A stretch of 34,255 nucleotides of DNA from a virus (lineage: Duplodnaviria; Heunggongvirae; Uroviricota; Caudoviricetes). The position numbers and the translations under genes are program-made. The notes under the pieces were generated by a model. The model saw nothing but the letters and a program-made list of their open reading frames with translations. It had not been told where the DNA came from and did not search any database. The DNA is taken from the IMG/VR virus record IMGVR_UViG_638341087_000014, positions 1-34,255 of that record. One strand, written 5' to 3'. This document shows, in pieces, positions 1-34,255 of the stretch (the stretch's first letter is position 1; each line of letters opens with the position of its first letter).

Positions 1-57
1 ATGAACGGCAAATCTAGGTTAGCCTCTTACGTGCCGAAAGGCAAGGAGAAGCAGGCT

Positions 58-213
58 ATGAAGCAGCAAAAGGCGATGTTAATCGCCCTGATCGTCATCT
101 GTTTAACCGTCATAGTGACGGCACTGGTAACGAGGAAAGACCTCTGCGAGGTACGAATCCGAACCGGCCAGACGGAGGTTGCTGTCTTCGTGGGCTACGA
201 ATCTGAGAAGTAA
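58..213 (+). CDS. hokD: Hok/Gef-family type I toxin (HokD/RelF-like), 51 aa
   Basis: Translation MKQQKAMLIALIVICLTVIVTALVTRKDLCEVRIRTGQTEVAVFVGYESEK has the Hok length, single TM helix and conserved C-terminal motif; AAGGAGA precedes the ATG at 58. The track ORF 1-213 is an upstream in-frame extension. Confidence 0.8.
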   Translation: MKQQKAMLIALIVICLTVIVTALVTRKDLCEVRIRTGQTEVAVFVGYESEK

Positions 214-284
214 GAGTGACCAGGCGGGAGAGTAATCTCCCCGCCACCTCTGATGTGTCGGCATCCTCAATGCACCCGTGCTTA

Positions 285-308
285 ACCCGCTTCGGCGGGT
301 TTATTTTA
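285..308 (+). terminator. Intrinsic terminator / 3' stem-loop of the hok transcript
   Basis: ACCCGC-TTCG-GCGGGT stem-loop followed by TTATTTTA. Confidence 0.55.
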
Positions 309-946
309 TCTGTAAATATTTTTATAAAAATAATGCCCACACACAGCATAAAACAAAAAGTATCACAGATAAAAAAGGAGCGTAATGTGCAGATTTGTTG
401 TTTTCCATATTTACTCACTTTAACATAATCAATATTGATATGGTTGTTGTTTCGGTGGTTTCAAACGAGATGTTATGGTGATCTGGTAAAATTGCATAAC
501 ATTAAAATTTAATTTATCTAATCGCTTTTAATAATAAGCGTTGTGTTTATCCCAGCAATCTGTTGTTTGACTTTTATTCCATTAATGTAGGGGCTTTACA
601 CTGGAACCAGTTTATTTATACTTTATACGCCAGCCTGAACAACTGGCACCTGCTGCGCCAGCAGAGACAACCGATGGCGCACAATACCAAACATCACAAT
701 TCTGATACCGACCTTGCCAGCAGGCACGGGCGGCGTTCTCATGCATTCAAATCTGACTGGTTCCAGCATGATCCATGCACTGAAGAACAGCCGAATGGCT
801 GATTCAGAACTACCGCAGACGTGGTTACGAGTTTCAGAAAGACCTCAGTCTCGACTTCCGACACTGGATCATCTCAGTCAGACTGCCTTACTCTGAACGC
901 CCACCGCGTCCGTCCCGCACATTCCAGCAACGGATCTGGAGGTAAC

Positions 947-1690
947 GTGCGGGTATTGCTTCGACCTGTTCCGGTACCGGAACTCGGGCTGGTGGTCCTT
1001 AAGCCTGGTCGTGAATCCATGCAGGTATTTCATAACCCTCGAGTGCTGGTGGAGCCGGAACCGAAAAGCATGCGCGGTCTGCCGTCCGGAGTTGTTCCTG
1101 CCATTCACCAGCCGCTGGCGGAAGACAAATCATTGCTGCCATTTTTCAGCAATGAGCGGGTAATTCGTGCTGCCGGTGGCACTGGTGCACTGTCTGACTG
1201 GCTCCTGCGTCATGTTAAATCCTGCCAGTGGCCTCATAGTGACTACCATCACAGTGAAATCGTCATACATCGTTATGGTACCGGAGCGATGGTGTTGTGC
1301 TGGCACTGCGACAACCAACTGCGTGACCAGACATCCGAATCACTCGAGCAACTTGCTCATCAAAACCTGTCTGCATGGATGATTGACGTCATACGCAATG
1401 CAATGAATGGTACGCAAGAGCGGGAATTATCGCTGGCTGAGTTATCCTGGTGGGCGGTCTGCAATCAGGTGGCGGACGCGCTACCGGAGGCAGTATTACG
1501 TCGTTCGTTGGGATTACGTACGGAAAAAATCCGCTCTGTGTACCGCGAGAGCGACATCGTACCGGGAGAACAGACAGCCACCAGCATACTGAAGCAGCGC
1601 ACAAAAAATATGTGCTACGCTCACGCCACAGCAACAGAACTCACCACAGGAAAAGACGTGTCAGTATTGCCGTTGATCCGGAGTCTGTGA
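947..1690 (+). CDS. DUF968-like phage protein, N-terminal portion (ends at in-frame TGA 1688-1690)
   Basis: Long ORF in same frame as the downstream conserved Cys/His region; GTG at 947 preceded by GGAGG. Start is uncertain (track ORF begins at 821; ATG at 1019 is an alternative). Confidence 0.45.
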   Translation: MRVLLRPVPVPELGLVVLKPGRESMQVFHNPRVLVEPEPKSMRGLPSGVVPAIHQPLAEDKSLLPFFSNERVIRAAGGTGALSDWLLRHVKSCQWPHSDYHHSEIVIHRYGTGAMVLCWHCDNQLRDQTSESLEQLAHQNLSAWMIDVIRNAMNGTQERELSLAELSWWAVCNQVADALPEAVLRRSLGLRTEKIRSVYRESDIVPGEQTATSILKQRTKNMCYAHATATELTTGKDVSVLPLIRSL

Positions 1691-1723
1691 ATCTTTCATG
1701 AAGCGAGTAAACGTCGCCGTTGG

Positions 1724-1987
1724 GTGAATGAGAAATACACGCGTTGGGTAAAGACACAGCCGTGTGCGTGTTGTGGTAAGCCAGCAGACGATCCCCATCA
1801 CGTGATTGGTCATGGTCAGGGCGGGATGGGGACAAAATCTCACGATATTTTCACGCTACCGCTGTGTCGGGAGCATCACAACGAGCTTCATGCGGACCCG
1901 CTGGCGTTCGAAGAAAAGCATGGTTCCCAGATTGATTTAATTTTTCGTTTTCTTGATCACGCCTTTGCAACCGGCGTGCTCGGGTAA
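1724..1987 (+). CDS. DUF968-like phage protein, conserved C-terminal Cys/His-rich portion
   Basis: Motif WVKTQPCACCGKPADDPHHV...LCREHHNELH; same reading frame as 947-1690, separated by a single TGA and 11 sense codons. Confidence 0.5.
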   Translation: MNEKYTRWVKTQPCACCGKPADDPHHVIGHGQGGMGTKSHDIFTLPLCREHHNELHADPLAFEEKHGSQIDLIFRFLDHAFATGVLG

Positions 1988-1999
1988 AAGAGGTTACTG

Positions 2000-2359
2000 A
2001 TGCGTATAGAGTTTGTTTTGCCTTACCCGCCAACGGTGAACACCTACTGGCGACGTCGTGGCAGTACATATTTTGTATCAAAAGCCGGTGAGCGTTATCG
2101 CCGTGATGTGGCGCTCATTGTTCGCCAGCAGCGACTGAGATTAAACCTGTCCGGAAGGCTGGCAATAAAAATTACTGCAGAGCCACCGGATAAGCGCCGC
2201 CGTGACCTGGACAATATTCTGAAAGCACCACTGGATGCGTTGACGCATGCGGGGTTGCTTATCGACGACGAGCAGTTTGATGAAATCAATATTGTGCGCG
2301 GTCAGGTCGTTCCTGGTGGTCGGTTGGGCGTGAAGATTTACAAAATTGAAAGTGAGTGA
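2000..2359 (+). CDS. rusA: Holliday junction resolvase RusA
   Basis: 119 aa; RusA hallmarks (PPTVNTYWRRRG, DKRRRDLDNILKAPLDALTHAGLLIDDEQ); AAAGAGG before the ATG; sits immediately upstream of the Q-like gene as in lambdoid nin regions. Confidence 0.9.
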   Translation: MRIEFVLPYPPTVNTYWRRRGSTYFVSKAGERYRRDVALIVRQQRLRLNLSGRLAIKITAEPPDKRRRDLDNILKAPLDALTHAGLLIDDEQFDEINIVRGQVVPGGRLGVKIYKIESE

Positions 2360-2367
2360 GCGTAAAT

Positions 2368-2922
2368 ATGATATACCCGGAAATTACAGGCAAAAGCGGT
2401 GAGCATTTACGCCTGAAAACGCTGGAAAGTGTCTGGCTCCAGGGGAAACTGCGTATGTGGGGGCGTTGGTCGTATATTGGCGGCGGTAAGACGGGAAATA
2501 TGTTCAACCAATTACTGACCTCTAAAAAGCTGACAAAAACGGCAATTAACGAGGCGCTCCGGAGGATGAAAAAAGCGGGTCTGGACAAACCTGAACTTGA
2601 GGCTTTTTTGCGGGATATGATCAACGGCAATCAAAAAAGCTGGCTGGCACATTGTACCGATTCAGAGGCGTTAATAATCGACAGGGTTATTGGTGAAGCC
2701 CTGGCCGGTTATCCCGGGCTGCTCAATGTCCTGAGTCAGCGTTATGTGGGGCGGGGGATGACTAAGCGCAAAATGGCTGAACTGCTGAATGATGCACACC
2801 CGGAATGGAGTTTAAGAACCTGTGAAAGACGCATTGAGCATTGGCTAAAGGTGGCAGAATTTATTTTGTACAAACCAATGGTTATGGCTTTTTGTATAGA
2901 GAAAAAAGTTATTGCTTTTTGA
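2368..2922 (+). CDS. Putative late-gene antiterminator (Q-like), assigned mainly by position
   Basis: About 184 aa, directly after rusA and directly before a strong intrinsic terminator, the lambdoid Q/pR'/tR' arrangement. I do not confidently recognise the family; GTG at 2356 is an alternative start. Confidence 0.5.
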   Translation: MIYPEITGKSGEHLRLKTLESVWLQGKLRMWGRWSYIGGGKTGNMFNQLLTSKKLTKTAINEALRRMKKAGLDKPELEAFLRDMINGNQKSWLAHCTDSEALIIDRVIGEALAGYPGLLNVLSQRYVGRGMTKRKMAELLNDAHPEWSLRTCERRIEHWLKVAEFILYKPMVMAFCIEKKVIAF

Positions 2923-2999
2923 CGTAAAAACTGCTTCAATGCCGGTACGCTTCGCAAAGCTGTACCGCGAGGCGAATAGCAGACATGGACATTTGAAAG

Positions 3000-3025
3000 A
3001 GCCCGCTTTTTGCGGGTTTTTTTTT
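3000..3025 (+). terminator. tR'-like intrinsic terminator downstream of the Q-like gene
   Basis: GCCCGC-TTTTT-GCGGG stem-loop followed by a 9-T run, about 80 bp after the Q-like stop. Confidence 0.6.
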
Positions 3026-3148
3026 ATGCCTGAAAAACGGTACAGGACGTTAAACGCGCTGATGGTTGCGAATACCGGTCTTTCAGCTTGCTGGCTTTTT
3101 CGACAAGAGCTATTGGTATGTCACGTTAACCAGAAAAGGAAAAAAGAC

Positions 3149-3346
3149 ATGCTAAAACAGCAGGATATGACCGAAACTGCCAGAGTGGTGTTTAATGAAT
3201 TAAGCGTCACCGAACCGGCGACCGTCGGGGAAATTGCGCAGAATACGTACCTTTCACGCGAACGCTGCCAGTTAATACTGACTCAGCTTGTTATGGCGGG
3301 TCTGGCAGATTATCAGTTCGGTTGTTACAGACGCCTTCCGCAGTGA
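3149..3346 (+). CDS. Small hypothetical protein (65 aa), possible helix-turn-helix
   Basis: ATG at 3149 preceded by AAAGGAAAAAAG; translation MLKQQDMTETARVVFNELSVTEPATVGEIAQNTYLSRERCQLILTQLVMAGLADYQFGCYRRLPQ; the stop lies inside a terminator hairpin. Confidence 0.4.
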   Translation: MLKQQDMTETARVVFNELSVTEPATVGEIAQNTYLSRERCQLILTQLVMAGLADYQFGCYRRLPQ

Positions 3347-3357
3347 AGGCTTTTTTA
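3333..3357 (+). terminator. Intrinsic terminator
   Basis: GCCTTC-CGCAGT-GAAGGC stem-loop followed by TTTTTTATTT. Confidence 0.5.
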
Positions 3358-3496
3358 TTTGTGGTAATGGGCGGCTGGTGGGTGTTAGCGGCACCTGCCA
3401 GCCATCTGCTCATGCGTTGGGGTCACAAGCAAACCTCAGGCCCATCTGCTTTGCGCAAAAGCGGTATGAGCCTATCAGAGAAGTGCTTATTGATCT

Positions 3497-4543
3497 ATGG
3501 CTAATACTGTAAAAATATCCAGTTGTGAGTTAATCAACGCTGATTGCCTGGAATTTATCCAGACTTTACCGGAAAACTCTGTCGATCTGATAGTCACAGA
3601 CCCGCCATACTTTAAAGTGAAGCCCGAGGGCTGGGATAACCAGTGGAAGGGCGACGATGATTACCTGAAATGGCTGGATCAGTGTCTGGCGCAATTCTGG
3701 CGGGTACTGAAACCTGCCGGAAGTCTCTACCTGTTCTGTGGTCATCGCCTGGCATCTGATACCGAAATCATGATGCGTGAGCGCTTTAATGTGCTGAACC
3801 ACATTATCTGGGCGAAGCCGTCCGGACGCTGGAACGGATGCAACAAGGAAAGCCTGCGGGCGTATTTCCCGGCAACAGAGCGCATTCTGTTTGCTGAACA
3901 TTATCAGGGGCCCTACCAGCCCAAAAATGACGGCTATGTGGCACAGGGGCGCAAGCTTAAACAGCACGTCATGGCCCCGCTGATTTCTTACTTTCGTGAT
4001 GCGCGTGAATCACTGGGAATAACGTCAAAACAGATAGCGGAAGCCACCGGAAAGAAAAATATGGCTTCGCACTGGTTTGGTGCCAGTCAGTGGCAGTTAC
4101 CGAACGAAGCTGATTACAGAAAACTGCAGGCATTGTTTGCGCGTGTTACAGCAGAAAAGCATCAGCGCGGGGAACTGGAAAAGCCACACCACCAGCTGGT
4201 CAGCGCATACAGTGAACTGAACCGTCAATACGCCAGCCTGCTGGAAGAGTACAAATCTTTGCGGCGTTATTTTTCCGTATCAGCTGCCGTTCCGTATACG
4301 GATGTCTGGACGCACAGGCCTGTGCAGTATTATCCGGGCAAACATCCCTGTGAAAAACCGGCGGATATGTTGCGGCAGATAATTGAGGCCAGCAGTCGCC
4401 CCGGTGATTTGGTTGCTGATTTTTTTATGGGGTCAGGTTCCACAATAAAGGCAGCATTGTCACTGGAGCGTCGGGCTATTGGTGTGGAACTGGATGAAGG
4501 GCGATTTAATCAGACTGTAACTGAAATAAAAAATATCTGTTAA
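3497..4543 (+). CDS. DNA methyltransferase, beta-class N6-adenine/N4-cytosine type (orphan, no restriction partner in window)
   Basis: 348 aa; N-terminal DPPY motif (LIVTDPPYF) and C-terminal FxGxG AdoMet motif (DFFMGSGST): motif IV before motif I. Confidence 0.85.
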   Translation: MANTVKISSCELINADCLEFIQTLPENSVDLIVTDPPYFKVKPEGWDNQWKGDDDYLKWLDQCLAQFWRVLKPAGSLYLFCGHRLASDTEIMMRERFNVLNHIIWAKPSGRWNGCNKESLRAYFPATERILFAEHYQGPYQPKNDGYVAQGRKLKQHVMAPLISYFRDARESLGITSKQIAEATGKKNMASHWFGASQWQLPNEADYRKLQALFARVTAEKHQRGELEKPHHQLVSAYSELNRQYASLLEEYKSLRRYFSVSAAVPYTDVWTHRPVQYYPGKHPCEKPADMLRQIIEASSRPGDLVADFFMGSGSTIKAALSLERRAIGVELDEGRFNQTVTEIKNIC

Positions 4544-4623
4544 TTGTGCATGGTGTTATTTCTGATAATTCCGGAATAATAAAAATATATATGTATATTT
4601 ACAATTGCTGACGAGCATTTTTA

Positions 4624-4651
4624 TTGAAAGCGTCCGGGTTATTCGTATTAT
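4624..4651 (+). promoter_or_regulatory. Candidate sigma70 promoter for the tRNA cluster
   Basis: TTGAAA (4624-4629), 16-bp spacer, TATTAT (4646-4651), about 30 bp upstream of the first tRNA. Confidence 0.3.
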
Positions 4652-4683
4652 TGTGCCGCGTCAGAGCAATGATGCAATGGACA

Positions 4684-4760
4684 GGCCCTTTAGCTCAGTT
4701 GGTCAGAGCGAGCGACTCATAATCGCCAGGTCGCTGGTTCAAGTCCAGCAAGGGCCACCA
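4684..4760 (+). tRNA. tRNA with CAU anticodon, ileX-like (tRNA-Ile2, lysidine type), often auto-annotated as tRNA-Met
   Basis: 77 nt cloverleaf folded by hand: acceptor GGCCCTT/AAGGGCC, T-arm GCTGG-TTCAAGT-CCAGC, anticodon loop CTCATAA, 3' CCA encoded. Confidence 0.8.
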
Positions 4761-4761
4761 G

Positions 4762-4838
4762 CCGCCACTAGCTCATCCGGATAGAGCATCAACCTTCTAA
4801 GTTGATGGTGCGAGGTTCGAGTCCTCGGTGGCGGGCCA
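4762..4838 (+). tRNA. tRNA-Arg (anticodon UCU)
   Basis: 77 nt: acceptor CCGCCAC/GTGGCGG, anticodon stem-loop TCAAC-CTTCTAA-GTTGA, T-arm CGAGG-TTCGAGT-CCTCG, CCA encoded. 5' end could shift by 1 nt. Confidence 0.8.
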
Positions 4839-4840
4839 GT

Positions 4841-4916
<76 letters not shown>

Positions 4917-4919
4917 TAT

Positions 4920-4994
<75 letters not shown>

Positions 4995-5246
4995 GAGCGA
5001 GATAGGTAGTTTTTTGGCACTGACACATTTTATGTAGGGCGTTTTTCCTGACTCCTTACCTCGCCCTGTACTGTAATGAGTGATATCGGTTGCAGTACCA
5101 GTGCTGTTTTTTACGCCACCGGAATGGTGCATTATTGGTAGAGATTTGCAATGTCTCTGGCAGGGGCCGGTGATGCATCATCCCGATGTTGTAAACATCG
5201 CTCAGATAACGTTGAAATCAATCAAACCCAGGAAATACATCTTTAA

Positions 5247-5270
5247 CCGCCGCACCAGGCGGTTTTTTTT
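5247..5270 (+). terminator. Intrinsic terminator downstream of the tRNA cluster
   Basis: CCGCC-GCACCA-GGCGG stem-loop followed by an 8-T run. Confidence 0.55.
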
Positions 5271-5646
5271 ATTCTTAATTCGAAGAAAAAGAAAACACGG
5301 ACATTGATAATGTCCGCGTGGCAATGCCATGTAAGTTAGCGATGAATATGGCGCAAAAAAAAGCGCGGCCGTCGGATTAACGCCGCGGGACAAAGTCCGT
5401 GAAGAATCATAAGCATCTGTCTCCTCCGGGAGACGAGTTGATATTACTAAGCTTTAAAAATGGTTTAAATCCTCAGATTAACCTTAATTTTCGGTAAGTC
5501 TTATTTCATTTCTTCGCGCCACGCCCGGCGCACATCAAAAAACCACAGAGCCTTTCAGGGGTGAGCTTACGGGATGGTCAGTGTGACTTTCTCTGTGGGC
5601 TGGTCACCCCCGGGCGCAGGCTCACCCACTAAAAGGAAAAGTCACG

Positions 5647-6072
5647 ATGTTTGGTATTTTCAAAAAGAAAACCCGCAAGGCCATTACCGAAGTGAAGAAG
5701 ATGGAGAACCGCGACGCAGTGGAGGCGACCGTCTGGGGCGCGTATTCCATTGCATATGCTGACGGCACCTGCGATGCGAAAGAAATCGCTGTGCTGGAGA
5801 AAACCATTGCAGCACTTCCTGCTTTTGCGCCGTTCTCGGGTGAGATTGCACAAATGAGTGCAAATATCCGCGCCCGTTATGAAGCGTCGCCGCGCTCTGC
5901 CAATGCTGAAGCCCTTCGCCAGCTGGCTGATGTTGCCGGTACTGATGATGCAGTTAATGTACTGTGCCTGTGTCTGGATATCGCAGACCAGGATGGCATT
6001 GGTCCGGATGAAGAAGCGCAGCTCAAGAAAATTGCTCAGGCGCTGCAGTTACCGCTGGAGCAGTACCTGTGA
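5647..6072 (+). CDS. TerB-like (tellurite-resistance TerB family) domain protein, 141 aa
   Basis: Pattern resembling TerB (two helical repeats with conserved AxxDG...EE/DEE, e.g. SIAYADGTCDAKEIAVLEK and LDIADQDGIGPDEEAQLKKIAQAL); AAAAGGAAAAG before ATG 5647. Family call from remembered pattern, not a search. Confidence 0.6.
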   Translation: MFGIFKKKTRKAITEVKKMENRDAVEATVWGAYSIAYADGTCDAKEIAVLEKTIAALPAFAPFSGEIAQMSANIRARYEASPRSANAEALRQLADVAGTDDAVNVLCLCLDIADQDGIGPDEEAQLKKIAQALQLPLEQYL

Positions 6073-6221
6073 AAAGTGCGCGCCTTGTGCTGGCTGCCAT
6101 CCTGCTGTTTCTGGTAGTGGCGGTGGATTTCACCGGACGGCTGATGTCGGTGCTGGCAGATGGTGTGCTGGTGGCGATGGCGCTGGTCGTGCTCCGGCCT
6201 TTACTGCGTAAATCTGAATAA
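6069..6221 (+). CDS. Candidate small membrane protein (50 aa, two hydrophobic segments), start overlapping the TerB-like stop (GTGA)
   Basis: Translation from GTG 6069: MKSARLVLAAILLFLVVAVDFTGRLMSVLADGVLVAMALVVLRPLLRKSE; below the 60-aa cut-off of the ORF track; ends just before a hairpin and terminator. Confidence 0.3.
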   Translation: MKSARLVLAAILLFLVVAVDFTGRLMSVLADGVLVAMALVVLRPLLRKSE

Positions 6222-6269
6222 CACCACACAAAAGGCATCTGCGGGTGCCTTTAACGGGGTGTTTTTTAC

Positions 6270-6296
6270 GGGCCGCTGGTGGCCCTTTTTTATTTA
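6270..6296 (+). terminator. Intrinsic terminator immediately upstream of the lysis genes
   Basis: GGGCC-GCTGGT-GGCCC stem-loop followed by TTTTTTTATTT; the holin ribosome-binding site follows directly. Confidence 0.6.
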
Positions 6297-6310
6297 CAGG
6301 AGAAAAAAGT

Positions 6311-6703
6311 ATGTCTGAACCCTTATCCGGTTCCGGCACGGCTGCGGCGCTCGGTGGGGCGACGGTGTACGGGCTGTTTACCGGAACGGATTTCGGGATT
6401 GTGTTTGGTGCGTTCGCCGGGGCGTTATTTGTGGCAACGATGCCGCAGGCGCTTTCAGCCTGGCGTGTGGCGGCGCATTTTCTGGTGTCGTTCATTATCG
6501 GCGTGCTGGGCGCAGAGGTTCTGGCATCCTGGCTGGTAAAGCATACAGAGTTTGACGGTGCACCTGTCGACGCATTGTGTGCAGTACTGGTGTCAGTGGT
6601 GTCGGTGAAGATTCTCTCGTTCATCCACCAGCAGGATATTGCATCGCTGGTGTCCGGCCTGTTCTCCCGCCTGCGGGGTGGAGGAGGCGGCAATGTTAAG
6701 TAA
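6311..6703 (+). CDS. Putative holin (three predicted TM segments)
   Basis: 130 aa, AGGAGA before ATG 6311, three hydrophobic helices, first gene of a cassette ending in an endolysin. Confidence 0.55.
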   Translation: MSEPLSGSGTAAALGGATVYGLFTGTDFGIVFGAFAGALFVATMPQALSAWRVAAHFLVSFIIGVLGAEVLASWLVKHTEFDGAPVDALCAVLVSVVSVKILSFIHQQDIASLVSGLFSRLRGGGGGNVK

Positions 6704-6968
6704 CCTTCCCGGATTACTGAATGTGGCGTTATGCACGGTTATCGTGCTGACGCTCTTTTTTTATCGTCGCCGTGATTCCAGGCATAAACCGCTGATGTCA
6801 TGGCTGGCCTGGTTGCTGATGCTGCTGTATGCCTTTGCGCCCCTCAGCTATCTGTGTGGTCGCCCGTTAGCAACGGGCTGGCTGGAAGTGTTTTTTAATC
6901 TGTTGTTCTGCGTGCTGGTAATACGCGCACGCGGGAACGTCGCAAGAATCTTTCCATTGTTGAGGTGA
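6693..6968 (+). CDS. Putative second holin / holin-associated membrane protein
   Basis: 91 aa, three hydrophobic segments, GGAGGAGG before ATG 6693, overlaps the previous gene by 11 nt, directly upstream of the endolysin. Confidence 0.45.
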   Translation: MLSNLPGLLNVALCTVIVLTLFFYRRRDSRHKPLMSWLAWLLMLLYAFAPLSYLCGRPLATGWLEVFFNLLFCVLVIRARGNVARIFPLLR

Positions 6969-6970
6969 AT

Positions 6971-7348
6971 ATGTCGGGTAAATTCAGATTTAGTCGTCGC
7001 AGTGAAAAAAATCTGGAGGGCGTTAAACCACAGCTGGTTGCTGTCGTTCGCCGTGCGCTGGAGCTGACGGAGGTTGATTTCGGTATTACGGAAGGGCTGC
7101 GCACGAAAGAACGCCAGAAACAGCTGGTCGCGGAAGGGAAAAGCCAGACCATGAACAGCCGCCACCTGACCGGTGATGCGGTGGATGTTGTTGCCTGGGT
7201 TGGCAGCCAGGTGTCATGGGACTGGCCTCTGTACGAGAAAATCGCGCAGGCATTTAAGCAGGCTGCCGCAGAGCTGGGAACCGCCATCGAATGGGGCGGG
7301 GACTGGAAAACACTGAAAGACGGGCCTCACTTTCAGTTGAAACGCTGA
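6971..7348 (+). CDS. Endolysin, peptidase M15 family (L-alanyl-D-glutamate peptidase type)
   Basis: 125 aa; zinc-peptidase motifs SRHLTGDAVD and GGDWKTLKDGPHFQ; GAGGTG before ATG 6971. Confidence 0.8.
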   Translation: MSGKFRFSRRSEKNLEGVKPQLVAVVRRALELTEVDFGITEGLRTKERQKQLVAEGKSQTMNSRHLTGDAVDVVAWVGSQVSWDWPLYEKIAQAFKQAAAELGTAIEWGGDWKTLKDGPHFQLKR

Positions 7349-7362
7349 TAACCAGGTGGGTT

Positions 7363-7545
7363 ATGAGCAGAAAACACTGGACACACAGAATGCCGCGAAC
7401 GGCGGCGAAATGGGCGCTGGTAGCGATACTGGTGCCTTTTTTATTGGTGGGATGCGTCAGCCTGGATAAGGCGCGCCTGTTTTTTGACGCTGCTTCTCAG
7501 GCCTGCCAGTTGATTGATGGCATCCGGCAGTGTACGCAGAACTGA
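7363..7545 (+). CDS. Small lipoprotein, possible o-spanin (Rz1-like)
   Basis: 60 aa; signal peptide with lipobox LLVGC, short mature part; sits at the end of the lysis cassette. No partner i-spanin identified. Confidence 0.4.
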   Translation: MSRKHWTHRMPRTAAKWALVAILVPFLLVGCVSLDKARLFFDAASQACQLIDGIRQCTQN

Positions 7546-7716
7546 TCGCAGGTAAGAGCAGAATATTTTGCTGAAAAATGAGGGGTGCGTCAGCGCACGG
7601 AAAGCATGAAATTCTGCGTTTGTGGTTATTCAATAAAATAAATTCTTTCTATCGCCGCGAATACTCAAATGTTGATCAGTGCCCGGTGCGGCGACAGGCT
7701 TTGATATCAGGAGACG

Positions 7717-8115
7717 ATGATGGAAAAAACAGAAAACAAACCGATTGCAATTGGTGCTGATGCTGCTCCGTTTAAGTTTGAGTTGTCTCAACTGGTGGAG
7801 ATGCGCATCAGTGATGAATGGGGTGAGGTTAAAGCCCGCGCGCAGTATGCGGATGGCGAAAACCAGTACTTGATCCACTACAAGGCAGCTGACGGTCGCG
7901 CCACGACGGAGTGGTTTGGTGAGTCAATGCTGGAAGCAACAGAAGATGATCGTCATCCAGGTTGTCCGGTATTTGCCGGTATGAAATTACCGGAAGGCGC
8001 AGTGGTTGAGCTGCAGCCGGGTGAGATGTTCGTAATGACAGACATCATTGATGGTAAACCGCAGTATTCGCGTATTGAAATGAATGATAAGAGTGCTCGC
8101 CTGATTCGTGAGTAA
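7717..8115 (+). CDS. Hypothetical protein (132 aa), family not recognised
   Basis: Clean ORF with CAGGAGACG before tandem ATGs (7717/7720); no TM or signal peptide; between the lysis cassette and cos. Confidence 0.6.
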   Translation: MMEKTENKPIAIGADAAPFKFELSQLVEMRISDEWGEVKARAQYADGENQYLIHYKAADGRATTEWFGESMLEATEDDRHPGCPVFAGMKLPEGAVVELQPGEMFVMTDIIDGKPQYSRIEMNDKSARLIRE

Positions 8116-8122
8116 CAGGCAT

Positions 8123-8160
8123 TACAGCAGTCCTTCACTCTAAGGGGCTGCTGTAATGTG
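8123..8160 (+). other. Stable hairpin (11-bp perfect stem) just after the 7717-8115 stop
   Basis: CATTACAGCAG ... CTGCTGTAATG inverted repeat; no U-tract on either strand. Confidence 0.4.
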
Positions 8161-8482
8161 AGAAATAAAAAACCGGTCACAGGGAGCAGCTACACAGAAC
8201 CGGCCGGCGAAGACCGCCAATACCACTCATGCATTGATGCAACATACTAATGACAATAGCCGCTATTGATGTAAATGCAACGTTATGCATCAACGAAAAT
8301 AAAAAACCGGCAGGGGAAATCCATTGAAGATTTGCCGGTGGCAAAAGAGGGCCATGTTTTTAACCTTAGTCGCAGAGTTACGGAGTGCAACTACGAATGC
8401 TGCCGGTATATGGCTGAATGGCGTTTCAATGATGTACGTCATCTTATCTGTAAATGTTAATGATAAACGCTCCCATTTGTGC

Positions 8483-8676
8483 GGGTCCTTTCCGGGAGTT
8501 GAAACACCGGGGGTCATAGCACGCGCAAAAACGCGCTATTTATGAAAATTTTTCAGGAAAAAGCATGTCGGTACTTCTCGCGCATAACTATTTGTTTTTT
8601 CTGACATCACATCAGTAAAAGGTCCGACATGAAAACACCCGAAAAAGGACATTTTAAGCGTTTTCATGTCGGACCC
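8483..8676 (+). promoter_or_regulatory. cos site region (cosQ-like, predicted cosN near 8500-8530, cosB-like terminase-binding repeats)
   Basis: GGGTCCTTTCCGG and CGCTATTTATGAAAATTTT are as I recall them flanking lambda cosN; three CATGTCGG-type elements (8564-8574, 8621-8636 inverted, 8660-8675) with a perfect 16-bp inverted repeat, directly upstream of the Nu1-like gene. Confidence 0.6.
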
Positions 8677-8699
8677 TGTATTTGATAGAGAAATGTATT

Positions 8700-9248
8700 G
8701 TGAAAGTTAACAAAAAGAAACTTGCCGAAATTTTCAACGTGGATCCGCGAACGATTGAACGCTGGCAGTCTCAGGGGCTATCTTGCGTCTCCGGAGGTAG
8801 CAAGGGTGTTGAATCTGTGTTTGATACCGCGATGGCAATTCAGTGGTACGCGCAGAGAGAAACTGATATCGAAAACGAAAAGCTCCGCAAAGAACTGGAA
8901 GATTTGCGTGCGGCTGCAGAATCAGATTTACAACCCGGCACCATTGACTATGAACGCTACCGGCTCACCAAAGCACAGGCTGACGCACAGGAGCTGAAAA
9001 ATGCCCGTGAAGAAGGGCTGGTGCTGGAAACGGAATTGTTTACCTTCATTCTGCAACGTGTGGCACAGGAGATTTCGGGGATACTTGTACGTGTGCCGCT
9101 GACATTACAGCGTAAATATCCGGATATTTCACCGTCACACCTTGATGTGGTGAAAACTGAAATCGCGAAAGCCTCCAATGTTGCAGCTAAAGCCGGTGAA
9201 AACGTGGGCAGGTGGATTGATGATTTCAGACGCACAGAAGGCAGCTAA
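8700..9248 (+). CDS. Terminase small subunit (lambda Nu1-like)
   Basis: Strong similarity to lambda Nu1 as I recall it ([59 protein letters not shown]). GTG 8700 chosen by alignment to the lambda N-terminus; track ORF starts at TTG 8682. Confidence 0.9.
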
Positions 9249-11136
9249 TGCAGCCGGTGCGATAGCTACAGGGCTTTTATCTCTCAATATTCCGGTTCCA
9301 CTGACGACGGTTCAGTGGGCTGATCAACATTATTATCTACCGAAAGAATCTTCATACACTCCCGGACAATGGGAAACCCTGCCGTTTCAGGTTGCCATTA
9401 TGAACAGCATGGGAAATGACCGGATCCGCACCGTTAATCTGATTAAATCGGCGCGCGTTGGTTACACCAAAATGCTGTTGGGGGTGGAGGCTTATTTTAT
9501 TGAGCATAAATCCCGTAACAGTCTGCTTTTTCAGCCAACAGATTCTGCGGCAGAAGATTTCATGAAATCTCATGTTGAGCCAACGATCAGGGATGTCCCT
9601 GCATTGCTGGAGCTGGCTCCATGGTTCGGAAGAAAGCACCGCGATAATACACTCACCCTGAAGCGTTTTTCCTCCGGTGTGGGTTTCTGGTGCCTGGGTG
9701 GTGCCGCTGCTAAAAACTACCGTGAAAAATCTGTGGATGTGGTCTGCTATGACGAACTCTCCTCGTTTGAACCGGATGTGGAAAAAGAAGGTTCGCCGAC
9801 GCTGCTTGGTGATAAACGTATCGAAGGTTCGGTATGGCCTAAATCCATACGCGGCTCAACGCCAAAAATCAAAGGTTCCTGTCAGATTGAGAAAGCCGCG
9901 AATGAATCTGCGCATTTCATGCGGTTTTATGTCCCTTGCCCTCATTGCGGGGAGGCCCAGTATCTGAAGTTTGGTGATGATGCGACGCCGTTTGGCCTGA
10001 AATGGGAGAAGGGTAAACCGGAAACGGTGTATTACCTGTGTGAACATAATGGCTGTGTGATCCGGCAGTCGGAACTCGACCAGACCGACGGACGCTGGAT
10101 TTGTGACAATACCGGGATGTGGACGCGCGACGGCCTGGCATTTTACAGCGCCGGTGATGAGGAGATGCCGCCACCGCGCTCCGTCACTTTCCACATCTGG
10201 ACGGCGTACAGTCCGTTCACCACCTGGGTACAGATTGTTTATGACTGGCTGGATGCGCTGAAGGATCCGAACGGCGTCAAGACGTTTATTAACACCACGC
10301 TCGGGGAACCCTATGAAGAGGCTGTGGCGGAAAAACTGAGCTTTGAGTTGTTGCTGGAAAAAGTCTGTCACTATGGTGCGCAGGTTCCCTTGCGGGTGGT
10401 TTACCTGACTGCCGGGATCGACTCCCAGAAAGATCGCTATGAAATTTATGTGTGGGGCTGGGCTCCCGGCGAAGAAGCCTTTCTGATTGATAAGCAAATT
10501 ATCATGGGGCGACCGGAAGACGAGGACACCCTTAAACGTGTTGATACGGTGATCCGGAAAAAATATCGTCATGCTGACGGTACTGAAATTTCCATTTCCC
10601 GTGTCTGCTGGGATACCGGTGGTATCGACCAGGACATTGTGTATCAACGTTCCAGGAAACACGGCACTTTTTTTGTGCTTCCCATAAAAGGGGCATCGGT
10701 GTACGGCAAGCCGGTGATCACCATGCCCAAAAAGCGCAACCAGCGTGGTGTGTTTTTGTGTGAGGTGGGCTCCGATACCGTCAAGGAAATGCTGTACGCC
10801 CGTTTTGCCCTGCCGGTGGTATCTGCCAGTGAAGCCGCCCCGTACACCTTCCGTTTTCCGGATAACCCCGACATTTTTTCGGAAGAAGAGGCGCGTCAGA
10901 TCGTGGCGGAAGAGCTGGTGGAGAAGGTGGTTAATGGCAGGGTGAAACTGCTGTGGGATAAAAAAGGGCGACGCAACGAAGCCCTCGACTGCCTGGTATA
11001 TGCCTATGCTGCCCTGCGTATTTCAGTTCAGCGGTGGCAGCTGGATCTTGAAGCACTGGCCCGTGCCAGAAGAGATGAGCAGGACGACGATGAGATGAGT
11101 CTGGAAGAAATCGCGGCTGCGCTGAGTGGAGGATAA
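9220..11136 (+). CDS. Terminase large subunit (lambda gpA-like)
   Basis: Near-colinear with lambda gpA ([56 protein letters not shown]). ATG 9220 (GGTGG upstream) fits the lambda N-terminal length better than ATG 9178. Confidence 0.95.
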
Positions 11137-11139
11137 AGA

Positions 11140-11349
11140 ATGGTTTATACGCATGAAATGCTTTGTGATGCCCGCCGGGCATTACATGAACTGATGATCG
11201 GACGTGCTGTGGTTTCCGTCAGTAAGGACGGGCGTCAGGTTCAGTATTCGCGGGCGACGATTGGTGAACTGCGTCAGTATATTGAAGAGCTGGAAAGTGC
11301 GCTGGGCGTATCCGGACGGCGTCGCGGCCCGGCAGGAGTGGGGCTGTGA
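11140..11349 (+). CDS. Head-tail joining protein (lambda gpW-like)
   Basis: 69 aa; resembles lambda W (ARRALHELMIGRAVVSVSKDGRQVQYSRATIGELRQYIEELE...RRRGPAG). Confidence 0.85.
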   Translation: MVYTHEMLCDARRALHELMIGRAVVSVSKDGRQVQYSRATIGELRQYIEELESALGVSGRRRGPAGVGL

Positions 11350-12917
11350 ACGGGGAACTGGTGGACCTTCACGGGCAGCCACTGCGGCAGAGTATGGGGT
11401 ATTCCGGAGGGGGTACCGGATTTGGCGGGCAGCTTGCGGAATGGATGCCTGCACCGGAAAGCGCCGATGTGGCGCTCTTACCTTCCATTCAGCTGGGTAA
11501 CGCCCGTGCGGATGATCTGGTCCGCAATAACGGTATTGCCGCAAACGCCGTTGAAATTCATAAAGACCATATCGTCGGACACATGTTTCGTCTGAGTTAC
11601 CGGCCCAACTGGCGCTGGCTGGGGATGTCGGAAGCCGATTCACATGCCTTTATTGAAGATGTGGAGGCGGCGTGGATGGAATTCTGCGATCCGGTGTTTG
11701 GTTCGATGGATGTGGAGGGGCGTCGCTCGTTTACCGAATTTATTCGTGAAGGGGTGGGCGTTCATACATTTAACGGTGAAATTTTTGTCCAGCCCGTATG
11801 GGATACGGAATCCACGTCATTATTCCGGACGAAATTCAAAACCATCAGCCCGAAACGTGTCAGTACACCCGGTTATGGTACCGGCGATCGTTTTATGCGT
11901 GCCGGGGTGGAAATCAACCGGTACGGAAAAGCACTGGCCTACCATGTTCAGGAAGATGACTGGCCCGGTTACGGTGTCAGCAACTGGACGCGGATTGCGG
12001 CGACGCTGCCCTCCGGGCGACCGGGAATGATCCATGTGTTTCAGCCGCAGGAGGACGGGCAGACGCGCGGGGCCAACCAGTTTTATTCTGTCATGGAGCG
12101 CCTCAAGATGCTCGACACACTGCAGGCCACGCAATTGCAGTCGGCGGTGGTGCGGGCGATGTATGCCGCGACGATTGAATCCACGCTGGATTCGGAAAAA
12201 GCATTTGAATATATCGCCGGGGTGGGAGATGGCGGTAAAAATCCCCTGAACACCATCATGAAAGGCTACGCGCGTTATTACGCCACCAATACGGTAAAGC
12301 TGGGCGGGGTCCGTATTCCGCATCTTTATCCGGGGGATTCACTGAATCTGCAGACAGCGCAGAATGCAGATAATGGTTTCTCTGAACTGGAAAAGGCGCT
12401 GTTACGTTACATCGCTGCCGGACTGGGGGTGTCCTATGAACAGCTTTCCCGTGATTATTCACAGGTCAGTTATTCCAGTGCCAGGGCATCCGCCAATGAG
12501 TCGTGGCGGTATTTTATGGGCAAACGAAAATTTGTGGCCAGCCGGCTGGCATCACAGATGTTTGCCTGCTGGCTGGAGGAAGCTCTTATTCGCGGTGTGA
12601 TCCGCCCGCCGAAATCCCGTTTTTCATTCTGGGAGGCCCGTTCCGGATGGTGTCGTGCCGAGTGGATTGGTGCCGGTCGCATGGCGATTGATGGCCTTAA
12701 GGAAGTGCAGGAAGCGGTGATGCGTATTGAAGGTGGTTTAAGCACGTACGAGAAAGAGCTGGCCCTGATGGGCGATGACTATCAGGAGATTTTCCGCCAG
12801 CAACTGCGTGAAAGCCAGGAGCGACAGGCAGCGGGTCTTCCCCGCCCCATCTGGATAAAGGACACGTTTGTGCAGCAGATCCGACAGACAACGGGAGAAA
12901 AAGGCGATGCGTCGTAA
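11346..12917 (+). CDS. Portal protein (lambda gpB-like)
   Basis: 523 aa colinear with lambda B (GGGTGFGGQ, DGQTRGANQFYSVMERLKMLDTLQ, LLRYIAAGLGVSYEQLSRDY); GTG start overlaps the W stop, AGGAG upstream. Confidence 0.95.
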   Translation: MNGELVDLHGQPLRQSMGYSGGGTGFGGQLAEWMPAPESADVALLPSIQLGNARADDLVRNNGIAANAVEIHKDHIVGHMFRLSYRPNWRWLGMSEADSHAFIEDVEAAWMEFCDPVFGSMDVEGRRSFTEFIREGVGVHTFNGEIFVQPVWDTESTSLFRTKFKTISPKRVSTPGYGTGDRFMRAGVEINRYGKALAYHVQEDDWPGYGVSNWTRIAATLPSGRPGMIHVFQPQEDGQTRGANQFYSVMERLKMLDTLQATQLQSAVVRAMYAATIESTLDSEKAFEYIAGVGDGGKNPLNTIMKGYARYYATNTVKLGGVRIPHLYPGDSLNLQTAQNADNGFSELEKALLRYIAAGLGVSYEQLSRDYSQVSYSSARASANESWRYFMGKRKFVASRLASQMFACWLEEALIRGVIRPPKSRFSFWEARSGWCRAEWIGAGRMAIDGLKEVQEAVMRIEGGLSTYEKELALMGDDYQEIFRQQLRESQERQAAGLPRPIWIKDTFVQQIRQTTGEKGDAS

Positions 12918-14523
12918 TTTATCGCATATTGCCGCCATGGCATTTAATGAGCCGCTTTTACTGGAACCCGCCTATGCGCGGGTTTTCTTTTGCGCGCTGG
13001 GTAAAGAGATGGGGGCCGGCAGCCTTGCCGTTCCTCAGCAGGCTGTTCAGCTTGATGCTGATGGTATGCAACTGGCTGTGACTGACTATATGGCGGGCGG
13101 TCAGCGTCCGGCAAAGAGTTACCAGGTGAAGAATGGCATCGCCATTCTGCCGGTGAGCGGCACGCTGGTGCATAAACTGGGTACCCTGCGGCCTTACTCC
13201 GGCATGACTGGCTATGACGGCCTGACGGCCCGCCTTCAGATGGCGGTGAATGATCCGGATGTGCGTGGCATTTTGCTGGATATCGACAGCCCGGGCGGTC
13301 AGGCTGCCGGGGCGTTTGACTGTGCTGACATGATTTACCGTCTGCGGGAACAGAAGCCCGTGTGGGCGCTGTGTAATGACATGGCCTGTTCAGCCGCCAT
13401 GTTGCTGGCGGCAGCCTGTACCCGTCGGCTGGTCACGCAGACGGCAAAAATTGGTTCGATTGGCGTGATGATGGCGCACACCAGTTACGAGAAACAACTG
13501 GCACAGGAAGGGGTGGACATCACGCTGATTTACTCCGGGCAGCACAAGGTTGACGGCAACAGTATTCAGGCATTGCCGGCAGGTGTGCGTGCAGATTTTC
13601 AGCGCCGTATTGATGAGGCCCGCCGGATGTTTGTCGACAAGGTGGCGCTTTATACGGGGCTGAGTTCAGAGGCGGTGATGAATACCGAGGCTGCCGTTTA
13701 TGACGGTCAGGCAGGCATTGATGCAGGCCTGGCTGATCAACTGATTAATGCTGCAGATGCCGTTGAAGTGATGGTTTCTGCACTGAATGACTCTGTTACG
13801 AAGGAGAATGCAATGACTGTTAAAAATCTCACCGTTGCTGAAGCGGTGGCCCAGGAAAATCAGCGCGTGATGGGGATCCTGAATTGTCAGGAGGCGAAAG
13901 GGCGCGAGCAACTGGCGCAAATGCTGGCAGGTCAACCTGGAATGACGGTTGAGCAGGCGAAAACGTTGCTGGCTGCTGCGCCGGTTGCCGGTACTGACAG
14001 CACGGGTGATCAGATTATGGCGCTGCCGGAAGCAAAGGGGCGTGAGCAACTGGCACAGATGCTGGCAGGTCAACCGGGGATGACGGTGGCGCAGGCGAAA
14101 GCGTTTCTGGCGGCAGCCCCTGCTGCCGGTGCTGCAGGCACAGGCGATCAGATTATGGCGTTACCAGAAGCAAAAGGGCGTGAACAACTCGCGCAGGCGC
14201 TGGCTGAACAGCCGGGAATGACCGTTGACCAGGCCAAAACGTTACTGGCAGCGGCACCGGTTGCGGGTTCTGCAAGTGTCGGCGAGCAGATTATGGCGCT
14301 GCCGGAGGCGAAAGGGCGCGAACAACTTGCACAGGCACTGACAGAACAGCCAGGAATGACGGTGGCGCAGGCGAAAACGCTGCTGGCAGCCGCGCCGGCG
14401 GCATCGCAACCGTCACAGGAAACTCTTTTTGATCGCTTTATGGCACAGCATGCTGCCAGTGCGGTTTCCGGTGGCGGAACTGCCGGGCACGGAGAAGAAG
14501 ATCTGCTGATGAGTATGCCGTAA
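12907..14523 (+). CDS. Head maturation protease / scaffold (lambda gpC-Nu3-like, S49 peptidase family) with expanded C-terminal repeat region
   Basis: N-terminus matches lambda C (IAAMAFNEPLLLEPAYARVFFCAL, SPGG, LVTQTAKIGSIGVMMAH); ATG 12907 overlaps the portal end as in lambda. C-terminal part holds 3.7 tandem 46-aa repeats. Confidence 0.9.
   Translation: MRRNLSHIAAMAFNEPLLLEPAYARVFFCALGKEMGAGSLAVPQQAVQLDADGMQLAVTDYMAGGQRPAKSYQVKNGIAILPVSGTLVHKLGTLRPYSGMTGYDGLTARLQMAVNDPDVRGILLDIDSPGGQAAGAFDCADMIYRLREQKPVWALCNDMACSAAMLLAAACTRRLVTQTAKIGSIGVMMAHTSYEKQLAQEGVDITLIYSGQHKVDGNSIQALPAGVRADFQRRIDEARRMFVDKVALYTGLSSEAVMNTEAAVYDGQAGIDAGLADQLINAADAVEVMVSALNDSVTKENAMTVKNLTVAEAVAQENQRVMGILNCQEAKGREQLAQMLAGQPGMTVEQAKTLLAAAPVAGTDSTGDQIMALPEAKGREQLAQMLAGQPGMTVAQAKAFLAAAPAAGAAGTGDQIMALPEAKGREQLAQALAEQPGMTVDQAKTLLAAAPVAGSASVGEQIMALPEAKGREQLAQALTEQPGMTVAQAKTLLAAAPAASQPSQETLFDRFMAQHAASAVSGGGTAGHGEEDLLMSMP
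13891..14400 (+). repeat. In-frame tandem repeat, 138-bp unit, about 3.7 copies, inside the protease/scaffold gene
   Basis: Copies at 13891-14028, 14029-14166, 14167-14304 and a partial fourth, each encoding EAKGREQLAQ(M/A)L(A/T)(G/E)QPGMTV(E/A/D)QAK(T/A)(L/F)LAAAP...GDQIMALP. Confidence 0.9.
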
Positions 14524-14561
14524 GCGATATCCGGAATTCAGATAAATCAGGAGACTGAAAA

Positions 14562-14897
14562 ATGATTAAAACCACCACGGAAAAGCGCGCGAATGTGCAT
14601 ATTTTTGCCGGAAGCGATCCGGCGCATATTGCAACCGCCACCAGTGGTATCAGTGCTGCCACGCCTGCACTGACGCCACTGATGCTGGATGACGCCACCG
14701 GCAAACTGGTGGCATGGGATGGTCAGAAAGCCGGAACGGCAGTGGGCGTGCTGGCTCTGGCGCTTGCCGGAACAGAACCCACACTGACGTACTACAAAAG
14801 CGGTACGTTTGCCACTGAGTCGCTGGTCTGGCCTGACTCTGTGGATGCGGTGAAAAAAGCCAACGCATTTGTGGAAAGTGCCATCAGCCACGCCTGA
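14562..14897 (+). CDS. Head decoration protein (lambda gpD-like)
   Basis: 111 aa; resembles lambda D (SDPAHIATATSG, TPLMLDDATGKLVAWDG, YYKSGTFATESLVWP); CAGGAGA before the ATG. Confidence 0.9.
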   Translation: MIKTTTEKRANVHIFAGSDPAHIATATSGISAATPALTPLMLDDATGKLVAWDGQKAGTAVGVLALALAGTEPTLTYYKSGTFATESLVWPDSVDAVKKANAFVESAISHA

Positions 14898-14921
14898 TGG
14901 TGAAGTGATTGACTGAAAAAA

Positions 14922-14950
14922 CGGGTCGCGATGCGGCCCGTTTGTGTTTC
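14922..14950 (+). terminator. Terminator-like hairpin between the decoration and major capsid genes
   Basis: A-run, imperfect CGGGTCGCG/GCGGCCCG stem, then TTTGTGTTT. Confidence 0.4.
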
Positions 14951-14966
14951 TGAAGGAAAATAAATT

Positions 14967-15995
14967 ATGGGGTTATTTACCACGCGTCAGTTACTCGGGT
15001 ACACCGAGCAGAAAGTGAAATTTCGTGCGCTGTTTCTGGAGCTGTTCTTTCGTCGCACGATCACTTTCCATACTCAGGAAGTCATGCTGGATAAAATTAC
15101 CGGCAAAACACCGGTTGCGGCGTATGTGTCTCCGGTGGTGTCAGGCAAAGTGCTGCGCAGCCGTGGTGGTGAAACCCGCGTGTTACGTCCCGGTTATGTA
15201 AAACCCAAACACCGCTTTGATTATCAGCAGGCAGTGGAACGTCTTCCGGGGGAAGATCCGGCCCGTCTTAATGACCCGGCCTACCGCCGCCTGCGTATTC
15301 TGACGGACAACCTGAAGCAGGAAGAGCAGGCGATTGTGCAGGTGGAAGAAATGCAGGCGGTCAGTGCCGTTCTGCAGGGTAAGTACACCATGAGCGGGGA
15401 ACAGTTTGAGACGGTGGAAGTGGATTTTGGGCGCTCTGCCACCAATAACATTACTCAGGCTGGCGGCAACAGATGGTCACAGCAGAATGCTGACACCTTT
15501 GATCCAACGCACGATCTGGATGCGTACTGCGATTTTGCCTCCGGGACCATCAATATCGCGATTATGGATGGCACGGTCTGGCGTATGCTGAATGGCTTTA
15601 AGCTTTTCCGTGAAAAACTGGATACCCGTCGTGGTTCAAAATCGGAACTGGAAACCGCGCTGAAAGACCTGGGCTCCGTAGTCTCTTTTAAGGGTTATTA
15701 CGGTGATCTGGCTATTGTGGTGGCGAAAACCGCTTACGTCGATGAAAACGGGGATGAACAGCGTTATCTGCCGGAAGGCACACTGATTCTGGGGAACACT
15801 CAGGCGGAAGGCGTCCGTTGTTATGGTGCCATTCAGGATAATCAGGCACTGAGTGAAGGGATCACCTCTGCGATTCGTTATCCGAAACACTGGTTAGAGG
15901 TGGGGGACCCGGGGTGCGAATATACCATGACGCAGTCTGCGCCGTTGATGGTGCTGCCGGATCCGGATGCGTTTGTGGTGGTTCAGGTGAAATAA
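14967..15995 (+). CDS. Major capsid protein (lambda gpE-like)
   Basis: 342 aa colinear with lambda E (YVSPVVSGKVLRSRGG, PGYVKPKH, VEEMQAVSAVLQGKYTM, RRGSKSELETALKDLG, MTQSAPLM). Confidence 0.95.
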   Translation: MGLFTTRQLLGYTEQKVKFRALFLELFFRRTITFHTQEVMLDKITGKTPVAAYVSPVVSGKVLRSRGGETRVLRPGYVKPKHRFDYQQAVERLPGEDPARLNDPAYRRLRILTDNLKQEEQAIVQVEEMQAVSAVLQGKYTMSGEQFETVEVDFGRSATNNITQAGGNRWSQQNADTFDPTHDLDAYCDFASGTINIAIMDGTVWRMLNGFKLFREKLDTRRGSKSELETALKDLGSVVSFKGYYGDLAIVVAKTAYVDENGDEQRYLPEGTLILGNTQAEGVRCYGAIQDNQALSEGITSAIRYPKHWLEVGDPGCEYTMTQSAPLMVLPDPDAFVVVQVK

Positions 15996-16000
15996 GACGG

Positions 16001-16026
16001 GGCGGGATATTCCCGCCTTTTTCTTT
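16001..16026 (+). terminator. Intrinsic terminator after the major capsid gene
   Basis: GGCGGGA-TAT-TCCCGCC stem-loop followed by TTTTTCTTT, 6 nt after the stop. Confidence 0.6.
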
Positions 16027-16045
16027 AGCGCACGGGAGAGATGTG

Positions 16046-16411
16046 ATGACAAAAGAGCAGATGACTGAACGTTTGCAGGAACTGGCAGTGATTCTGGGGC
16101 GTGAAGCAGATATTTCAGGTTCAAAAGCCGATCTTGAGCAGCGCCTGGCGGAATGGGAAGAGGAGGCCGCCGGATTCGATGGGGAGGAGACAGGGAAGGA
16201 AGAGGTGGGCAACGATGCATCCGGCGACGGAATGCATTCTGAGCGGGGACTCGCCCGGGTGCGTATGCTGAAAACGGCGCATATGCCAGCCTGTGATGCT
16301 GTAACGGGAAAAATGTTGATGTTTGCCCGGGCCTCCAGTGTTGTGCTGGTTAATGAAGCCGCAGTTCCTGCGTTGCTGGCGGACGGTCTGGCAGAAAAAA
16401 TCCGGGAGTGA
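16046..16411 (+). CDS. DNA packaging / head completion protein (lambda gpFI-like)
   Basis: N-terminus MTKEQMTERLQEL resembles lambda FI (MTKDELIARLRSL); position after the capsid gene; C-terminal ERGLARV also resembles lambda FI. Confidence 0.7.
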   Translation: MTKEQMTERLQELAVILGREADISGSKADLEQRLAEWEEEAAGFDGEETGKEEVGNDASGDGMHSERGLARVRMLKTAHMPACDAVTGKMLMFARASSVVLVNEAAVPALLADGLAEKIRE

Positions 16412-16815
16412 TGATGTTAGATAATCTGTTCGATCAGGCCATGAGTGATGCGGATGACATCATCCTGGATACGATGGGGACGGAAATCAGCATATATCCG
16501 GGCGGCACGGAAAGAAGAATCCGTGCCGTTTTTGATGCCCCGGCAGAAAACACCGGGATGAACACTGGCAGCGGCGAAATTCGTAATACTGCGCCAGTTT
16601 TATTTACCCGGAGCGCATGGGTTGCCGGACTGAAAAAATATGACAGGGTCATGATCCACGGTGAACCCTATCAGGTAGTCGATCCCGGCTGGGATGAGTC
16701 GGGTACTGCGGGGCATGGTGTGATTACCATTACTCTCGCGCGGGGAGAACCCGGAAGAAGTACGCCTGCCGCCCCTGTCAGACCGAGTAAACGTTATGGC
16801 AGTCAGAGAGCATGA
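16411..16815 (+). CDS. Head-tail connector (lambda gpFII-like)
   Basis: Resembles lambda FII (DNLFDQAMSDADDII..MGT, RAVFDAP, PVLFTRS); start overlaps the FI-like stop (GTGATGATG). Confidence 0.75.
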   Translation: MMLDNLFDQAMSDADDIILDTMGTEISIYPGGTERRIRAVFDAPAENTGMNTGSGEIRNTAPVLFTRSAWVAGLKKYDRVMIHGEPYQVVDPGWDESGTAGHGVITITLARGEPGRSTPAAPVRPSKRYGSQRA

Positions 16816-17518
16816 ACGAAGCAGTGCCCGGCAGCGACGGCTGGCACGAAACCTCGTCGTCGATATTGATGAAGATGAGGTGCTGAAAATTATCGCTAAA
16901 CTGGGTGGTTCAAAAAGCCAGATCCGTAAAGCCTGGGGCGTGGCGCTGAAAAGAGCCGCGTCCGCACTGCGGATGAAGGCCATGGCAGAGTTTAAAAAAC
17001 AGGTTGCGCCACGCAGTCAGAAAATGATCAAAAACCGTGTCCTGAATGCTTTTATCATTCGTCGAAATGGCGATGAGTTTGATGAGGCGAAGGTATGGTT
17101 TGGCCTGAACGCCATCAAAGTGCGTGACCTGCGCGGACGTATTACCGGCGGAAGGCGTGGCGAACGCCATCAGTTGCGTGATGAACGGGGACGTTTTGCA
17201 CCGGCCACACGCCGAAGACAGGCGAGGGAGATTCGTTTTAAACCTGCCGGGGAGGCAATACCGGTCACCACCTGGTCAGGTGAAGAGGCTTTCATTAATG
17301 AATTTGAGTCTGAAAACCGGAGCGGACGCATTTCACGACGTAAGACGGTCCTGGTCCGGCAGGCATCCGGACGACGAAGGGTACGCGAAGCAGAAATTGA
17401 TATTTATGAAGCCATGCTGAACCGTATAGAGGATTTTGTTTTCCCTGATGCGGAAGCACTGATCCTGAAAAATTTTGAGCATGAACTGAAATTCCGGGTA
17501 TTTAAGGGGCTGGAGTGA
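16796..17518 (+). CDS. Putative virion morphogenesis / tail completion protein (Arg-rich), family not securely recognised
   Basis: 240 aa ORF between head-completion genes and the baseplate module; start overlaps the FII-like gene end. Confidence 0.45.
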   Translation: MAVREHERSSARQRRLARNLVVDIDEDEVLKIIAKLGGSKSQIRKAWGVALKRAASALRMKAMAEFKKQVAPRSQKMIKNRVLNAFIIRRNGDEFDEAKVWFGLNAIKVRDLRGRITGGRRGERHQLRDERGRFAPATRRRQAREIRFKPAGEAIPVTTWSGEEAFINEFESENRSGRISRRKTVLVRQASGRRRVREAEIDIYEAMLNRIEDFVFPDAEALILKNFEHELKFRVFKGLE

Positions 17519-18081
17519 TGGAACCATTGATGATGGGAGCCTGGCATCAGGCGGTGATTGACAGTCTGAAACAAATTCCCTGGGTGGAAGATGCCGATGA
17601 GTACCCGGAAAAAGTGACGCAACTGGTGACGCCTGCCGTGTTTGTGGATGTACCGGGCTGGGACAAGGCTCAGTTTGCTGACGGGCAGATGCGGGTCACG
17701 CTGAAATGCGATCTGTTTGTGGTGACTGACAGGTCCGGGAAGACGGAGAACGTGTCAAAACCGCAGATATTTGCCCGCTGTCTGGCAATGGATTTATCTG
17801 ACTGGATTGATGGAGCCACGTTCGGGCTGGATAACGTTGATCCGGCGGTTTTTATTGATGCTGAGGTGGATACCTTCGACCGGCTGATGGACGACTACAT
17901 CGTTTTCCGGGTCTCTTTTGAACAGGACATTCCGGCCGGCGAAGATCCGTTTGCGGTTCCGGCAGGTGCGCCGTTACGGGAAGTCTGGCTGGGGAAAGTA
18001 CCGGAAACCGGTAAAAAGTATGTGCAGGATTATCGTCTTATCTGGAAAGCGGAGGGCACCGGCGATGAGTCTGGCGGATGA
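17518..18081 (+). CDS. Putative neck / tail completion protein, family not securely recognised
   Basis: 188 aa ORF tightly coupled to its neighbours; start overlaps the previous stop (GTGATGG). Confidence 0.45.
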   Translation: MEPLMMGAWHQAVIDSLKQIPWVEDADEYPEKVTQLVTPAVFVDVPGWDKAQFADGQMRVTLKCDLFVVTDRSGKTENVSKPQIFARCLAMDLSDWIDGATFGLDNVDPAVFIDAEVDTFDRLMDDYIVFRVSFEQDIPAGEDPFAVPAGAPLREVWLGKVPETGKKYVQDYRLIWKAEGTGDESGG

Positions 18082-18688
18082 AGTGGCAGAGTTACGCCGC
18101 AGGGTGGCGGATATGGTCCGTCGCGGCGTGGTGGAAGAGGTGATCCCGGGTAGCCCTGTGATGGTCCGGGTGGATATCGGGGATGTGCTTTCACCGCCGT
18201 TGCCCTGGATTCAGGTGCAGTCCGGGCGTTACATGCAGGTCAGTAATTACCCGGCTCCCGGAGATGCGGTAACGGTGATATCGGAGGCGGGTGATCTGCG
18301 TAATGGTCGGGTGTATCCGGGAGCCAACATTGACGCGATTCCGGTACCGGCGGGCAGTGAACACGAGCATGTTATTTTGTTTGATACCGGAACGGAGATC
18401 CGTTACGACCGTCAGGCTAATGCCCTGTTCATCACGCTGGCTGAAGGCGGCAGCTATAAAATTACCGGCAGGGGAACCCTGGACGGTCCGGTGGAAATCA
18501 CGGACACCCTGACTGTGCAGGGAAAAACGAAGATTAATGCCGATACGCAGGTTCTGGGCAATATCGGTGCCTCACAGGAGATCACCGACAAAACCGGTAG
18601 CATGAGTAAAATTCGCGAAATTTATAATACTCATGATCACCCCGGCGACAGCGGGGGAACCACCCGTAAACCTAACCAGGAAATGTGA
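18065..18688 (+). CDS. Baseplate spike / assembly protein V (P2 gpV-like)
   Basis: 207 aa; C-terminal H(D/K)HPGDSGGTT motif as in P2 gpV; ATG 18065 overlaps the upstream gene end. Confidence 0.85.
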   Translation: MSLADEVAELRRRVADMVRRGVVEEVIPGSPVMVRVDIGDVLSPPLPWIQVQSGRYMQVSNYPAPGDAVTVISEAGDLRNGRVYPGANIDAIPVPAGSEHEHVILFDTGTEIRYDRQANALFITLAEGGSYKITGRGTLDGPVEITDTLTVQGKTKINADTQVLGNIGASQEITDKTGSMSKIREIYNTHDHPGDSGGTTRKPNQEM

Positions 18689-18722
18689 ACGCCGCACCGG
18701 CGTTTTTTTTCGGAAAAATTTC

Positions 18723-19079
18723 ATGATTGGTATTGATTCCGCCACCGGAAGATATCTGTACGGTAACGAACATCTGCGTCAGTCCGTCACCGATATTCTG
18801 TCAACACCGGTCGGCAGCCGGGTCCTGCTCAGGGAATACGGCAGCAGGCTGTTCAGTCTGCTTGATAACCCGCAGGATGATTTCACACGGGTGAGGATTG
18901 TCCGTGAAACGGCAACCGCCCTCGAACGCTGGGAACCCCGCCTGACCCTTCGCCGGGTGGAGGTGACGTGGACCGGAGAAGGCTGCGCCTGGCTGACGCT
19001 TGTCGGGGTGAATAACGAAACACAGGAAACGATTCGACTCGAGGAGATAAAAATTGGCAACGTCTCAGGCAATCATTGA
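18723..19079 (+). CDS. Baseplate protein W (GPW/gp25 family)
   Basis: 118 aa; resembles P2 W (SVTDILSTPVGSRVLLREYGS, ERWEPRLTL). Confidence 0.85.
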   Translation: MIGIDSATGRYLYGNEHLRQSVTDILSTPVGSRVLLREYGSRLFSLLDNPQDDFTRVRIVRETATALERWEPRLTLRRVEVTWTGEGCAWLTLVGVNNETQETIRLEEIKIGNVSGNH

Positions 19080-19968
19080 TCTGTCCGCGATACCGGTACC
19101 GGATGCGGTGGAGGTGCCGGACACTGCTGTGCTGGTCACTCAGATAGTGGCGAAGTATCAGGAGCTGGACACGTTGTTTTCGGCCCTGGTGGAATCCGAA
19201 CCGGCGTATAAATGGGCAGAGGCACTGGCTTTTCGCGTGGCGCTGATGCGCCAGCAGGTCAATGATGCTGTCCGGGGTGTACTGCTTGCCAGCGCCCGGA
19301 GGAACGACCTGGATCAGATTGGTGCGAATTTTCAGGTGCAACGTCTGGTGATTACCCCGGCAGATGACAGCACCATCCCGCCCACGCCTGCGGTGTATGA
19401 AGATGATGATGCTTTTCGCGAACGTATCCAGTTGTCATGGGCACGACTCAGCACCGCTGGCGCGAAAAATGCGTATCACTATTTTGCACAAAGTGCTGAT
19501 CCTGATGTGCTGGATGTGAAGGCTTACGGGCCGGAAACGCATTCGCAGGAAGGCCGGGTTTTTCTTTATGTGTTATCCCGCTCCGGAAATGGCACTGCAT
19601 CACAACCCCTGCTGGATAAGGTGGCAGCATCAGTCTGTGATGATGAAACCCGTCCCCTGACGGATTTTGTCAGTGTCCGGACGGCAGAAATTATTCCCTA
19701 CGATGTGGTGGCGGATATTCATATTCCCTACGGACTGGATGGTGAACTGGTTATGGCAAATGCCCGCAAGGCGCTGCAGTCATACACTGACAGCGTCCAC
19801 CGGATTGGCTCGGTGGCATCCCGTTCTGGCATGGATGGTGCCCTTCACCAGACCGGGGTGATTACGGTGAATCTGACCTCTCCGGGCAGTGATATCGTTC
19901 CTGCGATGGGGCAGGCACCGTGGTGCCGTAAGGTAACGCTGAATAAGGTGGAGACAACTGATGAATGA
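19054..19968 (+). CDS. Baseplate assembly protein J (P2 gpJ-like)
   Basis: 304 aa beginning IIDLSAIPVPD as in P2 J (MPIIDLNQLPAPD); TTG start with GAGGAG seven nt upstream; overlaps the W-like gene end. Confidence 0.85.
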   Translation: MATSQAIIDLSAIPVPDAVEVPDTAVLVTQIVAKYQELDTLFSALVESEPAYKWAEALAFRVALMRQQVNDAVRGVLLASARRNDLDQIGANFQVQRLVITPADDSTIPPTPAVYEDDDAFRERIQLSWARLSTAGAKNAYHYFAQSADPDVLDVKAYGPETHSQEGRVFLYVLSRSGNGTASQPLLDKVAASVCDDETRPLTDFVSVRTAEIIPYDVVADIHIPYGLDGELVMANARKALQSYTDSVHRIGSVASRSGMDGALHQTGVITVNLTSPGSDIVPAMGQAPWCRKVTLNKVETTDE

Positions 19969-20551
19969 CGATATCAGGAGCATACTGCCGGTCAGTGCCA
20001 GCCGGGCAGAGCGGGTGGTGGACTGTGTCGCCGGAGATATGCTGTCAGACATAGCGGTCTGCCTGATCCGCTATGTGAAAAATCCCGATTTATGTCCTGC
20101 TGAATTGCTGCCATGGCTGGCTTGGGAAATGGCGGTGGATACCTGGAATGAACACTGGACGGAGACGGAAAAAAGGTCTGCGATAAAACGTGCTGCTTAC
20201 ATCCACCGCCACAGAGGGACTAAAGCGGCGCTGATGGCATCGCTGGCTGACAGTCCCTTCCGGTCGCAGATTGTTGAGTGGTATGAGCAGACCCCACCCG
20301 GGGAGCCGTATACCTTTCGTCTGAACGTGGAGCAGAAGGATTTACCGGTGCTGATGAATGATCATCAGGATCTGAAGCATGCGGTGCTCCGTGCCAAAAA
20401 TCTGCGCAGCTGGTTCAGTATTCACGTTTACGGGAACAGCACAGGGCGTGGATTTGGTTACGGCTATGTGATGGCGACAGAAAAAATCAGAAGTACCGGT
20501 GTGACAACAAAGACAGTGCCCACAGGCGGGCAGAGTGAGGCAGGTGTATGA
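19961..20551 (+). CDS. Tail/baseplate protein I (P2 gpI-like)
   Basis: 196 aa in the position and with the overall pattern of P2 gpI; start overlaps the J-like stop. Confidence 0.8.
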   Translation: MNDDIRSILPVSASRAERVVDCVAGDMLSDIAVCLIRYVKNPDLCPAELLPWLAWEMAVDTWNEHWTETEKRSAIKRAAYIHRHRGTKAALMASLADSPFRSQIVEWYEQTPPGEPYTFRLNVEQKDLPVLMNDHQDLKHAVLRAKNLRSWFSIHVYGNSTGRGFGYGYVMATEKIRSTGVTTKTVPTGGQSEAGV

Positions 20552-21933
20552 ATGGACTGATTCTGACAACGTCCGGCGCTGCAGAAATTGAAGCAGCATA
20601 TCAGAACGGGCAAATCGTGACCGTCCGGCATGTTCTGCTTGGTGACGGGGGCGGGCGGGCATTGCCATCCACGCCGGATGAAATGGCAGCAATGACATCG
20701 TTGTACGGCGAATTCGGGCAGGAACCCTTTTCCGACGGTGCGGTGGAGGAGGGCTTCATCAGCGGGGATATTGTGATTGACTGTAAATCATACCCCGGTA
20801 AAACCCTTCGTGAACTGGGGATGATCAGCGACAGAGGTACGCTTATCGCGTACGGACGTTATCCGGACACCTTTTTACCAGACCAGACGGACTCCGTTAT
20901 CAAGGAAGTTATTCTGACGCTGGTTCTTGGACTGACGCACGCACAAAACGTGGTGCTGGAAGTTGATCCGGACAGGGCCATTATTACTCAGGAAATCGGA
21001 GACAGACGCTATCTGCAACGAAAAAAGAATCTTTCGGATGTGGAAGACAAGGATGAGGCTGTTGAAAGCCTCGGATTAAAACCTACGGTGGACAAGGCAA
21101 AAAATGCCGTTCAGCGTGATGGTGACACCATGACCGGGGAACTGAAAATCCGTGGTGTTAATGCGCTGAGGATTTTCAACGAAGCCTTTGGTCTGATTTT
21201 TCGTCGTTCGGAAGAGTGCCTGCACCTTATCCCTACCAGTGAAGGTCAGGGCGAGAATGGCGATATTGGTCCACTTCGACCGTTCACTATTAATCTGCGG
21301 ACGGGTGAAATATCCATGTCGCATAAAGTGTCTGTTGGCGGCGGTTCTCAGGTCAATGGTGCGCTGGGTATCGGCGTTCAGAACGCGCTGGGCGGAAACT
21401 CAATTGCTTTCGGGGATAACGATACAGGTATAAAACAAAACGGTGACGGCATTCTGGATGTTTATGCGAATGGGCAGCATGTATTTCGTTTCCAGAATGG
21501 TGTGGCGATAGCGTTAAAAAATATTCAGGCCGGAAATGCTAAAAAATTCACGTTATCCAGCGCCAACAACTCCACGAAAAACGCAACGTTTAATTTATGG
21601 GGCAATTCATCCCGCCCTGTAGTTGCAGAGCTTGGTGATGATTCTGGCTGGCATTTTTACAGTCAAAGGAATACGGATAACAGCATAACGTTCGCTGTAA
21701 ACGGGCAGATGGTTCCATCAAACTACGGAAACTTTGATGCCCGCTATCAGACCAAAACAGGCGGTGTGCAGGATGTGCGTCTGGGAAGCGCCATTGGTAT
21801 TGGACGCGGGGGAAATGCGCCATCAGGTCACCTTATCAGCGGTCTTGACGGTGGTGAAAGTATGGACTGGGCCAATGCCCGCCCGGTGCAGGTTCTGATT
21901 AATGGGGTCTGGCGGAATGTAGCGAGTTTGTAA
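20548..21933 (+). CDS. Tail fibre protein (P2 gpH position; N-terminal tail-collar-type domain)
   Basis: 461 aa after the I-like gene; N-terminal domain typical of myovirus tail fibres, Gly/Asn-rich distal part; followed by an assembly chaperone gene. Confidence 0.75.
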   Translation: MNGLILTTSGAAEIEAAYQNGQIVTVRHVLLGDGGGRALPSTPDEMAAMTSLYGEFGQEPFSDGAVEEGFISGDIVIDCKSYPGKTLRELGMISDRGTLIAYGRYPDTFLPDQTDSVIKEVILTLVLGLTHAQNVVLEVDPDRAIITQEIGDRRYLQRKKNLSDVEDKDEAVESLGLKPTVDKAKNAVQRDGDTMTGELKIRGVNALRIFNEAFGLIFRRSEECLHLIPTSEGQGENGDIGPLRPFTINLRTGEISMSHKVSVGGGSQVNGALGIGVQNALGGNSIAFGDNDTGIKQNGDGILDVYANGQHVFRFQNGVAIALKNIQAGNAKKFTLSSANNSTKNATFNLWGNSSRPVVAELGDDSGWHFYSQRNTDNSITFAVNGQMVPSNYGNFDARYQTKTGGVQDVRLGSAIGIGRGGNAPSGHLISGLDGGESMDWANARPVQVLINGVWRNVASL

Positions 21934-21935
21934 TT

Positions 21936-22481
21936 ATGATGCACTTAAAAAATATTACGGCACAAAACCCTAAAACAATTGAGCAATATCAGCTGGCGCG
22001 ACAGCATAAATTTTTATTGTGGCTGTTCTCCGATGATGGTCAGGAATGGCACGAAGCCCAGGAAAAATTTCAGCCAGACACTCTGAAAGTTATTTATGTT
22101 GAAACTGGCGAGGTGGTCTGGGTCGGAAAAGACATCACCTCAATCTGCCCGGAAAATAAAAGCGTGATTGAGCTACCGGATATTACCGCCAATCGTCGCA
22201 TTGAGGCGTCGGGTTACTGGTTCTACCGCAATGATGCATTTGTTTTTGACTACAAACTTAAAGCGGAAGACGAGCGTGATGCACTGTTAAAACAGGTCAG
22301 CATCATGACCAGCGAATGGGAAAAAGACCTGCTGCTGGGATTAATCAGTGACGAAGACAGGGAGAAGCTGAAAGCGTACCGCATTTACGCGAAATCGCTG
22401 CAGGCGATGGATTTCAGCGCTATTACGGATAAGACCACTTACAACAATATTAGCTGGCCTGAGCAGCCACAAAATACCTGA
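21936..22481 (+). CDS. Tail fibre assembly chaperone (Tfa, P2 gpG position)
   Basis: 181 aa immediately after the fibre gene, with the usual acidic, W/Y-containing profile. Confidence 0.7.
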   Translation: MMHLKNITAQNPKTIEQYQLARQHKFLLWLFSDDGQEWHEAQEKFQPDTLKVIYVETGEVVWVGKDITSICPENKSVIELPDITANRRIEASGYWFYRNDAFVFDYKLKAEDERDALLKQVSIMTSEWEKDLLLGLISDEDREKLKAYRIYAKSLQAMDFSAITDKTTYNNISWPEQPQNT

Positions 22482-22501
22482 AAAAGAAGTTAATCATCTG
22501 A

Positions 22502-22522
22502 CCGCCTGAGGGCGGTTTTTTT
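22502..22522 (+). terminator. Intrinsic terminator between the fibre-chaperone and sheath genes
   Basis: CCGCC-TGAG-GGCGG stem-loop followed by a 7-T run. Confidence 0.6.
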
Positions 22523-22535
22523 ATGGGAGAAATGT

Positions 22536-24011
22536 ATGTCCGGATTACATGGTGTTGAAACCATTGAACTGACGACAGGCACGGTTGCCGTGCAGACCAT
22601 CTCCACGGCAGTGATTGGCCTGGTGGGGACAGCACCGGACGCCTCTGGTGGTGTGTGCGCTTCCGGCACAGCCGGCTCCTGGCTGCTGGGAACGGCGCTG
22701 GATTTCACGGCGAAACAGGAAGGTCGGGCCGGTAATAAGATTTCGGTTGTTGCTGTGGCTGCCACAGAACAAAACGCGCAGACAGTGGCCTCGCTGAAAG
22801 GCACAACCCTGACGATAATACTGGGGACGGACGAACACCGCCAGATTAACGCCACAGCGGACCGTGTGACTGAAGTGGTGAATGCGCTGGGGGATTCGCC
22901 TGTGACGGCGGCTGTCAGCACCCTGAATGCAGGAGACGCTGAAAATAAAGTGGTGTTGCCGTTCAGCCTGACGTTATCCGGCGGAGAAGATGAGGCGTTC
23001 CCGGTCAATACACCAGTGGTGGTGGCAGGGGCCATTACTCAGGCTGGGAAACTGGGCACAGCCGGAACATTATACCCGGCCCTGCGAGATATTTTTGACC
23101 AGACTGGTGCGCTGGTGATTGTGGTGCGCGCAGAAAGTAAAACAAAGGCGAAAGAGGCCGAACAGCGTGCGGCGGTGATTCAGGCCATGGAGGCGCTGAC
23201 AGAAAGTAAGGGCGTGACAGGCTATCAACCGCGCATCCTCATTGCCACGGGGTACAGTGAGGATGATGGCGTGGCAAAGGCGCTGGAAACGTATGCCGTG
23301 AAGCTGCGGGCTGTGGCCTATATTGACTCGCCTTCAATGGCAACGCCGCAGGATGTGGTTCAGCGGCGCGCGTCATTTGGTGGGCGTGTGGAGCTGCTGC
23401 GTCCGCGCGTGTCAGTGACGGATGACAGCGGGCAAACGATATTTCGTCCATATTCGGCTCGTGCTGCCGGGCTGCGTGCCCGTATTGATTACGAAAAAGG
23501 GTGGTGGTGGTCCAAATCAAACCAGGACGTGATGAATATCACCGGTCTGGAGCAGGTGGATACGTTTATTCTCGGGGAGCAGAACTGCACGGCAAACCTG
23601 CTGAACATGGAAAATATCTCCACCATTATTCGCCATGACGGTTTTAAACACTGGGGTAACCGTCTGTGCACATCCCACAGTCAGTGGCGTTTTGAGCCGG
23701 TACGCCGCACTGCAGATGTGATTGAGGACAGCATCCAGGAGGCCATGCTGCCTTATGTCGATCGCCCGCTTGATCGGGATGTGGCAGACGACATTCTTGG
23801 CAGCATTAATGCCTATATGCGTCAGCTTAAAAATCTGGGCGCGATCCACGGTGGCAATGCATGGCTGAACGATGAACTGAACACTGCAGAAACCCTGGCG
23901 GCAGGGCAGTTGTATATTGATTATGACTTTGGGCCGAAGTCACCGCTGGAGCGCCTGACACTGCGGGCAATGATTAACAATAAACTGGCGCTGGAGGAAC
24001 TGACAGTATGA
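22536..24011 (+). CDS. Tail sheath protein (P2 gpFI-like)
   Basis: 491 aa; conserved sheath segments (RAKIDYEKGWWWSKSN, IRHDGFKHWGNR, AGQLYIDYDFGPKSPLE); GGGAGA before the ATG. Confidence 0.9.
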   Translation: MSGLHGVETIELTTGTVAVQTISTAVIGLVGTAPDASGGVCASGTAGSWLLGTALDFTAKQEGRAGNKISVVAVAATEQNAQTVASLKGTTLTIILGTDEHRQINATADRVTEVVNALGDSPVTAAVSTLNAGDAENKVVLPFSLTLSGGEDEAFPVNTPVVVAGAITQAGKLGTAGTLYPALRDIFDQTGALVIVVRAESKTKAKEAEQRAAVIQAMEALTESKGVTGYQPRILIATGYSEDDGVAKALETYAVKLRAVAYIDSPSMATPQDVVQRRASFGGRVELLRPRVSVTDDSGQTIFRPYSARAAGLRARIDYEKGWWWSKSNQDVMNITGLEQVDTFILGEQNCTANLLNMENISTIIRHDGFKHWGNRLCTSHSQWRFEPVRRTADVIEDSIQEAMLPYVDRPLDRDVADDILGSINAYMRQLKNLGAIHGGNAWLNDELNTAETLAAGQLYIDYDFGPKSPLERLTLRAMINNKLALEELTV

Positions 24012-24526
24012 TGACGGGTGAAAAAAAACTGTTGCGCGCATGGGCGTTATTTCTTCCTGGCGGGATCCGCCTTCAGGGGGCGCATGAATACACGCCGCCA
24101 GCCATTAATATCACGACAGTGGATATCAAAACCGGCGCAATGGATGCACCGGTGGCAGTGGATGACGGCATGGAAGCGCTGACCTGTTCGTTTAAGATTT
24201 ATGGCTATGATGTTGCCATGCTGACGCTGCTGGGATTACAGGCCGGGCTTTATTCGCCGGAGATTGTTGTCCGCCAGGGCTATCAGGTGGGGAATGCGAC
24301 CAGCGGACAGGTGGAAACCCTGCAGGGGATGATCACCAGTATCACGCCGGATGCACGTCCGGCAACATCGCAGGCAGACGCCTCGGTGACGGTGGAAATG
24401 TCACTGAGTTATTACCGTCAGGCTGTTGACGGTGTGGAAACCATCTGCATTATTCCGGAGGAGTTTGTACGTCGTATTAATGGCGTTAATGTTCTGGCGG
24501 ATCTGAAAAAAATCATCCGGGTTTAA
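24008..24526 (+). CDS. Tail tube protein (P2 gpFII-like)
   Basis: 172 aa directly after the sheath gene with overlapping start/stop (ATGATGA). Confidence 0.85.
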   Translation: MMTGEKKLLRAWALFLPGGIRLQGAHEYTPPAINITTVDIKTGAMDAPVAVDDGMEALTCSFKIYGYDVAMLTLLGLQAGLYSPEIVVRQGYQVGNATSGQVETLQGMITSITPDARPATSQADASVTVEMSLSYYRQAVDGVETICIIPEEFVRRINGVNVLADLKKIIRV

Positions 24527-24545
24527 TCCGGGATCCTGTCATTCA

Positions 24546-24572
24546 GGCGGCTCAGGCCGCCTTTTCTTTTTT
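24546..24572 (+). terminator. Intrinsic terminator-like hairpin between the tube and tail-chaperone genes
   Basis: GGCGGC-TCAG-GCCGCC stem-loop followed by TTTTCTTTTTT. Confidence 0.5.
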
Positions 24573-24585
24573 AAAGGAGATGCTT

Positions 24586-24888
24586 ATGTCGGAAAAAAAC
24601 AGCGTTCCTGCCAGCAGCGTGGAAATTGTGTTATCCGTGCCGTATGTCACCGCATCCGGACAGACGATCACGCACGTCACCATGCGTGCGCCCACCGTCC
24701 GCGATCGTCTGTTGCATCGCCGGAGTACCAAACCGGAAGCAGAGGCTGATCTGGATATGATCGCCGGTCTGTGCGGGATGGACGCGGCGGACATGATGAA
24801 CATGGAAGCGTGTGATTACCTGGCCCTGGAGCGTCAGTTTAATGTTTTTTTGCTGCCGCCGGTCCGGCGGAAGAAGAAAGCATCCTGA
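24586..24888 (+). CDS. Tail assembly chaperone (P2 gpE-like), zero-frame product
   Basis: AAAGGAGA before ATG 24586; ORF ends shortly after a TTTTTTT-G slippery heptamer. Confidence 0.8.
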   Translation: MSEKNSVPASSVEIVLSVPYVTASGQTITHVTMRAPTVRDRLLHRRSTKPEAEADLDMIAGLCGMDAADMMNMEACDYLALERQFNVFLLPPVRRKKKAS

Positions 24889-25025
24889 CAGCGATACGGC
24901 GCGCCGGTGCCTGGTTCGGGTGGTCTCCCGGAGATGTGATGGCGCTGCCGTATACGGATTTTGTGGCAATGATGCTGGCGGAGTCGGAAGAGAGGAAGCA
25001 ACGTTATGGCAACGGTGGGCGATAA
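24586..25025 (+). CDS. Tail assembly chaperone frameshift product (P2 gpE+E'-like), -1 frameshift at 24845-24852
   Basis: After the T7-G slip site the -1 frame stays open for 58 codons to TAA 25023-25025, overlapping the tape-measure ATG (25006), the conserved P2-like arrangement. Confidence 0.6.
24845..24852 (+). other. Programmed -1 ribosomal frameshift slippery site (TTTTTTTG)
   Basis: Seven T followed by G in codon context GTT TTT TTG, in the last fifth of the chaperone gene, just before the tape-measure gene. Confidence 0.6.
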
Positions 25026-26658
25026 CCTTAAAGCGAATATCCGGATCGGAGGCACGATAGATCCGTCGTGGAAAAAATCGGTTGATGGACTGAAGCACGG
25101 ATTATCAGGGGCAACACAGGAAGTGGCTCGCCTGACACGCCAGCAGGACGTACTGAAACGAAAAATTCAGGCTGGCGTACTGGCTGGACAGGATATTACT
25201 GATCTGCGAAAGCAGTATGAAAAGCTGGGTAAAAAAATTCATGATGCCACCGGAGAGCAGGACAAATTTAACCGTAAACTGGCTCGTGCGGAACGCCTGG
25301 AACGCTGGAAAGGGCGGGCGGGGACGGTCCTTAAAACCGGTTTTGGGCTTTCGGTTGGTTCCGGGTTGACGCTGGCAGCGGGCACTGCCGCTGTGCTTAA
25401 CCGGAATACGGAGACGGCAGAGCGGGCAGGGATAGCCCGCAGTTATGGGGTGGATTATGAAACCTATGCGTCATGGGATTCTCTGGCTCGACTGATGGGG
25501 CTGAACGGTGAAAACATCGGTGATCTGTTTGAGGAGTACCGGAACAAGGTTTTTGACGATGATAATGGTGCCACGGATAAAGGGGCCATTCAGGAGGTCT
25601 TTGGTAAACTGGGACTGAAAGCCGGGGTGATGGCAGGGAAAAGTAACCAGGAGCAGGTCGAATTTTTATTTGATCGCTTACTGCAGGTAGAGAATGAACA
25701 GGTGGCTGCCGGAATGGCAGATGCGTTGTTCGGTGGTGAGGCCAATAAAATTCTGACCTGGATGCGTCTGTCAGGGAAAACTTATCGGGAGCTTATCAGT
25801 GAGCAGAAACGCTATAACCTGGTGACAAAGGCAGGGGCTGATGGCGCAGTTCAGGGACATGTGGCACTGTCAAATCTCCGTAATGTTCTGAGTTCTTCCA
25901 TTGATGAAATCAGCGGACAGCTGGGTAATGAACTTGCCCCACATATTCAACAGGTGACGGATGACCTTGCGGCCTGGTTTAAGAATGGTGGGCTGGAAAA
26001 AATCCGGGCATTTATTCGTGATGATGCCCTGCCGGCGCTGATCGACATGGCTGCCTGGATGTGGAAATTTGGAAAAGTTCTGGCCGGAATAACGCAGAAA
26101 GCCATTGAGTGGGGGCTGGCAGATGATCCGCGTCAGGACCGGCGAGAGGTACTGGAATATCTGGCAAAAATGGGGTCGCCGGAGCTGGCGAGAGCGGTGG
26201 CGCAGAAAAACGGCCAGGGAGAATGGTTTGATGAACTGCTCAGGCAAAATCCGGACCTGACGAAACAGGTTGTACAGGCTTATAAAGACACCCGCGGTTA
26301 TCTCCCCTGGAATCATGACGATAAAAAGTTTGATGCATTTCTCGACCCTCTGCTGGGGCCGAAAGAAGAACCTGATTTTAAGGCGATAAAAGAGAAATCC
26401 CGCACCTACATTGATGGACTTCATGCAGCAGATCCGGGGCAGGGTAATTCGGATCCCCTCTCAGCTCTTCAGTATACACCCGGCAGTGTCAGCCAGGTGG
26501 AAGTAAAACCCACATATCAGATACGGGCGGAATTTAACATCACTCAGAAGCCCGGCGAGGATGCCGGACAACTGGCAGACAGGGTAACGAAAAATCTGGG
26601 AGATATTAATTTTGGTCAGCGTTCCCGCATGACTGATGGTGATGCATTCTGGGGGTGA
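25006..26658 (+). CDS. Tail tape measure protein
   Basis: 550 aa, helical and Gly/Ala-rich, located after the E/E' pair and before the U-like gene. Confidence 0.85.
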   Translation: MATVGDNLKANIRIGGTIDPSWKKSVDGLKHGLSGATQEVARLTRQQDVLKRKIQAGVLAGQDITDLRKQYEKLGKKIHDATGEQDKFNRKLARAERLERWKGRAGTVLKTGFGLSVGSGLTLAAGTAAVLNRNTETAERAGIARSYGVDYETYASWDSLARLMGLNGENIGDLFEEYRNKVFDDDNGATDKGAIQEVFGKLGLKAGVMAGKSNQEQVEFLFDRLLQVENEQVAAGMADALFGGEANKILTWMRLSGKTYRELISEQKRYNLVTKAGADGAVQGHVALSNLRNVLSSSIDEISGQLGNELAPHIQQVTDDLAAWFKNGGLEKIRAFIRDDALPALIDMAAWMWKFGKVLAGITQKAIEWGLADDPRQDRREVLEYLAKMGSPELARAVAQKNGQGEWFDELLRQNPDLTKQVVQAYKDTRGYLPWNHDDKKFDAFLDPLLGPKEEPDFKAIKEKSRTYIDGLHAADPGQGNSDPLSALQYTPGSVSQVEVKPTYQIRAEFNITQKPGEDAGQLADRVTKNLGDINFGQRSRMTDGDAFWG

Positions 26659-26660
26659 AT

Positions 26661-27149
26661 ATGGTGGATTTGCTGGGCTGGGGCGTAAACCGGCTTGAGC
26701 GTGAAGCATGGGACGCGGTGGGATCATTAACGGATGTCGCCTCCCGCGTCATGCTGTCGTTTGGTGAGTTTGAATTCAGTATTGATACTGCTGCTTATAA
26801 CGCCATGAAGCGCACGATGGAATGGCGATGGGATGAACAACAGCTTATCGGAAAAAACGACCTGCTGCAGTATACCGGCAAGGGGGCCAGAACAATAACC
26901 CTTGAAGGTATGGTGCATGCAGGATTTCGTGACGGTGTGGGAATGGACGCTCTTGATACACTGGTTCAGATGGTGGATGACAATCCGGCCCCGCATCTTC
27001 TGGTCTCGAGCACAGGTGATGTGATGGGGTATTTCGTGGCAACTGCCTATTCAGATAACACCACGTCCTTTCTTCCCGGCGGTGCGCCGAAGAACAAAAC
27101 GTTCACACTGGAGCTGAAATACTATGGCGAAAAACTGGCGGACCACTGA
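26661..27149 (+). CDS. Tail protein U (P2 gpU-like)
   Basis: 163 aa in P2 gpU position; ATG 26661 (GTG 26655 is the alternative used by the ORF track). Confidence 0.8.
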   Translation: MVDLLGWGVNRLEREAWDAVGSLTDVASRVMLSFGEFEFSIDTAAYNAMKRTMEWRWDEQQLIGKNDLLQYTGKGARTITLEGMVHAGFRDGVGMDALDTLVQMVDDNPAPHLLVSSTGDVMGYFVATAYSDNTTSFLPGGAPKNKTFTLELKYYGEKLADH

Positions 27150-27342
27150 CGGCGATATGCTGGATGATATCTGTCAGAGACACTATGGCAGCGCCGGACT
27201 TAACCAGTCACTGGCGGCGGTACTGGAAGCCAATCCCGGACTGGCTGATATTGGTCCGATCTATCCGGCGGGAGTGGAAATCGTGTTGCCGGACTGGGTG
27301 TATGAACCGGAGGAAAAGGAGACGTTTCAGCTATGGGACTGA
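27124..27342 (+). CDS. Tail protein X (P2 gpX-like)
   Basis: 72 aa small ORF between the U- and D-like genes, overlapping both. Confidence 0.75.
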   Translation: MAKNWRTTDGDMLDDICQRHYGSAGLNQSLAAVLEANPGLADIGPIYPAGVEIVLPDWVYEPEEKETFQLWD

Positions 27343-28421
27343 ATGAGTATCAGCCGGATTTCAGCCTGACAGCAGAGGGGGAGGATATCACGAAGGCCAT
27401 AAAGCGGGGGCTGGCTGAACTGCGTTATACCGATAATGGTGCTGCCACAAAGCGCTCCGATGAACTGATGATAACCCTGTTCAGTGAGACGATGGCGCTG
27501 CCACCAAAAGGTGCGGTGTTAACGCTGGGACTGGGATTCAACGGAAACCTGGTCAATAAAGGCAGCTTTACAGTCTGTCAGGTGGCAAGCGGCGGTCCTC
27601 CCCGCCGGATCACCATTTATGCCACCGCAGCCCCCATGAATGCGTCAAAACATGGCGCAGACGTGACCGCACTGAAAACCCGGGCTTTCAGCGATATCAC
27701 ACTGGGCGACCTGGTGAACACCATCGCCACTGAAAATAATCTGGTGGCGCGCGTCTCATCGGTGCTTGCTGATATTCATATCCCGTGGGTGATGCAGTCA
27801 TCAGAATCTGATGCTGCCCTCTTGTCCCGCATTGCAGGTATGTACGGCGCCACCAGTAAACCGACCAATGGCTACTGGTTATTTCTGGAATACGGGGCAT
27901 CACAGAGTACGGGGGGCAGAAATGCGCCTGAGATAACCATTACGCCGGGTATGGTATCAGACTGGGGTTATCGTGAAGGTGAGCGACAGGGCGCTGCGGG
28001 TGGTGCGAAGGGGGATAAAAAGAGCGGGAAAGTTGGGGTCCGGTATTTTGATGCCCGTGACGGACGCACACGTGAAGTTAAAGTTGACGTGGAGTCAACA
28101 GATAAGCGGCATCCGTTTACCCAGCCTGACCAGGGCACCGCAAAACACTGTGCAGAGTCGAAGGTTAAACGTGTGCAGAAAGCCGGACGCCAGATGACGA
28201 TAACGTTGCCCTGCAGGCCGGAACTGCTGAAAGCAGGGGCGGAGATGCGTTTTGTCACGCAGGGATTTGGTGTGCGTGAGGACCATCACTGGCAGGCTGA
28301 GTCTGTGGAGTTTTCACTGGTACCGGGACAGGGATTTACGCTGAATCTGTCACTGACCACGGATATTTCTGCAAAGGGGAAAGCCAGTGGCAAGAAAAAA
28401 GGCGTCAATTATTTTGGTTAA
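27333..28421 (+). CDS. Tail protein D (P2 gpD / late control D-like)
   Basis: 362 aa terminal gene of the P2-like tail operon. Confidence 0.85.
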   Translation: MGLNEYQPDFSLTAEGEDITKAIKRGLAELRYTDNGAATKRSDELMITLFSETMALPPKGAVLTLGLGFNGNLVNKGSFTVCQVASGGPPRRITIYATAAPMNASKHGADVTALKTRAFSDITLGDLVNTIATENNLVARVSSVLADIHIPWVMQSSESDAALLSRIAGMYGATSKPTNGYWLFLEYGASQSTGGRNAPEITITPGMVSDWGYREGERQGAAGGAKGDKKSGKVGVRYFDARDGRTREVKVDVESTDKRHPFTQPDQGTAKHCAESKVKRVQKAGRQMTITLPCRPELLKAGAEMRFVTQGFGVREDHHWQAESVEFSLVPGQGFTLNLSLTTDISAKGKASGKKKGVNYFG

Positions 28422-28445
28422 TGTTTTCTGAATCAGGAAATAAAC

Positions 28446-31400
28446 ATGTCTGTATTAATTTCGGGTGTGCTGACGGATGGCACGGGACTCCCCATGTCCG
28501 GATACCATATTATTCTGAAAGCCCGACAGAATACATCCGCAGTGGTCATGAGAACGGTGGCAACAGTGGTGACGGGGCCGGCCGGAGAATATGCATTTGA
28601 GGCTCAGACCGGAAGATATGACGTTTATCTTCGGTCGTGTATTGAAAGAGAATATTGTGTTGGTGACATTTCGGTTTACGACGATTCAAAGCCCGGCACA
28701 CTGAATGATTTTCTGACCGCTCTCGATGAAGGCGACCTCAAACCCGACGTGGTGAAACGCTTTGAGGAAATGGTGGCACAGGCGCAGCAGAGCGCCGAAG
28801 CCGCAGCGGAAAGCGAGCAGCAGGCCGGGCAACATGTCGCTGATGCGCAACAAATCAAGAGCGACTGCGAGACGCTGGCGGATAACGTACAGCAGAACGC
28901 AGAGGCCGTTACCGAAGATAAAAAGCAGGTGGCACAGCTGGCATCATCTGCCACACAGGATGCCGCCCGGGCAGAACAGGCGGTCAAAGATGCCGATAAG
29001 ATAGTCCAGAAAGCGGTCGATAAACTTGCTGATGCCGCAACGCTGACCGGTGAGGCAAAAGCCAGCGCCGAAGCGGCAGCAAAAAGCGAGCAGAGCGCGA
29101 AACAGCACAGGGACGAGGCGCAACGGATAGTTGATGACCTGAAGGGAACCAACGCCAGCACGACGCAAAAAGGCCTGGTGCAACTCTGTAGTGATACAGA
29201 CAACGACAGCGAAGAACTGGCCGCCACGCCAAAAGCCGTCAAAACCGTCATGGACGAGACGAAAACAAAAGCGCCACTGGACAGCCCGGCATTCATCGGC
29301 ACGCCCACCACACCAACCCCGCCGGACGATGCGACCGGGCTGGAGATGGCGAACGCGGCATTTGTTCGCAAACTGCTTGCTGCGCTGGTTGACTCGTCAC
29401 CGGAAGCCCTGGACACACTGAACGAGCTGGCAGCTGCGCTGGGCAATGACCCGGAGTTTGCGACAACAATCATGAACGCGCTGGCGGGTAAACAACCACT
29501 CAGCGACGTGTTAACCGCAATCAGTAATCTGGAAGAACGGGCAGATAATCTTCTGTGCTTTAATCAGGACGGGAATGCTTCGCTGTCTCCACTGTCAGAA
29601 AAAGCCCGGTCACTGCTGGCACAGGCCACAGTGGAAGCCATGCGCACGGAGCTTGAGCTGAAAAGCGCGGCGGTAAAGGACATTCAGACAGACCTTTACG
29701 ACAGCACGGAAGGCCGTGTTGCGCTACCAGGTGCATTTGGTTACGGAATGACGGACGCCGGAGCAAGTTCAATTATTGCCCGCGATATGGCGACCATAGC
29801 CAAAAGTGCGCATAACCTGCACCCGGGACGGTATTACACCTTTTCCACACAAACGGAAGAGACGACCGGAATAACAGAAATTATCTGGCTGGATAATGGC
29901 TGGGACGACAAAACCAGCCAGACAGCAACAAAGCTGGTTCTGTTTTTTGGAAAAGACGGACGGATCCTTATGACCGTTCGTGGCGATAATATCTCCGCTC
30001 CGGTCACCTGGACGAATCTGACGCCACAACTGGGCAATGCAGCACAGAAGGATGCGCAGGAGAATATTTACGACCGCACCGAAGGCCGACTGGCGATTCC
30101 TGGCATGTTCGGGTTCGGGAAAATATTTGGCCACGAAGACAGAGTAGAGTTCAGAACGCGTTCAGCATTACTGGCGTGGGCAAAAACAGCGAAGCCGGGG
30201 AGGTATCATTGTTTTGGTGACATTAAAGACCTCATTCCAGGTTTGCCACAGATCTACGGGATTATTGAAGTAATCTGGCCCTATGACTCTACAGGAAGCG
30301 CCGTTGAAAATGTTAGCAAAACACTGATTTACAATGCTGGTCGCAACCTTTTTTTAAGTACGTATGTACCTACCGGAGATGGATGGCTTACTGACTGGGA
30401 GAACCTGAAGGTTGATGAGGCCTCACTCAGAGCGCTGATTGAAACCCGCGCACCGCTGAAAAGCCCGGCACTGACCGGAACACCGTCCACGCCAACACCG
30501 CCGGATGATGCAGCAGGTAATGAAATAGCCAATGCGGCGTTTGTCCGCAAACTGCTCGCTGCGCTGGTTGGCTCATCACCGGAAGCTCTCGACACGCTGA
30601 ACGAACTGGCAGCGGCGCTGGGCAATGACCCGAACTTTGCGACAACGGTAACTAAAGCACTGGCAGGTAAACAGCCGCTTAATGACGTGTTAACGGCTGT
30701 CAGCCAGATAACACCGGAAGAAAACACGCTGCCTTATTTCAGTTCAGAGGGCCGGATTTTACTGGCGCAGCTGTCAGAAAAAGCCCGCGCATTACTGGCG
30801 CTGGACACGCCTGAGGCCATGCGCACGGAGCTTGAACTGAAAGCGGCTGCGACGATGGAACCCCAGAGCGATATCCGCGACCGCACACCGGGCAGGCTGG
30901 CACTGTCCGGCATGCATGGATTTGGTCAGGCATTTACCAGCACTGAAGCCCTGGCGTTTGAGGGACTGTCTGATTTCGTTGAATGGCTGAAGAAAGTCAC
31001 GCCGGGGCGGTATGCGGTCAGTATTACTGATTCATCACAACTGCTTACCGGTACCACGCAATTTAACGGCATTATTGACGTGATGTGGTCCCCGTACGCC
31101 AACAGTGAATCTGACACAGTCCGCAAATTTAAAACCCTGATGTGTTACAACCAGTATTATCAGGGTGAACACTGTATTCACTATATGCAGTACCGGTACA
31201 ACGACAGCGATAACAGCTGGAACATGTCATCGCGGGTAGTTGTCTACGACGGAGATTCACTGGCGTACCTGTTGTCCAGGATGGCGGGCTCAGGCTCATA
31301 TTTCAAATACCCGGCAGTGGGTGTTCCGGTGCTGGCTGTTTATCGCGGAACAACTTCCGGGGATAAAGAAATCAAAATTGGCCTGGGTGATGTGGTGCAG

Positions 31401-31586
31401 GGGTCACAACTGGGCGGAGTTAATCTTTCGTGCACAATATCTTCTGCCGGGCCTGGCTCTTACGGTTCAACACCAAGTGCAGGAGCAACAGGGTACACTT
31501 TTCCGGGGCGTTATATGGCGTTATCCGGGGTCAGGGACTCTTACGGAACAAGCGGTCGTATCTGCCTGTTTGTGCGCATCGAGTAA
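28446..31586 (+). CDS. Large tail fibre protein (lambda Stf-type N-terminus, Ala-rich coiled coil, duplicated collar-repeat modules)
   Basis: 1046 aa; prophage tail-fibre-type N-terminus; two copies of the fibre repeat (SPAFIGTPTTPTPPDD...ANAAFVRKLLAAL...LNELAAALGNDP); three TEGR/PGRY-containing distal domains. Confidence 0.85.
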   Translation: MSVLISGVLTDGTGLPMSGYHIILKARQNTSAVVMRTVATVVTGPAGEYAFEAQTGRYDVYLRSCIEREYCVGDISVYDDSKPGTLNDFLTALDEGDLKPDVVKRFEEMVAQAQQSAEAAAESEQQAGQHVADAQQIKSDCETLADNVQQNAEAVTEDKKQVAQLASSATQDAARAEQAVKDADKIVQKAVDKLADAATLTGEAKASAEAAAKSEQSAKQHRDEAQRIVDDLKGTNASTTQKGLVQLCSDTDNDSEELAATPKAVKTVMDETKTKAPLDSPAFIGTPTTPTPPDDATGLEMANAAFVRKLLAALVDSSPEALDTLNELAAALGNDPEFATTIMNALAGKQPLSDVLTAISNLEERADNLLCFNQDGNASLSPLSEKARSLLAQATVEAMRTELELKSAAVKDIQTDLYDSTEGRVALPGAFGYGMTDAGASSIIARDMATIAKSAHNLHPGRYYTFSTQTEETTGITEIIWLDNGWDDKTSQTATKLVLFFGKDGRILMTVRGDNISAPVTWTNLTPQLGNAAQKDAQENIYDRTEGRLAIPGMFGFGKIFGHEDRVEFRTRSALLAWAKTAKPGRYHCFGDIKDLIPGLPQIYGIIEVIWPYDSTGSAVENVSKTLIYNAGRNLFLSTYVPTGDGWLTDWENLKVDEASLRALIETRAPLKSPALTGTPSTPTPPDDAAGNEIANAAFVRKLLAALVGSSPEALDTLNELAAALGNDPNFATTVTKALAGKQPLNDVLTAVSQITPEENTLPYFSSEGRILLAQLSEKARALLALDTPEAMRTELELKAAATMEPQSDIRDRTPGRLALSGMHGFGQAFTSTEALAFEGLSDFVEWLKKVTPGRYAVSITDSSQLLTGTTQFNGIIDVMWSPYANSESDTVRKFKTLMCYNQYYQGEHCIHYMQYRYNDSDNSWNMSSRVVVYDGDSLAYLLSRMAGSGSYFKYPAVGVPVLAVYRGTTSGDKEIKIGLGDVVQGSQLGGVNLSCTISSAGPGSYGSTPSAGATGYTFPGRYMALSGVRDSYGTSGRICLFVRIE

Positions 31587-31599
31587 CGGGGAATAAAAC

Positions 31600-32178
31600 A
31601 TGAAAATCAGAGCGGTAAAAGGCATCAGAAACGCGCATTATCTTGAAAATGGCGCGGTTGACTGCGAGGTGTTATTTGAAGGTGAAACGGAATTCGTCCC
31701 GTATACCGCCATGCAGGATGATACCGCCCCGACAGGCCAGCGCATCTGGGGAGGGTTACAGAGCGGCAAATGGGGTGAAATCGCCCCGTTCAACGTCACG
31801 CCGGAACTTATCGCGGCAGCAAAGGAGGCCAAAAAACGGGAAATCGAGCTCTGGCGCACAGAACAGGAAGCGCAGCCGTTCACGTTTGAATGGAACGGTC
31901 GCACCTGGAATGCTGGCCCAGACTCACTGGCCCGTCTCTATCCGGTGGTAATGGCTGCAAAATCTGATACGGCACGAACCGCCCTTGCGTGGGGCGACGC
32001 TGATAATCAACAGGTGAAACTGTCGATGCAGGAACTTGAAGAACTGGCGGCAGCACTGGCGCAGGCGCAGGTCAATCGCAACGACGAGATTTATCGTCGA
32101 CAGCGGGAGATGAAAGAAGAACTGAATAACTTGGATGATTTGCGCTCAATTAGAGCGATTGCAATTAACAGTAATTAG
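31600..32178 (+). CDS. Tail fibre assembly chaperone (Tfa)
   Basis: 192 aa directly after the large fibre gene; its C-terminal coding sequence is duplicated as a remnant at 33581-33658. Confidence 0.8.
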   Translation: MKIRAVKGIRNAHYLENGAVDCEVLFEGETEFVPYTAMQDDTAPTGQRIWGGLQSGKWGEIAPFNVTPELIAAAKEAKKREIELWRTEQEAQPFTFEWNGRTWNAGPDSLARLYPVVMAAKSDTARTALAWGDADNQQVKLSMQELEELAAALAQAQVNRNDEIYRRQREMKEELNNLDDLRSIRAIAINSN

Positions 32179-32216
32179 CTCAGAAAATGCAAATAACAAG
32201 TTGTCATATCATAGAG

Positions 32217-32240
32217 TAGTGAGGGGGGCGCCCCTCACTA
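32217..32240 (+). terminator. Strong hairpin between convergent genes (possible bidirectional terminator)
   Basis: Perfect 10-bp stem TAGTGAGGGG / CCCCTCACTA around a GC core, followed on + by TTTATT; lies 5 nt beyond the stop of the minus-strand gene. Confidence 0.5.
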
Positions 32241-32244
32241 TTTA

Positions 32245-32790
32245 TTACCACCAGCTATCAGCTTTACTCTCTCGTGCTTTTCCCTCACTTTGCAACAATT
32301 CTTTGGTACCAGTTGAAATATTACGCCGAGCATCCGCTTCTGATTGAATAACGTCAGTTTGTGCAGCCCGCTCCTTGAGTTCTTGGTCCAGAAAATCGTT
32401 TGCTCTATTTACCCTGGCCCTTTTAGCTTCGAGTTCGAGTTTTCGGTTTTCTAGCTCAAGTTGGCGTAATTGATCTTCATAATCTTGATCGCGTTTTTTA
32501 TCTGCCGCCATCTCCGCTTCGAGCTTAGCTTTACGCTCAAACTCAGCCGCTCGTCGTTGTTTTTCTTTTGCTGCTGCCATAGCCGCTGCTTTCTCTTTGC
32601 GAATCCTTTCCGCATTGGCACGTTGGCGCTCTTGTTCTTTACGTGCATCTTCAATACGTTTTTCTTCGGCTTTACCTTCATTTTCGGCTTGCGCAATAGC
32701 CGCTAATTGTTCCTGTAAAGAAGACGCGTTAACGTAAAAAGTGCTTAGGCACGGCAAAGCTAATAGTATATATAAAGCAAGACGTGTCAT
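32245..32790 (-). CDS. Secreted, highly charged coiled-coil protein (TolA-domain-II-like K/E/A/R-rich helix)
   Basis: 181 aa; N-terminal signal peptide (MTRLALYILLALPCLSTFYVNA), then a low-complexity charged helix; AT-rich codon usage unlike the phage structural genes. Confidence 0.6.
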   Translation of the reverse strand: MTRLALYILLALPCLSTFYVNASSLQEQLAAIAQAENEGKAEEKRIEDARKEQERQRANAERIRKEKAAAMAAAKEKQRRAAEFERKAKLEAEMAADKKRDQDYEDQLRQLELENRKLELEAKRARVNRANDFLDQELKERAAQTDVIQSEADARRNISTGTKELLQSEGKARESKADSWW

Positions 32791-32802
32791 CTGAAATGGC
32801 CA

Positions 32803-33315
32803 TTATTTATTATCAGGGCATGTTGCATTTGGTTGAATACGTGTTTCGTTTTCTTTAGTTGAAATCATGGCTGCTAATCCAGGCGCAAATTGGCAAGTTC
32901 TACCAACTTGAGTCGATGTATAAACTTTTGTACCTTCTTTGTATGTTAGAGAAACGCCTTCAACAATTGTTTTATCTTTGACTAATGAACCAGCGGCTGC
33001 ACCAAGTGCGGTTCCACCTACAGCCCCTGCGGTGGTTGCCAGTTTCGAACCACTTTTGGTGTTATGTCCAATTACTCCTCCAGCAACGGCACCAACTACA
33101 GCACCGAATGTTTGTGCTGCTTCTTTATTCTCTTTGTTGTCCACAGCAATTTTTGCAGGAAGAACCGAAATGATAGTTATCATTTTGGTTTCTTGTTTGG
33201 AATTAACCTGAGTGGTGTCATAAACATCTGCAGCAAGATGTTCTGCAGTAGACTGACACCCACTTAATACAAAGGCAGCTAATAAAGAAATGGTTGCTTT
33301 ATTTAATTTCAACAT
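32803..33315 (-). CDS. Outer-membrane lipoprotein, SlyB/PCP-like (glycine-zipper)
   Basis: 170 aa; lipobox LSGC; Gly-zipper GAVVGAVAGGVIGH...GAVGGTALGAAAG and overall SlyB-like pattern; AT-rich; 12 bp upstream of the coiled-coil gene on the same strand. Confidence 0.7.
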   Translation of the reverse strand: MLKLNKATISLLAAFVLSGCQSTAEHLAADVYDTTQVNSKQETKMITIISVLPAKIAVDNKENKEAAQTFGAVVGAVAGGVIGHNTKSGSKLATTAGAVGGTALGAAAGSLVKDKTIVEGVSLTYKEGTKVYTSTQVGRTCQFAPGLAAMISTKENETRIQPNATCPDNK

Positions 33316-33580
33316 TTTACTTGCTCTCCTAGTTTCTGAGAAACTGCAAATATATTTACCTGAGCTTTTGTGTCAATATTTTTTTGGTTGTTTTGTTGTC
33401 TTTAATCAAAAAAGTATCCTGCTCATATAGTTCTGTTTAGTGTTTTTATGTTTTTTAATGAATTTTATAAATAGCTGAATTTATTGATATCAATATATAA
33501 ACTTATCGTGCATACATTGCCAAAAATACAGTTTCAGAAGGGGGGCTGGTTGTTGTTGGGGGCAATGTTATCAGTGGGAA

Positions 33581-33658
33581 ATGCAGGATGAACTGAATAA
33601 TCTGGATGATTTACGCTCAATCAGAGAGATGACGATTAGCGGCAATCACGCTCGATAA
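33581..33658 (+). pseudogene. Remnant 3' end of a tail fibre assembly (tfa) gene
   Basis: Encodes MQDELNNLDDLRSIREMTISGNHAR, matching the C-terminus of the Tfa at 31600-32178; 33590-33626 is a near-identical direct repeat of 32119-32155. Confidence 0.5.
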
Positions 33659-33662
33659 AATT

Positions 33663-33688
33663 AACCCCGGTGATCATCCGGGGTTTTG
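33663..33688 (+). terminator. Hairpin terminator between the tfa remnant and the convergent antirepressor-like gene
   Basis: AACCCCGG-TGATCAT-CCGGGGTT stem-loop followed by TTTTG. Confidence 0.55.
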
Positions 33689-33694
33689 CATTCA

Positions 33695-34255
33695 TTAAAA
33701 CCGCATCAACCGTTCCACCAGTTGTTCTTTATGGGCAACGATCCAGCCGCGTTGTTCCAGATAAAATTTGAACCGTTCCAGAGTGCATACCATCGCATCG
33801 GCGGGGACTTTTTCCGTGAACTCGACCTGACCGTGTTTATCGAAGTGGATCAGTAATGCGAATCCATCATTTTTGGTGGCGGAGTTTTGTGCTGCTGGTG
33901 GTTGTTTTTGGCTGAAATAACAGCCTTCGAGTTTTTCGAACACTTCCCACGCCTGATCGGTTTCGAGCATTTTTGCGTGGCGGGCTGCGCCACGTTCTGT
34001 CCAGAGGATGAGGTGCTTTGTACGCGGTGCAACTAAGTTACTTTGAGTAACCTTGTTCTTAAATTCCCGCAACTCAGCTCCTTCCAATTTGAAGTAGTGT
34101 TTCCCACAAACAAAACGCTCGGCATTGCGTGTATAGTTCACTTTGATGTTATTAGTTTCGGTGCCATAAAGTTGTGCCAAAAGCTCGGTAGTAATGACAG
34201 GGATTTGGTTATGGGGGAGCGGGGAAAGAGTTTCAACTGAGATTTGAATAGCCAC
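33695..34255 (-). CDS. Antirepressor-like protein (ORF6N/ORF6C-type), possibly truncated at the window edge
   Basis: 186 aa with an N-terminal region resembling ORF6N-type phage antirepressors; the ORF begins with GTG at the last three bases of the window, so the true start may lie beyond it. Confidence 0.5.
   Translation of the reverse strand: MAIQISVETLSPLPHNQIPVITTELLAQLYGTETNNIKVNYTRNAERFVCGKHYFKLEGAELREFKNKVTQSNLVAPRTKHLILWTERGAARHAKMLETDQAWEVFEKLEGCYFSQKQPPAAQNSATKNDGFALLIHFDKHGQVEFTEKVPADAMVCTLERFKFYLEQRGWIVAHKEQLVERLMRF

Follow-up and report, generated by a model that had tools for sequence, protein, structure and literature searches.

The segment at positions 8483-8677 raises the question of whether a locus with the outer elements of a lambda-family cos site and an unfamiliar sequence at the place of cutting is still a cos site, and, if so, where its ends lie and which enzymes read it. 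The window (the whole stretch of DNA analysed here, 34,255 nucleotides) contains at these positions the full lambda-family cos layout in the canonical place, just upstream of the terminase genes. A cos site had been proposed here in a sequence-only reading, and the proposal is supported by cosQ, a divergent cosN, and a cosB with three R elements, beside terminase genes assigned by Pfam to the Nu1 and gpA families. We consider it likely that the segment is the functional cos of an E. coli temperate prophage whose packaging and head genes are of lambda type and whose tail is contractile, and that its cosN belongs to a group designated class II, with the predicted overhang GGTCATAGCACG. Judging from the sequence, the site would mark the ends of the virion DNA.

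The features of the locus are listed in Table 1. Downstream of cos, the Nu1-family and gpA-family terminase genes are followed by genes for a lambda-type portal, an S49 protease, and capsid protein E (Pfam), and the terminase, portal, protease, and capsid genes are all intact in the window. At 8300-9300, 1 kb of cos and terminase DNA, the carrier strains STEC313, STEC367, and PEC422 are 97.7-99.8% identical to the window. The prophage of the E. coli strain PEC422 is 99.8% identical to the window over 1 kb. RefSeq annotates the same two terminase genes in this prophage, the small terminase also with 182 amino acids, and gives no annotation at the PEC422 cos site.

Table 1. Positions of the cos elements and of related genes in the window
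Feature	Position	Strand	Remarks
cosQ heptamer GGGTCCT	8483-8489	+	packaging-termination signal; same as cosQ annotated in phage 21 (OL657228) and as the lambda right end
class II left flank TGAAACACCGGG	8500-8511	+	abuts the predicted top-strand nick
predicted nicks	top 8511/8512, bottom 8523/8524		inferred positions
predicted 12-nt 5' cohesive end GGTCATAGCACG, cosN core	8512-8523	+	homologous to bp 1-12 of phage 21 and lambda
class II right flank CGCAAAAACG	8524-8533	+	lambda has CGCGGGTTTT
cosN-cosB spacer	8534-8555	+	8534-8552 equals lambda bp 23-41
I2 IHF site	8541-8555		identical to I2 annotated in phage 21
R3 AAGCATGTCGGTACTT	8561-8576	+	bp 50-65 from the predicted end; 14/16 against phage 21 R3
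I1 IHF site, between R3 and R2	8583-8597	+	13/15 against I1 annotated in phage 21 (M81255)
R2, inverted	8619-8634	-	16/16 against phage 21 R2
R1	8662-8677	+	14/16 against phage 21 R1
small terminase, Nu1/gp1 family, GTG start	8700-9248	+	Pfam Phage_Nu1, E = 6e-83
large terminase, gpA family, ATPase and nuclease domains	9220-11136	+	Pfam GpA_ATPase 8e-55, GpA_nuclease 5e-68
N6/N4 DNA methyltransferase and tRNA cluster	3497-4543 and 4684-4994		tRNAs Met-CAT, Arg-TCT, Thr-TGT, Gly-TCC
tail-collar fibre gene	20548-21933
tail sheath gene	22536-24011
lambda-type packaging/head and contractile-tail combination	20548-24011, 14967-15995

All the strings quoted in the sequence-only reading are present where it placed them, and the lambda matches that it proposed on either side of cosN are exact. 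The string GGGTCCTTTCCGG (8483-8495), which consists of cosQ and the six next bases, is identical to the lambda right end, and the 19-mer CGCTATTTATGAAAATTTT in the spacer is identical to lambda bp 23-41. The cosQ heptamer is invariant across all related loci. It starts 29 nt ahead of the predicted top-strand nick, compared with 30 nt in lambda and phage 21, and the shorter distance is common to class II.

The order R3-I1-R2-R1, the inversion of R2, and the location of R3 at bp 50-65 assign the downstream part of the segment to cosB. The 34-kb window has three copies of the octamer CATGTCGG, which all fall within 8564-8672, on the plus strand at 8564 and 8665 and on the minus strand at 8624 (8624-8631), exactly the three elements, one of them inverted, that had been described. 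The 16-bp inverted repeat 8621-8636/8660-8675 is perfect, as claimed, and extends to 21 nt at 90% complementarity; in phage 21, the R2/R1 inverted repeat is imperfect. The description of cosB as lambda-like holds for the R3/R2/R1 layout but not for the elements themselves, which are phage 21 R sequences, the lambda core being CGTTTCC. Two G bases in R3, at bp 56 and bp 59 (8567 and 8570), are also found in phage 21 at the same distance from bp 1. The reverse strand of I1 reads AAACAAATAGTTA, and the lambda counterpart is AAACATTAAGTTA.

The alignment with phage 21 extends through this region. In Megablast, 8536-9300 aligns with phage 21 at 89%, beginning at phage 21 bp 25; bp 1 of phage 21 maps to 8512, with no indel as far as R3. 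The small terminase shares 95% identity with phage 21 gp1 and 52% with lambda Nu1, and its recognition helix RTIERWQS (residues 17-24) is the same as in phage 21 gp1, the lambda helix being RTIQNWQE. The functional roles of cosB bp 56 and 59 and of the TerS recognition helix in specificity have been described (PMC4669245, PMC9026076). The 21-type R core and the matching helix indicate that cosB and the small terminase have the packaging specificity of phage 21 and that cosB resembles lambda only in layout. Since the lambda R sequences differ (CGTTTCC core, T56/C59), the packaging specificity of lambda should differ from that of the window.

The cosN region is clearly different. As the sequence-only reading had noted, the sequence between cosQ and the 19-mer is unlike lambda: the 38 nt at 8496-8533 (39 nt in lambda) do not contain GGGCGGCGACCT and cannot be aligned with lambda or phage 21, and only about 40 bp around cosN fail to align in this way. 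Phage 21 cos (cosQ-cosN-I2-R3-I1-R2-R1; M81255, OL657228) has the cosQ heptamer, I2, and the distance from bp 1 to R3 in common with the window, but its 12-mer, GGGCGGCGACCT, shares only 5 of the 12 bases with GGTCATAGCACG, bases 3, 5, and 6 being among those that differ. Lambda shares the overall architecture and the symmetry center at bp 6/7, whereas its cosN interior and flanks are unlike those of the window. The dinucleotide to the left of the predicted top-strand nick in the window is GG instead of CG, while CG is retained in the right flank.

The overhang at 8512-8523 is predicted from homology, the constant spacing to R3, and the two-fold center. In the lambda model, TerS at R3 places the large-terminase protomer whose nick falls between bp 12 and 13, and the distance between cosN and R3 is critical (PMC9026076). 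Since this distance is unchanged in the window, the bottom-strand nick is predicted at 8523/8524, and the center at bp 6/7 with a 12-nt stagger then gives GGTCATAGCACG. About this center, five of ten pairs in the window cosN are symmetric (6/7, 3/10, 2/11, -1/13, and -3/15). Among 44 distinct class II sequences, the best two-fold center also lies between bp 6 and 7, as in lambda, with a fraction of 0.58 of the pairs complementary (0.46 for the runner-up), and the pairs that are symmetric class-wide are 2/11, 3/10, 4/9, -1/13, and -3/15. Compared with lambda, the symmetry of -2/14 is lost, and that of -3/15 and 4/9 is gained. Intermediates such as AACACCGAG^GGGCGGCAGACG^CGCAAAAAC (^, nick) tie class II to the lambda register. 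The records of the Aeromonas phages phiARM81ld and PhAER-5 begin with GGGCGTTAGACC at the base homologous to 8512, although a record start may not be a measured end. The R3 type of these two phages, TTCCGGTTCCGG, is related to that of the class II loci of the 705R4 type, but they retain GGGC and a CG^ left flank and come from another host genus.

Class II loci follow the pattern AACACCGRG^GG..ACG^CGCAAAAA, with the flanks AA(C/T)ACCGRG^ and ^CGCAAAAA. A two-sided scan of IMG/VR with AACACCGNGGGTCNNNNNACGCGCAAAAA, a pattern that fixes both sides of cosN, retrieved 43 loci, in all of which the distance to cosQ is fixed and among which there are at least six R3 types. The scan was repeated with the left side alone fixed and then with the right side alone fixed. 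The left-side-only scan gave 46 loci, 42 of which have the right flank CGCAAAAA; the remaining ones have GGTCCGAATACC or GGTCCGAAGACT, followed by CGCAAAAAG. The right-side-only scan added the 12-mers GGTACGTGTACG, GGTACGCGTACG, GGTAGGCATACG, GGACGGCAGACG, GGGCTGGGGACG, and GGGCGGCAGACG. AA(C/T)ACCGRG is present in all class II loci, even those retrieved with no constraint on the left flank.

Nineteen distinct 12-mer overhangs were found in class II. G1, G2, A10, and C11 are invariant in all class II loci recovered, A10 and C11 being constant in the left-side-only scan as well, and G12 is present in all overhang types except GGTCCGAATACC and GGTCCGAAGACT (the GGTCCGAA types). The bases at bp 5-9 vary freely between the conserved flanks. 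At bp 3 and 10, class II usually has a symmetric T3/A10 pair in place of the G3/C10 of lambda, and A10 accompanied T3 at every locus of the left-side-only scan, in which the right half was free to vary. Since the pair is T:A where that of lambda is G:C, both half-sites have changed together. In a neutral scan with cosQ and the I2 motif as its anchors (at least 120 loci), the lambda 12-mer dominates among the matches listed, which also include graded variants, for example, GGGCGGAAGGCG, GGGCGTCAGGCG, GGGCGGCAGACG, and GGGCGGTAGACG. Some of these variants carry class II flanks, suggesting that lambda-type and class II sites share one alignment register.

Class II was recovered from about 60 prophage contigs of IMG/VR. 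Of 5,426 complete E. coli genomes, 81 carry it, in up to three copies each, and most of these are ETEC strains from pigs or STEC strains from ruminants. The loci are related to one another, so the counts do not represent independent events. The class is combined with six or more cosB types, with small terminases of two families, Nu1 and DUF1441, and with several large-terminase lineages. Among 50,697 phage records searched by BLAST with 8470-8570, only SerU-LTIIb and vB_EcoM-705R4 align through cosN, both with a different cosB. The former is a partial prophage (the LT-IIb prophage), and the latter is a computationally extracted prophage whose record begins with the host gene yecA; in INPHARED, class II is limited to two prophage-derived records. 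BLAST searches with the cos region and with the 37-mer core found no class II phage with measured ends among the 50,697 records, and right-flank pattern scans found no contig ending at cosN among 35 IMG/VR and 13 metagenome loci. GTDB species representatives gave only two matches, Escherichia whittamii and Enterobacter mori, so the taxonomic spread outside Escherichia is poorly sampled. Given the recurrence of its motif, the window cosN can be regarded as a member of a conserved natural class, neither a one-off nor a product of decay.

The class was compared with the natural cosN variants in the literature. As presented in PMC4669245 and in PMC9303873, which cites the survey of Vahanian et al. 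(2017), natural variation of cosN is limited to bp 7-12, and the left half, the CG flanks, and cosQ are conserved. The variants of N15, phiD326, Gifsy-1, and mEp213/LLS in the Feiss laboratory surveys, to the extent that these papers relay them, share the 12-nt register, GG at bp 1-2, C11, and CG to the right of the bottom nick, and variation in the right half is tolerated. They alter bp 7-12 only and keep GGGCGG and both CG flanks (PMC4669245; PMC9303873); the mEp213/LLS variant is GGGCGGCGCGCT. Class II, unlike these variants, differs at bp 3, 5, and 6 and in the left flank as well. A literature search on six class II or intermediate 12-mers found no relevant paper, the survey of Vahanian et al. 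being represented by the papers citing it. Class II thus breaks the published conservation rules for lambda-like cohesive ends and is apparently an undescribed class.

The two domains of the window's large terminase differ in their similarity to phage 21. Over gpA residues 40-250, the ATPase domain shares 98% identity with phage 21 gp2; the nuclease domain (residues 350-610) shares 73% with phage 21 and 62% with lambda. The nuclease domain is, however, 98-100% identical to that of every other E. coli class II locus with the same terminase type. We compared 76 distinct full-length large terminases, including a subset sharing the 21-like ATPase domain (at least 90% identity). Within this subset, the window-type nuclease accompanies class II in 19 of 20 cases and the phage-21-type nuclease accompanies lambda-type cosN in 10 of 10. 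Loci were also picked by the nuclease domain, with cos in reach, a sampling from the protein side that avoids selection on cos. The search on this side gave 449 relatives in IMG/VR. Class II flanks were present in 29 of 29 loci whose nuclease is 98-100% identical to that of the window, whatever the cosB. These counts are drawn from related sequences and should be taken as leads rather than proofs.

A strict correspondence of each nuclease allele with a single cosN class was rejected, since 24 loci with a 95% identical nuclease domain have the lambda-like cosN CACG^GGGCGGCAGCGG^CGCGGATTTT. Two other exceptions are found. L099 (IMGVR_UViG_2924371731_000005) combines a 93% identical nuclease with the exact lambda 12-mer GGGCGGCGACCT and the left flank GCGCCGAG^, and L089 has a 92% identical nuclease and GGGCGGCAGACG inside class II flanks. 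Both may be recombinants that show what a window-type nuclease tolerates. Class II is also found with large terminases of the 705R4 type, which come with a myovirus tail and share only about 54% identity in the nuclease domain, and it also adjoins small terminases of the DUF1441 type. Class II therefore seems to travel with particular nuclease-domain alleles, through a link that is not absolute.

Fifteen residues distinguish the 98-100% identical nuclease group from the 95% identical one, with clusters at gpA 554-560 and 577-582. Residue 582 is Gly in 18 of 18 distinct cos/motif combinations in which bp 3 is not G, and Lys582 is found only with G3 (38 of 38 combinations). Gly582 is also found with G3, in eight combinations, so it is at most permissive. 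Residue 457 (Ile or Met) was rejected as a determinant of bp 3, Ile457 also being found with GGGC overhangs. The nuclease centers of TerL show little sequence specificity and are brought into place by TerS at R3 (PMC9026076), and a changed cosN at a preserved spacing is therefore mechanistically plausible.

A scheme for the action of the site can be proposed on these grounds. The gp1-type small terminase would bind the phage-21-type R3, R2, and R1, with IHF bending the DNA at I1, as the identity of the sites and of the recognition helix indicates. By analogy with the lambda model, this binding would set a pair of gpA-type nuclease domains on cosN, 49 bp upstream of R3. Nicks 12 bp apart about the two-fold axis at 8517/8518 would then leave the 5' overhang GGTCATAGCACG, provided that the register is as predicted, and cosQ would presumably act in packaging termination at the next cos.

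Other explanations of the locus should be considered against this scheme. The site may be a functional cos that is nicked in another register, for instance, with the top-strand nick after the CG at 8508-8509 (CG^GGGGTC...) and a 13- or 14-nt overhang, or with a shorter stagger. The CG dinucleotides beside the nicks are highly conserved in lambda-like phages (PMC4669245; PMC9303873), the nearest CG on the left lies 2 nt upstream of the predicted nick, and the spacing between cosQ and cosN is 1 nt off that of lambda. Because GG (AG in others), not CG, stands to the left of the predicted top-strand nick, the top-strand register is less certain than the bottom-strand one. On the other hand, the class-wide center at bp 6/7 has no competitor, and the right nick is fixed by the constant spacing to R3. 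A 14-nt stagger, being asymmetric, would call for another enzyme geometry. Moreover, the class II-related locus L102, CACG^GGTCTGGGGACG^CGC, has the canonical CACG^ left flank directly before GGTC, with CG exactly at the predicted register. We therefore regard a different register as unlikely.

The idea that the prophage is defective, with an uncut site whose cosN has decayed or been replaced and whose cosQ and cosB are relics, would agree with the defectiveness of many lambdoid prophages of E. coli and with the finding of no class II phage that has been propagated or has sequenced ends among the collections searched. It is nonetheless quite improbable. Conserved flanks enclose 19 different interiors and are found with six or more cosB types, two TerS families, and large terminases that are only about 54% identical to one another, a pattern that points to selection, not decay; the joint change of the symmetric positions 3 and 10 from G:C to T:A and the intact head and packaging genes speak against it as well. 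It is scarcely credible that the inverted repeat and the nearby motifs form a transcriptional element (a terminator or an operator) instead of a packaging site. A hairpin could form from the perfect 16-bp repeat, but its arms are the R2 and R1 sites annotated as gp1-binding sites in phage 21, and the whole region is collinear with a genetically characterized cos. A search for terminator-like or promoter-like sites at the R2/R1 inverted repeat found none. A functional class II cos that is cut to give the 12-nt overhang remains the preferred reading.

A populous class with other flanks, an altered symmetric pair, and a free interior suggests that the nicking site itself has diversified, together with particular nuclease alleles. 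In the published view, packaging specificity resides in cosB and the small terminase. One tentative idea, which we put forward as possible rather than probable, is that lambda-family terminases have at least two cosN recognition classes, of which class II would be read mainly through the flanks (AACACCGRG^ and ^CGCAAAAA) and T3:A10, with any interior, by nuclease alleles lacking Lys582. If this were true, cosN would contribute to packaging specificity besides cosB, and the varied 12-nt overhangs would stop co-resident lambdoid prophages from annealing with, or being cut by, each other's machinery. With class II loci, natural substrates become available for studying how the nuclease of the large terminase reads DNA. 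Cos finding and annotation of prophage ends based on GGGCGGCGACCT will miss class II phages.

Several related loci have features of their own. On the IMG/VR contig L182, two class II cos sites (6005-6037 and 8453-8485) share a strand and are separated by 2.4 kb, with cosN GGTCCGAATACC in both and different cosB-like sequences. The pair brackets a capsid-E homologue and an AlpA-like HTH gene, with AAA_25 and Rha genes upstream, and the contig looks like a satellite (PICI-like) element beside, or nested with, another that shares the cosN of its helper. In L180 (6753-6785, minus strand) and also in L183, a class II-type cosN (GGTCCGAATACC or GGTCCGAAGACT) lies upstream of a small terminase of the DUF1441 family, not the Nu1 family; in L180, a frameshift or an assembly error divides the gpA-type large terminase between two ORFs. 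The class II overhangs of L188 and L192 come close to perfect palindromes. The stretch bp 2-11 of GGTACGCGTACG is a perfect palindrome of 10 bp, and in GGTACGTGTACG, bp 2-5 pair with bp 8-11, the central 6/7 alone being unmatched. Such near-palindromic ends could self-anneal end to end in either orientation.

In the SerU-LTIIb prophage (L006:222-1371; KU052038), the class II cosQ lies about 140 bp beyond the end of eltIIbA and eltIIbB, the genes for the LT-IIb enterotoxin. KU052038 annotates a CDS for an 'NU1-like protein' over the cos DNA itself, probably a mis-annotation. Between its lysis genes and cos, the window has an ORF of 132 aa (7717-8115) that matches no Pfam family, at the spot where relatives such as SerU-LTIIb have toxin cargo. 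Its late region, from a Q-like antiterminator (2356-2922) to the holins, contains a gene for an N6/N4 DNA methyltransferase and four tRNA genes, and a 141-aa ORF before the holins has a weak match to the TerB domain (5647-6072). The lambda-type packaging and head genes (Nu1, gpA, a lambda-family portal, and capsid E) are joined with a contractile tail in the window prophage, and the same mix is found in vB_EcoM-705R4.

Follow-up and report, generated by a model that had tools for sequence, protein, structure and literature searches.

A second, predicted side fibre of the lambda Stf family at the end of the P2-type tail operon of a lambdoid Escherichia coli prophage

Results and discussion

The late tail operon and its side fibre gene

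The stretch of DNA analysed here (34,255 nucleotides; IMG/VR record IMGVR_UViG_638341087_000014; hereafter the window) is a lambdoid prophage of E. coli 52F4 that is integrated at ompW; its head is of the lambda type and its contractile tail of the P2 type. The tail module comprises sheath, tube and the baseplate genes V-W-J-I, genes of the lambda gpV/gpM type are absent from the annotation, and all structural genes are intact according to RefSeq. The last P2-type tail gene (27333-28421, plus strand) encodes a gpD-like tail protein (phrog_52, E=1e-94), which carries the RefSeq name 'late control protein'. Its stop codon is followed after 24 nt by the start of a reading frame on the same strand (28446-31586), which is preceded by an AGGAA ribosome-binding site and stays open for 1046 codons up to its stop. 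A gene encoding a DUF4376 protein of 192 amino acids (31600-32178, plus strand) begins 14 nt further downstream. Between the latter gene and a converging minus-strand DUF5384 gene, a terminator scan found a GC-rich hairpin with a T-rich tail (AGTGAGGGGGGCGCCCCTCACT then ATTTATT; 32218-32246), which is the likely end of the late operon. The scan detected no hairpin in the gpD-stf or stf-DUF4376 junctions, and its remaining matches all lie inside coding sequence. The stf and DUF4376 genes, as a pair, close the late tail operon on its 3' side, beside the attachment site.

The product of 28446-31586 (hereafter Stf) is 99.9% identical to WP_097331623.1 from E. coli 52F4. Judged by its predicted N-terminal anchor, PF03406 repeat and hinge/rod module, it is an intact fibre of the lambda Stf family. 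A sequence-only reading of the same DNA had proposed a second, very large Stf-type fibre after the last P2-like tail gene, which is confirmed by the PF08400 and PF03406 matches and by the position of gpD directly upstream. PF12571, a feature of the P2 gpH/Mu S family, is absent from Stf, and the gene is placed after gpD rather than beside gpI/J.

Module layout of Stf

Stf starts with the virion-anchoring Ig-like StfN domain (N; aa 1-100, 28446-28745), for which the PF08400 match extends over residues 1-134 and the full model length (E=3.3e-55). It is followed by an Ala-rich coiled-coil shaft (aa 101-237, 28746-29156) with 24% Ala, no Pro and a hydrophobic period of 3.5 residues. The short internal repeats ascribed to this shaft are present, albeit weak: 18 of 46 residues are identical at an offset of 91, and this 91-residue repeat is matched in the DNA by a 30-nt repeat (28791-28820 and 29064-29093, 273 nt apart). 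Next comes a single PF03406 'phage tail fibre repeat' (aa 238-272, 29157-29261), which is detected in one stretch only (E=1.3e-15; profile match at residues 238-277). The distal part, all on the plus strand, consists of a first hinge and helical-rod module (A1; aa 273-410, 29262-29675), the knob domains D1 (aa 411-533, 29676-30044) and D2 (aa 534-662, 30045-30431), a second hinge and helical-rod module (A2; aa 663-805, 30432-30860), the knob domain D3 (aa 806-930, 30861-31235) and a Gly-rich (17%) terminal tip domain (aa 931-1046, 31236-31583), the presumed receptor-binding end. Within D2, a core (aa 561-650, nt 30126-30395) represents a variable cassette between conserved flanks.

In agreement with the three related TEGR/PGRY-type domains noted earlier, D1, D2 and D3 are paralogues with the signature EGR...PGRY...IIxVxW and pairwise E-values of 1e-6 to 1e-17; D2 and D3 are 42% identical (E=1e-17). 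The tip was considered as a fourth D domain on account of a PGRY at residue 1020 and was rejected, as the likeness is confined to this short motif and hhalign gives a probability of 1%. AlphaFold2 modelled the D1 monomer as one helix plus strands with a pLDDT of about 70, and D3 reached about 85; for the D and tip domains, no relative with a solved fold was found. Receptor binding is presumed for these domains from their position and variability only. At the fold level, Stf is likened to the knob-and-foot fibres of R2 pyocin, phage Mu S and staphylococcal phage receptor-binding proteins.

The first fibre pair and the DUF4376 partner

The H-like fibre and chaperone reported inside the baseplate module (20548-22481) are real. 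The former (20548-21933, plus strand, 461 aa) is a P2 gpH-type baseplate fibre with an N-terminal PF12571 domain (E=6.5e-14) and membership in PHROG tail fibre families, and the latter (21936-22481, plus strand, 181 aa) is its Tfa-type assembly chaperone (PF02413 Caudo_TAP, E=5.4e-23; 93% identical to phiP27 L55). The accession of the H fibre is WP_001013717.1 and that of the DUF4376 protein encoded after stf is WP_000701875.1. The first fibre has no similarity to Stf (E>=0.49), and its distal part (residues about 188-461) is common to the Stf-adjacent fibres of phiP27, A36, W and Rac-SA53.

Stf had been credited with a Tfa of its own. A partner gene does lie downstream, but its product is a PF14301/DUF4376 protein (E=5e-16; 59.5 bits vs a cutoff of 25) and not a PF02413 Tfa. 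It has no match to lambda Tfa and none in a PDB search. In every intact allele examined, and likewise in the lytic phage Av-05, the DUF4376 gene lies directly downstream of the D-tip fibre gene; the Av-05 counterpart is 40% identical (E=5e-54). The same arrangement is found in Alteromonas phage V22, in which a DUF4376-domain protein (gp27) is encoded directly after the fibre gene (gp26) and reportedly serves as a chaperone that the fibre requires (PMC7289586, PMC10579305). However, the fibres of V22 and of the window are unrelated and the similarity of the partners is at the domain level only; the E. coli protein presumably acts, by analogy, on the Stf tip as a chaperone or cap.

Distribution and selection

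The gpD-stf junction is present in 74 of 5426 complete E. coli genomes (about 1.4%) at >=80% coverage and 85-99.9% identity, and among the matches sampled a single gpD copy lacked an adjacent stf. The dN/dS ratios amount to 0.06-0.37 across all nine Stf modules (N anchor: 0.11-0.14), to 0.18-0.26 in the DUF4376 gene and to 0.31 in the H fibre, indicating that all Stf modules, the DUF4376 gene and, where measured, the H fibre are under purifying selection. None of the 11 intact alleles analysed contains a frameshift or premature stop; one further allele (Br_190) is a truncated pseudogene.

Both fibre pairs occur together in phiP27, A36, E. coli W, Rac-SA53, CFIAFB20180511 and 401651, and ETEC1734 carries the Stf pair with a short unassigned protein in the position of the first fibre. 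In total, Stf and the DUF4376 protein are encoded beside an H-type fibre and its Tfa in at least three unrelated contractile-tail backgrounds. Since phiP27 (L54-L57), Rac-SA53 (tail1-tail4) and the E. coli W prophage all encode an H-type fibre, a Tfa, a Stf-type fibre and a DUF4376 protein, the two predicted fibre sets represent a conserved arrangement that has already been sequenced though it is undescribed. Our literature searches on Stf fibres of contractile-tailed lambdoid phages, on PF08400 and on the phiP27 fibres yielded nothing specific. In the databases, the fibre genes of phiP27, Rac-SA53 and E. coli W are annotated only as 'tail fiber'. The distal Stf modules and the DUF4376 gene are also found in the classical lambda J-Lom-Stf context. 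The closest isolated phages with the same head/tail combination, Chris1 and yong2, possess one fibre only, making Stf an add-on that might in principle be dispensable.

The window differs from the phiP27 group in several respects. The four genes of phiP27, Rac-SA53 and E. coli W form an uninterrupted block, and these phages have tails that are Mu-like or belong to a third type, whereas in the window the P2 gene order splits the set, placing the genes from sheath to gpD between the two pairs. The N domain of the window is of another type (74-78% identity), and its D2 core is unique (35-40%). Rac-SA53 (1061 aa) and E. coli W (1046 aa) share the complete N-CC-collar-A-D-D-A-D-tip architecture with the window, while the phiP27 fibre is N-CC-D-tip only (490 aa). 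The DUF4376 proteins are 76-85% identical.

A probable second host-recognition fibre and its docking site

Both fibre pairs are intact, belong to the late operon and co-occur in at least three unrelated contractile-tail backgrounds, and the stf and DUF4376 genes and, where measured, the H fibre gene are under purifying selection, which on sequence grounds makes the presence of two fibre sets per virion plausible. We consider it probable that Stf is a functional second host-recognition fibre of this prophage. As we infer its assembly on the particle, Stf would trimerise with the help of the DUF4376 chaperone at the tip, and its N domains would form a ring anchoring the fibres to the virion. The coiled coil, the two hinge/rod units A1 and A2 and the three knobs D1-D3 would give rise to a long, twice-jointed fibre, of which D3-tip, and possibly also the variable D2 knob, may bind a surface structure reversibly and thereby speed up adsorption. 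The commitment signal for contraction would come from the unrelated baseplate H fibres.

Lambda Stf (as encoded by Ur-lambda) is one of the closest known counterparts. It has in common with the window Stf the PF08400 anchor (47% identity), an Ala-rich coiled-coil shaft, the PF03406 repeat (74%), an assembly gene downstream and the position at the end of the tail operon. Its single hinge and distal rod module is 52% identical to A1 and to A2, and this counterpart forms a hinge and distal coiled coil in Ur-lambda (PMC12617516). However, lambda Stf has one A module, a T4 gp37-like tip and a PF02413 Tfa, whereas in the window fibre the A module occurs twice and is joined by three D knobs and an unrelated tip, and the partner is a DUF4376 protein; residues 411-1046 of this fibre have no similarity to the lambda stf region. 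The tails differ as well. The non-contractile tail of lambda carries the N-domain ring on its tube (gpV/gpM), and lambda Stf accelerates adsorption (PMC12617516). The window specifies a P2-type contractile tail without a gpV/gpM homologue, and contractile tails have a sheath over the tube surface that serves lambda StfN (PMC12617516).

It is therefore conceivable, and we tentatively entertain the idea, that Stf is anchored at the neck instead of near the baseplate, forming a collar fibre or whisker on head-completion and tail-terminator proteins that would serve long-range first contact or environment sensing. Residues 1-197 match gp40, the collar spike of the contractile-tailed Vibrio phage XM1 (7kjk_A3, E=1.2e-7), which likewise has an Ig-like N domain followed by a coiled coil, and of which six trimers bind the neck via the Ig-like domain (PMC10457771). 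Exposed neck proteins are also encoded in the window (Hc1, Neck1 and a 183-aa protein without assignment). On the other hand, identity to gp40 is low, its distal part is different, and neck attachment is shown for XM1 but conjectured for Stf. Moreover, the match to the lambda Stf N-terminal structure 9e7m is far stronger (E=1.5e-17). Finally, the N domains of phiP27 and Rac-SA53 are 96% identical, yet BLAST comparison of the virion proteins of these two phages revealed nothing in common except the fibre cassette, and thus neither a shared neck protein nor any other candidate docking partner. Location is the sole difference between a neck-anchored Stf and the preferred reading.

We regard it as improbable that the Stf-DUF4376 cassette is a passenger that derives from siphovirus-type lambdoid phages, is not built into the P2-type virion, whether expressed or not, and is kept as recombination stock for co-resident lambdoid prophages. 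The location of the pair at the extreme end of the late operon, beside the attachment site where cargo accumulates, would suit such an origin, as would the sharing of distal modules with the J-Lom-Stf context, the single-fibre relatives Chris1 and yong2, and the viability of the lambda laboratory strain, which lost stf (PMC12617516). However, the low dN/dS of the anchor domain itself speaks against this reading. Three P2-type-tail prophages at two integration sites have N domains with 98-99% identity even though they have exchanged the remainder of the gene; the N domain differs by 22-26% from that of other tail types, with 74-78% identity to the phiP27/Rac type, and is 40% identical to that of a Mu-proper type. 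The retention of the gpD junction in 74 genomes down to 85% identity, with one sampled gpD lacking Stf, and the 11 intact alleles, set against the single pseudogene Br_190, likewise argue against a passenger.

The internal repeat and module exchange

The two diverged direct repeats about 1180 bp apart that had been noted in the gene are borne out. The segments 29271-29524 and 30450-30703 are 79% identical, and 29583-29707 and 30762-30886 are 70% identical, the spacing being exactly 1179 bp in both cases. The similarity holds on protein alignment, where residues 273-481 and 666-881 are 54.6% identical (E=5e-61), far above chance. The proposed content of the repeat, a collar repeat plus a helix, applies in part: the helical rod is repeated, but the Pfam fibre repeat is single and the duplicated unit begins just after it. 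The internal repeat is an A module present twice, resulting from the module shuffling that is typical of fibre genes.

As to the suggestion that the repeats are substrates for recombination, natural alleles do differ in length and tip and one carries a chimeric A module, but the repeats are not a hot spot: because the paralogues A1 and A2 share at most 20 identical bases in a row and the orthologues are 94-99% conserved in most alleles, the architecture is old and stable. A recent, unstable in-situ tandem duplication that often collapses or expands to yield mixed long and short fibres is very unlikely, for although the repeats are direct and in frame, and a crossover product would be an intact A-D-tip fibre resembling the 757-residue 08-00022 allele, A1 and A2 are only 70-72% identical in protein with a dS of about 1.0, orthologous A1 (97-99%) and A2 (94-97%; four of seven alleles) are preserved across prophages that differ in tails and integration sites, and the D-D-A block of the lytic phage Av-05 suggests assembly from pre-existing modules.

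The alleles were compared on the basis of complete E. coli genomes, as the homologue search gave only short or partial proteins of less than 450 aa. They form a series comprising D-tip, A-D-tip, A-D-D-tip and A-D-D-A-D-tip. The 08-00022 allele lacks D1-D2 and has a single A module with an A1-like 5' end and an A2-like 3' end; this chimera is, by its sequence, the expected crossover product. In addition, A2 of Rac-SA53 carries an A1-like patch. In this series of relatives the A module is absent, single or double and the D domains number one to three, which shows that over evolutionary time fibres change in length and specificity by exchange at the conserved A and D-leader sequences.

Exchange is also apparent inside the fibre. 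Among two-unit alleles D1 is 85-100% conserved, and the D2 core of the window is 35-40% identical to every other allele, with the flanking D1 and A2 mostly at 95-100%. Matches in the 5426 E. coli genomes stop at about nt 30128, and the D2-core type of the window is confined to 52F4 and, in part, a second strain. Seven alleles combine three types of D2 core with four types of D3-tip in six different ways; as judged from these combinations, D2 core and D3-tip reassort independently, which is new here.

Two further candidates were dismissed. An invertible segment or shufflon of the Mu G or P1 C type came into question through a match to the P1 cix region, but the P1 similarity of stf merely reflects the common A module, no invertase gene is present among the annotated genes of the window or the scanned neighbours, and inverted repeats are at chance level only (21-29 nt at 76-81%). 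In this regard, the window differs from its relative, Citrobacter phage Chris1, which possesses an invertase. P0041, a 410-aa 'tail fiber protein' that looked like a stand-alone distal unit, comes from a lambdoid siphovirus prophage whose stf is split and corresponds to the downstream half.

The independent variation of D2 raises the speculative idea of a bivalent fibre, in which internal D2 and terminal D3-tip would act as separate, independently exchanged receptor-binding modules with the second hinge/rod between them, and in which the lambda-type N ring would occupy a non-lambda site, probably the neck, on a partner that is conserved structurally rather than in sequence across at least three unrelated tail types. 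We consider this combination rather unlikely. Two receptor-recognition regions per side-fibre assembly are known from the branched lateral fibres LtfA/LtfB of the T5-like phage DT57C (PMC4728585, PMC10713586); there, however, the regions reside on two polypeptides, whereas in Stf a single chain carries the D2 core and D3-tip one after the other, and a binding role of D2 is putative.

Taken together, Stf is in most respects an ordinary mosaic prophage fibre, present but undescribed in sequenced phages. Two aspects go beyond routine annotation: the internal D2 core, which assorts independently of the tip, shows variation like that of a receptor-binding cassette, and several contractile-tailed virion types have conserved the lambda-type anchor domain although its known docking surface is sheath-covered. 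Fibre genes set the host range of phages, and this locus provides a clear natural series in which a side fibre has been lengthened, shortened and re-tipped via conserved linker modules. Design rules for engineering Stf chimeras and retargeting particles can usefully be drawn from such an allele series.

Prophage setting and virion type

At 99.9% identity, the window corresponds to a prophage integrated at ompW in E. coli 52F4 (calf, Switzerland). It combines lambdoid late control and lysis genes (RusA, Q, DNA methylase, four tRNAs, holin, M15 endolysin) with lambda-type head genes (Nu1, A, W, B, C, D, E, FI) and a contractile tail in P2 order (V, W, J, I, H fibre (PF12571), Tfa (PF02413), sheath, tube, E, tape measure, U, X, D). 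The nearest isolated phages, Hafnia phage yong2 and Citrobacter phage Chris1, whose sheaths are 62–63% identical to that of the window, share the lambda-type head and P2-type tail but possess one fibre only, so that Stf and its partner represent an addition to this virion type. In Chris1 (L007, 20548–23243), the single fibre is accompanied by a DNA invertase and alternative tips, where the window instead has a second fibre; the invertase switch is another route to host-range breadth within the same virion type.

Two further regions were noted. On the 3' side of the Q antiterminator homologue (2356–5650), a type II-like DNA methyltransferase gene (3497–4543) and four clustered tRNA genes (4684–4994; Met-CAT, Arg-TCT, Thr-TGT, Gly-TCC) are followed by ~650 bp without any ORF of at least 90 aa, at a position occupied by toxin genes in Stx phages. 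At the prophage end, a low-GC block on the minus strand (32245–34255; 0.42–0.43), headed by a near-consensus promoter (33376–33349), encodes a DUF5384 protein, a glycine-zipper lipoprotein with weak TraT similarity and an ORF6N-domain protein matching PADLOC candidate PDC-S05 (E = 1.7e-9); these are possibly cargo or exclusion genes.

Stf consists of a lambda-like proximal half and two distal units

The stf gene (28446–31586, plus strand) is an uninterrupted ORF of 1046 codons that starts 24 nt 3' of the gpD stop, with an AGGAA ribosome-binding site upstream. The DUF4376 gene begins 14 nt past the stop of stf, and a GC-rich hairpin with T tail (32218–32246) ends the stf–DUF4376 unit; the terminator scan listed no hairpin at either the gpD–stf or the stf–DUF4376 junction. 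A Pfam domain search revealed PF08400 (prophage tail fibre N-terminal, E = 3.3e-55) and a single PF03406 fibre repeat. The internal repeats proposed in the sequence-only reading are real: two direct repeat blocks detected by repeat finding (29271–29524 vs 30450–30703, 79% identity; 29583–29707 vs 30762–30886, 70%) are offset by exactly 1179 bp, and the similarity persists on proper alignment of the protein, residues 273–481 matching 666–881 with 54.6% identity (E = 5e-61). The collar repeat had been counted into this duplication, but PF03406 occurs once and is not duplicated. The three TEGR/PGRY distal domains were recovered as paralogues of ~125 residues each, D1 (411–533), D2 (534–662) and D3 (806–930); they align pairwise at E = 1e-6 to 1e-17 and carry the common signature DxYDxTEGRxAxPGxFGxG ... 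PGRY ... GIIxVxW. Comparison ruled out the C-terminal 116 residues as a fourth copy. Residues 101–237 are Ala-rich (24%) and Pro-free with a hydrophobic period of 3.5 residues, which fits the predicted coiled coil, and contain a weak internal repeat of 91 residues. The sequence-only observation thus holds at the coordinates it gave.

The module order is N – coiled coil – repeat – hinge/rod A1 – D1 – D2 – hinge/rod A2 – D3 – tip. Lambda Stf is 47% identical in the N anchor domain and 74% in the PF03406 repeat, and its single A module, which in the Ur-lambda structure forms the hinge and distal coiled-coil rod (PMC12617516), is 52% identical to A1 and A2 alike; beyond residue 410 resemblance to lambda ends. 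Stf is thus of lambda type in its proximal half, to which two distal units are joined. In laboratory lambda (L019, 1822–2294), the frameshift splitting stf into orf-401 and orf-314 lies exactly at the PF03406-repeat/A-module junction (MDET/KAPLDSP), the boundary at which the repeated unit of the window starts and alleles swap.

AF2 monomer models of D1, D2, D3 and the tip contain confident globular parts (pLDDT about 70–85); each D is predicted to pack one helix against four or five strands, with its conserved leader motif disordered. Foldseek found no PDB match for the D and tip models, and no Pfam family covers the D region. Of 1.84 billion proteins searched with a profile built from the three D copies, only 88 cluster representatives matched, three copies being present in 4 and two in about 17, and the domain occurs in PF08400 (Stf-type) as well as PF12571 (H-type) fibres. 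In NCBI, numerous partial sequences of Stf tips (among P0001–P0060 and P0166–P0180) bear the name 'shikimate transporter, partial', evidently a propagated misannotation of phage fibre fragments.

The partner of Stf is a DUF4376 protein

The second fibre had been credited with its own Tfa. A second Stf-type fibre with a downstream partner is indeed present, but the 192-residue product of 31600–32178 (plus strand) belongs to PF14301/DUF4376 (59.5 bits, cutoff 25) and not to the PF02413 Tfa family in the Pfam search. In Alteromonas phage V22, the DUF4376 protein gp27 has been reported to be a transient cap and a fibre chaperone of a new type (PMC7289586, PMC10579305); the partner of Stf is a putative DUF4376 chaperone. 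Homologues lie directly 3' of D-tip fibres in all intact alleles examined, among them those of Av-05, a lytic phage of the Vequintavirinae (40% identity, E = 5e-54), and of one classical lambdoid J-Lom-Stf locus.

Fibre alleles form a modular series

Nine modules were mapped on 11 intact alleles, the window's own included. The comparison across related prophages envisaged earlier yielded a series of 490 to 1061 aa: N-CC-D-tip in phiP27 (Mu-like tail, 490 aa; CC, coiled coil), N-CC-collar-A-D-tip in 08-00022 (same P2-type prophage at ompW, 757 aa), N-CC-collar-A-D-D-tip in STEC309 (P2-type tail, at uspF, 790 aa) and N-CC-collar-A-D-D-A-D-tip in the window, A36, CFIAFB20180511, ETEC1734, E. coli W, Rac-SA53 and 401651 (P2-type, Mu-like and third type, 1033–1061 aa). 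In two 'DH5alpha' assemblies of 4.83 Mb (NZ_CP026085.1, NZ_CM135829.1), the Stf locus is of the E. coli W type and its match statistics cannot be told apart from those of W records; these assemblies may be mislabelled W derivatives.

The repeats had been regarded as recombination substrates. In support, 08-00022 has a single A module that resembles A1 over the 5' three quarters (identity dropping from 96% to about 80%) and A2 at the 3' end (up to 96%). The change-over falls near identical runs of 17–20 bp (29592–29656), as expected after an A1 x A2 crossover with loss of D1–D2; likewise, A2 of Rac-SA53 has an A1-like central patch (83–93% vs 44–47%). However, the arrangement is ancient and modular, with identities of at most 20 bp, rather than a hot spot. 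The A1/A2 paralogues share no exact DNA match above 20 bp and differ by a dS of about 1.0, A1 orthologues are 97–99% identical across prophages differing in tail and integration site, A2 orthologues are 94–97% identical in four of seven alleles, and the D-D-A block recurs in Av-05, all of which argues that the two-unit form is old and stable. It was probably put together from pre-existing modules and not by recent local duplication.

Compared with related alleles, the window shows abrupt changes in synonymous divergence, from 0 to >1 between neighbouring modules, a signature of mosaic exchange. Variation among the seven two-unit alleles is found in two regions, the D3-tip end (four types) and the D2 core (residues 561–650; three types). 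The D2 core of the window is 35–40% identical to every other type, the flanking D1 and A2 being mostly 95–100% identical. Among 5426 complete E. coli genomes, matches to D1–D2 end at about nt 30128, and the core type of the window is confined to 52F4 and, in part, one further strain. Since six different combinations were found, D2-core and D3-tip types reassort independently. This D2-core variability, absent from the sequence-only reading, adds to what was otherwise an essentially correct account with three corrections, and together with the independent assortment it forms the basis for reading Stf as a possibly bivalent fibre (D2 core plus D3-tip).

Stf appears in use and may dock at the neck

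Across nine Stf modules dN/dS is 0.06–0.37, as compared to 0.18–0.26 for the DUF4376 gene and 0.31 for the H fibre. The gpD–Stf junction (at least 80% coverage) occurs in 74 of 5426 genomes at 85–99.9% identity, and the alleles examined are free of frameshifts except for a truncated pseudogene. The latter, in Br_190_kylling (L017, 2269–4206; at ompW), lies next to prophage remnants; degraded prophages do show decay of the stf locus. The N domain is 98–99% identical among three prophages with P2-type tails at two integration sites and 74–78% identical to the phiP27/Rac type, whereas the adjoining coiled coil is freely exchanged, which fits an anchor adapted to its virion. A third anchor type, only 40% identical, is found in ETEC1734 (L014, 2301–6959), a Mu-proper prophage with com/mom downstream in which a two-unit Stf plus DUF4376 replaces the invertible G segment.

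In lambda, a dodecameric collar made of the N-terminal 91 residues of Stf sits on the tail where gpV and gpM meet (PMC12617516). There the tube is the docking surface, whereas in the P2-type tail of the window it is covered by the sheath. The N-terminal 197 residues of the window's Stf are also similar to gp40, the collar spike of XM1, a phage with a contractile tail (E = 1.2e-7); gp40 binds the neck as six trimers (PMC10457771). Taken together, these observations make the neck, for which the window encodes Hc1, Neck1 and an unassigned 183-residue protein, a reasonable docking candidate. However, the N domains of phiP27 (L009) and Rac-SA53 (L010) are 96% identical, yet BLAST detected no further virion protein in common, so that the anchor partner is either conserved in structure only or part of the fibre cassette.

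The H fibre and Stf of the window show no sequence similarity and thus should recognise different structures. The kind is already known, mosaic evolution of phage fibres being textbook knowledge. PMC12617516 mentions lambda-Stf-type fibres on myophages. The same four-gene set (H-type fibre distal part, Tfa, Stf, DUF4376) exists in phiP27 and Rac-SA53. This host-recognition cassette is contiguous in these two, A36 and E. coli W (L002, 7747–11355; L001, 5293–10992), whereas in the window P2 gene order splits it, the sheath-to-gpD genes lying between the pairs (20548–22481 and 28446–32178). Two features merit experiment: the internal knob, which assorts independently, and the place where Stf docks on contractile tails.

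Follow-up and report, generated by a model that had tools for sequence, protein, structure and literature searches.

Introduction

The yfgH-yfgI operon is an outer-membrane maintenance operon of E. coli. Deletion of yfgH causes sensitivity to SDS/EDTA and destabilises outer-membrane proteins (OMPs), overexpression of yfgH rescues depleted outer-membrane (OM) biogenesis genes, and YfgH is found in the OM fraction (bioRxiv 10.64898/2025.12.22.696046). Aggravating genetic interactions between yfgH and lptD have also been described (PMC3219608). The S. Typhi operon, srgI-srgL, is regulated by SdiA/AHL, the E. coli yfgHI reporter was not SdiA-regulated in that study, and S. Typhimurium is stated to be without yfgHI orthologues (PMC11619404). 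For YfgI, the only reported phenotype is nalidixic-acid sensitivity (PMC3536626), and yfgI is mentioned zero times in the recent YfgH study (bioRxiv 10.64898/2025.12.22.696046). In the phage S144 paper, yfgH/yfgI appear only in an appendix table of genomic regions. A Dub-seq mention of yfgH was rejected as a neighbour artefact of yfgG.

A second related system is SlyB, a PhoPQ-regulated OM lipoprotein that forms rings around OMPs and lipid patches (PDB 7ojf and 7ojg). OM localisation and ring oligomers have been shown or modelled for both E. coli YfgH and SlyB, and the genetic suppressors of the two differ, involving the Mla pathway for slyB and clsA for yfgH (10.64898/2025.12.22.696046). TraT, the surface-exclusion and serum-resistance protein of the F plasmid, is likewise a ring-forming OM lipoprotein.

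Phages carry envelope genes of their own. Lambda bor and lom, T5 llp, and cor of phi80 and N15 encode small envelope proteins, lie beside tail or receptor-binding genes, and have their own promoter and an aberrant GC content. They belong to unrelated families and are single genes. Unlike these, the locus described here is a two-gene unit copied from a conserved bacterial operon. In this study, the window, i.e., the whole stretch of 34,255 nt of a Caudoviricetes genome (IMG/VR record IMGVR_UViG_638341087_000014), was analysed, and the AT-rich two-gene cassette at the right end of this E. coli prophage was found to be a diverged phage-borne copy of yfgH-yfgI.

Results and Discussion

Layout and Base Composition of the Cassette

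The features of the right end are collected in Table 1. The two minus-strand ORFs of the initial annotation were confirmed exactly; they encode 170 and 181 aa, are separated by 12 nt, and lie on the strand opposite to the late genes. From position 12179 onward the window is collinear with strain 52F4 at 99.9% identity, and upstream of it the window differs, with four tRNAs and no ISEc12. The intact tfa gene matched Pfam DUF4376 (59.5 bits) and PHROG 1141 (tail fiber protein). On the other side of the cassette, the ORF6N gene matched PF10543 (74.2 bits) and PHROG 2379 (anti-repressor) and was the last phage gene ahead of attR/ompW'.

Table 1. Positions, strands and supporting evidence of the features at the prophage right end.
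Feature	Position	Strand	Basis
Tail-fibre assembly gene tfa (DUF4376), intact, last late gene; left repeat copy	31600..32178	+	Pfam, PHROG
Perfect palindrome (10+10) where tfa and the yfgI-like gene converge	32217..32240	.	Inverted repeat I14
yfgI-like gene (DUF5384)	32245..32790	-	PF17358
yfgH-like outer-membrane lipoprotein gene, SlyB family	32803..33315	-	Lipobox, PF05433, 7ojf
Recombination breakpoint within the lipoprotein gene	32975..33000	.	60-nt identity profiles vs prophage copies L019-L024
AT-rich upstream region, 30.2% GC, specific to this prophage lineage	33316..33570	-	GC, homology end
Sigma-70-like promoter TTGACA-16-TATATT, predicted, ~35 nt 5' of ATG	33349..33376	-	11/12 consensus
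3' remnant of another tfa allele (stop codon and the ~29 codons before it)	33571..33657	+	Identity to tfa ends
Putative hairpin terminator dividing the ORF6N gene from the cassette	33663..33685	.	Terminator-like match
ORF6N-domain antirepressor-like gene, context outside the cassette	33695..34255	-	Pfam, PHROG, 52F4 annotation

The GC content of the block 32179-33570 was 40.3%, compared with 52.6% for positions 1-32178, which bears out the AT-richness noted initially, including that of the upstream region. Over the whole stretch, 1392-bp windows had a mean GC fraction of 0.523 (sd 0.034), and all 12 windows of lowest GC overlapped the block, which lay about 3.5 sd below the mean and was the lowest 1.4 kb of the entire sequence. 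Homology to the other prophage copies ended at 33316, one base short of the ATG. Among the complete E. coli genomes, only 52F4 covered the upstream region, which could be subject to silencing by H-NS, as we infer from its GC of about 30%.

The unit is predicted to run in the order terminator, sigma-70-type promoter, two genes, terminator. The same promoter core (ATTGACA..AAATATATTT) stands 5' of the Salmonella prophage copy; the total count of promoter-like sites in the region was not above shuffle expectation. The palindrome behind the yfgI-like gene gave folding energies of -22.5 kcal/mol on the plus strand and -17.3 on the minus strand (z of -4.8 and -3.0, respectively) with a terminator-like match on the plus strand, and it is probably a bidirectional terminator. 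The hairpin beside the ORF6N gene gave -14.6 and -14.3 kcal/mol. Apart from these two palindromes, a search for short repeats within the block returned chance-like matches only, and no RNA family of Rfam was found in 32000-33800 at E<=1.

The YfgH-like Lipoprotein

The first gene of the unit encodes a lipoprotein with the lipobox LSGC at residues 17-20, followed by Gln at +2; Cys20 was invariant across 45 homologues. The mature protein has about 150 residues. Residues 61-115 contain 13 G/A-xxx-G/A motifs, and the PF05433 glycine-zipper 2TM domain was matched at 26.9 bits against the Pfam gathering cut-off of 24.2. The SlyB likeness proposed earlier was upheld: SlyB (PDB 7ojf) was matched in sequence over residues 11-162 with an E value of 1.2e-9, and in fold by Foldseek with an E value of 2.4e-8 and a TM score of 0.71, as the sole significant structural match. 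The monomer model shows a glycine-zipper helical hairpin, with its loop at residues ~86-95, and a C-terminal beta domain and is poor in the zipper, with pLDDT <50 over residues 66-113. The lipoprotein is thus a full-length SlyB homologue sharing the lipid anchor, beta strand, glycine-zipper hairpin and beta domain. It differs from SlyB in having only 26% identity in the structural alignment, and slyB has no YfgI-type partner gene. More precisely, the protein belongs to the YfgH family, with 68% identity to K-12 YfgH and 71% to P7 Upf50.5. In PHROG 1277 and several RefSeq phage records, this lipoprotein is mislabelled 'DNA methyltransferase'.

The YfgI-like Helical Protein

The second protein matched PF17358 (DUF5384) with a score of 142.7 bits (cut-off 25), with residues 42-181 aligned to positions 5-145 of the 145-position profile. 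Its identity was 72% to P7 Upf50.0 and 48% to K-12 YfgI. By inspection, it starts with a signal peptide with an A-x-A type cleavage site (..FYVNA/SS), MTRLALYILLALPCLSTFYVNA/SSLQ; the cleavage motif is conserved in the alignment, and the P7 homologue is annotated with a sig_peptide. The mature protein consists of 45% D/E/K/R and 18% Ala. AlphaFold2 predicted one continuous helix over residues 2-180 (mean pLDDT 86.7), which leaves a helix of about 159 residues after the signal peptide. In the alignment, the C-terminal ~85 residues were conserved, and the N-terminal half was a variable K/E/A/R-rich spacer.

The earlier description of this protein as TolA-like did not survive beyond composition, since the Pfam family is DUF5384 and not a TolA family. 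It had also been suggested that such a helix could interfere with Tol-dependent phage or colicin uptake; the secreted helix would then compete with TolA domain II and block the uptake of colicins or filamentous phages. The long Ala/Lys/Glu-rich periplasmic helix is the only feature in favour of this suggestion. However, TolA was absent from the Pfam matches at E<=0.1 and from the PDB sequence matches at E<=1, conservation in DUF5384 falls on the C-terminal 85 residues and not on the charged spacer, the signal peptide is cleavable with no inner-membrane anchor, and YfgI-type genes are always paired with YfgH. TolA mimicry is therefore very improbable.

Relationship to the Chromosomal yfgH-yfgI Operon

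Of the 5426 complete E. coli genomes, 5420 had a chromosomal yfgI-yfgH that was about 69% identical to the pair in nucleotide sequence. The K-12-type locus has the order guaA, yfgI, yfgH, yfgG. Moreover, the orthologues were chromosomal in 80 non-phage contexts, which are species-representative loci from Enterobacterales to Pseudomonas, Pasteurellaceae and Vibrionaceae. A YfgH-type ORF lay directly upstream of the DUF5384 gene on the same strand in all but one of them (79/80), and the NJ trees of both proteins were congruent, indicating that the two genes act as a unit. The phage pair and chromosomal yfgH-yfgI (srgI-srgL in S. Typhi) agree in families, gene order, short spacing, lipobox, signal peptide and glycine zipper, and the upstream region has about 30% GC in both. 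In contrast, the phage pair lies in a prophage and not beside guaA, falls into a separate 'mobile' clade in both trees, has a GC of 40-45% rather than 47-49%, and has an unrelated promoter region. These sequence comparisons identify the pair as a mobile paralogue of the core operon of the host. Accordingly, the initial view of an envelope pair holds for the self-contained AT-rich two-gene cargo, and fails in that the pair is not anonymous.

Mobile Copies in Other Phages

The prophage-borne pair was rare, occurring in one of the 5426 complete E. coli genomes. Elsewhere, four or more further chromosomal sites in prophages or islands carried it, as did about 184 P1-like plasmids. At least three lineages of phages or mobile elements have taken up the pair, and its genes have stayed together in three phage lineages and two host genera. 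When the phage collection was searched with the block, megablast gave nothing for the cassette, and the P7-type relatives came up only at the blastn level. Phage TL-2011b was rejected as a third phage carrier, as its sequence from L003 4804 onward was 99.2% K-12 chromosome (guaA-yfgI-yfgH-yfgG-pdeF) and represents host flank.

The mobile copies formed one clade. Against the E. coli, Salmonella and P7 copies, dN/dS was 0.03-0.11 with dS up to >2, and both frames were intact, which indicates that the genes are functional. The history of the pair was mosaic. On the downstream side of the breakpoint in the lipoprotein gene, identity to other E. coli prophage copies was 97-100%, and on the upstream side only 77-87%; against the copy L023, dS was 0.45 for the yfgH-like gene and 0.07 for the yfgI-like gene. 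In E. coli and Salmonella prophages, the mobile copies followed the stf-tfa(DUF4376) module behind two tail types, P2-like contractile tails in L006-L023 and the lambda-like J-lom-stf-tfa arrangement in L024, where lom lies two genes upstream of the pair. The source name of the Salmonella prophage copy (P0004) is Typhimurium. If this and the reported lack of yfgHI orthologues in that serovar both hold, the prophage would supply the only copy there.

The closest phage relatives were Upf50.5/Upf50.0 of P7 (also in RCS47, SJ46 and JL22), with the same gene order and forming a sister clade. Their pair differs in lying between the LPsit tail operon and the immI region of a phage-plasmid; the present one follows the tail fibres of a lambdoid prophage integrated in the chromosome. 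The GenBank depositors of P7 had noted the signal peptides and the similarity to K-12 proteins. Our literature search returned no published function for Upf50.5/Upf50.0 and no paper in which 'DUF5384' or a P7 gene name occurs. In P7-type phage-plasmids, the pair fills the slot from LPsit/pmgC to Oc4-c4-icd-ant, which is the simC-simB-simA slot of P1 and one of eight variable low-GC regions in P1-like phage-plasmids (PMC9603915). Slot and orientation are identical to those of simABC, and both sets encode exported envelope proteins with promoters of their own (putative for the pair). There is no sequence or profile similarity between them (SimC against both family profiles, hhalign probability <1%), so the equivalence is positional only.

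The tfa Remnant and the Arrival of the Pair

The initial annotation had described near-identical tfa repeats flanking the block, as the footprint of recombination into tfa. A second copy is indeed present, although 'near-identical' was slightly generous, as 33 of 37 positions agree between 32119-32155 and 33590-33626, and the right copy is longer than claimed. It is a remnant and not a second intact gene, followed by the terminator of its own allele. The remnant was 93-95% identical to a tfa 3' end in 526 of the 5426 complete E. coli genomes. The comparison with related prophages that had been proposed was also carried out. Relatives that occupy the same ompW site and are without the pair show the order tfa, terminator, regulator gene, the last being rha in the UMNF18 prophage, and the hairpin sequence beside the ORF6N gene also stands after tfa in UMNF18. 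The remnant was 93% identical to UMNF18 tfa (L005 6001-6091), and the end of the intact tfa (~32098-32188) matched the same stretch at 84%, the identity also found between the intact tfa and the UMNF18 gene.

The remnant is a real recombination scar. Nevertheless, it does not reflect simple insertion into tfa: four further prophage settings have the pair behind a complete stf-tfa(DUF4376) module and show no remnant, and the scar is therefore better read as an stf-tfa end replaced by an stf-tfa-pair module. Under this scenario, the module would have recombined in and displaced the resident stf-tfa end, leaving the old tfa 3' end and terminator behind.

In all, the cassette is ordinary prophage cargo (a "moron") of two already catalogued families. 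This reading follows from the lowest GC of the window, the promoter-like site with flanking hairpins, the opposite strand, the absence of the pair from UMNF18 and its presence at other sites.

Proposed Role in the Outer Membrane

The most likely role of the pair, which we regard as somewhat probable, is reinforcement of the outer membrane by a yfgHI-like module expressed in the lysogen. The host RNA polymerase would transcribe the pair in the lysogen, independently of the late operon on the other strand. The YfgH-like protein would be exported, lipidated at Cys20 and sorted by Lol to the outer membrane, because residue +2 is not Asp. Its hairpin would insert in the OM and oligomerise into rings, as in SlyB and YfgH, and the rings may corral OM proteins and aberrant lipid patches. 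The YfgI-like protein would be exported by its cleavable signal peptide and form a helical rod some 24 nm long. The ~85 residues conserved at its C-terminus may dock onto the YfgH-like assembly, with the variable charged N-terminal half serving as a periplasmic spacer. The invariant pair Cys141-Cys166 may form a disulfide. The net effect would be an extra or differently regulated dose of an OM-stabilising module, that is, lysogenic conversion, with an envelope that better withstands detergent, bile, chelators, antimicrobials and perhaps serum. A change in how accessible OM receptors are might be a by-product. Several points stand against reinforcement. The promoter is a consensus match of a kind no commoner in the region than expected by chance, the AT-rich upstream region could be silenced by H-NS, and the monomer model of the lipoprotein is poor in the zipper. 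The host has yfgHI already, and the gain from a second copy of 48-68% identity is not obvious; furthermore, exclusion would account at least as well for a position that is constantly next to genes for receptor binding, or in the sim slot of P1.

Superinfection exclusion or receptor shielding is the next explanation, a serious alternative that we nevertheless consider unlikely on balance. The rings and the YfgI-like partner would enclose or immobilise a receptor or block DNA passage, the receptor being that of the adjacent side tail fibre or of competing phages; the lysogen would then be protected and progeny would not be lost on lysed-cell debris. The pair stood directly after stf-tfa(DUF4376) in every chromosomal prophage context seen, and P1-like phages carry it in the exact superimmunity slot, simC-simB-simA. 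Its position also parallels that of the exclusion lipoproteins Llp (T5) and Cor (phi80, N15), which likewise adjoin receptor-binding genes. In addition, SlyB rings enclose BamA according to the title of PDB 7ojf, and interactions of YfgH with multiple OM proteins have been reported (bioRxiv 10.64898/2025.12.22.696046). However, homology to SimC was absent, neither protein matched any PADLOC defence model, and the chromosomal orthologues in the 80 non-phage contexts are housekeeping envelope genes. Slots near att sites and immunity regions gather cargo of all kinds, which makes position weak evidence. The broader proposal that phages have repeatedly captured a SlyB-type OMP-corralling module (YfgH ring and YfgI rod) as a receptor-shielding exclusion device is doubtful. 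It would account for the travel of the pair with the stf/tfa module in lambdoid and P2-tailed prophages and for the replacement of simABC in P7-type elements.

Virulence-type conversion, in which the lipoprotein acts like TraT or Bor in serum or complement resistance or in conjugation surface exclusion, is improbable. The lipoprotein showed a weak similarity to PF05818 (E 1.6e-5, 25.3 bits), TraT decamer structures stood at ranks 3-4 of the fold search, and the source strains are animal and human isolates. Nevertheless, both signals are sub-threshold, with the Pfam score below the cut-off of 31 and Foldseek E values of 0.25-0.35 (TM 0.21-0.27) not significant, so that membership in the TraT family was rejected. 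SlyB is the sole significant structural match, and the obligate YfgI partner would be left unexplained.

The pair might also be a neutral hitch-hiker linked to the stf-tfa module, without a selected function for the phage. Its rarity and mosaic history are consistent with this, but the intact frames, the low dN/dS over such large dS and the cohesion of the pair across lineages and host genera make such drift quite improbable.

A lysis role as a two-component spanin (Rz/Rz1), or a structural role, is close to refuted. The likeness, an OM lipoprotein beside a helical periplasmic protein, is superficial, and the holin/holin/M15-endolysin cassette lies ~25 kb off (window ~6250-7760). The lipoprotein gene comes first, and both genes stand on the strand opposite to that of the late genes; the lipoprotein has about 150 residues when mature and is homologous to SlyB, and the signal peptide of the helix protein is cleavable. 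Both families are widespread on chromosomes, and related functional-looking prophages are without the pair.

Conclusions

Three or more lineages of phages or mobile elements have acquired a core envelope operon of the host and kept it under purifying selection, beside receptor-binding genes or in the sim slot. YfgI (DUF5384) is the obligate genomic partner of YfgH, and the pair should be studied jointly. If the repeated-capture proposal is true, it would represent a new exclusion mechanism, in which the receptor is enclosed by a lipoprotein ring and not plugged, and would give YfgI/DUF5384 its first function. The pair lends itself to a simple and inexpensive test of whether rings of the SlyB type influence phage entry.

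Identity of the Cassette Proteins

Both minus-strand open reading frames downstream of the last late gene were present exactly as first described (Table). The lipoprotein possessed a canonical lipobox (LSGC, with Q at +2) and a dense glycine zipper, and it scored above the threshold of the glycine-zipper 2TM model. Its sequence aligned with that of SlyB (7ojf) along the entire length (E 1.2e-9), and SlyB was its sole significant structural match (E 2.4e-8, TM 0.71), which upholds the earlier SlyB-like label. Furthermore, C141 and C166 of its C-terminal beta domain were invariant across 45 YfgH-family sequences, which suggests a conserved periplasmic disulfide. PHROG 1277 labels this family 'DNA methyltransferase' (window protein E 1.4e-91), as do the RefSeq phage records NC_050152 (P7 upf50.5), NC_042128, NC_031129, and NC_019445; this label seems to be an annotation error passed from record to record, given that the protein belongs to the SlyB-type lipoproteins.

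The second protein carried a signal peptide ending in VNA/SS, had a predicted fold of one helix (residues 2-180, pLDDT 86.7), and was a clear member of DUF5384 (142.7 bits). Its earlier TolA-like label does not hold, as no TolA family or structure was found for it in the profile and PDB searches. A chromosomal relative of the pair, annotated yfgI (DUF5384) and yfgH (glycine-zipper lipoprotein), was present in 5420 of the 5426 complete E. coli genomes at about 69% nucleotide identity in a blastn-level search. In K-12 derivatives, the chromosomal yfgI-yfgH adjoins guaA, and the protein identities to K-12 were 68% and 48% for YfgH and YfgI, respectively. Therefore, the cassette is a diverged, phage-borne paralogue of the host yfgH-yfgI operon, and the copy in P7 is already annotated. 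The initial annotation was right about an envelope cargo and a recombination scar and imprecise on gene identity.

Prophage Setting and Recombination History

Positions 12179 to 34255 of the window shared 99.9% identity with a lambdoid prophage in the calf isolate E. coli 52F4, and the two diverge 5' of 12179. In 52F4, the prophage occupies ompW, with yciE and the trp operon as neighbours; int/xis, cI/cro, and replication genes come first, then a lysis cassette (holin/holin/M15-endolysin), lambda-like head genes, P2-like contractile tail genes, and lastly the Stf-like fibre and DUF4376 assembly genes. The cassette separates this assembly gene, the last of the late genes, from an ORF6N antirepressor-like gene, the final phage gene ahead of attR. 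The ORF6N protein weakly matched the PADLOC candidate defence family PDC-S05 (E 1.7e-9 to 2.8e-6), and its position is taken by a Rha-family gene in pair-less relatives. The prophage has two tail-fibre sets. About 390 nt are duplicated within the side tail fibre gene; the protein motif '...SPA..GTP.TPTPPDDA.G.E.ANAAFVRKLLAALV.SSPEALDTLNELAAALGNDP...' is present twice, and fibre length varied widely among related prophages (602-1089 aa). At the tRNA site, the near-identical 52F4 prophage has Thr and Gly alone annotated, plus an ISEc12 insertion that is absent from the window.

Features of the window related to the cassette and its prophage setting
Feature	Position	Remark
Four-tRNA cluster	4684-4994	5' of lysis region; Met-CAT, Arg-TCT, Thr-TGT, Gly-TCC
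First tail-fibre set	~20550-22480	P2-type tail-collar fibre and assembly protein; mapped from 52F4 annotation
Second tail-fibre set	28446-32178	lambda-Stf-type fibre and DUF4376 assembly protein; mapped from 52F4 annotation
Second, Stf-like tail fibre gene	28446-31586	1046 aa; near the end of the 52F4 prophage
Internal fibre repeats	~29271-29663, ~30450-30842	
DUF4376 assembly gene (tfa)	31600-32178	last late gene
UMNF18 alignment, full	29489-32188	84% identity; tail fibre included
UMNF18 tfa end, first match	~32098-32188	intact tfa end
UMNF18 tfa end, second match	33571-33661	93% identity
tfa 3'-end repeats	32119-32155, 33590-33626	33/37 positions identical
AT-rich block	32179-33570	40.3% GC
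yfgI-like gene	32245-32790	minus strand
yfgH-like gene	32803-33315	minus strand
Breakpoint in yfgH-like gene	~32975-33000	relative to other E. coli prophage copies
Right-hand tfa copy	33571-33657	ends at stop; own terminator follows
tfa remnant	33582-33659	in-frame ATG kept; potential 25-aa peptide MQDELNNLDDLRSIREMTISGNHAR
ORF6N gene	33695-34255	

The AT-rich character of the block was borne out: no other 1.4-kb stretch of the window has so low a GC content, which is about 3.5 sd under the mean, compared with 52.6% GC elsewhere. The 255 nt preceding the lipoprotein gene had 30% GC, a near-consensus sigma-70 site (TTGACA-16-TATATT) was predicted about 35 nt 5' of the lipoprotein ATG, and strong hairpins were predicted at both flanks of the unit. 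The flanking repeat of the tfa 3' end, also claimed at first, is real. The potential peptide of the tfa remnant is probably not expressed.

The UMNF18 prophage, also at ompW, lacks the pair; a hairpin terminator and then a rha gene come directly after its tfa. The window matched the final ~90 nt of this tfa twice, and the second match extends past the terminator and into the regulator gene. The remnant was not found in the other pair-carrying prophages. Read most simply, the resident stf-tfa gave way to an stf-tfa-pair module, and the crossover on the right fell within the old tfa. The whole yfgI-like gene and the 3' third of the yfgH-like one were 97-100% identical to the copies in other E. 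coli prophages, and the 5' two-thirds of the yfgH-like gene only 77-87%; judged from this identity profile, the junction is a recombination breakpoint. Moreover, homology to these copies ends one base 5' of the ATG and the promoter region is unrelated, so the promoter region was exchanged.

Mobile Copies and Conservation of the Pair

Relatives of the pair were carried by P7 (upf50.5/upf50.0), RCS47, SJ46, JL22, and about 184 P1-like plasmids, and by an IS-rich island. Salmonella prophages had the order stf, tfa (DUF4376), pair, ORF6N as in the window, at 78% nucleotide identity. Other E. coli prophages carried the pair at the aspS/yecD site, the aceK/iclR site, and probably near pphA; one of them (L024) has a lambda-type J-lom-stf-tfa tail. 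In these E. coli prophages (L019-L024), no further gene set separates the pair from the host junction, and several GTCCCA / ATGCCCCA repeats about 200-300 nt 5' of the lipoprotein gene could be integrase arm sites. TL-2011b (JQ011317) was rejected as a further carrier. The last ~3.5 kb of its record (4804-8337 of locus L003: guaA 3' side, yfgI, yfgH, yfgG, and pdeF) were 99.2% identical to the K-12 chromosome; therefore, the record includes host flank and its yfgHI is the host's own.

In neighbour-joining trees of both proteins, the mobile copies formed one clade apart from chromosomal Escherichia yfgHI, and their closest chromosomal relatives were at the locus ldhA-hslJ-[pair]-ydbK. The dN/dS values were 0.03-0.11 for both genes, and purifying selection acts on both. 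Among complete E. coli genomes, the prophage-borne form occurred in 52F4 only. In a wider assembly collection, the exact window protein was present in 106 blocks, and a lipoprotein variant (P0064) that shares 90% identity with the window YfgH-like protein in 245.

Eighty species-representative loci with a DUF5384 relative were searched with profiles of both families. A YfgH-type ORF was directly upstream on the same strand in 79 (74 under a strict gap criterion, and 5 more where the stop-to-stop yfgI ORF extends back across yfgH), and the sole exception was a 336-bp contig. The loci came from Enterobacterales, Pseudomonas, Pasteurellaceae, Vibrionaceae, Aeromonadales, and a few beta- and alphaproteobacteria. 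Within 5 kb, all 80 were free of tfa, stf, and ORF6N genes, so the yfgHI family is basically chromosomal. In distant YfgI members, conservation was limited to the C-terminal ~85 residues; the charged N-terminal half was variable in length and sequence, with few hydrophobics for a coiled-coil core. Such a layout would fit a spacer joined to a docking domain. The synteny suggests that YfgH and YfgI may be in contact.

Function of the Cassette

YfgH is an outer-membrane lipoprotein whose loss causes SDS/EDTA sensitivity, higher permeability, and unstable OMPs, and whose overexpression compensates depletion of outer-membrane biogenesis genes; it was modelled as SlyB-like rings, and the deletion phenotype was suppressed by clsA mutations (10.64898/2025.12.22.696046). 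An earlier study found aggravating interactions between yfgH and lptD (PMC3219608). For YfgI, only a nalidixic-acid phenotype was reported (PMC3536626). The S. Typhi orthologues srgIL are under SdiA/AHL regulation, and S. Typhimurium was said to be without yfgHI orthologues (PMC11619404); one Salmonella prophage copy has Typhimurium as its source name. The best explanation of the cassette is outer-membrane reinforcement expressed in the lysogen: a YfgH-like ring and a YfgI-like periplasmic partner, made in the lysogen, would strengthen the envelope. The predicted promoter and hairpins suggest that the cassette is expressed, and, by homology, export and each later step up to ring formation would be expected.

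The main rival is superinfection exclusion by the pair. P1 carries its superimmunity locus, simC-simB-simA, between the LPsit/pmgC operon and the c4-icd-ant immunity region; P7-type phages have a yfgHI-like pair in this slot, in identical orientation (P1 NC_005856, L108 1434-2718; P7, L002 5004-6068), and the slot counts among the eight variable regions recognised in P1-like phage-plasmids (PMC9603915). In addition, the pair was directly 3' of the receptor-binding module in all integrated prophages, irrespective of tail type. However, the pair had no homology to the Sim proteins and no match to known defence models in PADLOC. The slot and the stf-tfa adjacency are suggestive of exclusion, by position only. 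Readings as a spanin, a TolA mimic, or TraT were rejected, as the membership test for each failed.

Outer-membrane reinforcement remains the preferred reading. The recent YfgH study mentions yfgI zero times, and the YfgH-YfgI partnership seems unexplored. The cassette is of modest interest, which would grow if either exclusion or this partnership proved true.
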